Shown here piece after piece: positions 1 to 53,516 of a stretch of DNA of 53,516 bases. Below the pieces are notes generated by a model. The model was not told where the DNA came from. It ran no database searches and was given only the letters and a program-made list of their open reading frames with translations. Position 1 is the first letter of the stretch, and the number at the start of each line of letters is the position of its first letter. The position numbers and the translations under genes are program-made. This DNA is from Planctomycetia bacterium. Its GTDB lineage: Bacteria > Planctomycetota > Planctomycetia > Pirellulales > UBA7805. The stretch covers positions 1 to 53,516 of the forward strand of contig JAIOQB010000356.1 of NCBI GenBank assembly GCA_021413585.1, read 5' to 3'.

Positions 1-833
1 ACGTCGGCCCCGCGCGAGCCGTCGCTGGCCACGACTTTGTCGATCTCGTCGACAAACACGATTCCCACGTTCTCAGCCAGCTCAATCGCCTGGGCGTTAA
101 CCTTTTCCTTGTTGATCAGGGCGTCGCACTCTTCTTCAAACAGCACCTGGCGGGCTTCGGCCACGGTCAATTCGCGGCGGACGGTGTTGCGGGGCATGAT
201 CTTTTCGAACATTCCTTGCAGATCGACGTCCATCTGCTCGCCGCCCAGGTTGGTGAGCATCATCGGCATCGCCCGCTGCTCGGACGAAATCTCCACCTTC
301 CGCTTTTCCATCTCTCCGGCCAGCAGCATGGCGCGGATTTTCTCGCGGGTCCGCTCATAACGTTCCTGCGTGTTCGGCCCGTCGGGCGAGGCGTCGAACG
401 TGGTCGGCGGCGGCGCCAGCAGGCCGATCAGTCGTTCGGTTACGCGAGAGCGGGCTTCCTCTTCGACGCCGGCCCGCTCGCGTTCGCGAACCAGGCCGAT
501 GGCGTTTTCGACCAGCTCGCGGATCATGCTCTCGACGTCGCGGCCGTAGTAACCCACCTCGGTGTACTTGGTCGCTTCGACCTTGATAAACGGCGCGCCG
601 GTCAGCCGCGCCAGCCGGCGGGCAATCTCCGTTTTGCCGACGCCCGTGGGGCCGATCATCAGAATATTTTTCGGCGCTACTTCCGTGCGCATCTCTTCCG
701 GAAGTTGCTGCCGCCGCCAGCGATTGCGGATGGCGATGGCCACCGCCCGCTTGGCGTCGTTCTGGCCGACGATGTAACGATTCAGCTCTTCGACCGTTTC
801 GCGCGGCGTGAGCGCTTTGGTTTCATCGCTCAA
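1..833 (-). CDS. hslU: ATP-dependent protease ATPase subunit HslU (C-terminal part lies outside the window)
   Basis: Manual translation from TTG at 833: SDETKALTPRETVEELNRYIVGQNDAKRAVAIAIRNRWRR...NILMIGPTGVGKTEIARRLA...FIKVEATKYTEVGY...GIVFVDEIDK (Walker A and B). The start overlaps the hslV stop. Confidence 0.95.
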   Translation of the reverse strand, partial: MSDETKALTPRETVEELNRYIVGQNDAKRAVAIAIRNRWRRQQLPEEMRTEVAPKNILMIGPTGVGKTEIARRLARLTGAPFIKVEATKYTEVGYYGRDVESMIRELVENAIGLVRERERAGVEEEARSRVTERLIGLLAPPPTTFDASPDGPNTQERYERTREKIRAMLLAGEMEKRKVEISSEQRAMPMMLTNLGGEQMDVDLQGMFEKIMPRNTVRRELTVAEARQVLFEEECDALINKEKVNAQAIELAENVGIVFVDEIDKVVASDGSRGAD

Positions 834-1375
834 GGCTTGGACTCCAACTCTTCCACCAGAATGTTTGTGTTCGTGTAAATGTCGATGTTCGCCGCGATGG
901 TCAGTGAGGCATGCACGATCTCGCGGGCGGAAAGCTTCGAATAGGCGATCAGCCCTTTGGCCGCGGCGACTGCGTAGCTGCCGCCGGAGCCGATGCCCAG
1001 CACGCCGTCGGTGGGCTGGATGACGTCGCCGACGCCAGTGACCAGCAGCGTGTGCTCGCCATCGACCACCGCCATCATCGCTTCGAGCCGCCGCAGGGCC
1101 CGGTCGGTGCGCCACTCCTTGGCCAACTCGGTGGCCGCCCGCGGCACGTTGCCGGGAAAATCCTTGAGCTTGGCCTCGAATCGCTCCATGAGAGCAAAGG
1201 CGTCCGCACTGCCGCCGGCGAACCCGACCAGTACCTTGCCGCCGAGGAGATGGCGGATCTTGGTCGCGTCCCCCTTCATGATCGTCGAGCCCAGCGTCAC
1301 CTGGCCGTCCCCCCCCATGGCCACTTTGCCCTGATGGCGGACGGTGAGGATCGTGGTGCTGCGAATCTTCTCCAT
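830..1375 (-). CDS. hslV: ATP-dependent protease peptidase subunit HslV
   Basis: MEKIRS-TTIL...GGDGQVTLG...GFAGGSADAF...LAKEWRTDRALRRLEAM...IGSGGSYA...IDIYTNTN; Ntn-hydrolase Thr after a short propeptide; adjacent to hslU. Confidence 0.95.
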   Translation of the reverse strand: MEKIRSTTILTVRHQGKVAMGGDGQVTLGSTIMKGDATKIRHLLGGKVLVGFAGGSADAFALMERFEAKLKDFPGNVPRAATELAKEWRTDRALRRLEAMMAVVDGEHTLLVTGVGDVIQPTDGVLGIGSGGSYAVAAAKGLIAYSKLSAREIVHASLTIAANIDIYTNTNILVEELESKP

Positions 1376-1502
1376 CGGGGCGCCTGTCTTGCGGTGTGTC
1401 AGGTGGGTGCGAACGCGAAGTGGGAAACTGGCATTTTCGCTCAGCAGGGACTGAAACGCCAGTGGCCATTCAACACAGTATTGAGTGAGTTGGCAGTATT
1501 TG

Positions 1503-1631
1503 CACTGTCGAAGCCAGTGGCACAGGAAAGGAGCAAGGCAGGGACGAGCGAACGATTGGGGCAATGCAGCAGAACCAACAACCTCGTCCCTGGTTTTCGC
1601 CTTTTTCCGTGTGCCACTGGCTTTGCCAGTG
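1503..1631. repeat. REP-like inverted pair (CACTGGCAAAGCCAGTGGCAC type)
   Basis: cactgtcgaagccagtggcaca (1503-1524) and tgtgccactggctttgccagtg (1610-1631) are inverted copies; a degenerate copy lies near 6009-6031. Confidence 0.7.
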
Positions 1632-1688
1632 CCCGTAAACGCTCGACCATCGTGCAAGGTTCACACTTGGCGCAGACCAGAAGCAACG

Positions 1689-3950
1689 ATGCAACCTATA
1701 ATTTCATGGCTTTCCCGATTCGGATTCAACTCCACCTGCCACCGGTCATTTCCCTTGTCACAAACAGCCATCCCATCCGCCGCAAAAACCTCGCACCAGC
1801 GTGTGGAGCTGTTTTCCATCCCCGCGATGGACTGCGCCGAAGAGCTGGCGATGATCGAGAAGGGTCTGGCCCGGCATCCCGGCATTGCAACACTCGACCC
1901 GCTGTACATCGATCGCCAATTGCGAGTCCGCTACGACGCCACGCAAACCGATTCGCTGCGCATCGCCGCGGCGATATCCGATCTTGGCTTTCCGGCGCAA
2001 GTCGTCACGCGAGCGGCGGCGACTAAACCGGATAATCCCCGCCGCACGGTCCGCTGGTGGACGACGCTCGGCGGCGGCGTGTTGTTGCTATTGGCAGGCG
2101 CCGCGTGGCTGGTGGGACGCTATCTTGCCGCGCGGCAACTAGCCGCGGCGGCTGGTGGATTGGATATCACGGCCGACGTCCTGTGCGTGCTTTCCGCAAT
2201 TGTCGCCGGCGCCCCGGTGGCCAAAGCCGGCTGGCGGGCGATTCGGCTCCGCACGGCCGACATGAATCTGCTGATGACGATCGCCGCGGTCGGAGCGCTG
2301 GCAATCGGTGATTTCTTCGAGGCGGCCACGGCGATGCTGCTGTTTGGCATTTCGCTGTTTCTGGAAAACTACAGCCTGGAGCGCACCCGACGCGTCGTGC
2401 GTGGTCTGGCTTCGCTGACGCCCAAGGTGGCGCATCGGCTCAGCGACGGCCAGCTCGTCGATGTCGATACGGAGACACTGCAGATTGGGGACACGCTGGT
2501 CGTCAAACCGGGCGAGCGGGTGCCGGTCGACGGCGAGGTGATCGAGGGAACTTCGAGCGTCAATGAAGCGCCCGTCTCCGGCGAAAGCATCCCAGTGGAA
2601 AAGCAGGCGGGCGCTAAACTGTTCGCCGGCTCGCTTAATGGCGAGGGGGCGCTGACCGTGAAGGCCGTGCATACCGCTCAGGATAGCACCGTGGCGCGGA
2701 TCGGCCAGTTGGTTCTCGACGCGCAGGCCTCGCGGGCGCCGACGGCCCGGTTCGTGGACGAGTTCGCCCGGCGTTACACCCCAACGGTAATCGCACTGGC
2801 GGCGGTGTTGGCCATCGGGCCGACGTTGTTGAGTTGGCTGGGGCTGAATTTCTTTCCTTCGGTCACGGCCAGCCAATGGTTGCATCGGGCGCTGGTCATC
2901 CTGGTGATCGCCTGTCCCTGCTCGCTTGTTATTTCCACGCCGGTGACGATCGTTTGTGGGTTGTACCAGGCGGCGCGACGAGGACTGTTGGTCAAAGGGG
3001 GCGAGCATCTCGAAAGTGCGGCGGCAATCGATTGCGTTGCCATCGACAAAACTGGCACGCTCACCACTGGGCGAGCGGAGGTCGTGCTAGTCGATCCCGC
3101 GCCCGGAGCGAGCGTCGAAGAGGTGTTGCGAGTTGCCAGCTCACTGGAGAGTCATAGCGAGCATCCACTGGCCGCGGCGGTCTTGCGCGCTGCCCGTTTG
3201 CAGGGCATTGAGCCGCAGCCCATCACCGATCTGGTCGCGCGGCGGGGCTTTGGCGTCGAGGGGATGCTCGATGGCCAGCGATCGTTCGCCGGCAGCCCAC
3301 GGATGTTCGCCACGCTACTGCCGGAGGTCAAAATCGCCATCGATCCAAATCACGCCGCCGCCACCGCTGTTTGCATTGGCAACGCCCAGCGGTATTTAGG
3401 CACGATCTACCTCTCCGACTCGCTCCGCAACGATGCCGCGGCCGCCGTGGCCGAATTGCGCCGCGGCGGCGTGAAGCGGATCATCGTGCTCAGCGGTGAT
3501 CGCCAGGCGGTGGCGGACGCCATCGGGCGGCAAGTCGGCGCCGACGCGGTCGAAGCGGAGCTGCTGCCGGAAGACAAGGTGCGGCACGTGCGCGAGCTGG
3601 CGCAGAAGTACCCAAATCTGGCGATGGTGGGCGACGGCGCGAACGACGCGCCCGCGCTGGCGATGGCCCGGCTGGGGATCGCCATGGGCAACGACTCCAG
3701 CGACCTGGCTGTGGAAACCGCCGACGTGGTGGTACTCTCGCCCCACTTGCAGCGCGTGGCGGAACTCTTGAGCCTGGGCCGCCGCACGAAGCGTCTGCTG
3801 TGGCAGAACATCGGCATCTCGTTTGCCATCAAGGCGCTGGTGCTGGTGTTGGCCGTGGCCGGGCCCATCACGATGTGGATGGCCGTGGCCGCGGACGTGG
3901 GGGCGACGTTGATTGTAATTTTTAATGGGATGAGGTTGGTGCGGCGGTGA
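1689..3950 (+). CDS. Heavy-metal-translocating P1B-type ATPase (ZntA/CadA-like, Zn/Cd/Pb); start could be TTG 1755
   Basis: N-terminal HMA-like MDCAEE, SGES, CPC in TM6, DKTGTLT, SEHPLA, MVGDGAND, Lys in TM7 and ADVG in TM8, typical of P1B-2. Confidence 0.92.
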   Translation: MQPIISWLSRFGFNSTCHRSFPLSQTAIPSAAKTSHQRVELFSIPAMDCAEELAMIEKGLARHPGIATLDPLYIDRQLRVRYDATQTDSLRIAAAISDLGFPAQVVTRAAATKPDNPRRTVRWWTTLGGGVLLLLAGAAWLVGRYLAARQLAAAAGGLDITADVLCVLSAIVAGAPVAKAGWRAIRLRTADMNLLMTIAAVGALAIGDFFEAATAMLLFGISLFLENYSLERTRRVVRGLASLTPKVAHRLSDGQLVDVDTETLQIGDTLVVKPGERVPVDGEVIEGTSSVNEAPVSGESIPVEKQAGAKLFAGSLNGEGALTVKAVHTAQDSTVARIGQLVLDAQASRAPTARFVDEFARRYTPTVIALAAVLAIGPTLLSWLGLNFFPSVTASQWLHRALVILVIACPCSLVISTPVTIVCGLYQAARRGLLVKGGEHLESAAAIDCVAIDKTGTLTTGRAEVVLVDPAPGASVEEVLRVASSLESHSEHPLAAAVLRAARLQGIEPQPITDLVARRGFGVEGMLDGQRSFAGSPRMFATLLPEVKIAIDPNHAAATAVCIGNAQRYLGTIYLSDSLRNDAAAAVAELRRGGVKRIIVLSGDRQAVADAIGRQVGADAVEAELLPEDKVRHVRELAQKYPNLAMVGDGANDAPALAMARLGIAMGNDSSDLAVETADVVVLSPHLQRVAELLSLGRRTKRLLWQNIGISFAIKALVLVLAVAGPITMWMAVAADVGATLIVIFNGMRLVRR

Positions 3951-3994
3951 ACCCCCGATAGTCTGCCGCGTACGAATCGACTATCTTGCTTGGT

Positions 3995-4615
3995 ATGGAC
4001 GAATCAGATTCATCACCCGCCGATTTCTCGCTCGATCTGCCCCTGCCGCGCAGCCCGCAATTAATGTCGGCCGCCGACACAGGGCTGCTTGTGGTCGACG
4101 TGCAAGAAAAACTGATCCCGCTGGTGCCAGGGCACGCGAAACTGGTCTGGAATATCGAGCGGTTGCTCTCCGCGGCGAAGTTGCTTGGCGTGCCGGCCGC
4201 GGCCACAGAGCAGTATCCGGCAGGGCTCGGGCCGTTGGTGTCGGCGCTGCGCCAGCGGCTTCAGGTCATTTCCGAGAAGCTGGCGTTCAGCTGCGGCGGC
4301 AGTGCGGAGGTGTTTGCACCCGCAGTGCTTGGCGGGCGGCCGAAGATTTTGGTGTGCGGCATTGAAACGCACGTTTGCATTCAGCAGACGGTGCTTGACC
4401 TGTTGGCGGCCGGGGTGGCAGTGTACATAGCGGTGGATGCGGTCGGCGCCCGCCATGCGATCGATCACGAGACGGCGTTGCGGCGGATGAACGCCTCGGG
4501 GGCGGTACTGACCACCACTGAGGCGGCGATGTTCGAGTGGTGCGCCGTGGCCGGCACGCCGCAGTTCCGCGAGCTGAGCAAGCTGATCCGCCAGCCGCCG
4601 CCGCTGGAGTCGTGA
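3995..4615 (+). CDS. Isochorismatase/cysteine-hydrolase family protein
   Basis: LLVVDVQEKL, TEQYP, KLAFSC and GIETHVCIQQT motifs. Confidence 0.88.
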   Translation: MDESDSSPADFSLDLPLPRSPQLMSAADTGLLVVDVQEKLIPLVPGHAKLVWNIERLLSAAKLLGVPAAATEQYPAGLGPLVSALRQRLQVISEKLAFSCGGSAEVFAPAVLGGRPKILVCGIETHVCIQQTVLDLLAAGVAVYIAVDAVGARHAIDHETALRRMNASGAVLTTTEAAMFEWCAVAGTPQFRELSKLIRQPPPLES

Positions 4616-4632
4616 TTGCCGGGTGCCATTCG

Positions 4633-4750
4633 ACGCAAAGGCGCAAAGACGCAAAGGACGCGCAAAGAAAACGTCCGGTATCCACATGTCCCTCAATACA
4701 ACCTTCCTTTTCTCTTCTTTGCGCGTCTTGGCGTCTATGCGCCTTTGCGT
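4633..4750. repeat. Intergenic inverted repeat built from CGCAAAG units
   Basis: acgcaaaggcgcaaagacgcaaaggacgcgcaaaga ... tctttgcgcgtcttggcgtctatgcgcctttgcgt. Confidence 0.75.
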
Positions 4751-4795
4751 CTGACTTAATGGTTGCACGACAATTCGACCGAGGACATTGAACCG

Positions 4796-5983
4796 ATGCC
4801 GGACCTCCCCCCGCCGCTGGATACTCCGCTCCGCACGCTGCTCGGCCCGGGTCCCAGCGATACCCATCCCCGCGTGCTGGCCGCGTTGGCCCGGCCGACG
4901 ATTGGGCATTTGGATCCCGAGTATCTGCGGATCATGAACGAGTTGCAGCAGATGCTCCGCCGCGTGTTTCGCACGCAAAACCCGATGACGCTGGCGATCA
5001 GCGGCACGGGCTCGGCGGGCATGGAGGCGGCGGTGGTCAATCTGATCGAGCCGGGGGATTCGATGCTCGTCTGCGTCAACGGCGTCTTTGGTGGGCGAAT
5101 GGCGGACGTGGCCGGGCGCGCCGGTGCGAATGTCACCAAGATCGAATGTCCCTGGGGCGAAGTCTTTAGCGTGGACGACATCAAAGCCGCGTTGGAGACT
5201 TCGCGACCGAAAGTCGTCGGCATCGTAATGGCTGAAACGTCCACCGGCGCCTGGCAGCCGATCGAGGAGATCTCGCGCGTTGTGCACGAAGCGGGCGCAC
5301 TGTTGCTGGTGGACGTGGTCACGTCGCTGGGGGGCGTGCCGGTCGAAGTGGACGCCTGGAACATCGACGCGATCTACTCCGGCACGCAAAAATGCCTCGG
5401 CTGTCCGCCCGGGCTCGCGCCGGTTTCGTTCAGTGCCCGGGCGATGGAAGTGATCCTCAACCGCCGCACGAAGGTGCAAAGCTGGTACCTCGATATCTCG
5501 ATGCTCGCCAGCTACTGGGGAACCGAACGGGTTTACCACCACACGGCGCCGATCAACATGACCTATGCCCTGTACGAAGCGCTGCGCATCGTGCTGGAAG
5601 AAGGGCTCGACGCCTGTTTTGCCCGGCACCGGCAGAATCACCTGGCGCTGCGAGCCGGATTGGAGACGCTCGGGATCGGCATGGCGGCGCAGGAGGGGCA
5701 TCAACTGCCAATGCTCAACGCGGTTCACATTCCGCCGGGCATCGACGACCGCGCGATCCGCAAAGGCCTGCTCGATCGCTTCAACATCGAAATCGGCGGC
5801 GGGCTGGGAGCCTTCGCCGGCAAGGTGTGGCGGATCGGCCTGATGGGGCATTCGTCCCGCAGGGCCAACGTGTTGTTGCTGCTTTCGGCACTGGAGCAAT
5901 TGCTGCAAGAGGCGGGGCATGCGTTCGAGCCGGGGGTCAGCCTCGCAGCAGCGGGGAAGATTTATTCCGCGGCGGCAAAGTGA
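4796..5983 (+). CDS. Alanine-glyoxylate/serine-pyruvate aminotransferase (class V PLP enzyme)
   Basis: [41 protein letters not shown] (PLP lysine), YHHTAP, WRIGLMG. Confidence 0.92.
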
Positions 5984-6200
5984 TGTGCTGAGCGGGTCGG
6001 TGGTGCCGGCACTGGCAATGTCACTGGCACACGAAAGGAGCATGGCAGAGACGAGGTTACAGGTTGTGCCAAATTCCACCAATCAACAACAGATCACGGA
6101 CTACTGACCGCCGACATTATTTCGTGGCCAAGCGATCGGAAACAGTGGTTTCTGTTGAAGAAAGTCGTACAGGTCAATATTCCGTGGGCGAAGAGTCTGA

Positions 6201-6983
6201 ATGACAATGTCGTCGAACCAGCGAAGTTCCGCTGTTTATCCAAAGGGAAGGTTTACATTCCGATTATCTGGCATATTTGTCGCTACGTCTGTTATCGCTC
6301 TTTTTCTCGCTGTTTCCAACCAATGGAATGCAGGAGTCGGTATCCTCGCCGTATTGCTCACCCTTTCGGCAAGACGCCTATTTCAACGTAAAGCCCAAAC
6401 CACAAAAGCAATGACACGCTTGTGCATCTGTCTCGCAGTTATGGCCATTCTTGGCATCATCTTTAGTTGTGCTGGGTGGCCAATCGGGGTTTTCCAACTA
6501 GAGGGAGTTCTTTCCTACTATTGTGACGGCAAGCCCCTCGTTATCGACGACATTTGGGTTCACACTGTCATCGAGGGCAAACGCTCACGGTTCTGCATTC
6601 CTCCTATCGCGGCTGGTCGGTATGAAGGCCCTCCATTTAACGTCGGCCTCAAAGTGGTTGACTACGACAATCGACACGAATGCGAGTCAATGGAAATCAC
6701 ATCGCTCGTGCTGACGTGTGCAGGTCGCACGCATGTAATTGTGCAGAAGGGCAGTCATATTCAATCGTCATTCAGCACTTATGTTGACGGTGTTGCATCT
6801 GTCAAGTCCGATTGCCTAACCGACGTCGGCACATGGTTGTCAAAGAATAGTCAATCACCTGTCGAGATCGATGTAATCTTTGTCATTCACATGCGGCAAG
6901 GCACGATTAAAGGTACAACTCACGCGACCATGCGGCCGCAAGAAAGAAATGGCTGGAGTCTTGTAGCACCGCCAGATGCATGA
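6201..6983 (+). CDS. Hypothetical membrane protein, lower GC than flanks
   Basis: 260-aa ORF with 2-3 N-terminal hydrophobic segments; AT-richer sequence. Confidence 0.5.
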   Translation: MTMSSNQRSSAVYPKGRFTFRLSGIFVATSVIALFLAVSNQWNAGVGILAVLLTLSARRLFQRKAQTTKAMTRLCICLAVMAILGIIFSCAGWPIGVFQLEGVLSYYCDGKPLVIDDIWVHTVIEGKRSRFCIPPIAAGRYEGPPFNVGLKVVDYDNRHECESMEITSLVLTCAGRTHVIVQKGSHIQSSFSTYVDGVASVKSDCLTDVGTWLSKNSQSPVEIDVIFVIHMRQGTIKGTTHATMRPQERNGWSLVAPPDA

Positions 6984-7068
6984 GGACGATTTTTTCAGTC
7001 AGAAAGCCTCCCGAAACCGTCTTTGCTCCAGGCAGCACCCAAAAGGAGTGCGCCCTGTTAACCACCGG

Positions 7069-7974
7069 CTATTCTCCCCTCAGCAGCCCAATCAAACTAT
7101 CCCCCAACGGCAGCCCTGTCCGCTCTTGAAACCCCAAGAACATCGGGCTCGGGTTGGCCTCTAAATAGATGTACTGGCCATCGGGCGTTCGCTTGAGATC
7201 GATGCCGGTCCAGACGAGTTCCAGCGCGGCGGCGATTTGCAGACACTGTTCGGCCACATCATCCGGAAGCGGCACGGGCACGATCGGCGCCGCCTGATCG
7301 TCGCGAAAGTCGATCGCGTCGGTTTTGATCTCGCACGCCAACACGCGCTGGCCGACGACGAACACCCGAATGTCGGCCCCGACGATCTGCTGCTGAATTG
7401 TCACCGGAGCCAACGCCAGGTTGGCCAGGTTTTCGTCGGTCAGATGGCTGGCCGTAATCCGCTTCGTGTGGGCACCTCCCTGCACCGGCTTGAAGATGCA
7501 ATGCGAGTGAGCGGCGACAAACTCGCGCACTTGCTCGGGATCGTTTGTCAGCAGCGTGGCGGGCACGGCCATGCCCAAGGCGGCCACGCGGGCAAGCTGA
7601 ACCGGCTTGGTCTGGTGGAGTTGAAACGCCCGCCAGCCGTTGACCCAGCGGGCGGGCAAGTCGATCAGCCACGATTCCAGCAGGCTGCGGGCGTCGTTGG
7701 TGGCGATGTAGCTCTGCTCGGCTTCAGGCAGGTTTTCCGTCCGCACGCCGTGATAATTCCGCCAATAAACGGCGGTGATTTCCGCAAAATCAATCTGCCG
7801 GCCATCGAGCAGCCGAATGCTGCCCGAGCCCCGCACCGCCCCCAAAGTGAGCGTCGTGCGACCGGGGAAGTCGCGTGTGTCGAACAGTTCGGCGTCGGCC
7901 CCTTCCGCGCAAAGTCGGTCGAATACATACGCGGCATGCTGGTCGAGTTGATCGCCGAGGATTATGATTGTCAT
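7069..7974 (-). CDS. ATP-grasp ligase, RimK/MvdC-MvdD (graspetide synthetase)-like
   Basis: KPVQLARVAALGMAVPATLLTND, IFKPVQGG, IQQQIVGADIRVFVVG, DFR, TGIDLKRTPDGQYIYLEANPSPMF. Confidence 0.85.
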   Translation of the reverse strand: MTIIILGDQLDQHAAYVFDRLCAEGADAELFDTRDFPGRTTLTLGAVRGSGSIRLLDGRQIDFAEITAVYWRNYHGVRTENLPEAEQSYIATNDARSLLESWLIDLPARWVNGWRAFQLHQTKPVQLARVAALGMAVPATLLTNDPEQVREFVAAHSHCIFKPVQGGAHTKRITASHLTDENLANLALAPVTIQQQIVGADIRVFVVGQRVLACEIKTDAIDFRDDQAAPIVPVPLPDDVAEQCLQIAAALELVWTGIDLKRTPDGQYIYLEANPSPMFLGFQERTGLPLGDSLIGLLRGE

Positions 7975-8078
7975 TGCGGCGGCAGTATGACTTGCGAATA
8001 TTCTGCTGGCGAAGAGTCGTCCCGAGGGGTGTAGTCCGTCATTTGGAATCTTACGAGTCCAACGCCAGGAGCGTTACC

Positions 8079-9038
8079 ATGCGACATCCCTTCGACGGCA
8101 TTATCATACCGGAAGAACGTGCGGCAGAAGACACTGGGTTGCCCAGCCCACTCCGCAGGGGCTTCCTGGCACTCAGCGGGATCCCCCGCCGGACGATGCT
8201 CGGCTGGTTCGGCGCGGTGGTCGCGGCCCCGTGGCTGATCGGCGGCCGGTTGTTCGCCGCGCCGAAGAAGGACGAAAAAGACTCCGACAACGCCGCCGCC
8301 ACCTCCACGCGGGCACTCTACTACATCATTCCCAAGGACAAGAAGAAGCTTCCTGCGGCGACGCAGAAAAAGCTGGAGCTGGACGGCGGCTACGTCACCG
8401 GCTGGGCCGCTCGCCAGCAATATGAAAAGACGCCCGGCTATTGGGCCTGGATCGACGACGCCACGGCCGACAAAGCCCGCCAGGACGGCGACGTTGAGAC
8501 GGTCGAAAAAATGACCGCCGCCGACATCAAGATCACCGGCCAGCCGCGTCCGCAGGGGCCGCAGCAGATGATGATCGAGTTGGCCCCCAACAGTTGGCGC
8601 ACCAAACCCAAGCACGGCACGTTCCAATCCGCCAACGACGTGGCCCGGCAGTGGGCAAAAGATTTCGCCAAGGAGAACTTCCAGTTCCGACCGACGGGCA
8701 ATGCCTCGATCCTGGTGGTGATGCCGCTGCCCACGACGGACGCCGTGATCGACCGGCTCAAGGAGAATCCGCAAGTCGTGGCGTTGCATTGGGCCGGCGC
8801 CGATTGGAAAACCTCCACTCAAGCACTGGGCGAAGAAGGGGGCGCCGTTACCAACCGTGCTGGCGAGCAGGGGGGCGGGGCGTCTACCCGCCGCGTGGGA
8901 GAAGAAGGGGGCCAACCCAGCACGCGGGCGGCGGGTGAAGAAGGAGGAGCCACCACGTACGCGTTGGGCGAAGAAGGTGCCGGCCGAGTTTCCACCAACG
9001 CCATCGGCGAAGAAGGTGGCGCAGGCGCGGGGCAGTAG
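8079..9038 (+). CDS. Tat-exported protein with six C-terminal (S/T/V)TxxxGE(E/Q)G repeats; putative substrate of the adjacent ATP-grasp ligase
   Basis: MRHPFDGII leader, twin-Arg motifs LRRGFL and PRRTML followed by a hydrophobic stretch, tail STQALGEE/VTNRAGEQ/STRRVGEE/STRAAGEE/TTYALGEE/STNAIGEE. Confidence 0.8.
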   Translation: MRHPFDGIIIPEERAAEDTGLPSPLRRGFLALSGIPRRTMLGWFGAVVAAPWLIGGRLFAAPKKDEKDSDNAAATSTRALYYIIPKDKKKLPAATQKKLELDGGYVTGWAARQQYEKTPGYWAWIDDATADKARQDGDVETVEKMTAADIKITGQPRPQGPQQMMIELAPNSWRTKPKHGTFQSANDVARQWAKDFAKENFQFRPTGNASILVVMPLPTTDAVIDRLKENPQVVALHWAGADWKTSTQALGEEGGAVTNRAGEQGGGASTRRVGEEGGQPSTRAAGEEGGATTYALGEEGAGRVSTNAIGEEGGAGAGQ

Positions 9039-9233
9039 CCTGAGCGTAAAGGCCGATGGCGAATCCGAATCAACATTTGTTGATTTGTAGATTCTGCAAA
9101 GGACGTGCAATATGGTGAAGATTTAACGGCAAGTGCTTTTGCTGTTCCGGGACATCCATTCGCGACGTAACTCTCGCATCGCGGTGCATTTACGTGTCGC
9201 CAAACGTACCTAGCGCATCCGCGGCAACTCTTC

Positions 9234-9249
9234 TGGCACGCAAATCGCT
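9234..9249 (+). promoter_or_regulatory. Possible sigma54 -24/-12 promoter
   Basis: TGGCACGCAAATCGCT has GG-N10-GC spacing and lies upstream of the ORF at 9354. Confidence 0.4.
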
Positions 9250-9353
9250 TTTGCGGCACCTCGACGGACGAACGTACTGCCGAGGCGAACGATCGGCGGA
9301 CGCTGATTGATCTCCCCTCACGGAAGGGAATCCCTGGAGGAGTTGTCCACGCT

Positions 9354-9632
9354 ATGGTATTTCACGAGCCGAGTTGGGTTTTTCACGCAGTCGCCACGGT
9401 GCAAATTGTCGGACTCGCGTCCGCCTGGTTGGCCAGAGCCAGCCAAGGTTCAGCCAGCCATGCGCTGTGCCAGGGATTGTTCTTCTTCGCCTTGGCCATC
9501 GTCTCCGCCACGGCGATCGCCTCGACGCTGTTTCCCTCCGGCGTCTGGTTGATGTCGGGCGTCACGCTCAGCGTGATGATCGTCGGCACGACGTGCGATT
9601 TTCAGCGCCGCGAGAGCAGGGTGATTACGTAG
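9354..9632 (+). CDS. Small hypothetical membrane protein (3 TM)
   Basis: GGAGGAG SD upstream; hydrophobic 92-aa ORF. Confidence 0.65.
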   Translation: MVFHEPSWVFHAVATVQIVGLASAWLARASQGSASHALCQGLFFFALAIVSATAIASTLFPSGVWLMSGVTLSVMIVGTTCDFQRRESRVIT

Positions 9633-9636
9633 GCAA

Positions 9637-9734
9637 GTAGGTCTCGCCTGCCGGGCGTGACCTGCACCCGCCCGCCAAGTCGCACCGCACGCCAAGTCAC
9701 GCTCACTAGGTACCGCCCTGTAGGCGAAACCTAC
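9637..9734. repeat. GTAG-type REP doublet
   Basis: gtaggtctcgcctgccgggcgtgacct ... aggtaccgccctgtaggcgaaacctac; same family at 18653-18680 and 34362-34445. Confidence 0.8.
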
Positions 9735-10033
9735 TACTATCTCTGCTTGCGCCAGCATCCTGCCCGCCATCTCTCGGCCTCGGGTTTCCCGGAACGACCG
9801 GCAAATTCAAAAAAAAGCTCCCCTTCGGCACAATCGTTAGCCGAAACCTATTGTCAGCGATATCACTTCAAACAGAAGTGAAGCGCGCAGGAACCGCTCG
9901 CCGCATGCCGCCGCCTTCGCCGCGGTGCGTGGCTGGGCGTTTTTGCCGCGCTTTGCCGAAACGATCACACGCTGGCCAATCACACGCTGATATTAGGTCC
10001 GCATTGCCGCGGCCAACTGAACTGGAGGAAATC

Positions 10034-10864
10034 ATGCGACGACTGTGCCTGGGTATGGCCATTCTTGCCACGACGCTGCTGGCGCCGTCGGCTCTCCGCG
10101 CAAGCGATACGGAAATCGCCCAGCAAATTGTCAATGTCATGGAGCGCAGCCAGGCATTGCACGATTACGATGTCTCCGTGCGATTCAACAACGGCACCGC
10201 CTACCTGCGCGGCACCGTGCAGGACCAGCGGCAAATGGCCACGGCGGTTTCGATCGCCCAGGCCTGCCCGCAGGTGAAGAACGTCATCAACGAAATCCAG
10301 ATCAGCCCCCCTGCCGGCGCCACCAGCGGTGAGGCCACGGCCTCGGGTCGCTTGACGGGCTTCACCCAGCAGGATGGCCCGCTAGCACCGCAAGGCGATT
10401 CGTCGGCCACGCCGACGTTTGTCTCGCATTCCAGCGGCAATGCCAGCCAGGCTCCGTCGCCGCCGCCGCGTCGCGGACCGGTGCCGATGGCCCAGAGCAA
10501 CTTGGGTGGCGCCCCGCCGCAACGGCTCGCTCAGAACGGCCCCCCGGCCATGATGAACCCCGCCATGATGAACGCTGGCCCGGCCCCGATGGGTGGCAAC
10601 GCGATGCCTCGCCCGGCCTACGTCCCCGGCACGGGTGGTGGCGTTGCTCGCGCTGCTTACGATCAGCCGTCGATGCCCGGCTATGCCTGGCCCAGCTACG
10701 CGGCTCATCCGAACTATGCCGCGTTGACTTACCCGAAGCAATACTCGCCGACCGCCTGGCCGTACATCGGCCCGTTCTATCCCTACCCGCAAGTTCCGAT
10801 GGGCTGGCGGAAGGTGTCGTTGCAGTGGCGGAATGGCTGGTGGTTCCTGGACTTCAAAGACTAA
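10034..10864 (+). CDS. Secreted BON-domain protein with Pro/aromatic-rich C-terminal domain
   Basis: Signal peptide; BON motif (DVSVRFNNGTAYLRGTV...VKNVINEI); C-terminal AWPYIGPFYPYPQVP...WWFLDF; GGAGG SD. Confidence 0.85.
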   Translation: MRRLCLGMAILATTLLAPSALRASDTEIAQQIVNVMERSQALHDYDVSVRFNNGTAYLRGTVQDQRQMATAVSIAQACPQVKNVINEIQISPPAGATSGEATASGRLTGFTQQDGPLAPQGDSSATPTFVSHSSGNASQAPSPPPRRGPVPMAQSNLGGAPPQRLAQNGPPAMMNPAMMNAGPAPMGGNAMPRPAYVPGTGGGVARAAYDQPSMPGYAWPSYAAHPNYAALTYPKQYSPTAWPYIGPFYPYPQVPMGWRKVSLQWRNGWWFLDFKD

Positions 10865-10900
10865 ACGACGAACAACTGTTCGCCGCACGATAAAGCACAC

Positions 10901-10944
10901 CTGGCCCCCGCTGCGGAACGCTCCGCCGCGGGGGCCAGATTTTT
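10901..10944 (+). terminator. Rho-independent terminator-like hairpin
   Basis: ctggcccc-cg...cg-ggggccag followed by attttt, downstream of the BON gene. Confidence 0.55.
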
Positions 10945-11247
10945 GCGCGGAGAGTACCCATCACGCTTCGCGTGATGCATTTTCACGCGCCGCCCACTAA
11001 CCATCCACTCGCGGAGCGTGAGGGGTACTATGACGCCAGCAATGACGCCAGTGACTTCACCACTGAAGCACGCTTCCATCGGAAATTTCGTCAAAGACGG
11101 AAAATCCCGCAAGTTCGACCCAGATTAACACGATAACAAGGCCATGGAAACGCGGTCGGTGACTCGCATCGATCGCGCCAGCGGACATTGGCACGGCTCA
11201 CGAGGGCCGTGGGATGACAAGCAAGTCAGTTTGCAACGAGGTTGTTC

Positions 11248-11823
11248 ATGTCGACTTTCAAGTCCTCAGCTCTGCTGGCGATCTTCGCGGGCGTGTGCAT
11301 CTTTGGAGGCACCGGCTGCGGCGTGACGGTGATTGGTCCGCAATTGGGGGTCGTCTCGATCCCGATTCCGATCAGCCCTTACCTCCAGGATCGTGAAGAG
11401 AACAAAGCCCGCTGGAAGCTCCGCTACAAAGACACGCCGATTCTCGGCCCGCTGACCGCCGAAGGGCCGGATATCGGAATGGATCCCCCCAGCGACGAGC
11501 AGGTGATGATGGCCTTTGAGAAGGCCCGCCCCGTGGCCGGCGGACTGCCGTTCCTCTACGAGACGCAGCGCAACAACGTGCGGATCGTGAAAGACAAGAT
11601 CTCCGACTACATCGATCCGCCTCGCGTCTATCCCTTGATCGGCCCGGCCCAGGTCCACCACGTTCACTACAAGTGCACGATCTACTTCACGCAGAAGGAT
11701 CGCGTGGGCTGGCCCATCCCGTACACGAAGACGAACGACGACGGTGCTGAAGTGATCTACATCGACAAGGACCACTTCCACATGGTCGGCAACGTCAACA
11801 CCGGAGCCGGAGCGAACTTCTAA
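11248..11823 (+). CDS. Hypothetical lipoprotein
   Basis: Signal peptide ending GTGC; high-GC3 codon usage; ~191 aa. Confidence 0.75.
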   Translation: MSTFKSSALLAIFAGVCIFGGTGCGVTVIGPQLGVVSIPIPISPYLQDREENKARWKLRYKDTPILGPLTAEGPDIGMDPPSDEQVMMAFEKARPVAGGLPFLYETQRNNVRIVKDKISDYIDPPRVYPLIGPAQVHHVHYKCTIYFTQKDRVGWPIPYTKTNDDGAEVIYIDKDHFHMVGNVNTGAGANF

Positions 11824-11979
11824 GCGAGGTTTGCCAAAGGGTGCCCGGGGCAACGCCCGAGCCACTCAACATCAAAATGCGAAACCGCGAGCAGCCCGGG
11901 GCGATTTCCCCGGGCTCTCCCGCTTATATCCGACTAGCCTCCTCGTCGAGCAGGTATTGAATTGAAGCAAGGAGGTCCG

Positions 11980-14973
11980 ATGGACCGCCGAGTGCGAATC
12001 TTGGAATGGGCGCTGGCGATCATCGGCCTGCTGTTGCTGGCCGCCGCTGCCCGTGCGGACGAAGGGGACGACCTCTACACGGTCGGCGCTTCGCACTACG
12101 CCGCCGGCCGCTGGGATCTGGCCGCCACGGAATTCCAATCGCTGCTCAGCCGTCATCCGCAACACACGCGGGCCACCGAGGCGGAGTTCTTCCTGGGCGA
12201 AAGCCTGTCGCAATCGCACCACTACCGCGAAGCGGCCGACGCCTACGCCCGACTGCTCAATCAAAAGCCGCCGCAACGACTGGTCGGCCGGGCCCTGTTC
12301 CGCCGGGGCGAAGCGCTTTACCTGGCAGGGGATTCAAAGCAAGCCGAGCAGGTTCTCGGCCAGTTCCTTGAATCCTATTCCAACGACCCGGCCACCGCTC
12401 ACGCGCTGTTCTATCGCGGCGCCTCGCTCTTGGACTTGAACCGGGCAGCGGAAGCCCAGCCGTTGTTTGAGCGGGTGCTGGCTAAATCGGCTTCCGGGAA
12501 CCTGACGGATCTGTGCCGTCTTGGCCGAGCCCAAGCCGCCGAACGGCAATCGCATTTCGACCAGGCCGCGGAAGGATATCAGCAACTCCTCGCGGCAGCG
12601 AATTCTTCGACCGCCGGCCAGGCCCGCCTGCGGCTGGGGATGCTCGAAGCCCGCCGGCAGCACTATGCCGCGGCGATCAAGCTGCTCAAACCGCTGATGG
12701 CCGACAAGGCGAATGCAAAGTCCTCCGAGATCGCTACTGACGATGCCCACTATTGGCTGGCGATCAGCTATCAAGCCGCGGGCGAGCATCAGGCCGCGCT
12801 CGATCTATTCCTCCCGATGACTTCTGTGACCGGGCCACGAACCGATGAAGCCCGGTTCCGAGCAGGCAGCGCGATGGCGTCACTGGGCCAACGCCCCGCC
12901 GCCCACGCGATGTTCGAGCAAATCGGAGCGAAAAGCGACTGGGCCGATCAAGCGTTGTGCGGCCGAGTGCAGATTGCGGCCGCCGATGGCGACGATAGCG
13001 AAATGCTCCGGCGGCTGTTCGATTTGCAAAAACAATATCCCAAGAGCGAACTGATCGCTCCGGCGACGGAAATCGCCGCGCAGCGATTGGCTAAATCGGA
13101 TCGGATCGGCCCGAGCATCGAACTGCTGGAGCGTCAAGCGGCCGCAGACAGCGGCACGCCCTGCTGGCCCTATCTGCTAGCGGTCGCCTACTCCGCCGAG
13201 CGTCGCTACGCCGACGCCCTGACGCAGCTCGATCGCGTGTTGAAATCGTCTGACGAAACATTCAAGCCGAATGCCCTGGCGTGCCAGGGGAAGGCACTGG
13301 TCGCATTGGGCCGGTTTGCCGACGCCGCCAGTCCTTTGGCCGAATACGTGCGGCTGCGGCCCGCCGGAATCCACGCCTCCACTTGCCGCGGTTATCTGGC
13401 CGTCTGCTACGTTCGCACAAAGCATGTGCCCGAAGCCCGCGAATTGGATGCGCAGTTAGAAGCGAAAACCAGCCAGGATCCGTCCCGCCCGACCGCCACG
13501 CTGGCCCTGGCCGAAGCGGCATTGTCCGCAGGCGAACTGGCCTGGTCGGAGTCGTTGTTCCAACGGGTCATCGATCGGGACGGCCCGATCGACTTGCAAA
13601 CCCGCGCACTCGCCGGGTTGGCCAAGTGCCAACTCTCCGCCGGCCGCCACGCCGACGCCGCGGTCACCGCCGACATCTTGTTGGCCTGCAAACCTTCCGC
13701 GCCCATGGCCACCAGAGCGTACATGACGCAAGCCATCGCGTTGGAAAAGCTGGGGCGTCGCGACGAAGCCCTGGTCGATTTTCAACATGTAATTGACCAA
13801 ACGGCCCAACATCCGCCCGCCTCTGGGGAATCCACCAACCCGCAGAATGCCATGAAACGCGAACTGCCCATCGCCCTGCTGCGAGCCGCCACCATCCTGG
13901 AAGCGAAGGGGCAGCCGGCCGACTCCCTGAAGCTCTACGATCAACTGCTGGCCGATTGCCCCAGCGCCCTGGAAGTGGACGCCGCGCTGTATCAATCGGC
14001 GTGGCTGCTCGAAAGTCAAAAGCAGCACGACGACGCCCAGGCCCGCTTCAAGACGCTGCACGAAAAACATCCGCAGAGCCGATTTTGGGCCGACGCCACG
14101 TATCGCCTGGCCGCGGCCGCACTAAAGGCTAAGCAGTACGACGAGGCGCACCAACTGATCGGCCGTCTGGCCACCACGCGGCCGGCCGAAGACGTGCTGG
14201 CCCACGCGCTGCTGCTCGACGGCGAGCGGGCCGCCGCCCAGGGCCAATGGCAGGAAGCGGGCGAGATCATGGCCAGCCTGCTCGCCCGTCATCCGAACGA
14301 CGATGTCCGCATCCCGGCCGAGTTCTGGCAGGCCGAAGCGGCGTATCACCAGGAACATTTTGACGAAGCCCGGCAAGGTTTCAACAATCTGGCCAAGCAG
14401 CCCGCCAATCAAATCGAAGCCTGGGCGTGCCTGATTTCGCTCCGCCGCGGCCAGCTCGCCGCGATGGCGAAAGATTGGCTCAACGCCGGCCAACTGGCTC
14501 AAGGGCTGCGAGAAAATCATCCCGACTTCGACCAGCAATTTGAAGTCGACTATCTACTGGGTCGCTGCCTGATGTCGGAGGCTCGGTTTGACGAGGCGCG
14601 CAAGGCCTTCGAACGCGTGACCGCGTCGGAGACTGGCGGCAAGACTGAAACCGCCGCCATGGCGCGGTGGATGATCGGCGAAACGCTGATGCACCAGCAG
14701 TTGCACGAACTGGCGGTCCGCGAATATCTGCGGGCGGAAGCGCTCTACGCGTATCCCCGTTGGCAAGCCGCCTCGCTGCTGCAAGCGGGCAAATGTTACG
14801 AGCAACTCCGCCGCTGGGACGACGCGGCCGCGCTGTACAACCGCATCGTCAGCCAGTACGGGCAAACGATGTTCCGCGACGAGGCCCAAACACGCATGAA
14901 ATCGCTACAGCGCCAGATCGGCCAGCAAGGGACGCGGCAACAAGCGGCACGGCCGACGACTCCGACCAAATGA
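11980..14973 (+). CDS. Large secreted TPR-repeat protein (YbgF/CpoB-like repeats)
   Basis: Signal peptide (AARA), many TPR units (AEFFLGESL, ALFRRGEALY, LLQAGKCYEQL); GGAGG SD. Confidence 0.85.
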   Translation: MDRRVRILEWALAIIGLLLLAAAARADEGDDLYTVGASHYAAGRWDLAATEFQSLLSRHPQHTRATEAEFFLGESLSQSHHYREAADAYARLLNQKPPQRLVGRALFRRGEALYLAGDSKQAEQVLGQFLESYSNDPATAHALFYRGASLLDLNRAAEAQPLFERVLAKSASGNLTDLCRLGRAQAAERQSHFDQAAEGYQQLLAAANSSTAGQARLRLGMLEARRQHYAAAIKLLKPLMADKANAKSSEIATDDAHYWLAISYQAAGEHQAALDLFLPMTSVTGPRTDEARFRAGSAMASLGQRPAAHAMFEQIGAKSDWADQALCGRVQIAAADGDDSEMLRRLFDLQKQYPKSELIAPATEIAAQRLAKSDRIGPSIELLERQAAADSGTPCWPYLLAVAYSAERRYADALTQLDRVLKSSDETFKPNALACQGKALVALGRFADAASPLAEYVRLRPAGIHASTCRGYLAVCYVRTKHVPEARELDAQLEAKTSQDPSRPTATLALAEAALSAGELAWSESLFQRVIDRDGPIDLQTRALAGLAKCQLSAGRHADAAVTADILLACKPSAPMATRAYMTQAIALEKLGRRDEALVDFQHVIDQTAQHPPASGESTNPQNAMKRELPIALLRAATILEAKGQPADSLKLYDQLLADCPSALEVDAALYQSAWLLESQKQHDDAQARFKTLHEKHPQSRFWADATYRLAAAALKAKQYDEAHQLIGRLATTRPAEDVLAHALLLDGERAAAQGQWQEAGEIMASLLARHPNDDVRIPAEFWQAEAAYHQEHFDEARQGFNNLAKQPANQIEAWACLISLRRGQLAAMAKDWLNAGQLAQGLRENHPDFDQQFEVDYLLGRCLMSEARFDEARKAFERVTASETGGKTETAAMARWMIGETLMHQQLHELAVREYLRAEALYAYPRWQAASLLQAGKCYEQLRRWDDAAALYNRIVSQYGQTMFRDEAQTRMKSLQRQIGQQGTRQQAARPTTPTK

Positions 14974-14988
14974 TCACGAAGACAAAGA

Positions 14989-15053
14989 GGGTGCCTGGGA
15001 CAACGCCCCAGCTGTGGCAAGTCGAAACTACTGGGGCGTTGCCCCAGGCACCC
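14989..15053. repeat. REP-like palindrome
   Basis: gggtgcctgggacaacgccccag ... ctggggcgttgccccaggcaccc; a related left arm at 11839-11862. Confidence 0.75.
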
Positions 15054-15111
15054 AGCTTGGCACCCAATACATAACTTTCGGCGTTCACATCGATAGCTAA
15101 GGAAACGTGTC

Positions 15112-15990
15112 ATGCATCTGAATCATCGAACCACCGGCTGGCATTGGAATCGGCAGGCCATCGCCTGGTTTATCGCGCTCGCGGTGGCGTGCGTCTCGTG
15201 GCCGCTGTTGGCCCGGGCAGAAGAAGGCCCGCAGCCGGGTAAGTCGGCCATCCCGGTGGAAGCGGCCCCTTCGCCGAGCGATCTGGCCCCCAGCAATCAA
15301 TCGCCAGTGAAAGCGATCATCCCGCATCGCAATCTGTTCGTGCTGGCGAAAGAAGGCGGACCGGTGATGATTCCGATTCTCGCCTGCTCGATCATTATGT
15401 TGCTGTTCACGTTCGAGCGGCTGATCAGCCTCCGCCGCGGCCGGATCATCCCCAAGCCGTTCGTGAAGAAGTTTCTGCATCAATTGCGCGAAGGGCAATT
15501 CGACCGCGAAGAAGCGCTGGAGTTCTGCCAGCACAACCGCAGCGTGATTGCCGCCGTGTTCGCCGCCGCGGTGCGGAAGTGGGGCCGCCCCGCCGTCGAA
15601 GTTGAGCAGGCGATCCTGGACGCCGGCGAACGAGCCGCCAACAAGCTCCGCCGCAACCTGCGGCTGCTTAACGGCGTGGCCACGGTCTGTCCGCTGTTGG
15701 GTTTGCTCGGCACGGTGTATGGCATGATCACGTCGTTCAACGAGATCGCCAACTCCGACGCCATCGGTCGGCCAGAACTCCTCGCCGGCGGCATCGGCAT
15801 GGCCCTGCTCGCCACCGCGTTCGGCCTGACCATCGCCATTCCGTCGCTGGTGGCCTACATGTACTTCCTGGGCCGCGTCGACCGCCTGGTGATGGACATC
15901 GACGCCCTAGGGCAAGAAGTCGTCTCGTCCATCTCGGCCGAAGACCTGGCGGACCGGGAGAGCCGACCGAGGAAGAAGAAAGCGGCGTGA
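15112..15990 (+). CDS. MotA/TolQ/ExbB proton channel family protein
   Basis: [39 protein letters not shown]. Confidence 0.92.
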
Positions 15991-16023
15991 GTCGATTTGA
16001 AAAGGTGAACGGGAGAGGCGGCA

Positions 16024-16103
16024 AATGACCAATCACCAAATTCCAATAACCAATATTGGAGCGCACACGTTATTGGAGATTGGAATCTTGGTCATTGGTC
16101 ATT
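16024..16103. repeat. Heptamer-based inverted repeat
   Basis: aatgaccaatcaccaaattccaataaccaata ... tattggagattggaatcttggtcattggtcatt. Confidence 0.7.
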
Positions 16104-16160
16104 AGCTCACCTCTGTGGTTCAAACAGCCATACCAGTCCGCAAGCACGAAAGCCACTACC

Positions 16161-16577
16161 ATGCCGCTGAAGGTTCATCTCGAGGATCAGCCCACGCTGA
16201 ACCTGACGTCGTTGATCGACGTCTTGTTCCTGTTGATCATCTTCTTCATGGTTGGCACGCGGTTCGTGCAGACTGAGCGGAAGTTGAACTTGCAGGTGCC
16301 GGTGGTCTCGGACAAGGGGACGCTTTCGGCCGCGCCCGAGAAGCGAATCGTCAATGTTTACCGGACCGGCCAGGTCGCGCTCGACGGCCAGATGGTCAGT
16401 TTGGTTGAACTCACGGCGCGGCTCTCCGCGGCCCGAAGCCAATATCAGGACTTAGGCGTGCTGGTGCGCGGCGATGCCGACGGCACTTTTCAGACGGTGG
16501 CGGGCGTGCTCAACGCCTGTCGCCAGGCCGGTGTTACGCGACTCGCCGTCGCGGTCCGCTCGACTTCCGAAAGATAA
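16161..16577 (+). CDS. exbD: ExbD/TolR family biopolymer transport protein
   Basis: LNLTSLIDVLFLLIIFFMV (essential Asp), VLVRGDA. Confidence 0.9.
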   Translation: MPLKVHLEDQPTLNLTSLIDVLFLLIIFFMVGTRFVQTERKLNLQVPVVSDKGTLSAAPEKRIVNVYRTGQVALDGQMVSLVELTARLSAARSQYQDLGVLVRGDADGTFQTVAGVLNACRQAGVTRLAVAVRSTSER

Positions 16578-16619
16578 CGATTCCGAAAGATAGAAAACGG
16601 TTCCGAAAGTTAACGCCCA

Positions 16620-18635
16620 ATGGGCTCTGTCCCGCTACTTCTTGGCGCCATGTCGCACGCAGCCCAAGTGGCCTGGGTGCTGGTCTGGCTCGTGCTTGTC
16701 ACCTTGCTGGTGGCGGCGCTGGTGGTGTTGGCGCTCTCGAAGTGGGGCCGCTCGCAGCCGATCCGGATCTGCGCCGTCCTGTCGCTGCTAAGCCACGTGC
16801 TGCTGGCCGGCTATGCCGCCACGATTCAGATCGTCGGCGACGTCGTGCCCGGCAGCGGCTTTGGCCCGATGTCGGTATCGATTGTTGACGACCGCGGCAG
16901 CCCCACCGGCGATCCTACTGCAAAGCACTCGGCCTCTGGCGAGACGATTTCCAACAGCCAGGAACCCTGGAACCAGTTCGCCGCGGACGAGCCGGCACCG
17001 GCCGTTGTCGCTCAATTGCCGCGCGCCGCGGCGCCTCCCGACCTGCTGGCCAAAGCCGAACCGAGCGAGCCGCCGCCACTGCTGGCTGAATCGGTGGACA
17101 AAACCCCCGCGGCGCCCCCTGCCGTCGCGCCGCCGGTAAAAATGTCGGAACCCAAGCTGGCCCGGATGCCGCTGGCTGAAATCGCGCCGGCCGCCCAGCC
17201 CAACCCGATTGACGTGCAGCCCGCCAAGTCGCAAGCGCCGCCAACCGCCGGCCCCGCGTCCTCTGGCCCGTCGCGCGTGGCGGTCGATCAAAAGGATCCG
17301 GAAGGGCCGCCCGCTGGCGACGATTTGCCACTACTCGATCGCATGACCAACGCGCCCGCCGCATCGAACGCGGCAACGGGGCCGGTCACGCCCAACATCA
17401 CCGGCACAGAAGTGGCAATTGCCTCGGCGATTCCTTCTCCTCGAATCGCCGGCAACGCCGCCGACGCCCACTCGACCAGCACAACCAACGGAACCGGCCT
17501 GCGAGCCGCCGCCACGGGTGGCCCCGCGAACCTGCCGGCCGTGCCGGAGCCGTATCGTCTGCGCGTCGACGCCAATCGTTCGACTCAAGCAGCGCGCAAC
17601 GGCGGCAGCCCAGAGGCGGAAGCGGCCGTGCAAGGCGGCCTGCGGTGGCTCGTGATGGGACAATCGGAAGATGGCCGCTGGGACTGCGCCAAGCACGGCG
17701 GCGGCGGCGAATCGCAAGTTGGCGGCAACGATCGCCACGGCGCCGGCGCCACGGCCGACAGCGCCATGACCGGGCTGGCGCTGCTGGCCCTGCTCGGCTC
17801 GGGCAACACGCATCAGGAAGGCCCGTACCAGGAAAACGTCCGCCGCGGCTTGCAGTATCTGCTGCGAATCCAAAAGGCGGACGGCTCACTCTCCGGCGAT
17901 GCTCGGCTGTTCGAGGCGATGTACTGCCACGGCATGGCCACGTTCGCCTTGAGCGAAGCGTTCGCCATGACTGGCGATAAGCGGCTGCAGCCGGCGGTCT
18001 CGCGGGCAGTGGCGTTCATTCTGGCTTCGCAGCATCCCACCACCGGCGGCTGGCGATATCAACCGGGCGACCCCGGCGACACCAGCCAACTCGGCTGGCA
18101 AGTGATGGCGCTGCGCAGCGCCGAACTAGGCGGCATCCAAGTTCCGCCCCGCTGCCGCGAAGGGATCAGCCGATTCCTGGGCACCGTCGCTTCCGGCGAG
18201 CGCGGCGGTCTGGCCAGCTACCGCCCCGGCGAGCGGGTCAGCCGCACGATGACGGCCGAAGCCCTGGCGTGCCGCGAGTTCATGAGTCTGGCCGAGCCGG
18301 CGCGCAGCCGCGAAGCGGCGGACTACGTAGTCGAACAGCTTCCGGGCGAAGGCGAAGCGAACCTCTATTACTGGTACTATGCCACGCTCTCGCTGTATCA
18401 GATGCAGGACGACCACTGGCACCGCTGGAACGAAGCGATGCAGCGCACACTGATCGGTTCGCAGCGCCACGACGGCGACTTCGCCGGCAGTTGGGACGCC
18501 GACACGGTGTGGGGCAACTACGGCGGTCGCGTCTACTCCACGGCCCTCTCCACGCTCTGCCTGGAAGTGTATTACCGCTACCTGCCGATCTACAACGCCA
18601 ATGCCCACGGCGCCGCGCATACGCCGACGCGCTGA
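16620..18635 (+). CDS. Membrane-anchored protein with Pro/Ala-rich linker and C-terminal prenyltransferase/squalene-cyclase-like (alpha/alpha)6 domain
   Basis: TM helix with SLLSH, long P/A-rich linker, repeats QSEDGRW, QKADGSL, GGWRY, GSWD, GGRVYSTALSTLCLEVYYRY. Confidence 0.8.
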   Translation: MGSVPLLLGAMSHAAQVAWVLVWLVLVTLLVAALVVLALSKWGRSQPIRICAVLSLLSHVLLAGYAATIQIVGDVVPGSGFGPMSVSIVDDRGSPTGDPTAKHSASGETISNSQEPWNQFAADEPAPAVVAQLPRAAAPPDLLAKAEPSEPPPLLAESVDKTPAAPPAVAPPVKMSEPKLARMPLAEIAPAAQPNPIDVQPAKSQAPPTAGPASSGPSRVAVDQKDPEGPPAGDDLPLLDRMTNAPAASNAATGPVTPNITGTEVAIASAIPSPRIAGNAADAHSTSTTNGTGLRAAATGGPANLPAVPEPYRLRVDANRSTQAARNGGSPEAEAAVQGGLRWLVMGQSEDGRWDCAKHGGGGESQVGGNDRHGAGATADSAMTGLALLALLGSGNTHQEGPYQENVRRGLQYLLRIQKADGSLSGDARLFEAMYCHGMATFALSEAFAMTGDKRLQPAVSRAVAFILASQHPTTGGWRYQPGDPGDTSQLGWQVMALRSAELGGIQVPPRCREGISRFLGTVASGERGGLASYRPGERVSRTMTAEALACREFMSLAEPARSREAADYVVEQLPGEGEANLYYWYYATLSLYQMQDDHWHRWNEAMQRTLIGSQRHDGDFAGSWDADTVWGNYGGRVYSTALSTLCLEVYYRYLPIYNANAHGAAHTPTR

Positions 18636-19014
18636 GCGCAGTGAAGCCCGCCGTAGGTTGCGCCTGCCGGGCGGTACCTGAATTGCAAGTTGACGTGCAA
18701 ACAACTCGCTGCGCGACCCCCGGGCGGAGCCCGGGGCTATTGACGGCGTTCCCAGCCCCCCAATCGCCAACGTCCTTTCGGAATGGGACGGTTTTACCGC
18801 GCCGCGGCCCGCTGTTTACCCCAAATTGACGCCGAATACGGTCCGCCGCGGCTTCGGCCAGTTTGACAGCCGCGACCCGTTCGGTAAGAATTGAACATAG
18901 CAGTCATCGCGAGGATTGCAGACCCGGGCGGCCTGACCCGGCGGGGTGGTGTTCCCGCCGGCGATACATGTGGACGTACCGAAGTTTCCCGCGATGACCG
19001 AAGCGACGTTGGCA

Positions 19015-19167
19015 ATGACATCGCTGTTCGCTTTCGACATAAATTCGCTGCACATGGCGATCCTGGCAGCGATCGTCGTTCTTTTGTTTGGCACTCGTTT
19101 GCCCAGCGTCATGCGCTCGTTGGGAAATGGATTTCGGGGCGGTCCCCCCGGTGCCCCACTCGCATAA
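19015..19167 (+). CDS. Short TatA-like paralog, C-terminally truncated
   Basis: IVVLLFGTRLPSVMRSLG, nearly identical to the 5' half of the next gene. Confidence 0.5.
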   Translation: MTSLFAFDINSLHMAILAAIVVLLFGTRLPSVMRSLGNGFRGGPPGAPLA

Positions 19168-19188
19168 TTAACCAGAGCGAGGTTTACT

Positions 19189-19446
19189 ATGGCTCCACTA
19201 TTTGCGTTTGACTTGAACCCCCTGCACTTGATGATCCTGGCAGCGATCGTCTTCCTGCTCTTCGGCAACCGTTTGCCCAGTGCCATGCGGTCGCTGGGCC
19301 GCGGCGTGGTCGAGTTCAAGAAGGGAATGCAGGGAATTGACGACGACGAGACGGGCACGGGCACCAAGCCGGCCGTCGAGCATCGCGACGCAGAACCGCG
19401 CCGCGAGCCCGAAACGGTTGAAAAGAAGCCGAACACAACCGGCTGA
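19189..19446 (+). CDS. tatA: Twin-arginine translocase subunit TatA/TatE
   Basis: FLLFGNRLPSAMRSLGRGVVEFKKG. Confidence 0.88.
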   Translation: MAPLFAFDLNPLHLMILAAIVFLLFGNRLPSAMRSLGRGVVEFKKGMQGIDDDETGTGTKPAVEHRDAEPRREPETVEKKPNTTG

Positions 19447-19501
19447 GCGCTCCCCCGCCTGACAGTTCCTCGCCTCGCCGCTTCCTTTGCCGGTGCTTCC
19501 C

Positions 19502-19924
19502 ATGCCGCTGCCTGCTAACGCTCTGCCGCCGCTTTTTGGCTTGTTCGATCTCGAGCCGGTGCCGCTGTTGATCATTGGCGTGATCGCCGTGATGCTCTAC
19601 GGCAAGCGATTGCCCGAGGTGGCCCGCACCGTGGGCAAGAACATCGCGGAGTTCAAGAAAAATCTTCATGGGCTGGGGGCCCATCTAGATTTCGACCAGG
19701 AGCCGCAGCCCAAGCGTGTGTCGTATCAATCAAACGTCGACGACTACGCCGCCGCCAGCGCCCCGAAGTTCGAGCCGCCGGCGGAAGAGCCGGCGCCAAA
19801 CCCACCTCACTCAGATATGCCCGCGCCTGCCGACGCGGCGCACGCTTCTTCCCCCGATCCGGCGCCCGCTGCCCTGCCCTCCTCCGGCCCGCCGTCCACG
19901 TCCCCCTCCGCCCCCGTCAACTGA
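19502..19924 (+). CDS. TatA/TatB-family subunit with Pro-rich tail
   Basis: VMLYGKRLPEVARTVGKNIAEFKK. Confidence 0.8.
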   Translation: MPLPANALPPLFGLFDLEPVPLLIIGVIAVMLYGKRLPEVARTVGKNIAEFKKNLHGLGAHLDFDQEPQPKRVSYQSNVDDYAAASAPKFEPPAEEPAPNPPHSDMPAPADAAHASSPDPAPAALPSSGPPSTSPSAPVN

Positions 19925-19988
19925 TCCTTCATCCCACCGAGCCGGGCCGGTTGAACTGCCGCGTGGAATGCCGTATAAAACTGCACCG

Positions 19989-20062
19989 GGGCGTTTAGCT
20001 CAGTTGGTTAGAGCGCCTTCCTCACACGGAGGAGGTCACAGGTTCGAGTCCTGTAACGCCCA
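19989..20062 (+). tRNA. tRNA-Val(CAC), integration target
   Basis: GGGCGTT/AACGCCC acceptor stem, TAGCTCAGTTGGTTAGAGC D-arm, CCTTC-CTCACAC-GGAGG anticodon arm, GGTTCGAGTCC T-loop; CCA not encoded. Confidence 0.95.
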
Positions 20063-21353
20063 TCGACATATGTACACTACGTGGTACTGTGTTGCTTTCA
20101 GCGGCTTTTTTGATGGTTGGCCCGGTCGCTTGTGACTCGGGGCAACCGTCTGCCGCGCTATGGTGTGCGCTGGGGTGTGCGCTTTTTCCGGCGCCCTGGT
20201 CGAAGTGGTCTTCGGTCACTTGCAGGTAGTGCTTCTTCGCCACGGCCATGCTGTTGCCGATCCACTTGCACACCACGTGAATCGGGAACGTCTCGGCCAG
20301 TTCCGTCTCGCGTGTGCTCCGCAGGTTTTGAAACAGTTTCGGCCAGACCGCCAGCCCGGCCTTGGTGATGATCTTCTGGAGCGTGGTCCGAAGATTCTGC
20401 CCAGCGTCACGGTAGCGTGTAATGACGTGCTGGGCGTCCCTCGGGGCAATCTGCCGGGCATCCTCCAGGTACGGCAGCAATTCAGGGAACAACGGCACCA
20501 CGCGGGATTCGCCCCCTTCGTGGTGTTCGGTCTTGGGGCTCCGCACGGTCATTCTGCCGGCAGCCCAGTTGATATCCTCCCATCGCAAGGCTAGATGCTC
20601 AGACGGGCACCGCAGGCCGCCGTAGCGGCTCAGGGCGAAGATCAGCCGCCATTCGGCGTCGGGGCACTTGTCGATGATCTTCGTAGCCGCTTCGGTGGTC
20701 ACAAAGTGATCGCGGCTCCGGTTGCTGCCGACGGCGCCGCTCAGGTCTTCAAACGGGTTGACGTGAATCAGCCCCTTCCGCATAGCTGCCTTAAAGAATT
20801 GCTTCGCGTTGCTGATCCGCTTGCGGACGGTGTTTGCCGCCAGCCCCGGAGGCTCCGCGGTCGGGTCTTTTTTCTTGGCCGCCTTGCTCCGCCGTGGATC
20901 CTTGGCCACGGTGGTCAAGTAGATGCGAAACCCATCGGCATCCCCGGGCGTGATATCCCGCAGCGGCTTGTCGGCGCCAAAGTGTTCCACGAGGTTTCGC
21001 CGGGTGTGCCCCCAGTTGGTCACCGTGGCTTGCTTCACGTCGGCCCGGGCCGCAATGTACCCCAGGACGAATGGCCCCAGCGTGCGGGCTCCCTTGCCCC
21101 CCGGCGCCGCAATCAACCCCGCCTTGGCCAGCCGCGCGGCCATCTTGGGTTTCAACCCCTTGAGCCATGCGGCCAATCCGGGATCGACGTCACGATTCAG
21201 TAGCCGGGCCTGTAGCAGCCCCTCGACACGGAGCTTGATATCCTGCGCCGATCGCTCAGTCACCTTGCCGAGCCATACGGTCTTGCGCTTCCCCTCTTCA
21301 TCGACGAATAAGATTCGCCGTCGTCCTTTTTGGTCGGTTCCGATACTTGCCAT
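20022..21353 (-). CDS. Tyrosine recombinase/phage integrase (443 aa; 3' end overlaps the tRNA antisense)
   Basis: SAM-like domain (KPLRDITPGDADGF), RYGGLRCPSE, SPKT, FQNLRST, WIGNS, KHYLQV. Confidence 0.92.
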   Translation of the reverse strand: MASIGTDQKGRRRILFVDEEGKRKTVWLGKVTERSAQDIKLRVEGLLQARLLNRDVDPGLAAWLKGLKPKMAARLAKAGLIAAPGGKGARTLGPFVLGYIAARADVKQATVTNWGHTRRNLVEHFGADKPLRDITPGDADGFRIYLTTVAKDPRRSKAAKKKDPTAEPPGLAANTVRKRISNAKQFFKAAMRKGLIHVNPFEDLSGAVGSNRSRDHFVTTEAATKIIDKCPDAEWRLIFALSRYGGLRCPSEHLALRWEDINWAAGRMTVRSPKTEHHEGGESRVVPLFPELLPYLEDARQIAPRDAQHVITRYRDAGQNLRTTLQKIITKAGLAVWPKLFQNLRSTRETELAETFPIHVVCKWIGNSMAVAKKHYLQVTEDHFDQGAGKSAHPSAHHSAADGCPESQATGPTIKKAAESNTVPRSVHMSMGVTGLEPVTSSV

Positions 21354-21536
21354 TTTGCTCACCTGCTTTCGTGTTAGAGTAAAAAATGCGGTTAGCCGGC
21401 GGGACGGACAATGCACGTCGCATTGTGATACCACTCCAGTTACCAGCCGCCGTCCCGTCGGCCCCGTCAACGCTTCCGCTGCCAGGGGCAATTTCCCAAC
21501 AGGCAGCATCATCGTCGACGCTCCGCATGGACGGCC

Positions 21537-21953
21537 TCACGCCCCGTCGTAAAACGCCATCACCATATCGGCCGCGATGCCTTGAATGTCGCGTTCTGGC
21601 CCCTCAGGGTCATAGTCCTTGTCGTGGCGGGGCGCGTCGTCAAGGTTGCACAACTTGCCCTTGATCTCGAACTCCCCCTCGAACTCCCGGGTATCACCAA
21701 TCTGGCGCACGTGAACTTTCAATTCAGTTGCCCCGGACCAAATCCGCTGGAGCTTGCGCGCGTTGCGCTCCAGGTGTTCCAGCGTATCGCCGACGCCTTC
21801 AAAGCCGGCGGCTTTCAGTGCAGCATCGCGGTTCTCGATAATCTTGGCGCAAATAGCGGCAGACTCCTTAGGCGTCCGCTTGCGCTGCCCCATCCCCTTG
21901 AACTCAGGCAGCTTTTCAAGCTGGCGAATGGCTTGGGCGAGTTCGTCCCTCAT
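21537..21953 (-). CDS. Hypothetical protein of the element
   Basis: 138-aa ORF, ATGA-coupled to the upstream ORF. Confidence 0.6.
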   Translation of the reverse strand: MRDELAQAIRQLEKLPEFKGMGQRKRTPKESAAICAKIIENRDAALKAAGFEGVGDTLEHLERNARKLQRIWSGATELKVHVRQIGDTREFEGEFEIKGKLCNLDDAPRHDKDYDPEGPERDIQGIAADMVMAFYDGA

Positions 21954-22174
21954 ACGGCACCGCCGATCCAGGCCGCCGCATCAGCATCGGTCAAATCGAG
22001 AATGCGCTCGTTACCGTGGCAGAGCGCGTCGCCCTCTTTGCGGACCAGCCGGTCGATGGCTTTGCCCTGTTGCTCCCGCTCAATTGCCTGCCAGCGCTTG
22101 AGCGATGCGCGGGCTAACAACTCAGGTCCGCTCGACATTCGCGCGCGGGGTCGCTTCGACACAATCCTTGACAT
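21950..22174 (-). CDS. Small hypothetical protein
   Basis: AAAGGA SD; coupled to the downstream ORF. Confidence 0.5.
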   Translation of the reverse strand: MSRIVSKRPRARMSSGPELLARASLKRWQAIEREQQGKAIDRLVRKEGDALCHGNERILDLTDADAAAWIGGAV

Positions 22175-22343
22175 GGGGAATCCTTTCGGCGCCGGCAGCC
22201 TGCCGGTCGCACCTTAGAATGAGTCCTGGCCCGCAACGGCCCTGCTAGGTGGTGCTTAGGCCACCATGGGGATCGTTGCCTACTCCCGAACCGCCACGGG
22301 CCAGGGCTCTTGATACTAAGCATGAGAATTTAGCAACCGCCGG

Positions 22344-22583
22344 TTATTGGCCGGGCGGTCTAAGCAAAGGGTTTAGCGTCACCAATTTTGCACACTCCCC
22401 AAGTGTCGTCAACCCTGTTTTTTCCACGTCCCCCAGGTCATGCGCGCTGCCGATCGTGCAACAGGCGCAATCGTATAGCTGCCGTTCTGGCAGTTTGTCC
22501 CCAATTGTGGACGTTTCGCCCTTCCGCCGCTCCGCGATGGCTTTCGCCCGCTTGAATGCGGCCGCCGTGCAATAGGGTTTCAT
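22344..22583 (-). CDS. Small hypothetical protein
   Basis: Start overlaps the stop of the tape-measure-like gene (ATGA). Confidence 0.35.
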   Translation of the reverse strand: MKPYCTAAAFKRAKAIAERRKGETSTIGDKLPERQLYDCACCTIGSAHDLGDVEKTGLTTLGECAKLVTLNPLLRPPGQ

Positions 22584-24127
22584 GCGATGCCGCCATCGGG
22601 CTGGAAGCGGGCCACGGTGTCCACTTTCTTAATCGAGGCGTCGATAGCTTCTAATTGCCTGCCCTGCCGAAGCGCTTCCTTCAGGTGTTCTTCCGCAGTT
22701 TCCTTTTGCCCAGACCTTAGTGCAGCCGCTTGAATCTGCTCGGCGAGTCCGGCAAGGCCCATGCGTTGGCTGTGGACTTCGGAATCGTGATTCATCAAGT
22801 CGAAGTGCAACACGCCCGCCTTGTGTCTGTCGGCTTCTTCTTTGGCGGCCCGCTCATCTTCGTGGATCGCCTTTAGCGATTCGTCGGCCTCTCGGAGAAA
22901 CATCTTGTCTTCCGCGATCTGTGCGCGCAGATTCCAATTTTTATTTAGAGCGTCATACTCTTCCTTCATTTGTTGCCCGGTCAAGTTCTCGATCTTTTCG
23001 ATGTGGGCCTCCCACGCGGCGAAAGCCTTTTCCCGCTCCGCTTCGACCACTTCGATATCGTTTCCTTCCAGCTTGGCGCGTTCCAGCGCCATATCGCGCA
23101 GCCGCTGATTGTGGTCGCGTTCGATATCCTCTTCCGCCTTGACCTGCTCTTCGTTGGCGGCAATGGCGGCTTGCGATTCGTTCGCCATGCTCAGGTAGCG
23201 GGCCTTCTCCGCTTTGATATCCCCCAGCTCTTTGTACGTGGCCTCCGTCTGCGCGCGGGCCTTGGCGGCATACTTGGCGCTGGCAGGGTTTTCGTCAGGC
23301 GTGTTCGCGCGGATATCCACGTCGGCCGCGTCGAGCGTCAACAGTTTGCCGAGTGCTGCCAGATCAAACTTGCCATCCTCATGGCCGGGCCCCGCCGCCT
23401 TCGCCCAGAACTTCACAATTTCGACCGTCGCGTCGGCGGTGCTTTCCTTGATGTTCTTCATCACCATCGGAATGCCGTGGGCCATCTCCTCTGCGGCGCC
23501 TTTGTAGCGATCCATCAGCTTTTCGAGGATTACGGTTTGGGCCGCGTGGGCATCGCCGCTGCGCTGCAGAACTTCGATTTCCTCTTTCTCTTCTTCCATC
23601 AGCGTGATGCCGACGCCGCGCAGCAGCTTGGCGGCGTGTTCGGGGTCGTTCAATGCCTTACCGAGCATCCGCGCGGCTTCCGGCAAGTCGGTTCCCATCA
23701 CTGTCGCCAGGTCGGCCGACAGTTTGAGCGTTTCGCGGAATGTGTCCCCCTTGATGTTCGTAAACGGCGCCATCACCGCCGCCGCGGCATACGCCTGCTC
23801 TTTGGTGAACATCGTCGCCTCGGCCAACTCGTCGGCCATGGCCCGCACTTGCCCGGCGGTATATCCGGCGGCATCGCCGCTGGCATGAATCGCCGCGTTC
23901 AGCCGATTGACGGACTTTTCCCGCTCTTCAAAGGTCTCATACAACTTCTTGATTCCCTCAACGCCCAAATAGCCGCCGAAAACGGCCTCCATCCTCTTGT
24001 GCATTTTTTCGGCCGCTTCCGCTGCGCTGCCGAACCGTTTGGAAATTGCGTCCAAGTCCCCTTCGACCTTTTGCCGGCCGCGGGTTTCGAGTTGGATGTA
24101 GCCTGTTTCGAGGGGTGTGTCGCCCAT
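22580..24127 (-). CDS. Phage tail tape-measure-like protein (lambda gpH N-terminal type), 515 aa
   Basis: LNAAIHASGDAAGYTAGQVRAMADEL...FTNIKG...DLATVMGTDL..AARMLGKALNDP....LRGVGI...AQTVILEKL...YKGAAE, followed by coiled coil. Confidence 0.8.
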   Translation of the reverse strand: MGDTPLETGYIQLETRGRQKVEGDLDAISKRFGSAAEAAEKMHKRMEAVFGGYLGVEGIKKLYETFEEREKSVNRLNAAIHASGDAAGYTAGQVRAMADELAEATMFTKEQAYAAAAVMAPFTNIKGDTFRETLKLSADLATVMGTDLPEAARMLGKALNDPEHAAKLLRGVGITLMEEEKEEIEVLQRSGDAHAAQTVILEKLMDRYKGAAEEMAHGIPMVMKNIKESTADATVEIVKFWAKAAGPGHEDGKFDLAALGKLLTLDAADVDIRANTPDENPASAKYAAKARAQTEATYKELGDIKAEKARYLSMANESQAAIAANEEQVKAEEDIERDHNQRLRDMALERAKLEGNDIEVVEAEREKAFAAWEAHIEKIENLTGQQMKEEYDALNKNWNLRAQIAEDKMFLREADESLKAIHEDERAAKEEADRHKAGVLHFDLMNHDSEVHSQRMGLAGLAEQIQAAALRSGQKETAEEHLKEALRQGRQLEAIDASIKKVDTVARFQPDGGIA

Positions 24128-24134
24128 GATGGCC

Positions 24135-24377
24135 TCAGTTGTGGGGGGAGTTGTTCAGCCGCTGAATGACCGCGCGAACGGTTTGAAGATTGCGCCGGAA
24201 TGTGGCCAGCTTCTCTTGAATGGCCAGCGCGTGGGCGGGGTCCGTGTCGATGGCATTGACCAATTCGACCATGGCCCGCTCTGTTGCTTCCATGCTGGCC
24301 AGGATAGCGGCCAGGTCTGCGCCCGGGCGTAGCATCGTCACGGCCTCGGGGACCATGCTGGGCTTGAACTTGGTCAT
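24135..24377 (-). CDS. Small helical hypothetical protein
   Basis: AAAGGA SD; 80 aa; directly upstream of the tape-measure-like gene. Confidence 0.55.
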   Translation of the reverse strand: MTKFKPSMVPEAVTMLRPGADLAAILASMEATERAMVELVNAIDTDPAHALAIQEKLATFRRNLQTVRAVIQRLNNSPHN

Positions 24378-24480
24378 AATGAATCCTTTGAAAAAACGGC
24401 CGGCCGCGAGGAAAGTTCAAAACCCCGCGACCGGCCGCCAGACACGACGCGGGAGGAGAAACACCCGCGCCAAATGCTTA

Positions 24481-25131
24481 TCACCATTCCGCCATTTGCT
24501 GATGCAGTTCATTGTGCCGGCGCGACTTGGCGGCCTGTTCCGCTTGAATTTGCGAATGCCGTTCCCGCGTGGCATCCAAATAAGTCTGGCAGCCCTCGCG
24601 GTCCGCGGGATCGCAACCTTGCAAATTGTTTAGCGCGCGGTCCACCGCGTCTTGCGCGTCGCGGATGGCCGGGTAAAGGGCCATAATTTCAGAGTCCAGC
24701 GCGCGGAAGTCGCGCTGCAGTGCCGTGTTCGGGCAGCTTCGCGCCAAGTCGGCGTCGATGGTCGCGATTTTGGCAATCGTCAGATTTAATTCCGCCAGTT
24801 CCAATTGAATGGCCCCCGCGGTGCGGCGGTGTTCGGCAACCGCAGCGTCGAGCTTGTCGTTGGCGGTGTCCAACTCGCGTTGCTGCGCGTCGCGTCGAGC
24901 TTCGAGCGTTTGCTTTTGGGCCGCTTGCTCGCGGAGCTTGGCGCGATACTTGAGATTGGCAACCAGGTCGTCCAGTTGCGGCGGCAGTTTGCCGGCATCC
25001 CGCAAAATGTCGGCAATCGCGGTGCTGCCGACTTGCTCGCCCATCGCGATGCGGCGAGCCAGCGTCATAAACGAGTCGCCCCGCTCGGTCAAAATCTCCC
25101 CGGCCTCTTGTACGTCAGTCTTCGCTACCAT
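24481..25131 (-). CDS. Coiled-coil hypothetical protein
   Basis: 216-aa ORF rich in A/Q/L/E/R heptads; GAGGAG upstream. Confidence 0.65.
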   Translation of the reverse strand: MVAKTDVQEAGEILTERGDSFMTLARRIAMGEQVGSTAIADILRDAGKLPPQLDDLVANLKYRAKLREQAAQKQTLEARRDAQQRELDTANDKLDAAVAEHRRTAGAIQLELAELNLTIAKIATIDADLARSCPNTALQRDFRALDSEIMALYPAIRDAQDAVDRALNNLQGCDPADREGCQTYLDATRERHSQIQAEQAAKSRRHNELHQQMAEW

Positions 25132-25450
25132 AGCTTTCGCGCTCCTCTTTTAGTTGTGCAAACATTGCCCGCGATTCGGCCATCGCTGCAGCGCGATGGA
25201 TTCGCAGCACGTCTTCGGTCAAATCTTCTTCGTCGCGTTCGACGGACGCCAGAATCTCCGTCATGTTTTCATTCGTGAAAGTTTCGGCGCCATCATCAGC
25301 CGCAATCTCTTCGACGAGCGCGGCATACAGTTCCTGATGGTCTTCCAATTCCGTCTCTGCTCCGCAGCCACCGCGGATAATGTCGCAATCTTTTTTCATT
25401 TCGCTGCGCCATCCGTCAACCGCCGCCGCAAAAATCTCTGGGCTTTTCAT
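25115..25450 (-). CDS. Acidic hypothetical protein
   Basis: ATGA-coupled to the upstream gene; D/E-rich. Confidence 0.55.
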   Translation of the reverse strand: MKSPEIFAAAVDGWRSEMKKDCDIIRGGCGAETELEDHQELYAALVEEIAADDGAETFTNENMTEILASVERDEEDLTEDVLRIHRAAAMAESRAMFAQLKEERESYGSED

Positions 25451-26127
25451 ACCGTTGCTCCGTTGGTGTATCGCGCCACGTCGGCCGCCCACAGGTCGGC
25501 AAACGCTTGGGGCACGGGGGTTGCTTCAATTTCCGCGAACGTGCTGCCCATCAGTCGCTGCGGTTCGTCGTCTAATGCTGCGGCATATTTCAACAAATGG
25601 GAAAGTCCATACCGCTCGCCCGCCGCGCAGCCGCCGGCCAGGAACTTGAAGTCGTGTTCCCAGGCGCGATGGCAGACGTGAATAAAAATCCTGATGAACC
25701 TGTCGCCGTGGTCACTGTGCCAGGGCTCGGGCCCGTCCGCAAACCTGTCGGCAGGCAATTCGGCCCACAGGATCGAATAGCGCTGTCCGTTTCTCACGGC
25801 CGCCGCCGAACTCTCGGGTTCGGCAATGGGCCGCGCAGGCAGGCAATGGGTCAACTCGTGCGCGAACGTCGCCAGCGGGTCGATGCACTCGCGCAACAGC
25901 CTGTCGAGTTGCAACACGATCGCCGGCGCCGGGCCGCGCCAAGCTCCGCGCGATTCCAAGTGCGCCTTGGTAAACGGTTCGACGTGCTGCGGAGTTGCCC
26001 AGGCCGTGCTATGCGATGGCGCCGGCATCCCATCCGGCGGCGCGCCGAGAATGTAGAGCGTCGGCAGTTCCGGCGCAACCGCGGCGGCCAGTCTGTGACA
26101 CTCAGCGATGATGGTTTCGCGTTCCAT
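25447..26127 (-). CDS. Putative zincin metallopeptidase (HExxH; SprT/ImmA-like)
   Basis: TFAHELTHCL plus downstream WHSDHGDRF. Confidence 0.55.
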   Translation of the reverse strand: MERETIIAECHRLAAAVAPELPTLYILGAPPDGMPAPSHSTAWATPQHVEPFTKAHLESRGAWRGPAPAIVLQLDRLLRECIDPLATFAHELTHCLPARPIAEPESSAAAVRNGQRYSILWAELPADRFADGPEPWHSDHGDRFIRIFIHVCHRAWEHDFKFLAGGCAAGERYGLSHLLKYAAALDDEPQRLMGSTFAEIEATPVPQAFADLWAADVARYTNGATV

Positions 26128-26137
26128 GATGGTAATG

Positions 26138-26362
26138 CTACACATTGGGTTCTGAGCTATTGCCAGTCGCTGGCAATTCGATAATCCGCAAGTGCCGGCA
26201 GGAACATTCCCGGCAGATGCACTTCTGGGTTGTGGATCCATCGCTACCGTTGTTTTCGCTGCGGATGATGATGGGTTTGCGGTCGGTGTCGCAATGCGGG
26301 CAGCGCACCGGCGGCTGCCGCTGAATGAACAACATCGGGGCGGCTTCCCAATTTTCACGCAT
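26138..26362 (-). CDS. Small C4 zinc-ribbon protein (Ogr/Delta-like architecture)
   Basis: CPHC...CRECS. Confidence 0.5.
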   Translation of the reverse strand: MRENWEAAPMLFIQRQPPVRCPHCDTDRKPIIIRSENNGSDGSTTQKCICRECSCRHLRIIELPATGNSSEPNV

Positions 26363-26711
26363 CAGGCACCCCCTTGAGCCGGGCCCGCCCGGCATCAGTT
26401 ACCCGAATACGCCGATTGAATCGCTCGACCAGCCCGTCGACCTCCAGCCCCTTGATGGCCTGCTGGCAGCGGATGCGCTCGCTCGGCGTTGGCCAGTAAC
26501 CCAGGAACTTCGGGATGTCATAGATCGCACCAAACAGCCGCGTGTCCTGAATCTCTTGACGTAGGTAGCCAGTGAGCGGGTTGCGGGCAGCAACCTCTCG
26601 GGCCAACTCGGCGCGAAGCTCCAGACGGGCGGCAACCGTGGCTTTCCTGATGCCGGCCAGCAGCTTGGTGGCGTCGATGTGGATGGTTTTGGGACGGCCC
26701 ATGATGGTCAC
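26355..26711 (-). CDS. Hypothetical protein, possible winged-helix C-terminus
   Basis: MGRPK start; AIKGLEVDGLVER...IRVTDAGR. Confidence 0.55.
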   Translation of the reverse strand: MTIMGRPKTIHIDATKLLAGIRKATVAARLELRAELAREVAARNPLTGYLRQEIQDTRLFGAIYDIPKFLGYWPTPSERIRCQQAIKGLEVDGLVERFNRRIRVTDAGRARLKGVPDA

Positions 26712-26907
26712 TCGGGTTTATTTGTTCGCGGACGGACTAATCCATATCTGCGCGGGATGGGGGTGGTGAACCTCGCCTGTCGCTTTTCCCCCAAGGACCC
26801 GCGTTTTTTATAGGCCCACCCACGCCCCGCCTGTGCGTCATCGTCAACCGTACAACTCTGCACTCCGCAAGCGTGATCGTGTGTCTAATGCGGTCCTGTG
26901 CGAGCCA

Positions 26908-28389
26908 TCAGAACTCCCCGTTCCTGTCGCCGTAGTCGTCTGACTCTGTATCTTGAACGTCTTGAGCGCCTAATACCCCATACAACTTGGTAGGTATGTT
27001 TATTCCCGAAGATTCTTCAACACTCTCAAGACGCTCAAGACGCTCAAGTTCTTTTAGTCGCTCAACCGTGAACGCCTTCCCCGGCGCCTGCAAAAACCAT
27101 GGGCCGGGGCAAATTGGGCGAATGGCTTTCACCCCCAATTGCTTCCGCGCCCTTCGGAGCGTGGATAGCGATATGGCCATCGCCTTGGCCTCTGCCTCAA
27201 CGTCCTTTGTCGGGGTCGGGCCATCAGCGAGCCGCTGCTGAAGGAACTCCACCGCCTCGCGCTGGGCATCAGCCCCGGGGCCAGGGCGTGCGGCTGCTTG
27301 CTCCGCCGCCAGGGAGTCGTCTGCCGACATATCCACCGCCTCACGCTCCCAATGGACGCTGGCCGGTTCGCCGGCAATGGTGAACGCCAGCCCGGTCCCC
27401 TCGGCCGCCAGATTGTTTTTGCCGGGCAGCATCAATCGGCGTTGCTTCTCTTTTGGATCGCGGCTGACGTGCCAGACGGCGCGGGCGATGCCGGTGAAAG
27501 CGCGGCTGCCGAGTGCCAGGTCGTCCGCGGTGGCACCTTGGGCCTTGCGTCGATGTGCGACCACGACAACAGCCGGGCCATACTTTTCCGCCAGCTTGGC
27601 GATGGGGGCCAGCACGGCCCGGACTTCGTTGTCCCGGTGGGCATCCGTCTTGCCGCCGAGAAAGCTGCCGATGGGATCCACCACCACTAGCCGGCAATCG
27701 GGCAGAGTCTTTAGCGTTGCCTCAATCGCGTCCACGTCGGCAAGGCTAATCAGCCGCTCATATTCGCCCTCGACGCCAAGCCCGCGCACTGCGGACAGTA
27801 GGTGTACCTTGCTGCAATCGGCGCGGTGGGCATCAAGTCGCGGCCGGATCGTGTCGCCGGGATCGTCTTCCGCCGTCAACAGCAGCACAGAGCCCTTTTC
27901 ACATTTTGCGCCGTCTGGGAATGGCGTTCCCGTGCTGGTGTTGGCCGCCATGTAGACGGTAGCGAACGACTTCCCCTCGCCGGGACGCCCAACGAACAAC
28001 GTGATTCGACCGGCAGGGATTCGGCCCTCCCAATACCACTTGATTTCCTTCGGTTCAACGTCTGCCATGCAAATCACTACTGGCGTTTGCAGTGGAGCGG
28101 AATCAGCCCGCGCGTCTTCCGCATCGGCCTTGGCGATTAGTTCGCCTTCAATGAACTCGTGAGCGTCTTCGCCGAGCCCAAACCGCTCGATAACCCGGTC
28201 GCGGAACTTCGCTCGCATCCACGCCGCGGAAGTATCGAGCTTGTCCCGGTACTCCGTGCCGTTGCGTTGCGCGATGGCCAGCCGCTTTCCATCGCGATCA
28301 ACTGGGCCGACGTGGATGGCCAGCGGTCCTAATCCGCCGTCGTGATAATTCCAGCGTGCTTGGTCTTCAGGGGTGGCAATTTGCGTCAT
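26908..28389 (-). CDS. AAA_25/RepA-like SF4 helicase (replication protein)
   Basis: WYWEGRIPAG, GRPGEGKS (Walker A), LTAED, LVVVDP (Walker B), VAHRRK, GSRAF, KNNL; C-terminal winged-helix-like segment. Confidence 0.85.
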   Translation of the reverse strand: MTQIATPEDQARWNYHDGGLGPLAIHVGPVDRDGKRLAIAQRNGTEYRDKLDTSAAWMRAKFRDRVIERFGLGEDAHEFIEGELIAKADAEDARADSAPLQTPVVICMADVEPKEIKWYWEGRIPAGRITLFVGRPGEGKSFATVYMAANTSTGTPFPDGAKCEKGSVLLLTAEDDPGDTIRPRLDAHRADCSKVHLLSAVRGLGVEGEYERLISLADVDAIEATLKTLPDCRLVVVDPIGSFLGGKTDAHRDNEVRAVLAPIAKLAEKYGPAVVVVAHRRKAQGATADDLALGSRAFTGIARAVWHVSRDPKEKQRRLMLPGKNNLAAEGTGLAFTIAGEPASVHWEREAVDMSADDSLAAEQAAARPGPGADAQREAVEFLQQRLADGPTPTKDVEAEAKAMAISLSTLRRARKQLGVKAIRPICPGPWFLQAPGKAFTVERLKELERLERLESVEESSGINIPTKLYGVLGAQDVQDTESDDYGDRNGEF

Positions 28390-28688
28390 CGGTTCCCCCG
28401 TGCGCGGATGATGGCCGCCGGTGGCGCCGCGCTGGTTGCTGGCCGATGGGTCGTCACTGGCCGATAGATGGGCGTCTCGGCGCCAATCGTCGCCGCCCGC
28501 ACCATATCGTGAGTCTCCTGCAGTCGGCGTATCTCGACCGGCAGGTCCATTAGCACGTCCAGGGCCTCTAGCTCCTGTCGGAGTGTGCCAAGTCGTGGCA
28601 CTTCGGCCAGCACGTCGGCGTGGTATCCCCTCGATTGCGCGGCCGCGCGAACGGCTCGTTCTCTGCGGCGGGATCGGATATAATCCAT
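28386..28688 (-). CDS. Hypothetical protein
   Basis: GGGAG SD; coupled to the helicase start. Confidence 0.5.
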   Translation of the reverse strand: MDYIRSRRRERAVRAAAQSRGYHADVLAEVPRLGTLRQELEALDVLMDLPVEIRRLQETHDMVRAATIGAETPIYRPVTTHRPATSAAPPAAIIRARGNR

Positions 28689-28741
28689 TTCAGTTCTCCC
28701 GCCCGGGTTCGGCCTGCCAGCCACCGGGCATTTTTATTGGG

Positions 28742-28927
28742 TTAGCGGGCCGTGGCGGTTTCACGCTCGGCGAGATACTGCTGGATGGCCTCTGGCCTGA
28801 ACAACAGGCGGCGCCCCAGGCGGACGCAAGGGAATCGGCCGGCCTTGGCCTCACGGCGAAGCCACGATGCACTAACGCGAACCTCTTCGGCGGCTTCGGT
28901 GACGTTCAACGCTAATCTGGTCGTCAT
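28742..28927 (-). CDS. Excisionase/AlpA-like HTH protein (HTH_17)
   Basis: LALNVTEAAEEVRVSASWLRREAKAGRFPCVRLGRRLLFRPEAIQQYL; GGAG SD. Confidence 0.85.
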   Translation of the reverse strand: MTTRLALNVTEAAEEVRVSASWLRREAKAGRFPCVRLGRRLLFRPEAIQQYLAERETATAR

Positions 28928-29015
28928 TTGATTTCTCCGGCTATGTGGTGCCGCCCCGTGCGGCTGACTTGAGAAACGATAGCCACATTCGCGCGGCGAG
29001 AAAAATGCGCGCAGA

Positions 29016-29089
29016 AAAACGCCCGAGCGCTTTTTAGAAAAACACTCGGGCGTTTTGAAAAGTTGGAAAGAAAAGCGCTCGAGCGTTTT
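29016..29089. promoter_or_regulatory. Three imperfect palindromes (putative operators) upstream of the xis-like gene
   Basis: aaaacgcccgagcgctttt, aaaacactcgggcgtttt, aaaagcgctcgagcgtttt. Confidence 0.5.
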
Positions 29090-29090
29090 A

Positions 29091-29780
29091 TCAGCGGCCG
29101 CGGAGCCGTTTATTCAGAGTAGGCACTGAAACACTGTGCTGTTTGGCGAGCTTTTCAATAGCCTTGGCTCGCGTGCGATTGCCCGTCGTCAACGCAACTA
29201 ATTCGGCGTTCAGGGTATCGGCTGACACATCCTTCAATTTCCTTGTGCCACTGCCGCCTTTCGATGCGTTTCGCTTATTTCCGAACTTCGCGCCGTGCTT
29301 CGCGGCGTTTCGCAAAAGCGATCGCTGGTAGGCCATCCCAGCGCGAAAGGCATAATCTATCGTGGATCGTATGTCCGGCGGTCCCGAGAATGTAGCCCAA
29401 TGCTCTGCTGAATTGCCGTCATCGTTTTCCCAACCAATTAGAATCTGGCCGTGGTATTCAATGCCCAGGCAGTTTTCCCAAATCGTTTGGGCATCGCCTT
29501 GAATTGAATCCGCAACACTGGATCCACGAGGTGGAAACTCTATGACTTTTTTTCTTGCCTCGCGAAGCAACTGCAGTGTTTGCGGCGGATAGCTTTCAGG
29601 CGGGCGGCCCCGCAAGTTGGCCGTGTTTTCGTCTACTTCATAGACGGCTGGTTTTTCTCTGCTCTTTTTGAGAATCGCCAGCGCTGGCGATATCGCATTA
29701 ACCTGCCCGGCTACCGAACCGGCTGAAAACACCTGCCCGATAACGCTACCAGCCTTAGCTTTCGCTTTCTTCTTCGCCAT
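29091..29780 (-). CDS. Hypothetical regulator with C-terminal HTH-like segment
   Basis: MAKKK start with CAGGTGAGC RBS; C-terminal RAKAIEKLAKQHSVSVPTLNKRL. Confidence 0.55.
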   Translation of the reverse strand: MAKKKAKAKAGSVIGQVFSAGSVAGQVNAISPALAILKKSREKPAVYEVDENTANLRGRPPESYPPQTLQLLREARKKVIEFPPRGSSVADSIQGDAQTIWENCLGIEYHGQILIGWENDDGNSAEHWATFSGPPDIRSTIDYAFRAGMAYQRSLLRNAAKHGAKFGNKRNASKGGSGTRKLKDVSADTLNAELVALTTGNRTRAKAIEKLAKQHSVSVPTLNKRLRGR

Positions 29781-29799
29781 GATGCTCACCTGTGGTTGA

Positions 29800-29873
29800 G
29801 CCGAGCCGGCCGGCCATCGTCCCGCAGGTGAGCGCCCGGGAACGATGGCCAGCCGTGTGCAGGGAGCTACCCC
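29800..29873 (-). ncRNA. Putative structured regulatory RNA with anti-RBS loop
   Basis: Stem 29807-29823/29838-29855; loop GCUCACCUGC; 5' GGGUAGCUCCC. Confidence 0.45.
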
Positions 29874-30096
29874 GCGACCCGATGCGTGCATTCTAACGGG
29901 CTTTGACCTTCGTGGGAGTCGCCTGGACGGCCGCCAGCAGCCGGGCCCGGGCCGCGGGCGTCAACGAGGATAGGGCCTCGACCAGCCCCGCGATATCGTC
30001 ATCCGGTGCCCCGTGTGCGCCATAGTGTGCGCTAACTGGCAAAATCCCGGTTTCATCCGGTGAATGTGGACCCTGTTCGAGTCCTGTAACGCCCAT

Positions 30097-30280
30097 TGGC
30101 TCCAAGTTTTCAGCGAGAAATCCGCATAATTCTAGGAGTTGTAGGGTTCCATTCTCCTTCAGTTCGTCCCGCTCCGGGGTAGTCTGCACCACATTTGGTG
30201 CAGTTTCGCCCGCCACGAGCCCAGACGCTTTGGCGAAGTGTGGGCTCCGCACGGTCATTCTGCCGGCCGCCCAGTTGACC
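30097..30280 (-). pseudogene. Internally deleted integrase remnant of a second element
   Basis: About 30242-30279 matches about 20536-20572 almost exactly (NWAAGRMTVRSP) and is fused directly to an HFAKA.. tail. Confidence 0.7.
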
Positions 30281-30327
30281 GCCACCGCATCCTGATTACC
30301 TCGAATCCCCTCCGGCAGGCTGGCGAT

Positions 30328-30450
30328 CAATGGCACTTACTTTGTGGAAAAATCACGTAGTCTCACGAAATGCTAGCTGCGGATTCTTGGGGAATTTGCA
30401 GCTAGCAATTTCACATTGGGCTTCATTCAAACGTAAAGTAAGTGCCATTG
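30328..30450. mobile_element. 123-bp MITE (IS4-like ends)
   Basis: 16-bp perfect TIR CAATGGCACTTACTTT/AAAGTAAGTGCCATTG; 10-bp target duplication GGCTGGCGAT at 30318-30327 and 30451-30460. Confidence 0.85.
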
Positions 30451-30847
30451 GGCTGGCGATGGCGGCGTCCATCCCGCTCTTGACGAGCAAGACCAACAGG
30501 CCGAGCCCTGAACCGGTTACCCGTGCGACATGAGCGGTGGGGATATTGAGCCACGAAAGGTAGGCCGCTTGGGAATATGGAATGTTCGACGCGGCCCAGA
30601 TCCTTGTACTTTGCGTCAATTGCTGTGCTTGCACCCATTTGGTCGATGGCCTAGGTAGATGATTGCACCGAGGCCAAATTGGTGAGGAGGCATAGTAGAT
30701 GTTTTATCGAGCATTGGGTTGAGACGACCAACCCTGTCAATTCGCATTAGGGGGCGTGCTATCGCCACTTCGCCTTCGGTGTGCGGACCGGCTGCCTGAC
30801 AATGTCGATTTGTCAGCACATACTCTCCACCTGCTGTGAAGTCGAGG

Positions 30848-30950
30848 CTTTGCCTCGCACCGCATCGCCCCGCTCAGCGGAGCAACGCGGCGTAACGCTC
30901 TGCACCACTACGCAGCGCGACGCTATGCTTCACAACGCAACGCAACGAAG
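30848..30950. repeat. Degenerate pentamer (NNCGC/CGCAA) tandem array followed by a hairpin
   Basis: ...cctcgcaccgcatcgccccgc...caacgcaacgcaacg; hairpin gcggctacc/ggtagccgc plus T-run at ~30952-30987. Confidence 0.55.
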
Positions 30951-31440
30951 TGCGGCTACCCTTTGCGGTAGCCGCCCACTTTTTTTGCGACGGTCTCCAT
31001 GTGCATACGCGCCCTCACGTTCCCCCTCGAAGATTCACTCCCAAACCTGTGTCGGTATCGGGTGATCTACGGCTATTAGGTAAACAAGCAGGAGCAAGCC
31101 ACCAAGACGGTGCTGGAGCAGGCCGAGCTGCTCTGTGAATCCTGGATTCCTGGTCAGCCCAGTGAGTCCCACCGCAAGTCCATAATGCGGCAATCGTTGA
31201 ACAAACGGTCCATTTCTGAGAAAAGTCATAAAACGGTAGCGTTGCTGGGGAGCGTGCCAAGATTACTTACTAATGGAGCAGGCAATAGGGCCGCCTCGGA
31301 CTTCTCGTCAATGCCCGCGACGGCCCAGCCAATGTTCCCCCCCCCCGGCATGGCCGGCACGAAGCTCACTAATCTCGGATTTTCCAAGCAGTGACTCCTG
31401 TTTTCCTCTCACCGATCGTTTTCACATCCTGCATCAAGCA

Positions 31441-31959
31441 TCACTTCTGGCGCAGCTGCCGGTCATAGGTCCGTTGGCGAAGCTCCTTCATCAAGGCCAA
31501 CTGGGCGGCGTTGGAAACTTGGGTGTGTTTGAGATCCACCACTTCAAGTTCGGGCAGCGCGCGAATCGTTTCCAAACTCGCATCGGTAATCTGGACATCG
31601 ACCAGCAACAGGCTCCGCAAGTGCGTCGCCTTTTTAAGCGGCGCGAGGCCAGCGTCCGTGATCTTGGTATACGACAGATCGACGGAGCGGAGCTGCTCGG
31701 GCAGCGGCACATTCGCCAAGTCTGCATCCGTGATGGAAGATTTCGCCAGGTCGAGCGTCAAGGAGGCGTGCCCGCCGAACCGCTGCACACGATCGTCGTA
31801 GCCACGCAGACTCGTTTCCAGTGCGACACTGGACTCTTCATGGCTCCCAGCAAGGGTCGTCGAACCGCGGGCCCCCCGGCCGCAACCGGCGAGCCAGGGC
31901 AAAAAGCATACGACGATCACCAGCCCGCAGGGCCAGCGAGGGACTTGAGTGGATGCCAT
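31441..31959 (-). CDS. Leucine-rich-repeat lipoprotein
   Basis: LAGC lipobox; LDLAKSSITDADL, VDLSYTKITDAGL, LVDVQITDASL; AAGGAG SD. Confidence 0.8.
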   Translation of the reverse strand: MASTQVPRWPCGLVIVVCFLPWLAGCGRGARGSTTLAGSHEESSVALETSLRGYDDRVQRFGGHASLTLDLAKSSITDADLANVPLPEQLRSVDLSYTKITDAGLAPLKKATHLRSLLLVDVQITDASLETIRALPELEVVDLKHTQVSNAAQLALMKELRQRTYDRQLRQK

Positions 31960-31970
31960 CTGAAATCTCC

Positions 31971-34208
31971 TTAATGTGCCAACCGCAGGCCGGTGAAATA
32001 AGCTTGCAGGCAGAGCATCGCTTCGACCGTTTCGCACAGCCGGCCGCCGTACCACTGCTCAACCGGATTCGTAGGCATCGAAATGCTGCCATTGGAGTGC
32101 CCCGCGTGGCTCTGGTTCGCGAAAAGTTGCAATTGAATCGCCTGATTCCATTGGGTCCACTGCGCCCCGCCTGCGAAATACTTCAGATGCGTCGTCTGCA
32201 TGTTGCAATAAAGCGCACACTGCTGATAGCCGGATTCCACAAAGGGTTGAGTTCGCGAGGCGACGAATTGTTGGATCGCCGCATGACTGGCGGGAACTCC
32301 CGTGTAATACTGAGCCAGCAGACCCTGGGCAGTCGAGCTGTCGTTATAGTTAAACCCCCACACCGGATAGGTTCCGTAGCAGTAACGCGAGCCGATGGTG
32401 ACGCTGCTGTCGGTGATGGGCAATGTGGAACAGGAGGAGGCCAGATAGATCCTGGCCTCATCGAACGCAGACTGAGGGACGCTTAGGCCCGCGCGGGCCG
32501 AAACCCGCAGGGCCGCAACTCCCCAGGCCTCGTGCGACACGTCCGCCAGCGTGTTGTATCGCCAGCCATAGTCGGGGTACCTGCCTGCCAGGGTGAAGCT
32601 GATGGCCCGTTGAACGGCAGCTTTTAGTTGAGCGAGATCCACCTGGCAGCCACCGGGGTCCGTGTCGGTGCAATGACTGTCGACGGCTTGTTTGGTGTTT
32701 TCATACGCCTCGGCCAGGGCCAAATGATTGATCAGATGCGCGTAGCTGGGCGGAGCGTTTGCATCCGCTTCAAAGCTGCCGTTGGGCCATTGCATCGCCA
32801 GTAGATAATTGACCCCTCGGCAAACGGCGTCCTTGTAGGGCCCCTTGACCGGCGAGTTGCCGCTCCCCAACAACGGCAGCAGCGCAAAACCCGTGGCCGC
32901 CGGCGAATGGACAAAAGTCCCCGCGGCGTCCGGGCCGCATTGGCCGTGGCAGTCGGGATGGGTTGAAGACTGAAACGACCAGCTCCCGTCGGCGAACTGG
33001 TGGCGCACAAGCCAATTGGTGGCGTCGGCCACCTGTTGCGGCGCGCCGTTCGACAGGCAAGGATCGGGACCGCTGCTGGTTGGGGGAGTGGGATCGTCGT
33101 TGTAAATCGTCACCCGCGCGTAGTTGCCCGCGGTAAGCTGTTGGCAGGCCGTGCCGCCGAACGTCGGGTTGCGCGGTTCGACGCGAAATGTCTCGTCCGG
33201 CTCGCTGACGTCGTCCCCCAGCACGTTGACCGTCACGGTTTTGCTGATCTGGCCGGCGGTGAACGTGACGGTTTGATTCAGCGCCGTGTAATCCAAGCCG
33301 GCGGTGGCCGTCTCGTCGACCGTGACGACCTGCACGGTGACTGTCTGGCTGGCCACCTGGCTGAGCGTGACAGTGAGCGTCACGGGTGTGATCTGTCCCG
33401 CGGCCCCTTCGTTCACACCGCTGACTGCGGCCGTAACGTTCACGCTGATCGTTGTCGATAGACCCGGGCATGGCGGCGGCGGCCCGGTCGTGCTGCCGCC
33501 CGTGGTGCTGCCGCCACTGGTAGTGGTGCTCGTGGAACCTAACTCGGGCGGGGTTGATCCTAAGGCAAGACAGCCGGCCAGGTTGATGTTCTGGTCTTTC
33601 TCGGGCCGCCAGTACTGCACGTAGTAGACGCAATAGCGGGGATCGATGGCCCGCGGCTCAAAGGTGGCGCTGTGGCCGTCGCCGAGCGTGACGTTTTCGC
33701 GCTGAAAGTGCCGCGCCGCCTGGCCGCCGGGCCAGCCGGTCGTCAGGTCATTCAATTGCGCCAGCGTTTGGCCGATGACTTTGGCTTCGGTCAACTTGTA
33801 GTCCAGCAGCACAATCCGCCCCGCGTCGGGCGCGGAGCTGAACTGCCAGGCATTGGCATTGAAGGCGTAGCTCGATGATTGCGACGGGCTAACATCATCA
33901 GGACAGAAGATGACGCTGGCGCCGCCGGGCAGATACGGACTGATGCGCTGCATCCACGCGCTGCCGCGCACCGGCTGCGACGGGCTGCGGCTGTTGGCCC
34001 GCGTCCAGGCCAGCCACACCTGCCGCTGGTTGCTCGCGCACTGTGACTGCCGCGCCCGTGAGCGCGATGCGCCGATCGCCGGCAGCAGCAGGGCCACCAG
34101 GATCACGATCACCGCGATCACGACCAGCAGCTCGACGAGCGAGAAGCCGCGACGGGATTTCAGATTGCGGATTTCAGATTGTAGATTGGCAGGGCATTCC
34201 ATTGACAT
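31971..34208 (-). CDS. Prepilin-type (DUF1559-like) protein fused to Calx-beta and (alpha/alpha)6 prenyltransferase-like domains
   Basis: [36 protein letters not shown]...ENVTLGDGH, Calx-beta ([36 protein letters not shown]), QFADGSW, GWRY, GGRL. Confidence 0.85.
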
Positions 34209-34361
34209 GATCCTCGTTCGGTGCAATCGGCAATCGTTCCGGGCCCGTTTCATCCACATTCCACATTCTTGCCGCACGCGCGCACCGCCAGACAATCGGT
34301 CGCAATGGAGTTTCAATCAGCGGATCGGGATGGCGGATGTGCCTCCTGCACATCCATCATC

Positions 34362-34445
34362 GTAGGTTCCGCCTGCCGGGCGGTACCTGATGTTCACGTT
34401 ACGCCCCACATCGCAGGGAGGTCACGCCCGGCAGGCGAGACCTAC
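34362..34445. repeat. GTAG-type REP doublet
   Basis: gtaggttccgcctgccgggcggtacct ... aggtcacgcccggcaggcgagacctac. Confidence 0.8.
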
Positions 34446-34455
34446 TTCCAGTCAG

Positions 34456-35340
34456 TCAGCCGCGCGAGCGGCGCTGCTTCCAGCCGACCAACCCCAGCCC
34501 GGCCAGGCCCAGCGCGGCCAGAACGAACGTGCTCGGCTCGGGAACGGCGCCGCCACCTTCCAGCGGCACGACGTCGGCCCACGTGTCGCCGAAGCGAAGC
34601 TCATCAAAGTTGACTCCGGGATCCTGGAACGATGTCATCGAAACCAATTCGAAAGCGAGATTTGAGAATGCGCCGGCGGTCGTAGTGGTGTCGGGGCCGC
34701 CTTCAGTCGCCAGACTCGTGGGATCTGCGTACAAGATCAATGTGTCAACGTCGCCGGCGCCATAGACAATCTTGCCGACAAAGAAATGAACATTTGTGCC
34801 TTGTGCGACCAGAGGCAAGCCGACCAGCGCTCCATTGACGAACAAGGAGGGGGCGACAGCAACACCGTTAATGCCGATTTGGATGGTCCTGGCTCCGTCG
34901 TCTTGCGTCGGGCTGTTGTAGAGTTCATAACCGTTGTAGGGGCCCGGGCTAGTGGAATGAGGCTGATACAGGAAGCTGAAATAGACCGATGTGCCGTCGG
35001 TCCCAAAATTCGTGCTGAGATTCCGCAGCGTCCGCTGGGAGATACCGACGTCAGGGGCCACTTCCGCATGATTGCCGGTCACTGCCAGGTTCAAATACGT
35101 TAATCCCGGCGATACAACCTGGCCAAGAGACCCTGGAAAATCTAAGGTCTGATCACTCCAGGCATTGGACCAGCCGCTGCCGCCATTCTGCCCTGCTAGG
35201 CCACCAACGGGATAGCTGAATCCTTCGTAGACGAGTAACGCCGCTTGGGCCTGTAGTGCAGACAGGGCGACAACTGCGGCAGCGACGGCAAACAGCGAAC
35301 GCGTGACGGTCGATCGTACAAAATTCTTGAGCGATAACAT
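34456..35340 (-). CDS. PEP-CTERM sorting-domain protein
   Basis: Signal peptide; YEGFSY...FDELRFG; VPEPSTFVLAALGLAGLGLVGWKQRR. Confidence 0.9.
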   Translation of the reverse strand: MLSLKNFVRSTVTRSLFAVAAAVVALSALQAQAALLVYEGFSYPVGGLAGQNGGSGWSNAWSDQTLDFPGSLGQVVSPGLTYLNLAVTGNHAEVAPDVGISQRTLRNLSTNFGTDGTSVYFSFLYQPHSTSPGPYNGYELYNSPTQDDGARTIQIGINGVAVAPSLFVNGALVGLPLVAQGTNVHFFVGKIVYGAGDVDTLILYADPTSLATEGGPDTTTTAGAFSNLAFELVSMTSFQDPGVNFDELRFGDTWADVVPLEGGGAVPEPSTFVLAALGLAGLGLVGWKQRRSRG

Positions 35341-35554
35341 TGGCATACCCATGGGTGTTAGAAGTTTGTTTCTGCTGCCGACCGGGAACATCCCCGGGGG
35401 ACGGAAAACGGTGAAAGTTCGAATTGCGAGTTTCGGATTGAGGAGCCGGCGTGTGTGATAAGCGTTCTCCTGGGGGACAGGAAATTATGGATTGTGGATT
35501 TCGGGAGATGGGTGTCGGGCTGTTTCGGTTGCGTCCTTCTTTAATCAGCAATCA

Positions 35555-37345
35555 TCAATTTGAAATCACCTCGATGCGGATATTGTCCAGCCACTGGATG
35601 CCTCCGCCGCCGGAGCCTACCACGGGAAAGCCAAACACGATGTAGCGCGGCGGCGTGGTCCAATCGACCTTCGGCACGGGGGGCTTGAACGTCAGGTCGC
35701 GCACCCAGCCTTCCTTGCCACGCCATTGCGACCGCTGTGCACGAATGTCGCGGAGTTTGCCGTCGGCCACGTCCAATAGCAGCCGCACGCGATACCATTG
35801 AAGTGGGGTCCACTCCACCCGCGGCAGGGCCGGGTCGGCGTCCTTCCACAGCGCGATCTCCGCGCCCGGCCCCACCGCCGACGCAATCGCCAGCGAAGAC
35901 ATCAGCCCCTTGCTCTCGGGCATGATGTCGAACTCGATGAGCACCTCGCAGCGATGGGCAAGCTCCCGGCCGTCGATCTCGTGTCCAATGAGCGGTGGCG
36001 CGTTGGGGGGCAGGCCGGTGAAGGCCAGCGAGACCGCACGGTTACCAACTGGCAGTTTCCCACCAGACGTATCGAGCACCGGTCCCCCCAAAGCGGCCAG
36101 CCTTTCAACTGGGTCGAACACGCCAACCCCTTGATGCTTACGTATCGCTCCCCGTACGACCCAGTGGGCTTTGGATGCATCGATTGGTCCCCGGTCGAGG
36201 GCCTCAAAATCTTCGGCTAGCAGCACGGTGCGTGGCTGACCGTTGAGCTTGTCCAGCGCGAACCGGAACGGATCGGCGGCCGGCAGCGGCTTGACTTCGT
36301 TGGCGGTGACCACGGCGGCTTGGCCGGCGGAGAGGATTTGCGATTTGCGTTTGGGGATTTGCGATTGCGGATCGGTTGGAGCTTGGGACAGTTGGTCGGC
36401 GTCGGTCAGGGCGACCTGGCCGCGGAAGACGTGGACTTCTGTTGAAGCGGCTGTCGGCTGCCGGCTGTCAGCTATCAGCTTGGCTGAAGGCTGATAGCTG
36501 ACGGCTGACGGCACTTTCACAATCACGCCGAATTCTGTGCCCAGGTCCGTCACCGTGCCATCGGGCGTGTGGACCTTGAACCCGCGTGCTGGCTTGGGGA
36601 CGTGGGCGGTGAGACGGCCGTCCGAAAGCCGGCAGGCGCCGGCGTCAACGATGGTGAACTCGGCTGGTCCTTCGAGGATTACCTGAGCCTGGTAGTTGAA
36701 CGTGATCTCGGCTGAGCCGCTTTCGAGCTTGAGCTGCTGGCCCGGGGCTAAAGCGTCGCCCGTGGGAGCGATACCATCGTGCCATTTCGCGTCCGTCGCG
36801 CGGGCCAGTGTGGCGGCCGGGCCGTTCGGGGCAGTCGCCACCAGGCCGGGACCGTGATTCGTCGCTGGCCAAAACACGATTACCAGCATGCCCACGACAA
36901 CGAGTCCGGCCAGCGAACAGAGCGTGTAGGGATGGGCGACGATGGCGAGCGTGGAATGCAGCAGGTTGGTAAGCGGGCGGTTCCCCGGCAACGGTGTGCC
37001 TCTCGGTGCTGTAACGACTGGCCGTGGCGGGTGGCTGATGTTCGAGGGACTTGGTGTGGCCGAGTCTTTCTGTGGCCACCCTTGAATGGCGGCCAGCAGC
37101 ACCGGATCGATGTCGGCGCTGGGCAGCGGCGAATCAGCCGCGGCTTCGCCGGTGAAACCACGGCGGCGCAGACTGATCGAATCGTAGACGAACTCGACAT
37201 ACCAGCGGCGGGCGGTGGGATTGTTGCACACCAGTTCGTGCAGTCGCGCGGCATCGGCACTCGACGCGTCGCCTTGCCGGCAGGCGTCCGCCAACGCGTA
37301 CAATTCTTGCTTAAGAACATTGTGAATAGCTTCTGCATCGCTCAT
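35555..37345 (-). CDS. FecR-like anti-sigma factor
   Basis: TM helix; LKLESGSAEITF..VILEGPAEF..GFKVHTPDGTVTDLGTEFGV..TEVHVFRG. Confidence 0.88.
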   Translation of the reverse strand: MSDAEAIHNVLKQELYALADACRQGDASSADAARLHELVCNNPTARRWYVEFVYDSISLRRRGFTGEAAADSPLPSADIDPVLLAAIQGWPQKDSATPSPSNISHPPRPVVTAPRGTPLPGNRPLTNLLHSTLAIVAHPYTLCSLAGLVVVGMLVIVFWPATNHGPGLVATAPNGPAATLARATDAKWHDGIAPTGDALAPGQQLKLESGSAEITFNYQAQVILEGPAEFTIVDAGACRLSDGRLTAHVPKPARGFKVHTPDGTVTDLGTEFGVIVKVPSAVSYQPSAKLIADSRQPTAASTEVHVFRGQVALTDADQLSQAPTDPQSQIPKRKSQILSAGQAAVVTANEVKPLPAADPFRFALDKLNGQPRTVLLAEDFEALDRGPIDASKAHWVVRGAIRKHQGVGVFDPVERLAALGGPVLDTSGGKLPVGNRAVSLAFTGLPPNAPPLIGHEIDGRELAHRCEVLIEFDIMPESKGLMSSLAIASAVGPGAEIALWKDADPALPRVEWTPLQWYRVRLLLDVADGKLRDIRAQRSQWRGKEGWVRDLTFKPPVPKVDWTTPPRYIVFGFPVVGSGGGGIQWLDNIRIEVISN

Positions 37346-37893
37346 TCTTTTGCATCCTTGCGGAGCGAATCGTCAACGCACCGTGATACGGCGAGCCGGC
37401 TGCGGATGATGGAGTGCTTCACCGCATCCGAAGTGCGGCCCGTCGCTGCCGCGACTTGCTGCATGGTTTCACGGCCGGCGTAGTAGCGCAGAAGAAGCCT
37501 GCGATGAGCGGCGGCAAGCTTTTGGAGACAAATCTCCAGGGCCGAGTAGCGACTACTCAGGTGGTCGTCGGAGAGTTCAAATTCCTGGGCCACGGACTCC
37601 AGAAAGTTTGGATCGCTCAGTTCGGCCCGCTGCGACGATTGCTTGCGGAAAGTTAGCACCTGATAGTAGGCGATCGTTCGCGCCCAGGCACCGAAATCCT
37701 TCGTGTCGTCGTAACGGTCAAACTCCTGCCAGAGCAGAATCCTGGTCTGCTGAACGATCTCATCCGCATCAGCCCACTGTGGCACCAAGGAGGCAATAAA
37801 CGCCTGCAACCCCTGCTCATGCTTGCCGAGCAACTGCAGAAAGTCGGTGGTGCGCCGGTCTTTACCGGCCGATGAGTGGGATGATGCGGTCAC
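37342..37893 (-). CDS. ECF sigma-70 factor (planctomycete type)
   Basis: LQAFIASLVP..ADEIVQQTRILLWQEFDRYD..FGAWARTIAYYQV; region 4 LEICLQKL...RYY. Confidence 0.9.
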   Translation of the reverse strand: MTASSHSSAGKDRRTTDFLQLLGKHEQGLQAFIASLVPQWADADEIVQQTRILLWQEFDRYDDTKDFGAWARTIAYYQVLTFRKQSSQRAELSDPNFLESVAQEFELSDDHLSSRYSALEICLQKLAAAHRRLLLRYYAGRETMQQVAAATGRTSDAVKHSIIRSRLAVSRCVDDSLRKDAKE

Positions 37894-38118
37894 GAGCGTT
37901 TCTCTTTGATGCTTCAGTACAACGCTGCGCGGCGGAAACGGAACAGCTAAGTTCTACCAACTTGGGCGCGAAACGAAAAAAAGCGCCATACGCCGAGGGG
38001 GGGAAATCGGTCGTAAGTGTGAACTGTGGCTGTTAACATACTGACACAATAGAAGTTAGAGATTTCGAACATTTTTTCAGAATCTCAGCGCCGCGGTCTG
38101 GTACGCGTCTTTGCCAAT

Positions 38119-38271
38119 AACCGTTCGTTTGCTGACGCATGGCAACAACGTAGGTGCCGACGACTTGTTGGGATTCATGGTGCCCCAGGAGGGGGCCTCT
38201 CCCGAAACGGCCGTTCAGAGCGGCGAAACGATCGTTTGTTGGGGGATGTCAGAAAACGGTGGAGCTGACGA
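38119..38271. other. Conserved non-coding element, copy 1
   Basis: Box-wise identity to 41949-42103. Confidence 0.6.
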
Positions 38272-38300
38272 CACGGCCTGGCGCCAAACAGTGGCGGCAT

Positions 38301-38340
38301 AAAGCAAAAAGCCCCGCCAGACCAGAGCCGGGCGGGGCTT
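38301..38340 (-). terminator. Rho-independent terminator of the PEP-CTERM gene
   Basis: aagccccgcc...ggcggggctt followed by a T-run on the minus strand. Confidence 0.7.
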
Positions 38341-38377
38341 GTGCGATTAAAAAGTGCACGGTTGATGAGCATCAGGC

Positions 38378-39310
38378 TCAGCGATACTTCTTCCGCAGGG
38401 CGACGAATCCCAGGCCCATGAGACCCAGACCGGCCAGGATGAAGGTCGAGGGTTCGGGGACGGCACTCGCCTCGGAAACCGCGCTCACCTGAAAGTCGAA
38501 TTGGTAGGTGGTCGGTCCCCCCGTGCCGGTCGTTGCCCTGAACATATAGGTTCCTGGCCCAATCGGCTGAGGGATGCTCGCGAGATTGAGGAAATCCTGT
38601 CCCACGGAGGCCGACGACAAAGTTGTGTTTCCCAAGGAAGGCGTTTGGATGGCGGCGGAACCCAAGGCCGTGTAATTCTCGACCTGAATCGAGTCGAGCT
38701 GGAAGCCCGGGGCAATCGTGAGGGTAAAGTCGTCGCCGTCGAAATCCGGGTTGCCGCCGAGCACGCGATTGTGGCCTGCCGCGAGCGAGCCTAAATTCAC
38801 CGAACTGGCATTCACGCCCGCATCGCCGCTGACACCTTCGTTGTAGACAACGGTTGACGGATCAAACGCCGCACTCACATGGAAACCAAACTGATAGGTG
38901 GTTGGCCCGCCGGTGCCTGTCGTCGCCCGCAACACATAGCCGCCGGACCCAAGTGGCGCAGTGATACTCGACAGAGTGAGCAGATCCTGTCCGACGGAGG
39001 CCGACGTCAAGACAGTGTTGCCCAACACAGGTGATTGGATGCCGGCGGCACCCAAGGCCGTGTAACTGTCAACGAGGATCGAATCGAGCTGCAAGCCAAC
39101 GCCGATTGAAAAGTGATAATCGTCGGTGTCGAAATTCGGGTTGCCACCAATCACTTGATGCGTGCCCGCCGGGAGCGAGCCCAGTTCGGCATAACCGGGA
39201 TCAACTCCCGCATCGCCGCTGACGCTTTCACTGTAGAGCAAGACAGCGCGAGCGGTCGAAACAGGGGAGACCAAGAGAACGAGCGCGAGCACCGGCAGGA
39301 ATCGGATCAT
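38378..39310 (-). CDS. PEP-CTERM protein with two internally repeated domains
   Basis: YxExVSGDAGV...GGNPxFDxDD...RATTGTGGPTTYQF occurs twice; VPEPSTFILAGLG...RKK. Confidence 0.9.
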   Translation of the reverse strand: MIRFLPVLALVLLVSPVSTARAVLLYSESVSGDAGVDPGYAELGSLPAGTHQVIGGNPNFDTDDYHFSIGVGLQLDSILVDSYTALGAAGIQSPVLGNTVLTSASVGQDLLTLSSITAPLGSGGYVLRATTGTGGPTTYQFGFHVSAAFDPSTVVYNEGVSGDAGVNASSVNLGSLAAGHNRVLGGNPDFDGDDFTLTIAPGFQLDSIQVENYTALGSAAIQTPSLGNTTLSSASVGQDFLNLASIPQPIGPGTYMFRATTGTGGPTTYQFDFQVSAVSEASAVPEPSTFILAGLGLMGLGFVALRKKYR

Positions 39311-39471
39311 TACGCAAGCCTTTCTAGAATTGAGGGGGAACGGAAACAAGCGACAAATGCAACAGCAGATGATTCCCCCGCTGCCACACGGCAACGAGGA
39401 AGGGGAGGACATTTTTGTGGTGGGTCTTTAAGGTGGGCTATTCAGATCACATCGAAACTCCATGTTCGCAA

Positions 39472-41076
39472 TCACTTCTCTGTGAGCACTTCGATCTGTA
39501 CGTTGTCCAACCAGTACGTACCACCGGCCTGGCCCGCGATCGGCGCGGGAAAGCCGAAGCACACGTGCGTCAGCGGACCGGCGAGGTGCTTGGGCGAGGG
39601 CAATCGAACGGATACGTCTCGCACCCAGCCTTCGGTGCCGTACCACACCAATCGCTCTACCGTCGCCCCCTGCGGCGCCCCACCTTCCATGTCCCAAACG
39701 ACGCGGAGACGGTACCACTGGTCTTTCCGCCACTCGATCTGCGGTGCAGCCGGGTCGGCTTCGCGCGACAGCGCAATGCCCGGCGCCAGGCGGAGCGGTT
39801 TATCAGCATTCAGAGCAATCGCCGGTTCGACACCCCGCGTCCGCGGTAAGATGTCGCACTCCACGAGCAATTTGCAGCGCGCGGGAAACTTCGCTTCGAG
39901 GTTCCGGCTCAAGAGCGGATATAGACTCTTGACGATCCGCTGGGAGCATCGAAACTCGACGGCGCTGTGGCCGACCGGCGGCAGGGGATCGACCATCGTG
40001 TCGGCCCTCGCTGGATCAGCAGGATCGATGACGATGACCTTGCGCCCTTGGCCCGAGTTGTAGGCCGTCTTCCACTCGCCCAGATGCGGACCGTCAGCCC
40101 CGGCACCCAGACTCTCAAAATCCTCCGCCAACAGCACCTGCCGCGGTTGGCCCGTAAGCTGATCGATCGCAAAGCGGAATGGATCTGCGGCGGGGAGAGG
40201 CTTGAATTCCCGGGCCGTGAGGGTGGCGGCCTGGCCGGCGGTGAGCTTGTGCGGTTGGGGAGCGGGAATCTTTGCAGTCGCAGCGCCAGCCAGGCTGGCA
40301 ACCTCGACCTCGCCCCGAAAAACGTGGACTTCGGTGTTAGCGGTGGAGGGCGACTGCTGGGCGATGTTCGCGGCCGCGCCCGCCAAACTCACCAACACGC
40401 CAAAATCGGTTCCCAGGTCGGTCACCGTGCCATCGGGCGTGTGGACCTTAAAACCGCGCGCTGGCTGCGGCACATGCGCCGTCAGCTTGCCGGAAGCGAG
40501 CCGGCAGGCACCGGCATCGACGATCTCCAACTCTGCCGGCGCGGTGAGCAATACCTTGGCCTGACCGCTGAAGGCGATCTCGGCCGTGCCGTGCGTAAGT
40601 GCCAGGCGCTGTCCGGGTGCCAGCGCGTCGCCAGCGCGGGCCGGCGAGCGAGTCCATTGTGCATCCGTCGTGCGGATCAGAGTGGCCGGTCCCTCTCCGC
40701 CTTGCCGCGTCGAGAACCTATAGGCCAGCACGCCCACGGCCATGAGGACGGCAGCGGCGGCGGCCAGCGTGAGCGTGGGGCGAAAGCGGAACGGCGACTG
40801 ATGAATGCGAAGTGGGGAGGGAACTCCGTCGCTGGCGGTGCGGGCCGGGGTGGAGTCACGCTCGACATCCTGGAGCACGGCTTGGGCGGCCTCAGCTTCC
40901 TTCCGATTTGCCGCCCAGGCGGCCAGCAGCGCGTCGGCTTCCACGGCGTTGCAGTACGCTGCGCGGACTTCGGGGTCGGCTGCCAGCATGCGGTCGAGTT
41001 TTGCCTGTTGCTCCGGCGTGGCACAGCCACCGAGGAAGGCGTCGATCAGCGCGCGGGTTTCTTCCGGCAGATTCAT
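39472..41076 (-). CDS. FecR-like anti-sigma factor (paralog of 35555-37345)
   Basis: Same FecR motifs; ATGA overlap with the sigma stop. Confidence 0.88.
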   Translation of the reverse strand: MNLPEETRALIDAFLGGCATPEQQAKLDRMLAADPEVRAAYCNAVEADALLAAWAANRKEAEAAQAVLQDVERDSTPARTASDGVPSPLRIHQSPFRFRPTLTLAAAAAVLMAVGVLAYRFSTRQGGEGPATLIRTTDAQWTRSPARAGDALAPGQRLALTHGTAEIAFSGQAKVLLTAPAELEIVDAGACRLASGKLTAHVPQPARGFKVHTPDGTVTDLGTDFGVLVSLAGAAANIAQQSPSTANTEVHVFRGEVEVASLAGAATAKIPAPQPHKLTAGQAATLTAREFKPLPAADPFRFAIDQLTGQPRQVLLAEDFESLGAGADGPHLGEWKTAYNSGQGRKVIVIDPADPARADTMVDPLPPVGHSAVEFRCSQRIVKSLYPLLSRNLEAKFPARCKLLVECDILPRTRGVEPAIALNADKPLRLAPGIALSREADPAAPQIEWRKDQWYRLRVVWDMEGGAPQGATVERLVWYGTEGWVRDVSVRLPSPKHLAGPLTHVCFGFPAPIAGQAGGTYWLDNVQIEVLTEK

Positions 41077-41600
41077 TTCTGCGCCTCCCGCTCGCGGGCG
41101 AGGCTCTGCTGGGCGCACCGCCGCACCTGGTCGCGATAGCGGCCCAGGGCTTTGTACACCGCTGGCTCCGCCGATTGCACTTCGCGGGCGATCTCTGCCA
41201 CGCTGCTGCCACGCTCGTAGCGGAGCGAGAACATCTGCCGTGCCCGGTCCGTCAGGCGGCGCAGGCACTGCTCGATATATTCCAGCAGCCGCGAGGTGGG
41301 CTGCGGTTCGCGGCGGTCGAACTCGCCGCGGATGGCTTCGATGGTTTCCAGTGAGAACGGAATCGGGCGGCGGTGGGCCTGGCGGCGGAAATGATCGATC
41401 TCATGGACCGCCACACCCCGTGCCCAAGCGCCAAAGCGGCGCGACGGATCGTATTGGTCGAATTTCTTCCACAGAATGGTGGCGATTTCCTGGCAGACGT
41501 CGTCCACGTCATTCGGGTCGGCTAGCAGCGCCCGAACGAACGCGCGGATCTCCCCTTGATGGGCCATGAACAACCGGAGAAAGTCGGCTTGATCGGGCAT
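41073..41600 (-). CDS. ECF sigma-70 factor
   Basis: FLRLFMAHQGEIRAFV..DDVCQEIATILWKKFDQYD..FGAWARGVA..CLRRL..LRY. Confidence 0.9.
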   Translation of the reverse strand: MPDQADFLRLFMAHQGEIRAFVRALLADPNDVDDVCQEIATILWKKFDQYDPSRRFGAWARGVAVHEIDHFRRQAHRRPIPFSLETIEAIRGEFDRREPQPTSRLLEYIEQCLRRLTDRARQMFSLRYERGSSVAEIAREVQSAEPAVYKALGRYRDQVRRCAQQSLAREREAQK

Positions 41601-41948
41601 GGGGGAGATGGCTTTCATTAGCGTACACTTGGCGAACAGAGTTGAAACTATCTGACTTTACAACTTCTCAATGCACCATCTCGACGCCGGGCCGTCCATT
41701 TTGGACATTGAAAATCTGAAGAATTTCGCCGATTGGCGTAGGAGCGAGCGTAAAATACTTCCCGTTAAAGAGTTATCGCCGGTGGACGGCCCTCGCGAAT
41801 ATCGCCGGTCGCCGCCCGGCCTCAGCGCAAAAGCACGGCCGCATTGTGACCAACAGTTGCTGGTGGCCCCAGGTGTAGACGAGAGGGCCAAACTAGTGAT
41901 CCACTTGATGGTTTGATGGTGTGCCGGTGCTTCTCAGCCGATGGCAGA

Positions 41949-42103
41949 AACCGTTCGTTTGCCGGAACTCCGCAACAACTTACCTCTGGACGGGTTGTTG
42001 GGACTGGCGTTGCCTCAGTTGGGGCTCCTCCCCGAAACGGTCGTTCAGGTCGCCGCAAATGGGTGGTTTTCTGCCGTGTGTCAACAAACGGTTGAGTTGA
42101 TGA
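41949..42103. other. Conserved non-coding element, copy 2
   Basis: Box-wise identity to 38119-38271. Confidence 0.6.
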
Positions 42104-42430
42104 GAAATCGAGATGCAAACGGCGGGCCTCCAGAATAATTTCGGCCTGCGGCCATAACACTGATAGGCGCCGAGAGGCTTGGAAGTCATGCTCAAGCGGC
42201 CTATGGCACCCCACGCCCAACAACTGTTTTCAAAATATACATATGTGCTCGGGCGTTCGGGTGGACCGCACGGAGGATGATTTGCAAACTTGATAGCGTG
42301 GAACTCAGGTCTACCTCTGGCTTCGCACGAGTCGCCAAAACGTGATAGAATCCACCCGAAAGGTGGATGGGGACTAGCCTATGGGCAGTTCGCTTCAACT
42401 ATCGCTGATTTTTTCATCCTGAGTGCGGCC

Positions 42431-44272
42431 ATGAAGAATTTCTTAGTCGCAATCGTTCTGGCAATGCTCGTGTTTAGCGGATGCGCGAAGAAGGAAGGGA
42501 ATCCCGGTAACGCGCCTCCGGCCCAGCAACCAGCGATTGCGCCTGCCAAACAGTCTCAGTCTTCGCCAAAAAGCTCGACGGCGCCAGTCGCGGCGGCGGC
42601 CAAACCCCGGCAACAAAATCTAGTTCCCGATACAGTACGCCGAGACCTAGCCAGCGCTGACCTGGAAGTTCGAAAAAAGGCGCTGGCCATGCTGATTGAC
42701 AACTCCAGCCGCACCGAAAACGAGTCCCGAGTCTTTGAGGCCATGCGATGGTTGTCTAGTCAGCCTGACATGAACGTCCCGGTGTTTACTGAGGTTGCGG
42801 GCGAATTGGGCAGTAAAGGCTTTCTGCCCGTGGTGATCGACGCGTTTCTCGACGGGGAGGGAAATTGGCAGAACCGAACGAGGGCAAACGCTGGGCTGCT
42901 TGGGCTGTTGGTTACCTACAATCCGGATGAATGCCGGCGGAAAATTGCCGACGCCATAATCTCCGGGACGGGGCAAAAGCGAGGCAATGCGCTGTCTTTG
43001 TCGTCGTTTGCGCTGACAACCGGTTCGTCCAAAAGCCGTCGCGATTTTGGTTTGGCGATGGTCAAGGTGATTGAACAAGGGCCGGCTGGTAAAGTCGATG
43101 CGCTGGCCCAGCATTTGCGTGAAAACAATTGGACGACTCTCAAAGGCGCCGACGGGATAACACGATGGCTGACCCCGCCGAAGCGGCGTAAAACCCTGGG
43201 CCCAATGACCCCAGCTGAACTTCAATTAATCAGCAACGACGTGAAATCTCCCAGCCAGGACGTGCAGCGTGCCGCGATTGAAAAATTGGTGCTGATGGCC
43301 AATACGAGTCATGTCGAGGCGATACCGCTGTTGACCAATTTGCTCACGTTGGCTGACAACCCCTTCGCATGCGAAAACGCCAGGGAAGCACTTTCCACGT
43401 TGGCCACGCGCGGATTTGCCACAGAGGTGGCTCGAGAGATGCTGAAAGTTGCCCCCCGGGTTCCCTATGAACAACATCGCTACGTTCATCAGGCGATGTA
43501 CACCGCGGCGCTGCGCGGCGATCGAGTTGAAATCCTTGACGAAGTCCTGCTGCCCGCATTGGCCGATACCCAGGCAGACGTCAATCAGCTTTCGCTGTTG
43601 GGCATCGTCGAAATCGGCAAGGAGGAAGACGACCGGTTCTGGATCATCGGAGAGTTGAGCAAAGTGCTTTCCACGGGCAGCCCAATGGCGCGGCAAAACG
43701 CCGCCAATGCCCTGATGCAGTTAGGGGTCGACAAGTTACCCGACAATGTCACGCGCACGGCGCGCGCCGGCAACACGGGCCCTCTGGCGGTTCACCTGCT
43801 TCAAATCGGCGAGTTGCCCACATTCCTGGTGGGTTTCGGCGCCACGACTTGGGGACCCGGCCAGGGTGAATACCTGACTTCCCTGGAGCCGATTTATCGA
43901 GGTGGAAAACCGGGCGAACATCCCACGGGCAGTTCCGGATTTTTCCCCGCGGACCCCGTGATCATTGAGGCCAAAGAGGGGTACGCGGTCGGTGCGCTTG
44001 TCGTGATGAGCGACATCGTGGTTCGCGGGTTTCGTATCACGTTCATGCGAATCGTAGACGACAATCACCTGGACCCCAAGGACTCCTACCAAAGCCCTTG
44101 GATCGGGACGCGCATCCACGGCCAGGAGCAAATCCTCGGCGGCGATGGGCGGCCTGTGATTGGCTTTTATTCGGATTCCGACCGGCAAACCCTGATGTTG
44201 TGGTCTTTCGGCTTGATCCAGGCCAAGGCTTCGAGTCGGGCTAAGGTTTCCGCGCCGTCCGATCGGCAATAG
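42431..44272 (+). CDS. Lipoprotein with HEAT-like repeats and C-terminal beta-prism/jacalin-like domain
   Basis: FSGC lipobox; helical repeats; AKEGYAVGAL...DSYQSPWIG...GDGRPVIG. Confidence 0.65.
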   Translation: MKNFLVAIVLAMLVFSGCAKKEGNPGNAPPAQQPAIAPAKQSQSSPKSSTAPVAAAAKPRQQNLVPDTVRRDLASADLEVRKKALAMLIDNSSRTENESRVFEAMRWLSSQPDMNVPVFTEVAGELGSKGFLPVVIDAFLDGEGNWQNRTRANAGLLGLLVTYNPDECRRKIADAIISGTGQKRGNALSLSSFALTTGSSKSRRDFGLAMVKVIEQGPAGKVDALAQHLRENNWTTLKGADGITRWLTPPKRRKTLGPMTPAELQLISNDVKSPSQDVQRAAIEKLVLMANTSHVEAIPLLTNLLTLADNPFACENAREALSTLATRGFATEVAREMLKVAPRVPYEQHRYVHQAMYTAALRGDRVEILDEVLLPALADTQADVNQLSLLGIVEIGKEEDDRFWIIGELSKVLSTGSPMARQNAANALMQLGVDKLPDNVTRTARAGNTGPLAVHLLQIGELPTFLVGFGATTWGPGQGEYLTSLEPIYRGGKPGEHPTGSSGFFPADPVIIEAKEGYAVGALVVMSDIVVRGFRITFMRIVDDNHLDPKDSYQSPWIGTRIHGQEQILGGDGRPVIGFYSDSDRQTLMLWSFGLIQAKASSRAKVSAPSDRQ

Positions 44273-47200
44273 GCGATTGCAATTCTTTTGCATATTTTTC
44301 CGGGCCGATGCCCAACTGTAGCAACTCGGCACCGGCGAGCGTGCGCAAAGTGTCCTCAATCAGCGGACTCTCCATGCAGCGCAACCAGGATTTGACGGCG
44401 TCGTCGCGATTTCCTCGCAACATCAGATACTTGCCCACGAAATAGTCGTGCCAGGTTTGCGTCTGCCGGAAGTCGTCGGCGTCGGCGGGCGGCCTCAGCG
44501 CATCGAAGTCGGCAAGTCGAGCGGGGCGATTGTTTTCCCAGCCATCTTGCAGGGCGTTCGCCAGCGGAAGCAGTTTCATGTTTTGCTCGGCACCTCCCTG
44601 GATCAGCGCGGTTTGCGTCAAAACTCTGCGGCGCGTCGCGACATCCCCTGCCTGTTGTGCGACCAGAGCGTGCCAAATAGCATTGAAGGGCAACACATTG
44701 GCGTCTTTGAAATTTGCCAAAAACAAATTGAGTTTGCCGGTGATCTGATAGTAGACAGGAAACTCGTTTTGCGGCGACGATTGATTGTCCCGCATATAAG
44801 CCTCCATGAGTTCCGTCGCCTGTTTCTTGTTGCCTTTGCCGGTGCGCACGCAAAACATCCACCAATTGGCTCTGCTGTTTTCGTAGCGCTCTGCGTTAGC
44901 TTGTTGCAACTCATCGGCCTTGTCCCATTCCTGCAACGCCTCATAGCAGTTGGCTAATGTTGTAAGGCCTCGCGACCAGTACGAACTCGCCGACGCCATC
45001 GCGTAGGGCAGCGCTTTCTTCCATTGCCGCCGCGCCATGTAACGCTGTGCAATCGTGTCATTGACGTTTGAATGCTGCAGTCCATAGTCCGGCAGGGATA
45101 ACATGGCCTTCATGGCGCCAAGCCATTTGTCCTCGTCTCCTTGCTTGTCGTAAATGAAGGCCAATAAGGTGTACATATCCTGGTCGCGCATGGACTGGGG
45201 AATCCGTTGCAAGCATCGTTCGGCGTCTGGCAGCCGATCCGCGATGCAATACTGTCGGCTCATGGCCATCAGCACGTGCGGATGCGCCAAGTCCTCTCGC
45301 TCCCATTGATCAGCGTGGAGTCTGGCTTCGTTCCAATCGTCGTCGATCAGTTGTTTGCGCGCCCAGGGATTGCGCGGACTGGATTGCACCAGTTCGTCCA
45401 CCAGGACGCGCCGCATGGCGCGCTGTTGGGGCTGGTCATACACGACGGTCAATCCGATCAGCGTGTTGGGCACCAGATCGCGATTGGTCGTGAACTGACG
45501 CGTAACGATGTCGGCGCGGTAAGGATCCACCGTGCGGATCGCCGAGGCCAACAATTGCCCTGCAACCAGCATATCACGGGCACCTACGCCAGATAGACTT
45601 TTCGCCGCTTTGTTCTGCTTCAGCGGGTCATTGGAGTGCCAGAGGATATAATCCTGAAACCGGTGCCCCTCGTACAACGGCTTGCTCTGCTCTAAAAAAT
45701 CGTCTGCCGGCACGCCCAAGGCATCGCGCAGAAACTTCGCGCGCTGCAAGGCTTGAATGAAGCCCAATTCTCGCATGAGCAGCCCCAGCGTCGGCCATGA
45801 CATCTCGGCGACGTCACCGTTCAAGTCGTCGTTCGACTGGGACAATCCCTCGATCAATTCACGACGCTGCTTGAAGTCGGTCGTAGCGGCCACTCGCTGC
45901 TCGGGGCGATAATCTTGAACCAGCCGGGCCACGGAGGCGGGGACGTGTGGAACGTCCTTCATTCGCTCGTAAAAATCTGCCGTGGCGGACGAAAGCCCCG
46001 CCACGGTCATCACGTGACCGAGACGCACTCCCGCACAATTGGTTACGGCGGACTGCACGTAGTAATTGGCAGGCATGACCTTCAGGGCCTTTAAGCCCCA
46101 GTCGATGACTAGCTTGAACGTCCCCGTGTTTCCAAGCTCCTCCCACAGCATCAAATAGGCGAACTCTGTCCGTGGCGCATCGTGCATGTCCTGCGGCATC
46201 GACGAGGATTGGCAAAGGTTCGTCACTGGCTGAACCCAATCGGGCACCTCCTTCGGGGCCTTCACCGCCGCGCGCTGCAAGTCCTCCAATGCGGCGGCAT
46301 GCAAGCCTGTCACACCCAGTGCGTAGGCCCGCGCGAGCAACGAAAACGCGTCTTCCTTCCGCTGTCGAACCAAACGCTGTGCATAGAGCAAGGCTCGCGC
46401 TTTGAAGACGTCGTGAGCCGGTTGCCAATAATATTCCGTGAGTTTTCCCAGATTGGTGTAGCCTTGCACCAAGGCGAAGAGGAGGTGCGGCGAGTCTCCT
46501 TCACTTTCCAGGAGTTCATGCAGTCGTCGGACCGCAAAAAACTGGGACATGAAGTGCATCTGGGTCAGCAGCTTGGCGATGTCGGGCGGCACCGGAGCGT
46601 TTGATTCAGGGCGCCGATCGCGCGGTTTGCAGCCTTGTGACAGAAAAAACGTACGGAACTCGTTCTGCGAAGCAAGTTCCATTTTTTCCGTGAGCCTCAC
46701 ATAGTCGAATGGCCTGGGCGTTTCCACGGGGAAAGACTTGAGCAGTTCCCGCTTGTAACGCTCCCCAACCAGAATCTCGATTGAGGACGGCGAGCCGGGA
46801 ACCGTGATCACCTCGAGTGAAATGGTTCCTTTTCCTTTGGGGGCGTGCTGCGCCAGCACCGCGTCGCGCGTGACCAAGTTGAGATCGCGGGCGGCCAGGA
46901 GCACGGCTTGCCGGACGATTTCACGACCCAGCAAGGTTTGCCTAATGGTTTGGCCATCCCAAAAACCCCATGCCGTCGGGTCAGCCAGATAGACAGCACG
47001 CCGCTCCACGGGCGGTCCTGTGGCTCCCTTCTTCGTTTGATCGCCGCTATTTTCTCGGGCTTCGCTGGGGCCCTTTTCGGCCTCCTTGTCCCGAGGTGGC
47101 TGGTTGTCCGGGCGTGCGACCTTTTCCAGGGGTGGCGACCCATCACCTTGAGATTTCACAAACTCCTGGTCTTGGCGACTTAGCTTGCCGAGCGGAACAG

Positions 47201-47402
47201 CGATGACCGTGCCGTCCAGCTTTTTCAACTTCACCAGACCATCTTTAGTCTCGACGAAGTCGGCCTCGGTATGAGAACTCCCAGACGCGTTTGTCCAAGT
47301 TCTGGCACTTGCGGGTGCGATAAACAGCACCAGCGAAACGAAACCCCAAATTGGGGAACCAATGATTACCGTCTGGGCGACTCGACGCTTTGTATTGAAC
47401 AT
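44241..47402 (-). CDS. Secreted SHD1-domain/TPR protein
   Basis: ARTWTNASGSSHTEADF...VKLKKLDGTVIAVPLGKLSRQDQEFV (SHD1); helical repeats. Confidence 0.75.
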   Translation of the reverse strand: MFNTKRRVAQTVIIGSPIWGFVSLVLFIAPASARTWTNASGSSHTEADFVETKDGLVKLKKLDGTVIAVPLGKLSRQDQEFVKSQGDGSPPLEKVARPDNQPPRDKEAEKGPSEARENSGDQTKKGATGPPVERRAVYLADPTAWGFWDGQTIRQTLLGREIVRQAVLLAARDLNLVTRDAVLAQHAPKGKGTISLEVITVPGSPSSIEILVGERYKRELLKSFPVETPRPFDYVRLTEKMELASQNEFRTFFLSQGCKPRDRRPESNAPVPPDIAKLLTQMHFMSQFFAVRRLHELLESEGDSPHLLFALVQGYTNLGKLTEYYWQPAHDVFKARALLYAQRLVRQRKEDAFSLLARAYALGVTGLHAAALEDLQRAAVKAPKEVPDWVQPVTNLCQSSSMPQDMHDAPRTEFAYLMLWEELGNTGTFKLVIDWGLKALKVMPANYYVQSAVTNCAGVRLGHVMTVAGLSSATADFYERMKDVPHVPASVARLVQDYRPEQRVAATTDFKQRRELIEGLSQSNDDLNGDVAEMSWPTLGLLMRELGFIQALQRAKFLRDALGVPADDFLEQSKPLYEGHRFQDYILWHSNDPLKQNKAAKSLSGVGARDMLVAGQLLASAIRTVDPYRADIVTRQFTTNRDLVPNTLIGLTVVYDQPQQRAMRRVLVDELVQSSPRNPWARKQLIDDDWNEARLHADQWEREDLAHPHVLMAMSRQYCIADRLPDAERCLQRIPQSMRDQDMYTLLAFIYDKQGDEDKWLGAMKAMLSLPDYGLQHSNVNDTIAQRYMARRQWKKALPYAMASASSYWSRGLTTLANCYEALQEWDKADELQQANAERYENSRANWWMFCVRTGKGNKKQATELMEAYMRDNQSSPQNEFPVYYQITGKLNLFLANFKDANVLPFNAIWHALVAQQAGDVATRRRVLTQTALIQGGAEQNMKLLPLANALQDGWENNRPARLADFDALRPPADADDFRQTQTWHDYFVGKYLMLRGNRDDAVKSWLRCMESPLIEDTLRTLAGAELLQLGIGPEKYAKELQSPIADRTARKP

Positions 47403-47488
47403 AAATGAAGCTCTACCGTTTCTGCCATTTCAAAATTGGCCAGATCGACCCTGTTCACTCCGTTTCAAGTCATTTCGCGGACTGCATA

Positions 47489-49114
47489 TCAGGGTACGAT
47501 GCGTTCTCGCATGTAGTCAAATTGGCACAGGCTATAAAGCCACTTTCCATCACGGGAATAAGCCACCTGAGTGGGCTGATCAGTCCCCATCGACACCGAC
47601 AATCGCATCTGCCCAATGTAAATGCCGTCGGTTCCTGCGACCTTGGACTGCTTGACAAGCAGGTCCTGAAAGTCATGCGGCTCCGGCTGCTCCGTTTCAA
47701 AATTTCGGAAGCGAGTCGAATTCGAGGTCAGTACCATTTCGGCCCCGGACAAATTGACACTGCTCGGGGATTTCTTTGTCACGTTAGCGGGGGACTGGAC
47801 TATTTCCGGGGCGTCTGTGGCATGCACCAGGATCGGCGGCAGGACAATCACGCCGTCGTCCGAACCTGACCACTGCAAGCGGGTCTCAAACCTCTGGCGG
47901 GTCGGGGAATCGGGAGTCGCCACCGTCAATTGACCTTTGAACTGCAGGGCTGGTCCCAATGCCGGCTCATGCGGCTTCAATGGCACTACCGCGTCGGGCG
48001 GAAGCGGTTTGAAAGGTTCCGGGAACCGCTGCATTACGGCATCGTAATCGCCATGCGGCAGGAAATGAATTGCCAGTTGCGGCGACTTCAACGACTGATG
48101 GCCGGGATCGCTCACGTATACCGTAAATTCGTACGTAACCTTGCGCTGGTCGCCATCGACCACCCGGGCGGCTCCCCGAATCAGTTGCGGATCGAGAAGC
48201 ACGCCCAATTCGCTGGCTGGAATTCCTCGCACGACGTGCGAACGCTCGGACCGCTGTGGCGCACCAATCACGGCCGACCGTGTTGCGAATCTCTGCGGAT
48301 CGCCCCGCAGCGAATAACCAATGGGCTTCCCATCGCCGCGCACGATTAAGCCGCCTCCCGTGGGTGAGGATTCCGCGACTTGAAGTTCGAGCACGGCGCG
48401 ATTTCCACCGGTGCCGACGCGTGTGACGATACCCGGCACCGCCACCGCTTCGCTGCGCGGAGGAGAGTCCCCCAACCCATATTTTCGTCCCAGAACATGC
48501 GCGCTTTCAGTGACGAGAGGTTCCGCTTTGAGCAGTTCAACTGCCGGCGGCATTCCCGCGGCCGGTGCCGCCACCAGGCACGCCTGGCCGTCGAGGGCTG
48601 GCGCGAACAAAGTTCCCTCGACGGGCGCGGTCGGATCGTCTGGATTGCGATAGATTTGAACCGTGCGCCGCCCTGCCTCTTCGGGGCGAAGTTGTGCGCC
48701 GACGAGAATCGTGGCCCAGGCGTCATCTTTGTGCAGCACCAGGCCGCTAACGACGATGCGATTCCTTGCGAACTCAAAGGTGACAGCGACGAGCGACTTG
48801 GCAGCCGCCGTTTCGTTGGCTGTGCCCTGAGGCGCAGATCGCCCGCGAAGGAATTCGCGGTCTTGTTGGCTAAGCCGGACCAGGGGCACGGCAATTTCTC
48901 GCCCATCTGCCGGTCGCTTGAGAATCACCGTATCGGAGAGTACGCGCACCAACTCTCCCTGAAACTCAAAACTGCCGCTGGCATCTTTCCACAGCCGCGC
49001 CGCCGTGGGGGGCTCGGCAGCGGTTGCATCCACCGCCAGACCGCCAGCGCCACCAACCAGCAGCAACAAAGCGGAACACAATTTAAGTTGTGGAATGGCG
49101 CACCTACACATCAC
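47489..49114 (-). CDS. Secreted SHD1-domain protein with degenerate trypsin-like region, probably C-terminally truncated
   Basis: RLWKDASGSF...EIAVPLVRLSQQDREFL; GGGLIVRGDGKPIG; ends just after AYSRDGKWLY. Confidence 0.65.
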   Translation of the reverse strand: MMCRCAIPQLKLCSALLLLVGGAGGLAVDATAAEPPTAARLWKDASGSFEFQGELVRVLSDTVILKRPADGREIAVPLVRLSQQDREFLRGRSAPQGTANETAAAKSLVAVTFEFARNRIVVSGLVLHKDDAWATILVGAQLRPEEAGRRTVQIYRNPDDPTAPVEGTLFAPALDGQACLVAAPAAGMPPAVELLKAEPLVTESAHVLGRKYGLGDSPPRSEAVAVPGIVTRVGTGGNRAVLELQVAESSPTGGGLIVRGDGKPIGYSLRGDPQRFATRSAVIGAPQRSERSHVVRGIPASELGVLLDPQLIRGAARVVDGDQRKVTYEFTVYVSDPGHQSLKSPQLAIHFLPHGDYDAVMQRFPEPFKPLPPDAVVPLKPHEPALGPALQFKGQLTVATPDSPTRQRFETRLQWSGSDDGVIVLPPILVHATDAPEIVQSPANVTKKSPSSVNLSGAEMVLTSNSTRFRNFETEQPEPHDFQDLLVKQSKVAGTDGIYIGQMRLSVSMGTDQPTQVAYSRDGKWLYSLCQFDYMRERIVP

Positions 49115-49219
49115 GCTTGCCCCTCTTTTTTCGGCGAGTGCCGCCTGGAAATTTGGCGTGAGGAAAGTATCAGGAGAGTATACTCCCCTGCGTTATTGGA
49201 CACAATTACTGGTGCATGT

Positions 49220-49891
49220 CTACTGGAGCAAGGCGGCCTTCAGGGCGGCCAACTCGGCCTCCACGGCGACTTCCTCGCTTGTGCGCTCGCTCGCGGCGTA
49301 GGCGGCGAAGTCGGCGTGCCCCAGCTCGATCAGTGCGTCGGCATGGGCCTCCGCCAGTTCAACTTTCTCCTTCATCCGCTCGAAGTTGTCGAAGGCGCTG
49401 TTGTCGAGCGTGCAGTCGGCCGCGCCAACCTGCCGGCATTGCGAACGCGCGTCGGCCGCCCTTTTGCGAACGACCAGGATCGCCAACTGGCGTTTCGCGT
49501 CTTCGTACTGCGATTTCATTCCCTCGACCTGACGGCGGAGGGTCTGGCTCGCAGCCTGCGCGGCCGAGAGATCATCTTTCAGCGTCGCGGTCAGACTTTC
49601 GCAGTCATGCTTACGGGCCAGGGCCTTGCGGGCGAGCTTGTCGTCTCCAACGCGTACGGCCGTTTCGGCCCGCTGCTGCCAGGTGGCAATTTCACGCTCC
49701 TGCTCGCCGACCCTGCGGGTCAGCAGCTTTTCGGTGGCCACGGCGTTGGCAGCCAGGGCGGTCCCTTCGGAGATTTCCTGTTCCATTTCGCGGACCGCCT
49801 GCTGAAGCATCTTTTGCGGATTTTCGCACCGATCCACTGCGTCGTTCACGTTGGCGGCGACGATCGTGCCCAATCGCTTGAAAACACCCAT
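49220..49891 (-). CDS. pspA: PspA/IM30 family protein
   Basis: MGVFKRLGTIVAANVNDAVDRCENPQKMLQQAVREM...LARKAL...FERMKEKV...VEAELAALKA; GGAGG SD. Confidence 0.85.
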   Translation of the reverse strand: MGVFKRLGTIVAANVNDAVDRCENPQKMLQQAVREMEQEISEGTALAANAVATEKLLTRRVGEQEREIATWQQRAETAVRVGDDKLARKALARKHDCESLTATLKDDLSAAQAASQTLRRQVEGMKSQYEDAKRQLAILVVRKRAADARSQCRQVGAADCTLDNSAFDNFERMKEKVELAEAHADALIELGHADFAAYAASERTSEEVAVEAELAALKAALLQ

Positions 49892-50440
49892 TGCAAATCC
49901 TCCCGTGCGTAATGGTCTGGTTCGGCGAAGCCCGCCCCCACCGGGCCGGCCGCTGCATCTACCCCATTGATGTAGCGGCGGGAGGAGTTCGGTAGAGTCA
50001 AAATACGGCAATTCACCGTTTTCCTGGCCGAGGGCATGGAATTCGAGGCCATTCCACCTTGTGAGAATCCCCTTTTTCCTCCACGCCCAGTTTCGATCGA
50101 GCGGAGGAACTGATTCTCCTTGGAATCCTTGACGCTGGGGAATCTTTGACGCTGGCCGCCATAGCCCGGCGATTCGTGGTAAAAGACGGGATGCAATGGC
50201 TGGATTCGGCCCAACAAGGCCAACAGGGCCTACCGACGCCCCTTCAAGTTCACGTCTGCACGTCGTGTCACTTGTTCACGCCCCTTTCGGTTCGAGTTCA
50301 CCGACTCGATAATCTATCAGTAAGAAGCCTCCTTCTCGATGCTCAGCAGAAACCTTGAGCAATACACTGCCAGCAACGGCCAAAATCGACAGACAACTGC
50401 CAGTGCAGAATCCACTGAACACTGCGGGGAGCAATTTCTC

Positions 50441-52384
50441 ATGACAGCGCGCCTTTTTATATTACTATTCGCTCTGTTGCTGTTCTGCGGTCCGGCGTAC
50501 TCCGATGACGCCCTTGCGCCGGCGACAATGCAACTTTGCAAAAAAGCAACGGCCACCATCATCGGAAAACAACAACGAAGCATTGGCACTGCATTCTGCG
50601 TTGACGCGCGGGGTTGGTTTGTTTGTAACGCCGGCCTATTGGATAACGAGGTCGATCCAGTCACGTTACTACTCGAGCCTGCGGAATCCGGCCGACGAGC
50701 ATTAAAGGCTCGCGTTGTCCGCAGTTCCGCCACAGCGCAATTGGTATTGCTCGCTGTCGAGCACCCCGAGAATCTTGCTGAGCTTCCCCTGGCCCGTGCA
50801 GAGACAGTTACCGAGGGGGACCTTGTCTTCGCTTTGGGCTATCTGTTCGGCAGTGATGGTACGGTATTTAGCGCGGTGAGATCGCGGATTACGGCGGTGT
50901 TGGCAAGGACCGTCCAGCCGAATCTCATTGAGTTCGACACCAAATTGAATTCGGGTCATTCCGGCGGGCCGCTTGTCAATGCTCGTGGACAGGTAATCGG
51001 AGTGGCCAAGGGAACGAACGGCAGCGAACCTGACTGGGAACCAAGGAGACGGCAAATCACCAAGGCTATTTCTGTCGGCACGTTGAATGCATTTTTAAAG
51101 GAGCCGAGAATCGACGTCGTCTCGATAAAAGTCCCTTCGAGCGAAGAGCCACTCGAATTGCAATTCACGGTCAGCCAGGCCGACTCGCTTAAAATCAACG
51201 ATCTGCAGGTTTCGGTGGAATTGGGAGTGAATGATCGCAAGAAGGTGCATCAACTGTCACGACCCGTTGATGGAATTTACCGCCTGTCGGCGCCAGACGT
51301 GCAAAAGCGAAGCGGCGGGGCCATTGAGGGTTTTTACGAGATCATTATCCGCGATGGGGTATCGGTTATCGGTCAACTACGGGGCAATCTCGCGAGGTTG
51401 GGGGGCCTTTCGGTGTCCCGCGACCGCAATAATGGATTGCCATTGTTCTCGTCGGAGAAGGTAATTCGCGGAAAAACTCTTCACGAGATTCGCCACTTGC
51501 GAATTACCACCGATGAAATGGACCAGCTATTGCCGCTACCGGCCCAGCGGCGAGTTCTGGTACGGGGACGCAAAACAATCCGCCTGGTCGACACAGAAAC
51601 CAGTGCCGTGCTTAGCGTTCGCAGCGCAAGCGGAAACTTCAGCTCGATGGACGTTTCGCCTGACGGCAGAGTCGTCTACGTCCCTGACTATGGTTGGGAT
51701 CCGCTTAACGCCGGTGCGCACGTCAATAAGTACTACATCCATCGCTTTGACGTCCTGGCGGAACGATGGGAAGCAGTGTCGACGCCCAGGATCTCGCGTG
51801 TGAATCCCGTGGATGGTACACGGTATCTCTTTCAGGATAAGAACCCGTCGAACTTTGTCGTGCTGAGTGACTGGCCCCGCCATGGCGCAGCGACTCAAGA
51901 GTTGGCAAGCGCTCGCTGCAATTTCGCGGGCAATAGTATCTATGACCCATTTTCCGGACGCGTCCTATTCGCCAATTCCGCAATTAGACCGCCACGGCTA
52001 ATGGCGCTGCGCGTTACAGCCCAGGCCCTGGTCCCGAGTGAGAGTCTCTCCCGCGACGGCGAGCACATCGAAAACAATACTCTCGCTTTAAGCGCCGACG
52101 GCAAATATTGTTTTTTCGGGAAGCTTGAAGTAGATGCGCGCGACATCACTCGTCAGATAAGGACTTTTCCCAAGCGAGTCCATGCGGCTACAGCCGACCT
52201 GGCGTTCACGGAAGACGGCTATTACGACGTGGAAACGGGCAAACTAGTGAGCTATTGGCCCAATAACAATAGCTGGCGGCGATTAGAGTCGCCAAATCGA
52301 TTGAACATCGGGGTCAGCAGGTGCGGTGACCAGGTGGCGTTGGTAGGGAACAATGGTCTGATTCTATATGAGGTGCGGCCGTGA
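50441..52384 (+). CDS. Secreted trypsin-like (S1C) domain plus beta-propeller protein
   Basis: IGTAFCVD, VFALGY, NSGHSGGPLVNARGQVIGV; propeller motifs (DVSPDGRVVYV, LSADGKY). Confidence 0.75.
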   Translation: MTARLFILLFALLLFCGPAYSDDALAPATMQLCKKATATIIGKQQRSIGTAFCVDARGWFVCNAGLLDNEVDPVTLLLEPAESGRRALKARVVRSSATAQLVLLAVEHPENLAELPLARAETVTEGDLVFALGYLFGSDGTVFSAVRSRITAVLARTVQPNLIEFDTKLNSGHSGGPLVNARGQVIGVAKGTNGSEPDWEPRRRQITKAISVGTLNAFLKEPRIDVVSIKVPSSEEPLELQFTVSQADSLKINDLQVSVELGVNDRKKVHQLSRPVDGIYRLSAPDVQKRSGGAIEGFYEIIIRDGVSVIGQLRGNLARLGGLSVSRDRNNGLPLFSSEKVIRGKTLHEIRHLRITTDEMDQLLPLPAQRRVLVRGRKTIRLVDTETSAVLSVRSASGNFSSMDVSPDGRVVYVPDYGWDPLNAGAHVNKYYIHRFDVLAERWEAVSTPRISRVNPVDGTRYLFQDKNPSNFVVLSDWPRHGAATQELASARCNFAGNSIYDPFSGRVLFANSAIRPPRLMALRVTAQALVPSESLSRDGEHIENNTLALSADGKYCFFGKLEVDARDITRQIRTFPKRVHAATADLAFTEDGYYDVETGKLVSYWPNNNSWRRLESPNRLNIGVSRCGDQVALVGNNGLILYEVRP

Positions 52385-52517
52385 TCCCGAAGTCGATGAC
52401 GCTTGAACAGGTCCGGGGACAAGTCCCTCCACAACCCCCTCAAGAATGTCGCACAAAGTATCCGTGGAGGCGCACATCTACTGGATGCGGTTATCGCCAA
52501 CACGTCCACGGGGACCG

Positions 52518-53516
52518 CTATTCACGGGCCTGGTCGTAGTCCCAGACGATGATCGACTTGTCCTCGCCGCCCAGTGTGGCGAAGCGGCGCCCATCGGCGC
52601 TGGGGGCAATGCCCTGAATTGGGCCTCGGTGGCCGGGGATCGCCGCCAGTCGCGCGACCGTCCGGACGTCCCATAAATAGGCGTTTCCAACGACGCCGGC
52701 CCCGCCGACCGTCGCCAGAACCTCACCTCGACCTAAAAAGGCCAGGTGGCCCACAGACTCGCCGGGATGTGCGGTCAACGAGCTGATCTTTGTTCCATAT
52801 TGGACATTCCAGAACTCCAATTCGCCGAAATCGCCCCCCGCAGCCAGCGTCTGGCCATCCGGCGACAAGCACACGGAAGCGACGCGAGAGTTCGGGTTGG
52901 AACCTGCGTGCCGCAGGGCATGCTCAGCCTGAAGTCTCCTGTTGGCAATGCGGCAGACCACAATATCCGAACCTCGCGTCGCTGCGATTCGCATTCCTTG
53001 GGAGGCCATGGCATTACGTTTCCAATCCGCGCGGGAAGATTGCCCAATTCCAACTGTCAGCGGCGAGTCCACGTTCCACAGTCTGATTCGGTCGCTTTGA
53101 TCCAAGGAGACAAGCGTCTTGCCGTCTGAGAGCAGCGCCAAATCATTCACACTCCCCTCATGGTTGCCTAGGACGCCCAGCTCGGCTCCGGAGGATGTGT
53201 CCCAAACTCGCACCGTACCGTCATCCGCTGCGGACAACATCCGCTTTTCGTCGGGTGTGAAGCAAATGGCATTGATTGACATGGATGCTTTCGCGGAGTC
53301 CCGGTGTCCCAGCAGTGTCTTGACGTCCACGACCGTAAGCCCTGGCGCGACAGGGTCACCCCCCTGGATGGGCTTCAATGTCCACAGAAGAATTCGCCTT
53401 CCCACTGCCGCTGCAACCAGGTTGCCCCGGGGCGACAGAGCAACGAGGTTTAAATAACTGTTTCCTGGAACTGGCCCGAGTCGCAGTTGTCTTTGATGTC
53501 GGCGAAGGCCCGCACG
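52518..53516 (-). CDS. WD40-repeat protein (5' part outside the window)
   Basis: GH...SAADDGTVRVWD, IRLWN, GHRGPI...DKSIIVWD; frame stays open to the window edge. Confidence 0.85.
   Translation of the reverse strand, partial: RAGLRRHQRQLRLGPVPGNSYLNLVALSPRGNLVAAAVGRRILLWTLKPIQGGDPVAPGLTVVDVKTLLGHRDSAKASMSINAICFTPDEKRMLSAADDGTVRVWDTSSGAELGVLGNHEGSVNDLALLSDGKTLVSLDQSDRIRLWNVDSPLTVGIGQSSRADWKRNAMASQGMRIAATRGSDIVVCRIANRRLQAEHALRHAGSNPNSRVASVCLSPDGQTLAAGGDFGELEFWNVQYGTKISSLTAHPGESVGHLAFLGRGEVLATVGGAGVVGNAYLWDVRTVARLAAIPGHRGPIQGIAPSADGRRFATLGGEDKSIIVWDYDQARE

Follow-up and report, generated by a model that had tools for sequence, protein, structure and literature searches.

A probable two-gene, plesiocin-type graspetide cassette from a Planctomycetia bacterium with a full-size, predicted exported protein as its substrate

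Among described systems, plesiocin from Plesiocystis pacifica (PsnA2/PsnB, graspetide group 2a) is the closest point of comparison. Its precursor carries tandem TTxxxGEE cores, each of which, according to the accessible literature, is closed into a hairpin by two nested Thr-Glu esters, giving a multi-hairpin serine protease inhibitor whose potency grows with the number of cyclised motifs. The same literature lists Arg72, Arg213, the DFR loop, Lys172 and Thr180 as essential residues of PsnB and reports that the enzyme binds the AIGEE part of the core. In the group 2 system RcpA/RcpB/RcpC of Rheinheimera, one precursor with TTxxxxEE and degenerate VTxxxxED-type cores is served by one ATP-grasp enzyme, and the accessible description has a GG-ended leader that the ABC transporter encoded in the cluster cuts off with its C39 domain. 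Such peptidase-ABC leader removal and export (NHLM/PCAT) is frequent in group 2, as far as the available text of Carter (2026) describes it. That text also covers unusually long precursors, namely corallotide CorA and groups 15, 34, 35 and 41, with repeating motifs in groups 34 and 35 and a synthetase and precursor alone in group 35; its main text, in the part available, names no signal peptide, Planctomycetota or secretion.

Outside the graspetides, bufferins, oxazolins and ChrH-type RiPP-lipoproteins are reported, in the texts accessible to us, to carry a general secretion signal in place of a RiPP leader. These MNIO systems rely on another enzyme class, on Cys chemistry and on Sec or lipoprotein signals; modification takes place in the cytoplasm before export, and some substrates are proteins of more than 30 kDa. 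The accessible portions of these texts mention neither Tat nor graspetides, and the signal peptides that appear in the available graspetide passages belong to accessory lipoproteins or proteases. In the literature searched, which leaves most subscription journals outside, we found neither a graspetide nor any other RiPP precursor with a twin-arginine signal peptide.

The window analysed here is the whole 53,516-nucleotide stretch of contig JAIOQB010000356.1 (assembly GCA_021413585.1; genome completeness 93.7%). It contains a divergent gene pair that probably forms a two-gene plesiocin-type (group 2) graspetide cassette, with a full-size and predicted exported protein as the substrate. Its features are as follows.

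7069..7974, minus strand: putative ATP-grasp graspetide macrocyclase, PsnB-like (P0002, 301 aa), from NCBIfam and PDB sequence matches
7975..8078, no strand: divergent intergenic region of 104 bp, read directly, with AGGAG at 8067-8071
8079..9038, plus strand: precursor protein (P0001, 319 aa), from translation, ATG start at 8079
8079..8105, plus strand: MRHPFDGII, residues 1-9, candidate ligase-recognition (leader) motif, from conservation
8154..8258, plus strand: predicted twin-arginine-type signal peptide, residues 26-60, from R37R38 conservation and the pattern in relatives
8301..8807, plus strand: predicted tandem ferredoxin-like domain, residues 75-243, from structure prediction
8814..9014, plus strand: six putative graspetide cores in a Gly-rich tail, from translation (pLDDT <50)
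8814-8837, plus strand: core 1, STQALGEE, from residue 246
8847-8870, plus strand: core 2, VTNRAGEQ, from residue 257
8883-8906, plus strand: core 3, STRRVGEE, from residue 269
8919-8942, plus strand: core 4, STRAAGEE, from residue 281
8952-8975, plus strand: core 5, TTYALGEE, from residue 292
8991-9014, plus strand: core 6, STNAIGEE, from residue 305

The AGGAG sequence stands seven bases upstream of the precursor ATG. A sequence-only reading of this DNA had set the two genes about 105 bp apart, in agreement with the measured gap of 104 bp, and had noted that no peptidase or ABC exporter lies near the pair, which holds for all neighbouring ORFs. A longer ORF of 356 aa, with a TTG start at 7968, was discarded as the precursor gene because all homologues start at M-x-HPF. 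A consensus scan of the region returned no sigma-70-like promoter, a consensus that is uninformative for this kind of organism, and its terminator-like sites fall inside genes. Homologues of the window's other neighbour genes are absent from every related locus fetched, which places the low-GC ORF at 6201-6983 and the BON protein outside the system. Among the sequencing runs listed for this sequence, none is from RNA, and the one DNA run may be the source sample itself. Compared with plesiocin, the locus shares the tandem TTxxxGEE-type cores and an enzyme whose nearest solved relative is PsnB. PsnA2 is a short peptide with the leader LFIEDL, whereas the window encodes a 319-aa precursor that begins with MRHPFDGII, bears an RR signal and a folded domain, and has Ser instead of Thr at position 1 in four of its six cores.

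A search of PDB sequences with the ligase identified PsnB (7DRM) as the nearest solved structure (E 6.4e-45 over residues 2-290), ahead of MdnC (5e-17) and RimK (1.6e-4). Three graspetide maturase models were its top NCBIfam matches, all under their curated cut-offs, led by TIGR04187, ATP-grasp ribosomal peptide maturase (E 3.9e-51; 174 bits against a 350-bit cut-off); the NCBIfam RimK family reached E 3e-15. In Pfam, RimK was the sole match over its cut-off (E 2.2e-9). Alignment with PsnB pairs ligase R72, K162, T170, R203 and D222-F223-R224 with Arg72, Lys172, Thr180, Arg213 and the DFR loop, and R72, K162, R203, D222 and R224 are invariant across 20 members of the ligase clade. As judged from this alignment, the catalytic and substrate-Glu residues of group 2 graspetide enzymes are present. 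The hydrophobic leader pocket of PsnB (Y171/I193/L196/V201/F203) aligns with F161/L183/L186/V191/I193, while N93 and N182 take the places of PsnB Arg101 and Arg192; these two residues and the MRHPFDGII leader exclude subgroup 2a, but not group 2 chemistry. The enzyme had been called an MvdC/D-type ATP-grasp protein, of which the ATP-grasp assignment stands and the MvdC/MvdD type does not, PsnB being nearer. Family models, PDB matches and the ligase tree agree in placing it with graspetide maturases and PsnB, apart from RimK and glutathione synthetase.

All six tandem cores claimed by the sequence-only reading, with their Gly-rich linkers, are read in the translation, at residues 246, 257, 269, 281, 292 and 305. 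Five are complete and the second, VTNRAGEQ, is degenerate; every core is then followed by GG. The motif [ST]TxxxGEE is the plesiocin TTxxxxEE core with a G ahead of EE, and the AIGEE segment recurs in the last core of the window, STNAIGEE. Across 476 core windows in 115 related precursors, anchored on GExGG alone, position 1 is T in 77% and S in 19%, position 2 is T in 99% and position 8 is E in 96%, and on these sequence statistics the repeat is not a product of chance. Tandem Repeats Finder detected no DNA-level array across the cores, indicating that the repeats are old and kept at the protein level. The tail that carries them is predicted to be disordered (pLDDT <50).

Neither Pfam nor NCBIfam contains a family that matches the precursor, for which we found 111 relatives, 52 of them spanning at least 94% of its length. 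At the N-terminus, M1, H3, P4, F5 and I8 are invariant in 25/25 aligned precursors, and MRHPFDGII fits the P-h-h leader signature in the accessible text of Makarova (2022). We predicted the complex of the ligase with precursor residues 1-40, alongside three controls, and obtained a score of 0.48 against 0.00 for the best control, with a contact agreement between runs of at least 60% and a partner pLDDT of at least 46. Among solved complexes, 58 of 80 reach the mark for this score, as do 2 of 110 mismatched pairs, and passing scores of up to 0.60 comprise only 7 of those 80 solved complexes plus both passing mismatches. Because PsnB-leader complexes are already solved, the pass may reflect likeness to them; the prediction lends weak support to binding of residues 1-40 by the ligase.

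Downstream of this motif, the precursor contains two RR pairs, R26R27 and R37R38, the latter followed by an uncharged stretch (T39-G56), R57 and the sequence L-F-A|A. The sequence-only reading had noted twin-Arg signal motifs; both pairs are present, but conservation is limited to R37R38 (25/25), R26R27 being non-conserved. We judged the Tat signal by inspection and simple patterns rather than with a trained predictor. In 39/40 non-cyanobacterial HPF precursors, [ST]RR leads into 12 or more uncharged residues, after which come a basic residue and an A-x-A/Q end, and in relatives the signal takes the form [ST]RRxx[LF] with a weakly hydrophobic stretch and the basic residue ahead of A-x-A/Q. Established Tat models match the 25 relatives weakly, with Pfam TAT_signal in 7/25 (best 0.0092), formate_TAT (TIGR02811) in 6/25 (0.0015) and TAT_signal_seq (TIGR01409) in 3/25 (0.012), and none of these models matches the window precursor. 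Its RR context, P-R-R-T-M-L, deviates from S/T-R-R-x-F-L-K, and the pair lies 36 residues into the protein, a long distance for a signal. TatC is encoded in the genome (E 4.5e-56, over cut-off, contig C291). On the conserved pattern, residues 26-60 are predicted to form a twin-arginine-type signal.

The M-x-HPF motif is common to precursors with an RR signal and precursors with a double-glycine leader that belong to one ligase clade. The latter, from Microcoleus and other cyanobacteria (L108-L132), share M-x-HPF and TTxALGEEGG cores with the window protein, but are about 100 aa long, have an acidic LEAIDLDF..GG leader and two or three cores, and are devoid of an RR pair, a hydrophobic stretch or a folded domain. 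The literature searched yielded no prior description of them. In a tree of the ligases, for which 307 relatives were found in one-genome-per-species contigs, the HPF ligases form one clade (SH-aLRT 98; a quick tree with SH-aLRT support alone) adjoining a clade paired with LFIExL (plesiocin-like) leaders. Within the HPF clade, a cyanobacterial sister branch (support 100; 43-48% identity) combines HPF with the LEAIDLDF..GG leader in 21/24 rows, and the other branch (support 90, not 95) combines HPF with the RR signal. The RR signal is replaced by the double-glycine leader in 21/21 cyanobacterial precursors; the leader motif and the signal are, as these sequences indicate, modular within the clade. 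Domain-bearing forms require six changes on the ligase tree.

Linkage of the two genes was examined in several samples. Among 400 sampled genomes of the phylum, the repeat was found in 10 others, 9 of which have an ATP-grasp gene within ~2.5 kb; in one genome (G374) the ligase and precursor lie on separate contigs. When loci were sampled by ligase, 73/80 had an M..HPF ORF adjoining and 5/80 had no precursor, 2 of these at a contig edge. Metagenome loci sampled by precursor, with flanks of 1.1 kb or more in both directions, contained the ligase in 30/34 cases and missed it in 4/34. The ligase is upstream and divergent, as in the window, in 8/8 domain-bearing loci with room on both sides. In three loci (G156, L054 and L064) the leader and the remainder are in different reading frames. 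Homologues of the repeat protein are thus linked to this ATP-grasp clade, and the clade occurs together with the HPF N-terminus and with TxxxGEE cores, as the sequence-only reading had anticipated.

Between the signal and the tail, about 170 aa are confidently predicted to fold into a tandem beta-alpha-beta-beta-alpha-beta arrangement (pLDDT 88-97 over residues 81-240), and a model of the domain alone gave a pLDDT of 89.7 and a pTM of 0.83, which bears out the earlier suggestion that the cores sit on a folded protein. Using VIA-align, we matched residues 149-248 to the PCSK9 prodomain (Z 7.8) and residues 77-145 to pro-subtilisin E (Z 7.0, rmsd 2.1, 60 aligned), followed by PAM (7.0), the BPN' prodomain (6.7), EpiP (6.4) and POIA1 (6.0); all these values are below 8, a range that the tool describes as common for unrelated folds. 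The Pfam model Inhibitor_I9 (PF05922) matched 9/12 domain relatives at E<=1 (best 3e-5) and 5/25 full-length relatives, with no match in the window precursor. Foldseek searches with the whole and the domain-only model gave nothing at E<=0.001; what they returned were generic tandem ferredoxin-like matches (ACT, RRM), with no significant match to the tandem arrangement itself. A profile of the precursor alignment (A1) gave spurious low matches only among PDB sequences (fimbrial subunit, alphaRep), and the leads from the ESM Atlas all scored below 0.9, one of them being a CspB prodomain cluster (0.88). The domain profile reached 82 proteins among 1.84 billion, none of them recognisable as a subtilase, and I9 homology is accordingly unproven. 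In these models, each half of the domain may resemble a subtilase propeptide (I9), with the differences that no protease is attached and that the window copy is under detection. No Peptidase_S8 was detected at E<=1e-5 in the window genome (93.7% complete), and hence there is no obvious self target.

The folded part varies among clade members, in which other domains are placed between the cores or follow them: besides the I9-like form there are helical domains and a 3keto-disac_hyd/DUF1080 domain (L111, E 3.6e-47), and the short precursor relatives have no folded domain. In a sister family, the same tandem domain follows an RR signal but precedes a C-terminal CPGCG[LM]G tail, a type of tail that ChrH-type MNIO enzymes modify; this family was not found in the 400 searched genomes of the phylum.

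Unlike the Rheinheimera system, the window locus has no C39-ABC gene, and Peptidase_C39 was not found at E<=1e-5 in the window genome at its 93.7% completeness. Nine related non-cyanobacterial loci contained neither conserved neighbours nor C39/PCAT. In a comparison of five with five related genomes, C39 was absent at the same threshold from 3/5 HPF-RR genomes (the window's own and two single-contig genomes) and present in 5/5 LFIExL genomes, with no C39 gene adjacent in either set.

Every computational test named beforehand supported the reading of the product as a cross-linked, full-size protein that is modified in the cytoplasm and exported by Tat. The pathway would begin with the ATP-grasp enzyme, which likely binds the N-terminal MRHPFDGII of the 319-aa precursor in the cytoplasm. 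Homology makes it very likely that the enzyme would then phosphorylate Glu side chains in each [ST]TxxxGEE core at the expense of ATP and close them on Thr/Ser hydroxyls, giving two nested omega-esters per core. The window protein could carry up to 11 esters, not 12, because VTNRAGEQ can form just one. Since the recognition motif is located in the n-region of the twin-arginine signal, the cross-linked, folded protein would leave by Tat, and signal peptidase I would cleave near A60/A61, steps that we regard as probable. As this one cut would take off the signal and the recognition motif together, no leader protease or peptidase-ABC exporter would be needed. What remains would be a mature product of ~26 kDa in which the tandem domain, similar to subtilase propeptides, is followed by six bicyclic hairpins as a tail. 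Its most likely job, suggested here tentatively by analogy with plesiocin, would be to inhibit foreign serine proteases in a multivalent manner outside the cytoplasm; alternatively, the hairpins may protect the exported protein itself.

The system could instead be a conventional RiPP whose leader is very long, in which the first 245 residues serve as recognition element and scaffold, an unlinked protease cuts the tail, one or more small plesiocin-like peptides leave via an unlinked transporter, and the RR stretch has no role in export. The large precursors of groups 15, 34, 35 and 41 (Carter, 2026) give this idea a precedent, the genes for enzymes that remove graspetide leaders often lie elsewhere according to the available text of Makarova (2022), and GG after every core and the short relatives fit it as well. 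It is nonetheless unlikely: the RR-uncharged-basic-A-x-A module found in 39 of the 40 non-cyanobacterial precursors is exactly the part that replaces the cyanobacterial double-glycine leader, the window genome has no detected C39 domain, the domains differ between members in a manner that fits cargo better than a recognition element, and proteins with another C-terminal tail carry the same domain after an RR signal. It is likewise improbable that the hydrophobic stretch, instead of being a Tat signal, directs the protein to Sec or anchors it uncleaved in the membrane. The protein would then be threaded unfolded or remain tethered, and the ligase would act ahead of targeting, in the course of it, or on a tail that faces the cytoplasm. 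The weak Tat-model matches in relatives, their lack in the window copy and the Sec-type and lipoprotein-type signals documented, in the accessible texts, for other RiPP precursors speak for this arrangement; against it stand the invariant twin arginine (25/25) and the recurrence of a basic residue just ahead of the cleavage-type end, where such a residue disfavours Sec. Moreover, with its tail bicyclic and branched and its domain folded beforehand, the protein would suit Tat better than the narrow Sec channel, and the A-x-A-type ends favour cleavage over an anchor.

It is very improbable that the ATP-grasp enzyme makes no esters here, and instead adds glutamate in the manner of RimK or acts on another substrate in a coincidental neighbourhood. 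RimK is indeed the only Pfam match over its cut-off, and the NCBIfam maturase matches stay below theirs, yet PsnB beats RimK by 40 orders of magnitude, the PsnB residues for the ring-forming Glu are kept, and linkage to TTxxxGEE proteins emerged in two independent samplings. A cassette for cross-linking a full-size exported protein remains the reading we prefer. Extended to its relatives, this reading, plausible but a little short of an even chance, makes the HPF ligase clade a protein-modifying system, as opposed to a route to peptide antibiotics, in which M-x-HPF was grafted onto a Tat n-region. Folded proteins (I9-like, DUF1080, helical) would be stapled in the cytoplasm, exit through Tat because the cargo is already folded and branched, and be freed of leader and signal together by one signal-peptidase cut; the tandem domain may serve two unrelated RiPP chemistries as a common carrier.

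Signal-peptide RiPP-proteins are already known for MNIO enzymes; no description of one for graspetides or Tat turned up in the literature searched. If the proposed pathway is correct, it would be the first graspetide pathway to use the Tat route and signal peptidase instead of a leader protease and an ABC exporter, and a natural example of graspetide stapling on whole folded proteins. The reason for the use of Tat would be that the cargo is cross-linked and folded prior to export, and the pathway would account for the many pairs of ligase and precursor that occur in their genomes on their own. With only two genes, it would also provide a small tool for equipping secreted proteins with hairpins that resist or inhibit proteases, and would extend the MNIO finding, that peptides and proteins bearing signal peptides are modified, to another class of enzyme and another route of export.

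The locus comprises two divergent genes, 104 bp apart, encoding an ATP-grasp ligase and a precursor that carries repeated cores. Re-reading of both ORFs bore out everything the sequence-only reading had said about the sequence itself; of the two RR pairs in the precursor, the second alone is conserved in relatives.

Features of the locus (parts of the precursor from its translation)
7069–7974, minus strand: ORF in the window, ATP-grasp ligase gene, 301 aa
8079–9038, plus strand: precursor gene, 319 aa, ATG start with AGGAG 5′ of it
Precursor N-terminus, plus strand: MRHPFDGII, then an acidic linker
Precursor RR pairs, plus strand: R26R27 and R37R38
Precursor signal-like segment, plus strand: uncharged T39–G56, then R57 and L-F-A|A (bar, predicted cleavage)
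Precursor middle, plus strand: about 170 residues of ordinary-looking protein
Precursor tail, plus strand: Gly-rich, six cores at residues 246, 257, 269, 281, 292 and 305

Immediately downstream of the ligase lies a 260-aa ORF with hydrophobic stretches (6201–6983, plus strand), inside a 1-kb island of 49.5% G+C with flanks of 62–65%; it matches no family, and none of the related loci holds a homologue.

The top NCBIfam matches of the ligase are three graspetide maturase models (TIGR04187, 3.9e-51; MvdD, 5e-29; MvdC, 2e-24), all under their curated cut-offs, with RimK next (3e-15); the single Pfam match over its cut-off is RimK. The closest solved structure is PsnB, the plesiocin macrocyclase (7DRM; E 6.4e-45, residues 2–290), followed by 9bou (1e-20), MdnC (5e-17) and then MdnB, CdnC and AMdnB, with solved RimK at merely 1.6e-4. 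As described for PsnB, the Glu that forms the ring is recognized by Arg72 and Arg213, a D-F-R loop is indispensable, nucleotide contacts are made by Lys172 and Thr180, and leader Phe15 enters a hydrophobic pocket of Tyr171, Ile193, Leu196, Val201 and Phe203 (bioRxiv 10.1101/2021.03.09.434688). Sequence alignment places R72/R203, D222-F223-R224, K162/T170 and F161, L183, L186, V191 and I193 of the ligase at these positions, respectively, and 20 members of the ligase clade all keep R72, K162, R203, D222 and R224 unchanged. Unlike in PsnB, whose Arg101 and Arg192 are reported to be conserved in group 2a enzymes alone (bioRxiv 10.1101/2021.03.09.434688), the ligase has N93 and N182. These alignments indicate a plesiocin-type graspetide macrocyclase outside subgroup 2a.

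Plesiocin contains four TTxxxxEE cores with two nested Thr-Glu lactones in each, and the PsnB active site holds Gly36-Glu37-Glu38 and an ‘AIGEE’ segment of the plesiocin precursor (bioRxiv 10.1101/2021.03.09.434688). The core consensus of the precursor family is TTxALGEEGG. Across 476 core windows from 115 precursors, anchored on GExGG alone, position 1 is T in 77% and S in 19%, position 2 is T in 99% and position 8 is E in 96%; these three are the ring-forming positions. The window precursor carries five complete cores and a degenerate one, VTNRAGEQ, which resembles the VTxxxxED variants of RcpA, a characterized group 2 precursor (PMC11626197). From these sequences, ester formation on the precursor cores is very probable.

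Co-occurrence of the repeat protein with the ATP-grasp gene, which the sequence-only reading had put forward as a check, was found in three samplings. Among 400 other genomes of the phylum, the core repeat occurs in 10 and a ligase relative (E ≤ 1e-15) in 25; in nine of the ten repeat-bearing genomes the two share a contig, within about 2.5 kb, and in G374 they lie on separate contigs. Sampling by ligase, with one genome per species, yielded 307 relatives. Within the best 80 of these 307 loci, an ORF beginning M..HPF adjoins the ligase in 73, cores occur without such an ORF in two, and a recognizable precursor is absent beside the ligase in five, two of them at contig edges. Sampling by precursor yielded 79 loci on metagenome contigs; 34 have at least 1.1 kb on each side, and the ligase is present in 30 of these. 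Where the precursor of this last sampling has a folded middle domain, the ligase is found in 12/15 loci, where it invariably has the upstream, divergent position of the window’s gene, and in the remaining three the contig stops on the ligase side. Comparison of related loci revealed no further common gene; the unit consists of two genes. In Singulisphaera acidiphila DSM 18658 (L058:2788–4666), the ligase gene and a short precursor gene are about 1.6 kb apart, with a DDE transposase gene (DDE_Tnp_1) between them.

Precursors fall into four types. The first, found in some planctomycete families, has the LFIExL leader of plesiocin type. The second joins M-x-HPF to an acidic LEAIDLDF...GG double-glycine leader and includes all 21 classified cyanobacterial precursors. 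In the third, M-x-HPF comes before [ST]RR and a run of 12 or more uncharged residues, closed by a basic residue and A-x-A/Q (39/40 non-cyanobacterial precursors; in the 40th, L095, a Lys interrupts the pattern), and the fourth adds a folded middle domain (15/80 loci plus the window). In a quick IQ-TREE phylogeny of 107 ligases (SH-aLRT support only; matches covering <230 residues left out), HPF ligases form one clade (98) next to the LFIExL clade (99), so that the HPF motif tracks the ligase clade. Within it, the cyanobacterial branch has a support of 100 and the RR-signal branch 90; domain-bearing forms are dispersed near the base of the latter, with six changes, at least two of them forced. 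Judging from these sequences, the segment behind HPF appears to be an exchangeable export module.

HPF fits the ‘P-hydrophobic-hydrophobic’ signature described as conserved within the first 30 residues of graspetide leaders (Makarova et al, 2022, PMC8939145), and MRHPFDGII/HPF is probably the ligase recognition motif. Modelling the ligase in complex with residues 1–40 of the precursor gave weak support (score 0.48; best of three controls, 0.00), the runs sharing ≥60% of contacts and partner pLDDT being ≥46. The mark is reached by 58/80 solved complexes and 2/110 mismatched pairs, and at scores ≤0.60 by just seven of the 80 solved complexes plus both passing mismatches; the pass may reflect likeness, because PsnB–leader complexes have already been solved.

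At three independent loci (L025:2479–2960 in the single-contig genome G156, L054 and L064), a frame with MQHPFDG plus signal is out of frame with the downstream cores, owing either to an assembly error or to a genuine frameshift, through decay or programmed. Cyanobacterial HPF precursors (L108–L132, e.g. L108:4485–4796, plus strand) keep a Cys-rich segment, IQCISAPCPGSEGGGG, between their two cores, which suggests an additional modification or a disulfide; at L132, HlyD and an ABC transporter lie 1.5–4 kb away. Six loci (L063, L068, L077, L085, L088, L105) are labelled Alphaproteobacteria, Alcaligenaceae, Rhizobium or Oligoflexales; in the tree, five of their ligases fall inside the RR-signal branch of planctomycetes, with that of L105 (Oligoflexales) at its base, reflecting either mis-binned contigs or horizontal transfer.

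The pair equivalent to R37R38 is invariant among aligned relatives, within a signal of consensus SRRxxL whose uncharged stretch is weakly hydrophobic (Kyte-Doolittle means of roughly 0.4 to 2.3), and in RR precursors a basic residue recurs shortly before the signal end (e.g. GRTASAQ, TRASQAQ). Tat models are the sole recurrent family matches of the precursors (Pfam TAT_signal 7/25, TIGR02811 6/25, TIGR01409 3/25), all weak, and the window precursor matches none of the three. Its conserved RR lies 36 residues from the N-terminus, which counts against a Tat reading. TatC is encoded in the window’s genome. Peptidase_C39 (E ≤ 1e-5), the peptidase domain of peptidase-ABC exporters, occurs in 5/5 genomes with LFIExL precursors, never adjoining the locus, and in just 2/5 with HPF-RR precursors, a small sample of related genomes; it was found neither in the window’s genome (93.7% complete) nor in two single-contig HPF-RR genomes. 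On balance, these sequence features lean towards export by Tat, with signal peptidase cutting off the signal and leader.

AlphaFold2 predicts a folded domain over residues 81–240 (pLDDT 88–97, falling below 50 in the tail; domain alone, pLDDT 89.7, pTM 0.83), with two β-α-β-β-α-β units. Foldseek returned no match at E ≤ 0.001 for the whole or domain-only model. In VIA-align against 48,161 chains, subtilase prodomains rank top for both halves (PCSK9, Z 7.8; PAM protease, 7.0; pro-subtilisin E, 7.0, rmsd 2.1; BPN′ prodomain, 6.7; EpiP, 6.4; POIA1, 6.0; Tk-SP propeptide, 5.9; cucumisin propeptide, 5.2), all with Z < 8, a range common among unrelated folds. Pfam Inhibitor_I9, the subtilase propeptide family, matches 9/12 domain relatives at E ≤ 1 (best 3e-5) and leaves the window copy unmatched. 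The domain profile retrieves just 82 proteins among 1.84 billion representatives, none a recognizable subtilase, and neither I9 nor Peptidase_S8 was found in the window’s genome. ‘I9-like’ denotes a likeness of the modelled fold, with weak sequence support. By analogy with plesiocin, protease inhibition is a tentative and rather doubtful function of the product.

Other HPF-RR precursors carry other domains. In a Phycisphaeraceae MAG (L111:32–1165, minus strand), the 378-aa precursor, with MRHPFDGII as leader and an RR signal, has three cores before a full 3keto-disac_hyd/DUF1080 domain (residues 98–295, Pfam E 3.6e-47) and further cores after it; those at L055, L062, L075 and L085 finish with a helical domain some 150 residues long, and those at L078 and L102–L106 have a central helical domain and a final core at the extreme C-terminus. 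Full-size proteins with both a signal and cores are thus habitual in the clade, not specific to the window. The 82 domain-profile matches also include a sister family of about 250 aa (P0261–P0263, P0265, P0270, P0276, P0278, P0291) with the same tandem domain (hhalign 99.8%, E 6.8e-30) behind an RR signal, lacking the HPF motif and graspetide cores and ending in CPGCG[LM]G; it was not found in the 400 genomes searched. This tail resembles the C-terminal CPACGMG that ChrH-type MNIO enzymes modify on signal-peptide-bearing peptides and proteins >30 kDa (PMC13056109); two RiPP chemistries may share this tandem domain as an exported carrier.

Chemistry and enzyme alike belong to group 2 of the graspetides. 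Long precursors are known from groups 15, 34, 35 and 41, and in group 35 a long, repetitive precursor and its synthetase are the sole components; the main text of that survey mentions neither Planctomycetota nor secretion (Carter et al, 2026, PMC13097080), and the HPF-RR family may already be catalogued among known groups. It is established that signal peptides of Sec or lipoprotein type take the leader’s place in bufferins and RiPP-lipoproteins modified by MNIO enzymes (PMC12452194, PMC13056109), a situation called highly unusual for RiPPs (PMC12452194). In a literature search with sparse coverage of subscription journals, we found no paper joining graspetides with a precursor signal peptide, or RiPP precursors with twin-arginine signals. 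The homology, motif conservation, linkage, modular leader and predicted fold established here describe a real, widespread two-gene graspetide unit of unusual architecture: group 2 chemistry, long graspetide precursors and signal-peptide leaders for MNIO RiPPs are known, and what is unusual in this unit is the placement of graspetide cores on a full-size, signal-bearing protein.

Follow-up and report, generated by a model that had tools for sequence, protein, structure and literature searches.

Why should a 10,055-bp island in a freshwater planctomycete genome carry a gene resembling those for phage tape-measure proteins (TMPs) as its sole virion-related gene? We addressed this question in a window of 53,516 nucleotides, the whole stretch of DNA analyzed.

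An integrative island at a tRNA-Val gene

The island is flanked by an exact 22-nt direct repeat, GTTCGAGTCCTGTAACGCCCAT, at 20042-20063 and 30075-30096, so that its two att sites are identical to each other; its target is tRNA-Val(cac). With up to three mismatches allowed, the repeat matches the window at these two places only, against none expected from 100 shuffles. An independent Logan contig (26177-30357) spans the integrated junction at attR, and the Logan contigs of one run contained the integrated form only, with no excised-form junction or empty site. An initial interpretation of the letters (hereafter, the sequence-only reading) had described an att-bounded 10-kb element with xis/alpA-like, helicase, and integrase genes, which agrees with these repeats and with the family matches of the following features.

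19989..20062, + strand: tRNA-Val(cac), the integration target (ARAGORN; Rfam tRNA 71.1 bits)
20022..21512, − strand: tyrosine integrase (Pfam Phage_integrase 2.4e-8, Phage_int_SAM_5 2.5e-7; phrog_1 1.1e-31)
20042..20063, no strand: attL core, 22 nt, overlapping the tRNA 3' end (exact repeat)
26908..28389, − strand: AAA_25 (RepA/DnaB-like) replicative helicase, the family marker (Pfam 1.2e-34; PHROG primase/helicase families)
28386..28724, − strand: o112 (ORF coordinates)
28742..28927, − strand: HTH_17 excisionase/AlpA-like protein, 61 aa (Pfam 2e-11; TIGR01764 1.3e-7; phrog_1840 6.7e-9)
29091..29891, − strand: o266, ORFan (HMMER)
29893..30074, − strand: conserved C-terminal integrase tail, in frame with the att core
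30075..30096, no strand: attR core (exact repeat)
30097..30336, − strand: remnant of an older related integrase, just beyond attR (37-nt repeat; translation)

Every island gene lies on the minus strand, and none shows a frameshift or truncation. The ORFs are closely coupled, as had been proposed: by their coordinates, there are 4-nt overlaps between o112 and the helicase gene, o51 and o118, the TMP-like gene and o79, and o74 and o138, and a 7-nt gap between o80 and the TMP-like gene. The sequence supports an intact integrative element, to the exclusion of a decayed prophage. In the integrase remnant, a 37-nt repeat (30242-30278) is 97% identical to the interior of int (20536-20572).

We compared the 17 island ORFs with Pfam, PHROGs, and NCBIfam. 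None matched a capsid, portal, terminase, or tail-tube family, as the sequence-only reading had stated; these searches and a comparison with prophage modules also revealed no recognizable terS, cos/pac, capsid-redirection, or TAC genes, and PADLOC gave no match. The match of the 61-aa HTH_17 protein to the terS family phrog_57 (E 4.6e-4) spans the HTH only. The island combines excision and replication genes and att sites with the lack of a full virion gene set, which is the general mark of a phage satellite. The ORF o266, previously called an HTH gene of 266 aa, has no significant HTH match (HTH_10 at E 0.089, below the cut-off) and likely starts at 29780 (229 aa); in HMMER against 1.84 billion representatives, its one match apart from itself was a weak repeat protein.

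For the integrase, 21353 (M54) is the most likely start, because tblastn alignments begin there. Its ORF crosses attL and ends within the tRNA. Because the ORF runs through the att core, integration would swap the 3' end of int: in the integrated state, the conserved tail lies at the opposite end of the island, and only excision into a circle would bring it together with int. As a by-product of this analysis, we observed that the integrase gene of the whole island family spans attP: in all nine att-bounded members, the window island included, the ORF continues across the core into a conserved tail of ~45-60 aa in the predicted circle, and a tail-peptide HMM matches 17 of 67 related loci (8 training, 9 new). 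Integrases of Mx8 and SSV type likewise extend across attP (PMC4383910, PMC6070905), and the attP core of the window island lies within int coding sequence in the same way. Unlike in those systems, as far as the available text of these papers describes them, the exchanged tail is conserved across small islands using many different tRNA genes.

A family of small islands in Planctomycetota

A search for relatives combining int, AAA_25, and TMP, as the sequence-only reading had suggested, recovered the islands and not the tape measure. The helicase has relatives at 67 loci in species genomes, mostly of Planctomycetota, and the nine att-bounded ones measure 5.2-10.1 kb (the smallest, 5.2-5.6 kb); a TMP domain HMM found no tape-measure gene in any of 70 related loci, making this cargo a singleton. 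Integrase homologues occur at 21 of the 67 loci. The integrase gene lies directly downstream of the helicase gene in 17 (0.04-1 kb apart) and at a distance of 1.9-2.8 kb in another 2, whereas 5.3 kb of cargo separates the two in the window, and a minus-strand tRNA or tmRNA follows int at 19 of 22 loci scanned. The window island shares the pattern by which we delimited this int-AAA_25 tRNA island family, namely a homologous helicase with a related tyrosine integrase after it, beside a tRNA or tmRNA. In at least one relative, the helicase is fused to a primase zinc ribbon. The relatives' cargo comprises MmeI-type R-M (3 loci), Phd/ParE, and a Y-family polymerase, with no morphogenesis genes. None of the 67 is a prophage, full prophages among the relatives being what the sequence-only reading had named as evidence against itself, and their nature as small int-helicase islands agrees with its case against a simply decayed prophage. 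In IMG/VR the helicase had no close relatives, only three loci at 29-32% identity; the TMP-like protein had no relatives there.

Judged by gene content, these comparisons show that the region belongs, as an intact copy, to a widespread family of small (5-10 kb), self-replicating integrative islands of Planctomycetota that target tRNA genes. Three genes make up the core, encoding an excisionase, an AAA_25 helicase, and a tyrosine integrase, the last of them spanning attP; variable cargo occupies the helicase-integrase slot and the region upstream of the helicase.

A tape-measure-derived protein in a unique cargo block

In the window island, the helicase-integrase slot holds a 5.3-kb block (21537-26863) with no counterpart among the 67 relatives.

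21537..21953, − strand: o138, ORFan (sole relative a 77% paralogue on contig C491 of the same genome)
21950..22174, − strand: o74 (no family match)
22344..22583, − strand: o79 (weak match on contig C281 of the same genome)
22580..24127, − strand: TMP-like protein, 515 aa (PF06791 [TMP_2] 6.6e-12; phrog_27166 2.5e-21)
24135..24377, − strand: o80, small, possibly helical
24481..25131, − strand: o216, coiled-coil ORFan (weak SMC-like matches only)
25115..25492, − strand: o125, acidic ORFan (ORF translation, profile searches)
25447..26124, − strand: zincin-like HExxH protein, 225 aa (homologues; AF2 pLDDT 87.7)
26138..26395, − strand: possible Cys-rich zinc-ribbon ORF, 85 aa (phrog_1305 'DNA binding protein' E 9.6e-4)
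26355..26711, − strand: o118 (HemN_C E 0.007, below cut-off)
26708..26863, − strand: o51 (ORF coordinates)

The TMP_2 match covers aa 31-169 and scores 46.0 bits, above the curated cut-off of 30.2, and BLASTP aligns aa 21-226 with a prophage TMP (36% identity, E 6e-29), collinearly and with conserved motifs. These alignments establish homology to siphovirus tape-measure proteins for the N-terminal ~225 residues of the 515-aa protein. The earlier description of a 515-aa tape-measure-like protein holds for this part and fails for the rest: in pairwise comparison homology is demonstrable only for residues ~21-226, the rear half matched no TMP, and the C-terminal ~290 aa form a charged coiled coil without homologues. 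The 26 database homologues each cover just 26-49% of the query, and there is no close homologue among 5.8 billion proteins. The retained domain is the most conserved domain of TMPs (33-40% identity); an HMM of it, built from 27 sequences, scores 1e-63 on the window protein and has no other match across 1.17 Mb of related loci. A longer match, to phrog_24 (aa 70-493, E 3.4e-10), may have a score that partly reflects composition.

A hydrophobic or membrane-active segment is common, although not universal, in the body of TMPs. It is absent here, the 19-residue Kyte-Doolittle maximum being 0.98, against at least 1.6 in 19 of the 26 homologues and 1.42-1.53 in the remaining 7. The protein is shorter than all four prophage TMPs and 23 of 25 database homologues (the two others have 443-445 aa). 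The four other TMP homologues whose surroundings we examined all sit in head-tail modules, whereas no neighbour of the window gene matches tail families or ORFs of four prophage tail modules. Its GC3 (0.73) is like that of adjacent genes. Compared with siphovirus TMPs, the window protein has a homologous, collinear N-terminal domain (aa ~21-226) and differs in its missing hydrophobic segment, its unique charged rear half, and its place outside a tail module; it is an atypical tape-measure-like protein that lacks features of working TMPs.

The gene for o80 occupies the position expected of a tail chaperone; neither o80 nor o216 or o125 matches any TAC family or prophage TAC (Pfam, PHROGs, NCBIfam, prophage modules). 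For o216 there was no Atlas match and only 2 weak matches among 400 other genomes of the phylum, and the AF2 model of o138 (pLDDT 44.9) is too poor to use. An alternative 69-aa ORF (22114-22323) overlaps o74. The zincin-like frame is open up to 26358 and had been read as 303 aa; it most likely starts at 26124 and encodes 225 aa, because homologues begin there. Its family comprises 7 database proteins and a paralogue that this genome carries in a second island (contig C281), with H90, E91, and H140 invariant, and the best structural matches of its AF2 model are weak (SPRTN/Wss1/YbeY/BepA, Z 5.0-5.9). Between this gene and o118 lies the Cys-rich ORF, with no Pfam match above cut-off and no Ogr_Delta match; the C-terminus of o118 weakly resembles a winged helix.

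Comparison with known satellites

P4-like satellites carry Psu, Sid, Delta/Ogr, and the alpha primase-helicase (D5_N), and PICIs carry int, a regulator/AlpA, and pri-rep together with a packaging/capsid-redirection module (terS, ppi/rpp, cpm). Both resemble the window island in having int, an AlpA-like gene, a replicative helicase, and a tRNA or other specific att site. Their genes are not all co-directional as those of the island are, and Psu, Sid, Delta/Ogr, D5_N/primase alpha, terS, Ppi/Rpp, and Cpm have no family match in it (Pfam, PHROGs, NCBIfam; Pfam/PHROG at E <= 0.01-1 for the P4 genes). We rejected assignment to the P4-like satellites, all four characteristic families being unmatched, and to the PICIs, where int, HTH_17, and helicase are present and the packaging/redirection families were not found. 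Cargo hot spots with defense genes are a further shared feature; Tai tail-assembly inhibitors, for instance, occupy the cargo slots of PICIs and P4 downstream of pri (PMC11364771).

The PICMIs of Vibrionaceae, with a core of int, alpA, and primase in ~6 kb (PMC10803314), are closer in plan. From what this source describes, they share with our family a small size, a minimal set of integrase, AlpA/Xis-like HTH, and replication gene, one or two accessory or defense genes, and no capsid-remodelling genes. They differ in using a primase instead of an AAA_25 helicase, in integration site and host phylum, and in that satellite behavior is demonstrated for PICMI, while our family is read from sequence only. 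With int and an AlpA-like gene but no recognized primase, 10 kb of length, and another phylum, the window island is analogous to PICMI and not a member.

The premise of the sequence-only reading that satellites act mostly on capsids or packaging no longer holds. In Vibrio cholerae, PLE satellites encode a TMP and TAC, sometimes with a hub protein (BhuB), and build chimeric tails; the 80-aa Rta of PLE11 blocks the helper TMP, and the same paper reports tmp genes from PLE-like elements and from cf-PICIs (PMC12987554). EPIP satellites of Mycolicibacterium carry a TMP, and altered tail lengths were observed (PMC12822802, preprint). With satellite-encoded tape measures already published for PLE and EPIP, the window island would be a further variant, as far as the text available for both goes. 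Like PLE as described there, it is a chromosomal island without capsid, tube, or sheath genes of its own that encodes a TMP-like protein. It shows no sequence relationship to the PLE genes so described and no recognized TAC or hub, and it differs in integrase type, replication gene, host phylum, and presumed helper (a siphovirus versus the contractile-tailed ICP1); its TMP likeness is limited to the N-terminal third and, unlike PLE, it is known from its DNA alone. The 80-aa gene beside the TMP-like gene equals Rta in size, which is coincidence and not evidence. EPIPs are described as having a serine integrase and genes for a small terminase, an adaptor, a stopper, a scaffold, and capsid-related products, none of which was found in the island.

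A possible tape-measure mimic

We suggest, with a probability of roughly 40%, that this is a satellite-like island of the Planctomycetota family in which a unique cargo operon provides a TMP-derived protein acting as a tape-measure mimic in siphovirus tail assembly. Islands of this family most likely travel as phage hitchers, in the manner of PICMI or P4, which we infer because excision and replication genes are present and capsid, packaging, and conjugation genes are absent. The cargo slot of this copy would hold the 5.3-kb operon, whose largest predicted product fuses the conserved N-terminal siphovirus TMP domain to a charged coiled coil; that domain would most likely be the entry into the tail assembly of a siphovirus, whether helper or competitor. 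Should the protein act in this way, we lean towards interference or altered-tail assembly, because the hydrophobic and tip-proximal parts of a TMP and a recognized chaperone are absent; a full PLE-style substitute tape measure falls a little short of even odds. In favor of the mimic are the att repeats at a tRNA, the island family, the TMP homology, the intact and coupled coding, and the precedents of PLE, EPIP, and Tai; the missing helper, packaging, and TAC genes, the singleton cargo, the absent hydrophobic segment, the unmatched rear half, the lack of close IMG/VR relatives, and the negative PADLOC result count against it. The island may, then, be a phage parasite meddling with tail assembly, and both its satellite status and the tail-directed role are what we infer from its genes.

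A substantial minority chance remains with a TMP-derived gene that has no tail role, a passenger or exapted coiled-coil protein acquired by illegitimate recombination with a phage, in an island whose movement, if any, is unrelated to tails (it might, for example, be mobilized by another element or pass on only vertically). Being a singleton of almost all ORFans without a close TMP homologue, the cargo gives no comparative signal linking it to the island life cycle; the homology ends at residue ~226, no TAC, hub, or tube partner was recognized, the relatives' cargo (R-M, TA, polymerase) is generic for islands, and the excised or empty-site form was unseen in one Logan run. Against this, the gene is a long, intact ORF with host-like GC3 and translational coupling to the genes beside it, and the part kept is exactly the most conserved TMP domain. 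It is improbable that the block is decaying debris that came from another mobile element by recombination into the helicase-integrase slot, without expression as one unit. Its uniqueness among the 67 relatives and the integrase remnant adjoining attR fit such an origin, as do the relatives of the zincin-like gene and o79 in a second island and of o138 on another contig, which suggest exchange among resident elements; the single-strand arrangement with 4-nt overlaps, the lack of visible frameshifts or truncations, and the identical att sites speak against decay.

We give very little credence to a false-positive TMP call arising from coiled-coil or low-complexity similarity: the charged rear half and the perhaps partly compositional phrog_24 match would allow it, but the Pfam score, the collinear alignment over aa 21-226, and the specificity of the domain HMM oppose it. 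Hardly any probability attaches to a prophage stripped of head and tail genes by deletion, with the tape-measure gene left behind. TMP homologues elsewhere do lie within full morphogenesis modules, but none of the helicase relatives is a prophage, the family ground plan passes from helicase directly to integrase in elements of 5.2-10.1 kb, no other island ORF matches anything in four prophage modules, and the largest unassigned ORF (266 aa) is too short for a terminase or portal.

Helper search and occupancy of the tRNA-Val site

No helper phage was identified. The window's own genome (93.7% complete) has no matches for Phage_capsid, Terminase_6N, or Phage_portal, and tail genes of the prophage type seen in the sister species G004 were not found in it; a single TerL_ATPase match lies on contig C64. 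In G004, the same tRNA-Val site is occupied by another island, whose integrase is related (E 6.9e-129).

Island at the tRNA-Val(cac) gene

The only tRNA gene in the window, tRNA-Val(cac) at 19989-20062, contributes its last 21 bases, plus one, to a 22-nt exact repeat, GTTCGAGTCCTGTAACGCCCAT, which lies at 20042-20063 and again at 30075-30096. A third copy, with up to three mismatches allowed, was found neither in the whole window nor in 100 shuffles. Every plausible gene between the repeats is on the minus strand, with overlaps of 4 nt at o112/helicase, o51/o118, TMP/o79 and o74/o138 (small ORFs named by their length in amino acids; TMP, the tape-measure-like gene) and a gap of 7 nt between o80 and the TMP-like gene. 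The following genes matched known families:

20022-21512, minus strand, tyrosine integrase (Phage_integrase 2.4e-8, phrog_1 1.1e-31)
22580-24127, minus strand, TMP-like protein of 515 aa (TMP_2 6.6e-12, above the curated cut-off; phrog_27166 2.5e-21)
26908-28389, minus strand, AAA_25 helicase (1.2e-34)
28742-28927, minus strand, HTH_17 excisionase (2e-11)

Scans of the 17 island ORFs against Pfam, PHROGs and NCBIfam placed none of them (0/17) in a capsid, portal, terminase, tube or chaperone family. The unknown ORFs, raised earlier as potential capsid, terminase or tail genes, did not prove to be such in these scans; the largest has 266 aa, so all are too short for a portal or a terminase large subunit. 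The sequence-only reading had described the att repeats, this gene order and a TMP-like gene as the sole virion-like one, without capsid, portal, terminase or tube, and we confirm that description with two qualifications: no HTH match of its 266-aa "HTH gene" is significant, and its 515-aa "tape-measure-like" protein deserves the name for its front part and not for the rest. The flanks are ordinary planctomycete chromosome (ExbB/ExbD, TPR, TatA, PEP-CTERM, ECF sigma/FecR). Promoter and terminator counts did not exceed those of shuffles, Rfam found only the tRNA in the window, and PADLOC gave two marginal matches (helicase and HTH protein) and none in the cargo. Upstream of the tRNA, at 18997-19298, in or beside an ORF at 18816-19436, a 128-nt direct repeat occurs twice (73% identity, spacing 174 nt).

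A family of small integrase-excisionase-helicase islands

Searching species-representative genomes with the helicase yielded 67 loci, nearly all from Planctomycetota MAGs (Phycisphaerales, Planctomycetaceae, Pirellulales, Tepidisphaerales). When the 17 island ORFs were compared with these loci by tblastn, the helicase matched in 67/67, the integrase in 21/67, the excisionase in 5/67 and each other ORF in 0/67. The integrase starts 0.04-1 kb past the helicase match in 17 loci and 1.9-2.8 kb past it in two, and its match lies upstream or on the other strand in two further loci; a tRNA or tmRNA gene on the opposite strand comes next in 19 of the 22 loci scanned. Exact tRNA-end repeats delimit nine elements of 5,218-10,126 bp, among which the repeat of locus L008 (16 nt, within the tRNA body) is possibly due to chance. 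Some relatives have longer helicases, one with a primase zinc ribbon. IMG/VR held three distant helicase loci (29-32% identity).

The ground plan of the family, as read from these alignments, is a small int-xis-helicase island. The window copy differs in a unique 5.3-kb block (21537-26863) between helicase and integrase. The cargo of the relatives includes MmeI-type restriction-modification (three loci: L033, L036, L058), Phd/ParE (L019), a Y-family (IMS) polymerase (L058) and a GYF-domain protein; the restriction-modification, type II toxin-antitoxin and polymerase genes suggest that the family serves to carry genes of defence and stress response. Morphogenesis genes were absent from the cargo of the att-bounded relatives. 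The sequence-only reading had proposed looking in planctomycete genomes for elements combining int, AAA_25 and TMP, and such relatives did not turn up: a 27-sequence TMP-domain HMM, run in six frames over the 67 loci and the three IMG/VR loci (1.17 Mb), returned only the window itself.

The integrase gene and attP

The integrase ORF runs through attL and ends within the tRNA, and a like overlap is seen in relatives. When the excised circle was modelled for nine att-bounded islands (the window copy and eight relatives, with L008 left out), the integrase ORF became longer in 9/9, by 50-64 aa. In the integrated island the added peptide is coded at the far end, next to attR (29893-30074 in the window), and is conserved (GGAESGA ... 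DPEL..IV.AWP.LP..VR..ILAMV). An HMM of this tail peptide matched in 17/67 loci (L006, L011, L019, L022, L033, L036, L050, L058 and nine more; of the 17, 8 were used in training and 9 are new), in every case upstream of the helicase and on its strand. The integrase gene of the island family spans attP and is completed only in the inferred circle. Integrases of Mx8 and SSV also extend across attP, and in Mx8 exchange of the int end modifies the behaviour of the integrase (PMC4383910, PMC6070905). In these islands the split gene is a trait of the whole family and a handy marker of island ends. This family-level result is independent of the TMP question, and tRNA islands of 5-10 kb with an attP-split integrase and a conserved tail peptide should aid planctomycete annotation and the delimiting of islands.

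The tape-measure-like protein

Among 5.8 billion proteins, 25 others match the TMP-like protein, over 26-49% of the query and at 25-40% identity; these homologues have 443-894 aa, and 23/25 are longer than its 515 aa. Against a prophage TMP of the phylum the alignment is collinear over residues 21-226 (36% identity, E 6e-29), with nothing beyond. The rest is a charged coiled coil (D/E/K/R make up 32% of the whole protein). It lacks a hydrophobic stretch, its maximal 19-residue Kyte-Doolittle score being 0.98; among 26 homologues the maximum is at least 1.6 in 19, and the lowest is 1.42. GC3 is 0.73, similar to neighbouring genes. Judged by its predicted product, the gene is intact and joins a conserved N-terminal TMP domain to a novel rear half, and it does not code for a standard tape measure. 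No TMP-like match was found in IMG/VR.

In a survey of 20 genomes of the family, only a genome of the same genus (G004) had a TMP match, in a canonical tail module of adaptor, head closure, neck, terminator, major tail, chaperone, tail protein and TMP. In 400 other genomes of the phylum matches occurred in three (frames of 581-709 aa), all adjoining terminase, portal and major head genes. Thus the TMP homologues examined lie in morphogenesis modules in 4/4 cases, and the window copy is the exception. When all island ORFs were compared with those four modules by phmmer, TMP was the sole match, which indicates that the cargo is not a whole captured piece of a tail module.

Other island ORFs

Almost all remaining ORFs of the island are ORFans. 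A HMMER search of 1.84 billion representatives with o266 returned only itself and one weak repeat protein, and for o138 the one match besides itself is a paralogue (77%) on contig C491 of its own genome. The AF2 model of o138, built on a two-sequence alignment, had a mean pLDDT of 44.9 and was unusable for fold search; the Protein Atlas gave one lead at 0.75, below the useful range. For o216 there were two weak coiled-coil matches in the 400 other genomes of the phylum and no usable match in the Protein Atlas. Complex prediction for the TMP-like protein with o80 scored 0.00, no answer, and weighs neither way. Comparing the frames of o216, o80 and the TMP-like gene by hand from their coordinates revealed no convincing arrangement for a programmed frameshift of the chaperone-gene type.

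The "303-aa" ORF most likely starts at 26124 and gives a 225-aa protein, a member of a seven-member database family in which H90, E91 and H140 are invariant. Its AF2 model is confident (pLDDT 87.7). Foldseek against the PDB gave nothing at E <= 0.001, and an exhaustive structure search with VIA put zincin enzymes on top (SPRTN, Wss1, YbeY-type, BepA; Z 5.0-5.9, weak alone). We call the protein zincin-like mainly because the H-E...H residues are invariant, and the weak structural matches agree with its HExxH motif; this is no virion protein. Between o118 and the zincin-like gene lies an 85-aa Cys-rich ORF (26138-26395, minus strand; CxxC ... CxCxxCxC). Its layout recalls Ogr/Delta-type zinc fingers; its only match is phrog_1305 "DNA binding protein" (E 9.6e-4), and an Ogr/Delta-type Pfam match is absent.

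Possible role of the island and its cargo

From its gene content the island is an intact, site-specific and replication-competent-looking member of a widespread family, and its unique cargo operon codes, among others, for a protein with a TMP N-terminal domain. The spread of such islands would need a helper, most plausibly a phage, and the TMP-like protein may engage siphovirus tail assembly through its conserved domain. Since the protein has neither the hydrophobic nor the tip-proximal parts, and no chaperone is recognised, we lean slightly towards a mimic that disturbs or alters tails rather than a complete substitute tape measure.

The earlier statement that satellites mostly act on capsids or packaging is outdated, as PLE, EPIP and Tai act on or carry tail functions. 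PLEs have genes for a TMP, a chaperone and in some cases a hub protein, and they form chimeric, slightly shorter tails; the 80-aa Rta of PLE11 blocks the helper TMP, and putative tmp genes are given for PLE-like elements and cf-PICIs (PMC12987554; satellites with tmp genes are tabulated in its Extended Data Fig. 10 and tables, which could bear on novelty here). A TMP is also encoded by the EPIP satellites of Mycolicibacterium, whose tails are longer and variable (PMC12822802), and tail assembly is blocked by the Tai proteins found in cargo slots of PICIs and P4 (PMC11364771). In PICMI an int-alpA-primase core of about 6 kb suffices for a satellite (PMC10803314). The present island is like PICMI in its core and like PLE in having a TMP-derived gene, without sequence kinship to either; it does not fit the gene lists of P4-like elements and PICIs. 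With this published precedent, a satellite that remodels tails would be a reasonable idea by analogy. Our literature search found no paper pairing planctomycetes with phage satellites, or with satellites and PICI.

Because the TMP cargo is a singleton, inference is limited, and we hold the tail-directed, satellite-like reading tentatively, at a probability of about 0.4. Its main rival, somewhat less likely, is that the TMP-like gene came along as a passenger or was exapted for a coiled-coil protein, and has no role in tails. The cargo could also be debris of recombination among resident elements, which we consider improbable; paralogues of cargo genes do lie elsewhere in the genome, and the TMP-like gene itself is intact. 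A false TMP call is hard to credit next to the collinear match and the TMP_2 score. Hardest of all to sustain is a decayed prophage: the family ground plan and the inserted block argue otherwise and refute descent from a prophage by deletion. The earlier judgement that this is not a simply decayed prophage is borne out, the 67 helicase relatives being small islands.

The tail-directed reading in its fullest form is doubtful. It would make the island the first lineage of phage satellites seen in Planctomycetota, a minimalist hitcher built of int, xis and helicase with an integrase completed in the excised circle only and a truncated tape-measure mimic docking via its N-terminal domain, which would either poison siphovirus tail assembly (a new class of homology-based interference) or yield shortened chimeric tails for its own particles without a chaperone of its own. 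Should the island be a satellite, it would extend satellite biology to a phylum without described ones, tape-measure-derived genes in satellites would have a third independent case after PLE and EPIP, and the N-terminal domain alone would mark the part of TMP that matters for hijacking or blocking tail assembly.

Site history and resident elements

Outside attR, at 30097-30336, lies a remnant of an older, related integrase, of which 37 nt (30242-30278) are 97% identical to the int interior at 20536-20572, so the tRNA-Val site has been used before. About 1.8 kb beyond the remnant (perhaps to ~31970) have lower G+C (0.56-0.58) and ORFs without family match; remnant and following stretch are probably a decayed earlier occupant of the site. 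A different island occupies the syntenic tRNA-Val(cac) of G004 (contig C196; locus L091, 3478-15274), with a closely related integrase (E 6.9e-129), Xis-like and ParB-HTH-like proteins and a 728-aa reverse transcriptase-RNase H fusion; up to the contig end it has no helicase, TMP or att repeat.

The window's genome is a MAG of 523 contigs, 93.7% complete. Its contig C281 carries a second small island at ~23800-31800 (locus L004, 6819-14768), with a P4-type integrase (Arm-DNA-bind_3), a ParB-like protein, a D5_N/DUF5906 helicase, a terS-like gene (phrog_57, 4.7e-8) and a protein paralogous (35%) to the zincin-like one; by these matches it looks more like a classical satellite than the tRNA-Val island of the window does. 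The genome gave 0 matches to Phage_capsid, Terminase_6N and Phage_portal, and tail genes of the G004 type were not found in it. Contig C64 (204-7775, locus L077) codes for a terminase large subunit (509 aa, phrog_9 9.3e-27) with a D5-type primase (789 aa) nearby, and a 324-aa ORF at the contig end has weak matches to TMP PHROGs. C64 is a phage-like fragment and the only candidate trace of a helper; no helper can be named.

In Logan contigs of run X1, the probable source sample, the integrated attR junction was seen, with 0 attP junctions and 0 empty attB sites. One contig of the run matches as far as the end of the tRNA/att core (20063) and continues into unrelated sequence; it may stem from a different strain or organism, in which the site is empty or has another occupant. 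Logan depth in the run is ~41 in the tRNA bin and ~8 inside the island.

Follow-up and report, generated by a model that had tools for sequence, protein, structure and literature searches.

An integrative element at tRNA-Val(CAC) with its att core inside the integrase gene, and a candidate excised-state C-terminal module shared by related elements

Integration of SSV1 splits its integrase gene into two separated parts, and the activity of lambda Int is regulated by a short C-terminal tail. For Mx8 and Mx9, the available text of PMC6070905 and of the Islander paper (PMC4383910) places attP within the int coding sequence, so that integration creates a new int 3' end, and the former source, a review, describes the two forms of the Mx8 integrase, IntP in the phage and IntX in the prophage, as differing in recombination activity or specificity. 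In BPs/Brujita-type mycobacteriophages, as far as the available text of PMC3694055 goes, attP lies in the repressor gene, the viral and prophage C-termini differ and integration serves as a sensor; Int and Rep are both C-terminally tagged, and integration strips a short C-terminal degradation tag. Here we describe an element whose att core likewise lies inside its integrase gene, found in a window of 53,516 nucleotides (the whole stretch of DNA that was analysed) from a Planctomycetia bacterium.

A 10-kb integrative element occupies the 3' end of the single tRNA gene that ARAGORN finds in this window, and is bounded by an exact 22-bp repeat, the att core (Table 1). No third copy of the core occurs in the window at up to three mismatches (0 in 100 shuffles). 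Within the tRNA the core spans the last base of the 5' T-stem strand, the T-loop and the 3' T-stem strand, and then the 3' acceptor strand, the discriminator and one base beyond. The integrase, excisionase-like and primase/helicase-like genes of the element are all on the minus strand; relatives of the excisionase-like gene are present in two of the related elements discussed below (L004 and L053), and the AAA_25 protein is probably the replication gene. The first ATG of the 266-aa ORF stands one base past the stop codon of the tail frame. Outside the element, the decayed integrase fragment is the upstream part of an ORF at 29893-30336; a stretch of 37 nt in it has 97% identity to 20536-20572, and family proteins match it weakly (tblastn, E 1e-4 to 1e-2).

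Table 1. Features of the element and its flanks, in window coordinates
Feature	Position	Strand	Remarks
tRNA-Val(CAC), integration target	19989..20062	+	ARAGORN; 3' part comes from the element
Integrase, prophage form, 443 aa from Met54	20022..21353	-	ORF open from 21512; SAM-like and catalytic domains
attL copy of the 22-bp att core	20042..20063	.	Exact repeat, 0 expected; MGVTGLE in the integrase frame
GTGTGCGC repeat pair, 12 nt apart, in linker-coding DNA	20163..20182	+	Candidate arm-type integrase sites
Primase/helicase-like AAA_25 protein, 493 aa	26908..28389	-	
Excisionase-like helix-turn-helix gene, 61 aa	28742..28927	-	PHROG excisionase families, E 6.7e-9 and 1.2e-8
ORF of unknown family, 266 aa	29091..29891	-	
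Tail-coding segment, 60 codons and TAG, in frame with the att core	29893..30074	-	Putative C-terminal module of the excised-state integrase
Second GTGTGCGC pair, 12 nt apart, same orientation, in tail-coding DNA	30013..30032	+	
attR copy of the 22-bp att core	30075..30096	.	Exact repeat; displaced tRNA 3' fragment
Decayed fragment of an older same-family integrase	30103..30309	-	In frame with the attR core

The minus-strand integrase ORF (20022-21512) counts 496 aa from its first ATG, and the alignment of relatives starts at Met54 of this ORF, which gives the 443-aa form. The catalytic domain, PF00589, matches residues 273-433 of the 496-aa ORF (E 2.4e-8; 34.4 bits, cut-off 27.1) and the SAM-like core-binding domain, PF13102, matches residues 157-255 (E 2.5e-7). 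In a 91-member family alignment R248, K274, R345 and W364 are invariant and H359 and Y376 nearly so (443-aa numbering), and we take the catalytic residues among them to be those of the familiar tyrosine recombinase motifs. Judged by its sequence, with a catalytic domain, a preceding SAM-like domain and these conserved residues, the protein qualifies as a tyrosine recombinase. In the AlphaFold2 model of a relative, P0017 (55% identical), three N-terminal strands and a helix are predicted, and the best match of the model is full-length lambda Int (1z1b, 1z1g and 5j0n; E from 2.6e-12, 364-397 aligned columns). A scan of viral contigs with the integrase found no relative, and phage records gave distant matches only (tblastn, ~24% identity, mostly coliphage integrases). 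Past the catalytic domain, a linker of ~60 aa enters the tRNA antisense. The att core sits in the ORF 6 codons ahead of the stop, the catalytic domain ending ~55 codons upstream, and in the integrated state the protein terminates in MGVTGLEPVTSSV, with a stop TGA (20022-20024) that is the complement of tRNA U33-C34-A35.

The minus strand of the attR copy (30096-30075) also reads MGVTGLE, and past it the frame remains open for 60 codons (30074-29896) up to a TAG at 29895-29893, the two remaining frames across the same 180 nt containing one and three stops. The integrase encoded by the excised circle would therefore have 497 aa, which is also the product of joining the element ends in silico, versus 443 aa in the integrated state. 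With the recombination site inside the integrase gene, the enzyme is thus shortened when the element is integrated and would regain its tail in the circle. These two forms had been foreseen in the original prediction, which read the core as MGVTGLE in the integrase frame, ended a 443-aa integrase in the antisense tRNA, and proposed the 60-codon continuation and the 497-aa circle form; the exact repeat, the coordinates and the in-silico junction agree with it. An open frame of 60 codons at ~60% G+C is unremarkable on its own (10-20% by a rough estimate); the significance of the tail frame rests on relatives and not on the window alone. A profile of the tail module matches the window at 29896-30102 (E 4.4e-14), in a diverged form that lacks the W and P of the W..LP motif. 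In the one public run found to contain this DNA, possibly from the source sample and available as contigs, in which rare forms are invisible, one contig bridges attR, the integrated state alone is represented and no attP or attB junction was found. The loose end past 20063 in that run leads into other sequence, probably another organism's tRNA-Val.

Both att copies were located for the window and for four relatives, with cores of 25 nt at tRNA-Lys (L004), 22 nt at tRNA-Met (L026), 24 nt at tRNA-Glu (L001/L031, ~42 kb apart on one contig) and 24 nt at tRNA-Val(TAC) (L053). The frame is kept, and the same tail module stands at the junction, in all four of these solid pairs, the tail following the second copy in the integrase frame in each; two weaker pairs agree (L052, 12 nt; L009/L036, 13 nt on two contigs). 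Candidates rejected as pairs were L016, a lone 14-nt repeat just outside the tRNA with a stop after 8 codons and the tail absent, and loci with an unpaired tail upstream of int, namely L075 (no repeat of at least 10 nt), L081 (integrase leaving the contig) and L119 (integrase end not in a tRNA). The integrase frame enters the antisense tRNA in 22 of 29 genome loci and, by ARAGORN, in 42 of 80 metagenome loci; the rest of the latter comprise 12 that leave the contig and 26 others, 16 of which end, by eye, in a T-arm-antisense peptide. Among database relatives the antisense tRNA is reached in 108 of 120 by a loose pattern, these 120 having been ranked by a query in which the tRNA-antisense end was included. 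The family targets tRNAs for Val, Met, Glu, Lys, Asn, Phe, Ser, Ala, Tyr, Arg and Leu. Because most members keep the frame open across a linker of 50-60 poorly conserved codons, we infer selection on the read-through. The relatives bear out the expectation that frame and tail would be conserved across att in related elements and, with the tail constrained as protein, support the proposed state-specific isoforms; the arrangement itself, first presented as a peculiarity of one element, instead belongs to a very large integrase clade.

With the tail-module profile, 9358 representative proteins are matched at E<=0.001, of which 738 remain at E<=1e-10. Short ORFs make up the best 150 of the 9358 matches, most of them consisting of a core peptide antisense to a tRNA and then the tail, and in 139 of these 150 a core-like peptide lies 30-75 aa ahead of the W..LP motif by a loose pattern. 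The tail might be a small gene in its own right, encoding 63-70 aa at the element's right end and starting at an ATG or GTG in the core, with the overrun of the integrase into the tRNA incidental. The called ORF does start within 7 residues of the core in 56 of the 150; the antisense of the tRNA 3' end frequently supplies an ATG or GTG in the core, the window core opening with ATG; and the integrated state, where the tail is apart from the integrase, is by far the most sampled. However, tRNA-Glu-type cores (PPRGVE; xTA-CCC, I/V-P-P-R-G-V-E) have no in-frame start codon and the same tail is present, so that the tails behind them cannot be self-standing genes, and a ribosome-binding site would have to be provided by whatever host DNA flanks the element. 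The conserved peptide starts right at the crossover boundary, in most members the integrase frame reaches the core without a stop in the unconserved linker, and natural fused ORFs are known. We consider a separate gene quite unlikely, though in those 56 cases a small protein may be translated on its own.

Contiguous ORFs of integrase, core and tail occur in public data in P0017 (500 aa) and in P0196, which is truncated by the contig end; L084 has such an ORF with a variant tail, matched by the profile in its first half only (E 6.7e-4), and L012 has one with a single in-frame stop. L061, which reads beyond a core-like peptide into an apparent host gene, was not counted, and a 468-aa open frame with a tail in G006 is not an integrase. 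The full tail profile is fused to an integrase in none of the 80 metagenome loci and no full-length integrase is among the best 150 tail matches, hence the fused form is rare in assemblies; the fused ORFs could also arise from tandem arrays instead of circles. The genome of the window holds five tail matches versus a single integrase of this family, a ratio that counts against fusion. On the whole, we think it likely that the fused integrase-tail form is real and has been selected.

Comparison of 22 tails across 51 columns gives mean pairwise nucleotide identities of 0.456, 0.544 and 0.390 for codon positions 1, 2 and 3; the second position is the most conserved and the third the least, which shows protein-level constraint on the tail module. 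The same pattern speaks against a tail that has no protein function and that reflects either DNA-level constraint on the attP arms (integrase or excisionase sites) or chance in G+C-rich DNA, as does an amino-acid motif that is kept across thousands of clusters despite varying linker length. In favor of constraint on the DNA, GTGTGCGC has seven copies in the window, four of which form two pairs in coding DNA either side of the core, each adjoining one att core and consisting of candidate arm-type integrase sites, and a 60-codon open frame is not rare at this G+C. Yet L004 and L026 share the tail, and a repeat search around their cores gave no nearby 8-mer with at least three copies. A tail frame with no protein function seems to us very improbable.

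The tail had no match in Pfam or NCBIfam, the best E in a PDB sequence search was 0.46, matches in the ESM Atlas were to unnamed Planctomycetota clusters only, and a word-based protein search with the tail alignment returned only five proteins of the 'longer' lengths, others probably having been crowded out. For the window tail, AlphaFold2 (input of its own 67 residues and 78 aligned tails) predicts helices at 33-43 and 47-59 with pLDDT 86-96 and leaves the first 30 residues poorly ordered; the model of the natural 500-aa P0017 has confident terminal helices behind a disordered linker. The amphipathic helical tail originally proposed is therefore borne out only partly, as two confidently predicted helices behind 30 poorly ordered residues. 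Complex prediction for the integrase body and the tail gave a score of 0.00, which is neutral on binding.

The fusion could be real and the tail could serve mainly as a stability signal, the circle-state integrase being short-lived or proteolysed and the integrated form stable, an account that departs from our main explanation solely in the role of the tail. The removal of a C-terminal degradation tag by BPs-type integration, as described in the available text of PMC3694055, would be a precedent. The predicted position of the tail behind a long disordered linker fits as well, and stability was among the options first raised. Degradation tags of the ssrA type are short, and a conserved 55-aa module with a predicted helical hairpin far exceeds what such tags need; beyond the hairpin, sequence and length vary, the distance between the W and the protein end ranging over 17-67 residues. 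This makes a stability signal unlikely as the main role of the tail.

In the explanation that we prefer, the attP core lies within the integrase ORF, flanked on one side by the predicted disordered linker that follows the catalytic domain and on the other by a conserved C-terminal module of ~55 aa, which is predicted to end in a two-helix hairpin with the alignment consensus DPDLxxxxxAWPxLPxAxRAGILAMV, diverged in the window. Recombination with the tRNA would cut the gene at the core, such that the integrated copy would produce a 443-aa enzyme, its catalytic domain complete and six tRNA-antisense codons in place of the tail, and the excised circle would restore the 497-aa enzyme, the tailed form being made only while the element is circular. 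By analogy with Mx8 IntP and IntX, the two forms would differ in activity or site preference, and by the same analogy may control directionality or stability. We would guess that the hairpin in the tail aids assembly or activation of the integrative complex and that the prophage form would be attenuated and excisionase-dependent; what the tail does in particular is far less certain than the structural claim.

Tentatively, and with more doubt than confidence, we suggest that these elements represent a large, undescribed, mostly Planctomycetota clade of tRNA-targeting integrases with a built-in integration sensor, in which the two-helix module is present in the circle state only and is needed for, or directs, integration. 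If this is true, integration would disarm the enzyme, which would be armed again through excision or tandem insertion. The integrase gene itself would record the integration state, the difference being carried by one defined 55-aa module. Thousands of orphan small ORFs in Planctomycetota, annotated as 'hypothetical proteins' at element ends, would be explained as severed integrase tails, and their recognition would help genome annotation and the mapping of island ends in this phylum; the sets of integrase, att and excisionase for many tRNAs could, if active, serve as integration tools for Planctomycetota. We found neither the clade nor the tail described in a literature search that covered few subscription journals, and the Islander/TIGER supplementary tables might list such integrases.

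SSV1 and mycobacteriophages with attP in the repressor were the analogies first suggested for this locus, and a recombination site within coding sequence is indeed common to all of them; the intact catalytic domain, and a split gene that is not a repressor, set the present element apart, and Mx8 and Mx9 are closer. SSV1-type fuselloviruses resemble it in having attP in the integrase gene and a tRNA as target (PMC4383910, in its available text). Unlike in SSV1, both Pfam domains lie entirely to the int side of the core and only the C-terminal module is exchanged. Unlike in the BPs type, the split gene is the integrase and the part removed is a conserved module that is predicted to fold. The N-terminal beta-sheet domain predicted in the P0017 model is included in its match to lambda Int, and the window holds an excisionase-like gene along with candidate arm repeats; however, lambda int does not cross attP, and the lambda Int tail has no counterpart of the 50-aa linker and hairpin.

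The closest precedent is Mx8 IntP/IntX, rather than SSV1. Mx8, like the window element, has its att core in the int ORF, a whole catalytic domain and an excision-related helix-turn-helix gene nearby, and in the Mx8 genome record Int has an antisense-tRNA-like ...STGLEPV... stretch followed by ~112 more residues. The window integrase would work like that of Mx8, yet it is no close family member: the two are only distantly alike (BLASTP E 0.004, 26% identity over 125 residues), Mx8 is not among the phage matches listed for the window integrase, and the W..LP hairpin motif of window-type tails was not seen by eye in the Mx8 tail. If our reading of the clade is correct, the peculiarity of Mx8 would be one instance of a general, modular control of directionality, and a single-phage curiosity would become a testable, family-wide design. 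Unlike in Mx8, the arrangement described here is common to a large, mostly Planctomycetota clade with many tRNA targets.

According to ARAGORN, a single tRNA gene lies in the window, tRNA-Val(CAC), and a 22-nt string at its 3' end recurs as an exact match 10,033 bp away, measured start to start; with up to three mismatches allowed, a third copy is absent from the window, and none arose in 100 shuffles. This att core spans the T-loop, the 3' strand of the T-stem, the 3' strand of the acceptor stem and the discriminator plus one base. [quoted passage not shown] All genes between the two copies are encoded on the minus strand. The right-hand junction is bridged by a contig of one public run (26177-30357), and therefore the integrated arrangement is not an artefact of this assembly, of which that run is possibly the source.

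Features of the element and its ends (window coordinates)
Feature	Position	Strand	Remarks
tRNA-Val(CAC)	19989-20062	plus	ARAGORN
attL core	20042-20063		22 nt
attR core	30075-30096		22 nt
Integrase	20022-21353	minus	tRNA end of element
515-aa protein	22580-24127	minus	tape-measure-like matches
493-aa AAA_25 primase/helicase-like protein		minus	domain match
61-aa excisionase-like helix-turn-helix protein	28742-28927	minus	
266-aa ORF		minus	without family
GTGTGCGC pair, left	20163-20182		100-120 bp inside attL
GTGTGCGC pair, right	30013-30032		43-62 bp inside attR
TAG stop of tail frame	29895-29893	minus	60 codons after core
Decayed integrase fragment	30103-30309	minus	just outside attR
ORF of relic, core and tail	29893-30336	minus	

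The 515-aa protein matches Pfam TMP_2 (E = 6.6e-12) and a PHROG tape-measure family (E = 2.5e-21) and is the only virion-type gene in the 10-kb element; a cargo gene of the satellite kind is one possibility, a match driven by coiled-coil or low-complexity sequence another. A contig of X1, a public sequencing run holding this DNA, jumps from 21805 to 20730 with 26 other letters between, which may reflect a rearranged or related copy near the integrase gene. Positions 6001-7000 have a G+C content of 0.495, against about 0.6 elsewhere.

The integrase ORF holds SAM-like and catalytic Pfam domains, the latter ending about 60 codons before the stop. Low in complexity, these last 60 codons enter the tRNA gene on its antisense strand and give the C-terminus ...MGVTGLEPVTSSV; the TGA stop that follows is complementary to U33 plus the first two bases of the anticodon. 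Counted from Met54, where the alignments of relatives begin, the protein has 443 aa, and the ORF, the ARAGORN tRNA and the start of the relatives all agree with the original prediction that the integrated form has this length and ends inside the antisense tRNA. On the minus strand the second core reads MGVTGLE in the integrase frame, as had been claimed, and is followed by 60 further codons; joining the two element ends by script reproduced the 497-aa integrase predicted for the excised state. The two alternative frames over this tail segment contain one and three stops. Open frames of 60 codons are common at such G+C content, and the tail frame by itself is therefore weak evidence. The decayed fragment outside attR belongs to the same integrase family and abuts the core in frame, so that relic, core and tail share one ORF, and a 37-nt island within it is 97% identical to 20536-20572. 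Read from the sequence, the fragment would be a relic of a contiguous integrase-core-tail state in the window itself, and it points either to a previous element at the same tRNA-Val or to a tandem array that once existed there.

Reading into a tRNA is a property of the wider integrase family, which has thousands of members: of 8000 candidates that were scored, 5718 reach E ≤ 1e-10, and those with a named source belong to Planctomycetota. A peptide antisense to the T-arm (e.g. GLEP, GFEP, GVEP) occurs within the last 25 residues in 108 of the 120 best relatives, by a loose pattern and in a set possibly slightly biased by a query that itself has a tRNA-antisense end. The integrase frame stops within an antisense tRNA at 22 of 29 genome loci, and ARAGORN gives the same ending for 42 of 80 metagenome loci, with 12 others running off the contig; among the remaining 26, an antisense-tRNA peptide was recognized by eye at the end of 16, whose tRNAs were missed by ARAGORN because they are cut by the contig end or read through. 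Target tRNAs include those for Val, Met, Glu, Lys, Asn, Phe, Ser, Ala, Tyr, Arg and Leu. The 50-60 codons from the catalytic tyrosine to the core are poorly conserved and remain open in most family members, which suggests that read-through to the core is selected.

Second att copies carry the argument from the window to its relatives. Firm att pairs were found in five elements, the window and four relatives: L004 (25-nt repeat, tRNA-Lys, element of ~6.9 kb), L026 (22 nt, tRNA-Met, ~3.7 kb), L053 (24 nt, tRNA-Val(TAC), ~6.8 kb), and L001 with L031 (24 nt, tRNA-Glu, ~42 kb apart on a single contig). Behind the second copy in all four relatives, the integrase frame stays open over 50-75 codons and closes with the terminal motif also seen in the window; for L004 and L026, both alternative frames of this stretch are full of stops. 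By simple arithmetic, the chance of all four falling in the right frame is about 1 in 81, with openness and the shared motif left out of the calculation. Weaker pairs agree, namely L052 (12 nt shared) and L009/L036 (13 nt, on separate contigs). Four loci were left out of the pairs: L016, whose only repeat is 14 nt long, falls outside the tRNA and is not followed by a tail; L075, with a tail and no att repeat found; L081, where the integrase runs off the contig; and L119, with an integrase and no tRNA. Conservation of the frame and tail across attP in related elements, which the original prediction had proposed as its own test, is thus observed in 4/4 firm pairs, and it supports the structural half of that reading, i.e. 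two state-specific integrase isoforms.

The tail is itself a widespread module. A profile built from 11 tails and searched against 1.84 billion representative proteins retrieved 9358 matches at E ≤ 0.001 and 738 at E ≤ 1e-10. The best 150 of the 9358 are ORFs of 63-231 aa with a common layout, beginning with an antisense-tRNA core peptide (e.g. MGDTGLE, PPRGVE, AGIEP, GGIRT) and continuing with a short ..S.GKT.., then GGAESGA and then DPDL....AWP.LPEAIRAGILAMVRA; the protein ends a median of 23 residues past the tail W, and a core-like peptide lies 30-75 residues upstream of W..LP in 139 of them (loose pattern). The window tail aligns over its full length yet is diverged, with SAHYGAHGA for GGAESGA and LSSLTP for AWPxLP. 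Among the 22 tails with DNA sequence available, mean pairwise nucleotide identity at codon positions 1, 2 and 3 is 0.456, 0.544 and 0.390, and this pattern argues for a translated sequence and not a DNA site. AlphaFold2 predicts two terminal helices in the window tail (pLDDT 86-96) behind a disordered first half, and the same hairpin (pLDDT 74-91) after a linker with pLDDT <50 in P0017, a natural database protein of 500 aa. The module had no match in Pfam, NCBIfam or PDB sequences, and its neighbours in the ESM Atlas are Planctomycetota clusters without names, 67-86 aa in length. Tails at E ≤ 1e-6 occur in 16 of 121 genomes, an even sample of the phylum that includes the window's own.

That genome (G000) has four further tails (L040-L043: C482:6708-6902, C262:3738-3932, C448:4516-4632 and C89:16417-16518), each preceded by an antisense-tRNA-like peptide, and its assembly shows only one integrase of the family; these could mark orphaned ends of elements, or elements whose integrase gene is missing from the assembly. 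In the database proteins P0128 and P0229, one short ORF holds a tail end, a core-like stretch and a second tail, which would fit tandem or nested insertions. At L046 (G073:C2, oriented 1767-2029), a complete tRNA-Ala lies antisense in an open frame running into a tail, a layout unlike the usual displaced 3' tRNA fragment.

If the tail is translated, it could be argued that it is a self-standing small gene started at the core, apart from the integrase. The tail does stand apart in the integrated state, which is mostly what assemblies contain, the called ORF start lies within seven residues of the core in 56 of the 150 best tail matches, and the antisense of tRNA 3' ends commonly offers ATG or GTG at the core, as it does in the window. 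However, tRNA-Glu-type cores (xTA-CCC) provide no start codon and have the same tail behind them, and the ribosome-binding site of a separate gene would fall in arbitrary host DNA. Moreover, tail conservation starts exactly at the crossover boundary, and integrase frames stay open as far as the core. The fused form is also found in public data as contiguous integrase-core-tail ORFs, at full length in P0017 and with a variant tail in L084; P0196, cut by its contig, retains the C-terminal half of the integrase, linker, core and canonical tail. L012 (6165-7466), on a 619-kb contig, has integrase, core and tail joined in a common frame that one stop codon interrupts within the integrase, and no tRNA lies beside it; this locus is a fused copy that has become a pseudogene, or else a gene with recoding. 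All four could represent circles or tandem arrays.

Compared with known structures, the P0017 model comes closest to full-length chains of lambda Int, with XerA and Tn1549 Int next, and its N-terminus is modelled as a three-stranded sheet; judged by this predicted fold, the integrase body resembles the heterobivalent enzymes of the lambda type. Candidate arm-type sites are the GTGTGCGC pairs near both element ends, with the members of each pair 12 nt apart in the same orientation; four of the seven copies of this 8-mer in the window sit in the two pairs, and equivalent repeats were absent at L004 and L026. The pairs encode SAH-rich peptides on either side of the att cores.

Given the excisionase-like gene, a model after the Myxococcus phage Mx8 is the simplest. 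The circle would produce the tailed integrase, recombination at the core would sever the tail, and the prophage enzyme would be catalytically complete and tail-less, with its few end residues set by the host tRNA. Our preferred guess is that the tail hairpin helps the integrative complex to assemble or to become active; the main alternative is that it acts in protein stability.

According to a review of Myxococcus phages, attP of Mx8 lies inside the int coding sequence, the gene acquires a different 3' end on integration, which changes the specificity of the enzyme and does not inactivate it, and Mx9 is similar in principle (PMC6070905). An integrase 3' end that depends on integration is therefore of a known kind. 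The Mx8 record shows the same arrangement, with about 112 residues after ...STGLEPV..., but Mx8 Int and the window integrase are only remotely alike. The analogies originally drawn, to SSV1 and to repressor switches of the BPs type, hold for the idea, which is common to both, but not for the anatomy, which differs from that of the window integrase. Literature searches, with most subscription journals outside their scope, returned no description of the integrase clade or the tail module. What appears to be new is that an Mx8-like, integration-dependent change of the integrase C-terminus occurs in a very large clade unrelated to Mx8 Int, where it is carried by a defined module that has had no annotation until now.

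Follow-up and report, generated by a model that had tools for sequence, protein, structure and literature searches.

A candidate structured leader RNA whose loop complements start regions in a tRNA-integrated element of Planctomycetota

Genes and features of the element

The window, by which we mean the whole stretch of 53,516 nucleotides that was analysed, is a contig of a 5.85-Mb metagenome-assembled genome of a Planctomycetia bacterium. It contains a 10-kb element integrated at the tRNA-Val(cac) gene at 19989-20062, and all genes of the element lie on the minus strand. The features that define a tRNA-integrated element are found here, in that a tyrosine integrase adjoins the tRNA gene and a repeat of the tRNA 3′ end stands at the far end. 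The main features are as follows.

20042 to 20063, plus strand: attL core, a repeat within the 3′ end of tRNA-Val(cac) (19989-20062)
20022 to 21353, minus strand: tyrosine integrase gene (int), integrated form, 443 aa, with Phage_integrase and SAM-like domains and a match to phrog_1
26908 to 28389, minus strand: AAA_25 primase/helicase-like replication gene by domain match, used as the query for relatives
28742 to 28927, minus strand: HTH_17 gene by domain match, AlpA/excisionase-like
29013 to 29090, minus strand: three tandem terminator-like inverted repeats with A/T runs and a 21-nt unit, found by repeat search, after the gene for the 229-aa protein
29091 to 29780, minus strand: first gene of the element, a 229-aa orphan that matches no Pfam or PHROG family
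29893 to 30096, minus strand: attachment core, 60 further codons and a stop, which continue the int frame in the excised circle to give a 497-aa Int
30075 to 30096, plus strand: attR core, identical to attL over 22 bp and in the same orientation

The first gene of the element appears to have no real homologues. The 229-aa protein has none among 19 other genomes of the family and a single match (E 0.009) among 400 other genomes searched in the phylum, a word-indexed search of 5.8 billion proteins returned only the protein itself, and a HMMER scan gave two weak repeat-like matches. The original prediction called it an HTH gene, which could not be confirmed, as the protein matches no HTH family and the gene with a recognisable HTH_17 domain comes after it (28742-28927). 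The terminator-like repeats that follow the 229-aa gene make it look monocistronic. In element order, a 112-aa ORF then lies between the HTH_17 gene and the AAA_25 gene.

Between the helicase gene and int, at 21537-26711, are about 5.5 kb of unknown genes, including one for a TMP_2 (tape-measure-like) protein. At 24400-24450, upstream of an 80-aa ORF, a 17-bp G+C-rich hairpin is followed by a T run in the manner of a canonical terminator, and its loop complements 8 nt early in the coding sequence of this ORF. A pair of small ORFs, starting at 22174 and 24377, shares the 9-mer of AAAGGATTC-N3-ATG at 22175-22189 and 24378-24392.

The int reading frame crosses the attachment core. In the integrated form it ends inside the tRNA gene, after 443 aa. 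The peptide MGVTGLE is encoded over the core in both translations, and a TAG stop at 29895-29893 is in frame with int. The extended int stop predicted at 29893 for the excised circle is thus present, and the hairpin described below lies 37 nt beyond it. An in-frame int tail with the conserved pattern GGAESGA...W..L....R was found in all eight elements examined (the window, L005, L006, L017, L031, L032, L051 and L055), whose integration sites cover four tRNA species (Val, Glu, Phe). The DNA contigs show no junctions that would indicate a circle or an empty site. In Mx8, attP lies inside int and integration gives int a new 3′ end (PMC6070905). The int tail resembles this arrangement, although the phylum and the integrase lineage differ.

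Just outside attR, at 30097-30336, is the remnant of a related integrase, in which 30242-30278 is 97% identical to int at 20536-20572 (peptide NWAAGRMTVRSP). This remnant suggests that an older element used the same tRNA site, and it explains a 147-aa ORF that runs across attR. Further along the contig, at 34456-41268 on the minus strand, there are two successive cassettes of a PEP-CTERM and a FecR-like protein, with an ECF sigma factor after the first.

Structure and conservation of the leader motif

The region upstream of the 229-aa gene contains the following minus-strand features. They are listed together with the start region of int, which is on the same strand but some distance away.

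29779 to 29883: whole leader RNA motif, consisting of helices P1, P2 and P3 and the start region of the next gene, as delimited by models R1 and R2
29890 to 29895: putative promoter, a -10-like box TAGAAT whose TAG is the int stop of the circular form
29801 to 29882: helix P1, which closes a three-way junction and in which 29882-29878 pairs with 29805-29801 (UCGGG with CUCGG, including two G-U pairs)
29859 to 29875: helix P2, a 6-bp hairpin in the model alignment, with the loop UAGCU (29869-29865) and the palindrome AGCU inside it
29807 to 29855: helix P3, the hairpin of the original prediction, placed by folding, with compensatory changes in relatives at 13 of 13 basal pairs
29824 to 29836: P3 loop, complementary to both start regions, with GCUCACCUG at 29833-29825
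29784 to 29792: target 1, the Shine-Dalgarno region of the 229-aa gene, a 9-nt complement of the loop located 3 nt from the ATG
21357 to 21366: target 2, the Shine-Dalgarno region of int, a 10-nt complement of the loop located 3 nt from the ATG

The long G+C-rich stem can be read directly on the minus strand at 29855-29807, where 17-21 bp with one bulge present a loop that includes GCUCACCUG. The 131 nt of the minus strand at 29770-29900 fold at -68.2 kcal/mol (z -4.06, with none of 200 shuffles equally stable), and the plus strand of the same stretch reaches a z of -1.94 (7 of 200 shuffles). The P3 hairpin by itself folds at -42.5 kcal/mol. In its minimum free energy fold the loop is closed to 6 nt, CGCUCA, and opening it to a 12-nt loop would take 5 kcal/mol.

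Relatives of the element were collected by means of the helicase. Species genomes gave 67 such loci, viral contigs 3 and metagenomes 79. They belong to Planctomycetota, and the closest helicase among them has about 65% identity. None in the species genomes, viral contigs or metagenomes is close enough for base-by-base covariation of the exact hairpin in the window. In most relatives with a detected int of the family, this gene is found about 0.2-1 kb after the helicase, adjoining a tRNA gene.

The leaders of the relatives have the same order of parts: the 5′ strand of P1 (CGGG/CCCG), P2, a short purine-rich joint, P3 and the 3′ strand of P1, which is separated from the target and start codon by 0-9 nt. 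The whole motif is about 105 nt long. RNAalifold gave the same three helices on six well-aligned relatives. On a non-structural MAFFT alignment of 14 leaders it returned only 10 weak pairs, and a model-based alignment was used instead.

Two covariance models were built. R1 was made from six distant relatives with the window excluded. Its matches, 13 in a set of 1.22 Mb and 11 in one of 0.68 Mb, are confined to the helicase strand and include loci outside the training set, and it finds the copy in the window (29779-29883) over the full model length with 23.2 bits (E 0.051 over 1.22 Mb). R2, built from 22 matches, brought in further loci and scores the window copy at 56.2 bits.

Covariation was assessed on an alignment of 27 rows, 26 of them distinct; L026, in which P3 is deleted, was not among its sources. 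As this alignment is fitted to the model and the sequences are related, its covariation figures are biased towards the structure: standard pairs fill 93.5% of 603 cells compared to 31-48% when the 3′ partners are slid, compensatory changes occur in 22 of 24 pairs, and the covariation score is 0.674 versus 0.08-0.13, a value reached by none of 500 shuffles. P1 is paired in 98.3% of cases over 26 sequences, and the P3 stems of relatives have almost no sequence in common. Among the non-Watson-Crick cells there are 50 G-U compared to 11 A-C, which favours an RNA of the sense (gene) strand. Covariation and strand asymmetry together support a structured RNA of the sense strand. The one RNA run from the same sample gave no match to the stretch. 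The hairpin RNA that had been predicted is therefore retained as a structured, sense-strand RNA, but as helix P3 of a three-helix motif rather than as a lone stem.

In a gathering-threshold Rfam scan of the window only the tRNA was matched. At E ≤ 10, the region 28900-30400 and the motifs of two relatives matched no Rfam family, and no row for C4 appeared. No description of the motif was found in the literature searched or in Rfam 15; the supplementary diagrams of 224 motifs in PMC5737381, which may include a similar motif, lie outside this comparison. To judge from these alignments and searches, the hairpin belongs to a conserved, uncatalogued family of leader RNAs with an apparently self-targeting loop.

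Loop complements at the adjacent start region

Ahead of the ATG at 29780 on the minus strand, the loop complement reads CAGGTGAGC-ATC-ATG, with the 9-nt match at 29792-29784 (CAGGUGAGC as RNA). It lies 8 nt from P1 and 3 nt from the AUG. Ahead of the int ATG at 21353 it reads GCAGGTGAGC-AAA-ATG, with a 10-nt match at 21366-21357 (GCAGGUGAGC as RNA), again 3 nt from the start codon. Both of the matches to ribosome-binding sites (RBSs) that had been predicted, including their equal spacing, are thus present.

Along the sense RNA of the element, the best duplex partner of the loop is the int site (-20.7 kcal/mol). The site of the 229-aa gene ranks third (-19.4 kcal/mol), and a non-specific G+C-rich site is nearly equal to the proposed targets (-20.3 kcal/mol). 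The exact 9-mer has 4 copies in the window compared to 0.53 expected, a number reached in 1 of 100 shuffles, and the 5.85-Mb genome has 100. When one mismatch is tolerated, the window shows no excess (8 versus 13.5 expected). In addition, 9-mers with three copies are common in the 10-kb element, at 114 versus a shuffle mean of 58, and the gene pair with starts at 22174 and 24377 has a shared 9-mer-N3-ATG of its own. The count of the 9-mer is therefore weak by itself, and the case rests on the placement of the matches and their recurrence in relatives.

In relatives, the same relation between loop and start region is found with other sequences. In L017, a hairpin of about 19 bp has the loop UACUGUCCUU, and AAGGACAG stands 3 nt ahead of where the next gene starts. 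L028 has a stem of 18 bp, with the loop AUUUCACCUUCCA, upstream of GGAAGGUGA-N4-AUG. An independent hairpin scan, in which the enclosed sequence had to contain a complement of at least 8 nt to the -20 to -3 region of the following ORF, gave 14 unique strong cases on the helicase strand. The five controls gave fewer: 5 for the opposite strand, 1 and 2 when the loops were reversed, and 4 and 5 when they were taken in the same sense. A scan that demands 7 uninterrupted Watson-Crick pairs at the loop misses the window and L017.

For the relatives as a set, loop-target pairing was measured as the longest Watson-Crick complement that the distal part of P3 finds within the 30 nt following P1. In 23 unique instances, from which identical duplicates and the weak matches at L092:16877, L023:15232 (minus strand) and L106:269 were left out, the complement to the own target averages 8.4 nt (range 5-11; at least 8 nt in 17 of 23). 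Between elements it averages 5.2 nt (sd 1.5; permutation p ≤ 1e-4). The targets end between -1 and 8 nt ahead of the start codon, and their sequences are diverse, with GCGAGUACA, AAGGGUGC, GAGGAUGC, AAAGGAUGC, CGAAAGGC, ACAAGGAA and GGAAGGUGAAA among the relatives and CAGGUGAGC in the window. This diversity means that the loop tracks the mRNA itself and not the tail of 16S rRNA. Covariation of loop and RBS in homologous elements, which the original prediction had named as a check, is accordingly observed for the adjacent gene across the 23 instances.

The integrase start as a second match

The original prediction also took the RBS of int to be a target of the loop. Downstream int genes of the family found in the window accompany 13 of the 23 instances. 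The within-element test covered 12 of these, as L003, whose sole int-like match lies upstream of its helicase, falls outside it; the int start of L084 was not captured, which leaves 11 int genes counted. The matches of the loops to the int starts of their own elements are given below.

At least 9 nt: window (10), L092 (10, GGACGGUGAA), L021 (10, GGACAGGUGA), L113 (9)
6 nt contiguous and 10-11 nt with one mismatch: L028, L031, L051
Poor, 4-7 nt: L017, L106, L032, L119; also L084 (6)

Loop matches of at least 9 nt are found at 4 of the 11 own int genes. Among 80 other genes of these elements, a single one reaches this length (Fisher p 5.8e-4; Mann-Whitney p 8e-4). In the other 7 of the 11 elements the match is absent or poor (4-7 nt). 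Matches of at least 10 nt between the loop of one element and the int of another were seen in 3 of 110 pairs, which reflects the similarity of related loops. When eight elements were compared over just the 310 nt that follow the int tail, the window alone stood out, at 10 versus a background maximum of 8.

These comparisons support the RBS of int as a preferred second match of the loop in some elements, the window included. The second target that had been predicted thus recurs but is not universal, as it is missing in 7 of 11 relatives, and for the window itself we put a trans action on int at somewhat under even chances.

An unbiased scan gave further loop complements at start codons in L092, L016, L017 and L025. 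Complements of 9-11 nt to P3 loops lie at or near other ORF starts at L092:8901, L092:13691, L017:16545-16554 (minus strand) and L025:4835-4843 (minus strand). One of these ORFs, located beyond the tRNA in L017, is HTH-like and 132 aa long.

Distribution of the motif

In 29 loci, a distance of 1.4-5.7 kb separates the motif from the helicase downstream of it. The frequency of the motif among relatives is as follows, where the locus counts include some contigs present in two collections.

Loci with at least 3 kb upstream of the helicase: 29 of 97
Loci with a helicase at least 50% identical: 24 of 50
Loci with a helicase less than 50% identical: 5 of 47

In the window, the motif is followed on the gene strand by a variable first gene, then the HTH_17 gene and then the replication gene. 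The motif stays with the first gene, and in relatives its distance to the int tail can be 0.2-3.4 kb. By BLASTP, most first genes are unrelated to one another, with the exception of a marine cluster, and 20 of 21 belong to no Pfam family. In some relatives, hairpins also follow the int tails.

In a scan of the phylum with R2, the motif was found in at least 1 of 150 other sampled genomes, a lower bound since the filters were stricter and only 24 candidates were scored per genome. The genome from which the window comes has four copies. The other three (C448:3911-4015, C39:5298-5413 and C262:3465-3571, loci L157-L159) precede variable first genes in elements with Prim-Pol and DUF3987 replication genes and HTH_17 or HTH_36. 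Beside one of these copies is an unrelated int, which the loop of that copy matches poorly.

Proposed mechanism and alternative explanations

We think it somewhat probable that the motif is a leader RNA of about 105 nt whose P3 loop pairs with start regions and represses translation, most likely between molecules. A promoter with its -10 box (TAGAAT) 7 nt upstream would drive transcription of the leader on the gene strand. A TAnnAT box is found 5-20 nt upstream of P1 in nearly all of the 23 instances, which suggests that the motif is probably the very 5′ end of the transcript, and a scan for consensus sigma-70 promoters at 28600-30400 found no full promoter. P1, the small P2 hairpin and the long P3 would form a three-way junction. 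The P3 loop, of 10-14 nt, could then pair with the start region of the first gene, in the window that of the 229-aa orphan and also that of int. Such pairing would hide the Shine-Dalgarno sequence and repress translation, a well-motivated candidate function. The leader might act on other transcripts either as a free RNA or while still attached to its mRNA; neither a U-tract nor any other sign of the release of a short RNA is present.

The geometry of the motif bears on whether the pairing occurs within one molecule. The target begins 0-9 nt after P1 and the loop is at the far end of a helix of about 20 bp, so P1 would have to open for a long-range pseudoknot to form, or the pairing would have to take place between molecules. 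The cis repression of the adjacent gene that was originally predicted is thus consistent with the complementarity of the loop to the adjacent RBS, but is sterically doubtful with so short a linker. The int matches and the palindromes in the P2 loops also argue for pairing between molecules. Palindromes of at least 4 nt occur in 15 of 22 P2 loops compared to 5.9 in shuffled loops (P 0.0005), and those of at least 6 nt in 6 compared to 0.7. They vary in sequence (UUGCAA, GAUC, AGCU in the window, GUAC and UAAUUA), and in the marine subgroup P2 is without them. Self-complementary loops of this sort have the look of kissing-loop dimerisation sites, such as the dimerisation sites of retroviruses. 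One hypothesis is that the P2 palindromes point to RNA dimerisation, in which the P2 loops may help two leaders to pair and each P3 loop would come near the start region of its partner.

A purely cis translational switch, in which a pseudoknot between the P3 loop and the Shine-Dalgarno sequence (P1 open) alternates with a translatable form (P1 closed), seems to us unlikely. It would account for the fact that loop and target are always on one transcript, 0-9 nt after P1, and in the window the linker, of 8 nt from P1 or 15 nt from the base of P3, could be long enough to bridge the helix. On this reading the int match would be a coincidence or a by-product of similar RBSs, in keeping with its absence from 7 of 11 elements. 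In the marine subgroup, however, the linker is 0 nt, too short for the target to reach a loop some 20 bp distant without melting of P1 and the basal part of P3, and P1 is conserved and 98.3% paired. Moreover, a cis switch gives no role to the enrichment at int (4/11 versus 1/80) or to the palindromic P2 loops.

An explanation at the level of DNA, with the 9-10-mers as operators for a protein of the element or the hairpins as a single-strand initiation or origin signal for the primase-helicase, is considerably less plausible still. Three copies of one 9-mer do occur at two promoter-proximal places, the elements encode replication and HTH proteins, and the palindromes of the P2 loops (GATC, AGCT, TTGCAA) could be protein sites. 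Yet the complement always lies on the RBS, -1 to 8 nt from the start codon, whatever its sequence, the asymmetry of 50 G-U to 11 A-C points to an RNA of one strand, and the stems covary with free sequence, unlike operators. Least plausible, and in our judgement very improbable, is that the hairpin is a terminator or 3′ stabiliser of the int transcript of the circle, or that it insulates the element from read-through out of the flanking host DNA, with chance matches to the RBSs. Its position 37 nt after the int stop of the circular form and the hairpins after int tails in some relatives would fit such a role, but no T run follows 29807 and the terminator scan lists none, so the pattern of an intrinsic terminator is lacking, whereas the element's own repeats at 29013-29090 do have A/T runs. 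The motif also keeps its place at the first gene, 0.2-3.4 kb from the int tail in relatives, and chance is excluded by the comparison of own with cross-element targets and by that of int with other genes.

Repression between leader molecules allows a more speculative extension, which we regard as possible, though with greater doubt than the repression itself. As a self-targeting leader RNA of a new class, the motif may allow replicating integrative elements to sense their dosage and may act as their immunity factor. In this scheme, leaders would dimerise by P2 and their P3 loops would occlude the RBS of the first gene on the partner molecule (in some elements the int RBS as well), so that with more transcripts or copies both would be silenced, a response coupled to the Int tail that only the circle encodes.

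Comparison with known regulatory RNAs

The loops of C4 cover the icd ribosome-binding site, and C4 is processed by RNase P. The c4 RNA is reportedly a processed molecule of 77 bases, to go by the title of one study. The trans-acting c4 RNA of P1 and P7 represses the synthesis of Ant (PMC8546580). Like C4 of P1/P7, the motif is a sense-strand RNA of a temperate element that is encoded ahead of its target within one operon, and it would repress downstream proteins by base-pairing. Its loop likewise complements the RBS of a downstream ORF, over 9 nt in the window and a mean of 8.4 nt in 23 instances. Unlike C4, it does not match the Rfam model at E ≤ 10, it has one targeting loop instead of two, it belongs to another phylum, and in some elements it has a second target at int. 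As the motif starts beside the -10 box, processing of its 5′ end may not be needed, which would be a further difference from C4. The C4/CI-like repression of the original prediction thus holds as a functional analogy, that of an RNA upstream of its own target in a temperate element, but not as membership in the C4 family, since Rfam returns no match.

The element is also like P4 in that it is a small tRNA-integrated element with int and a primase-helicase. In P4, the CI RNA is processed from a leader that is not translated, and its pairing with seqA and seqC in that transcript silences the replication genes (PMC4825925). This pairing leads to premature termination of transcription, whereas the partner of the motif is the RBS itself. 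No similarity of sequence or model was found between the CI RNA and the motif. IsrK of the Gifsy-1 prophage is a leader-derived RNA that acts in trans on the longer mRNA made from its promoter, where it governs how the first ORF is translated (PMC4825925). IsrK activates translation by opening an inactive structure, while the loop of the motif covers the Shine-Dalgarno sequence. Repression, and not activation as with IsrK, would therefore be expected of the motif. In the rep leader of IncI-alpha and IncB plasmids, a hairpin loop pairs with a distal sequence near the rep RBS and activates translation, which a counter-transcript blocks. In contrast to this activating pairing, pairing in the motif would cover the RBS, and a counter-transcript is not evident.

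Significance

To our knowledge, almost no regulatory RNAs have been described in Planctomycetota. If the proposed reading is true, the motif would be a new family of structured regulatory RNAs, absent from Rfam 15, and the logic of P1 C4 and P4 CI, in which an RNA of the same operon silences the genes of the element, would have arisen in unrelated mobile elements. The covariation of loop and RBS makes the mechanism directly testable by compensatory mutations, and the loop would allow the regulated genes of each element to be predicted from sequence. In addition, the link to int, together with the int tail that depends on integration, suggests how excision and integration may be tied to the expression level of the element.
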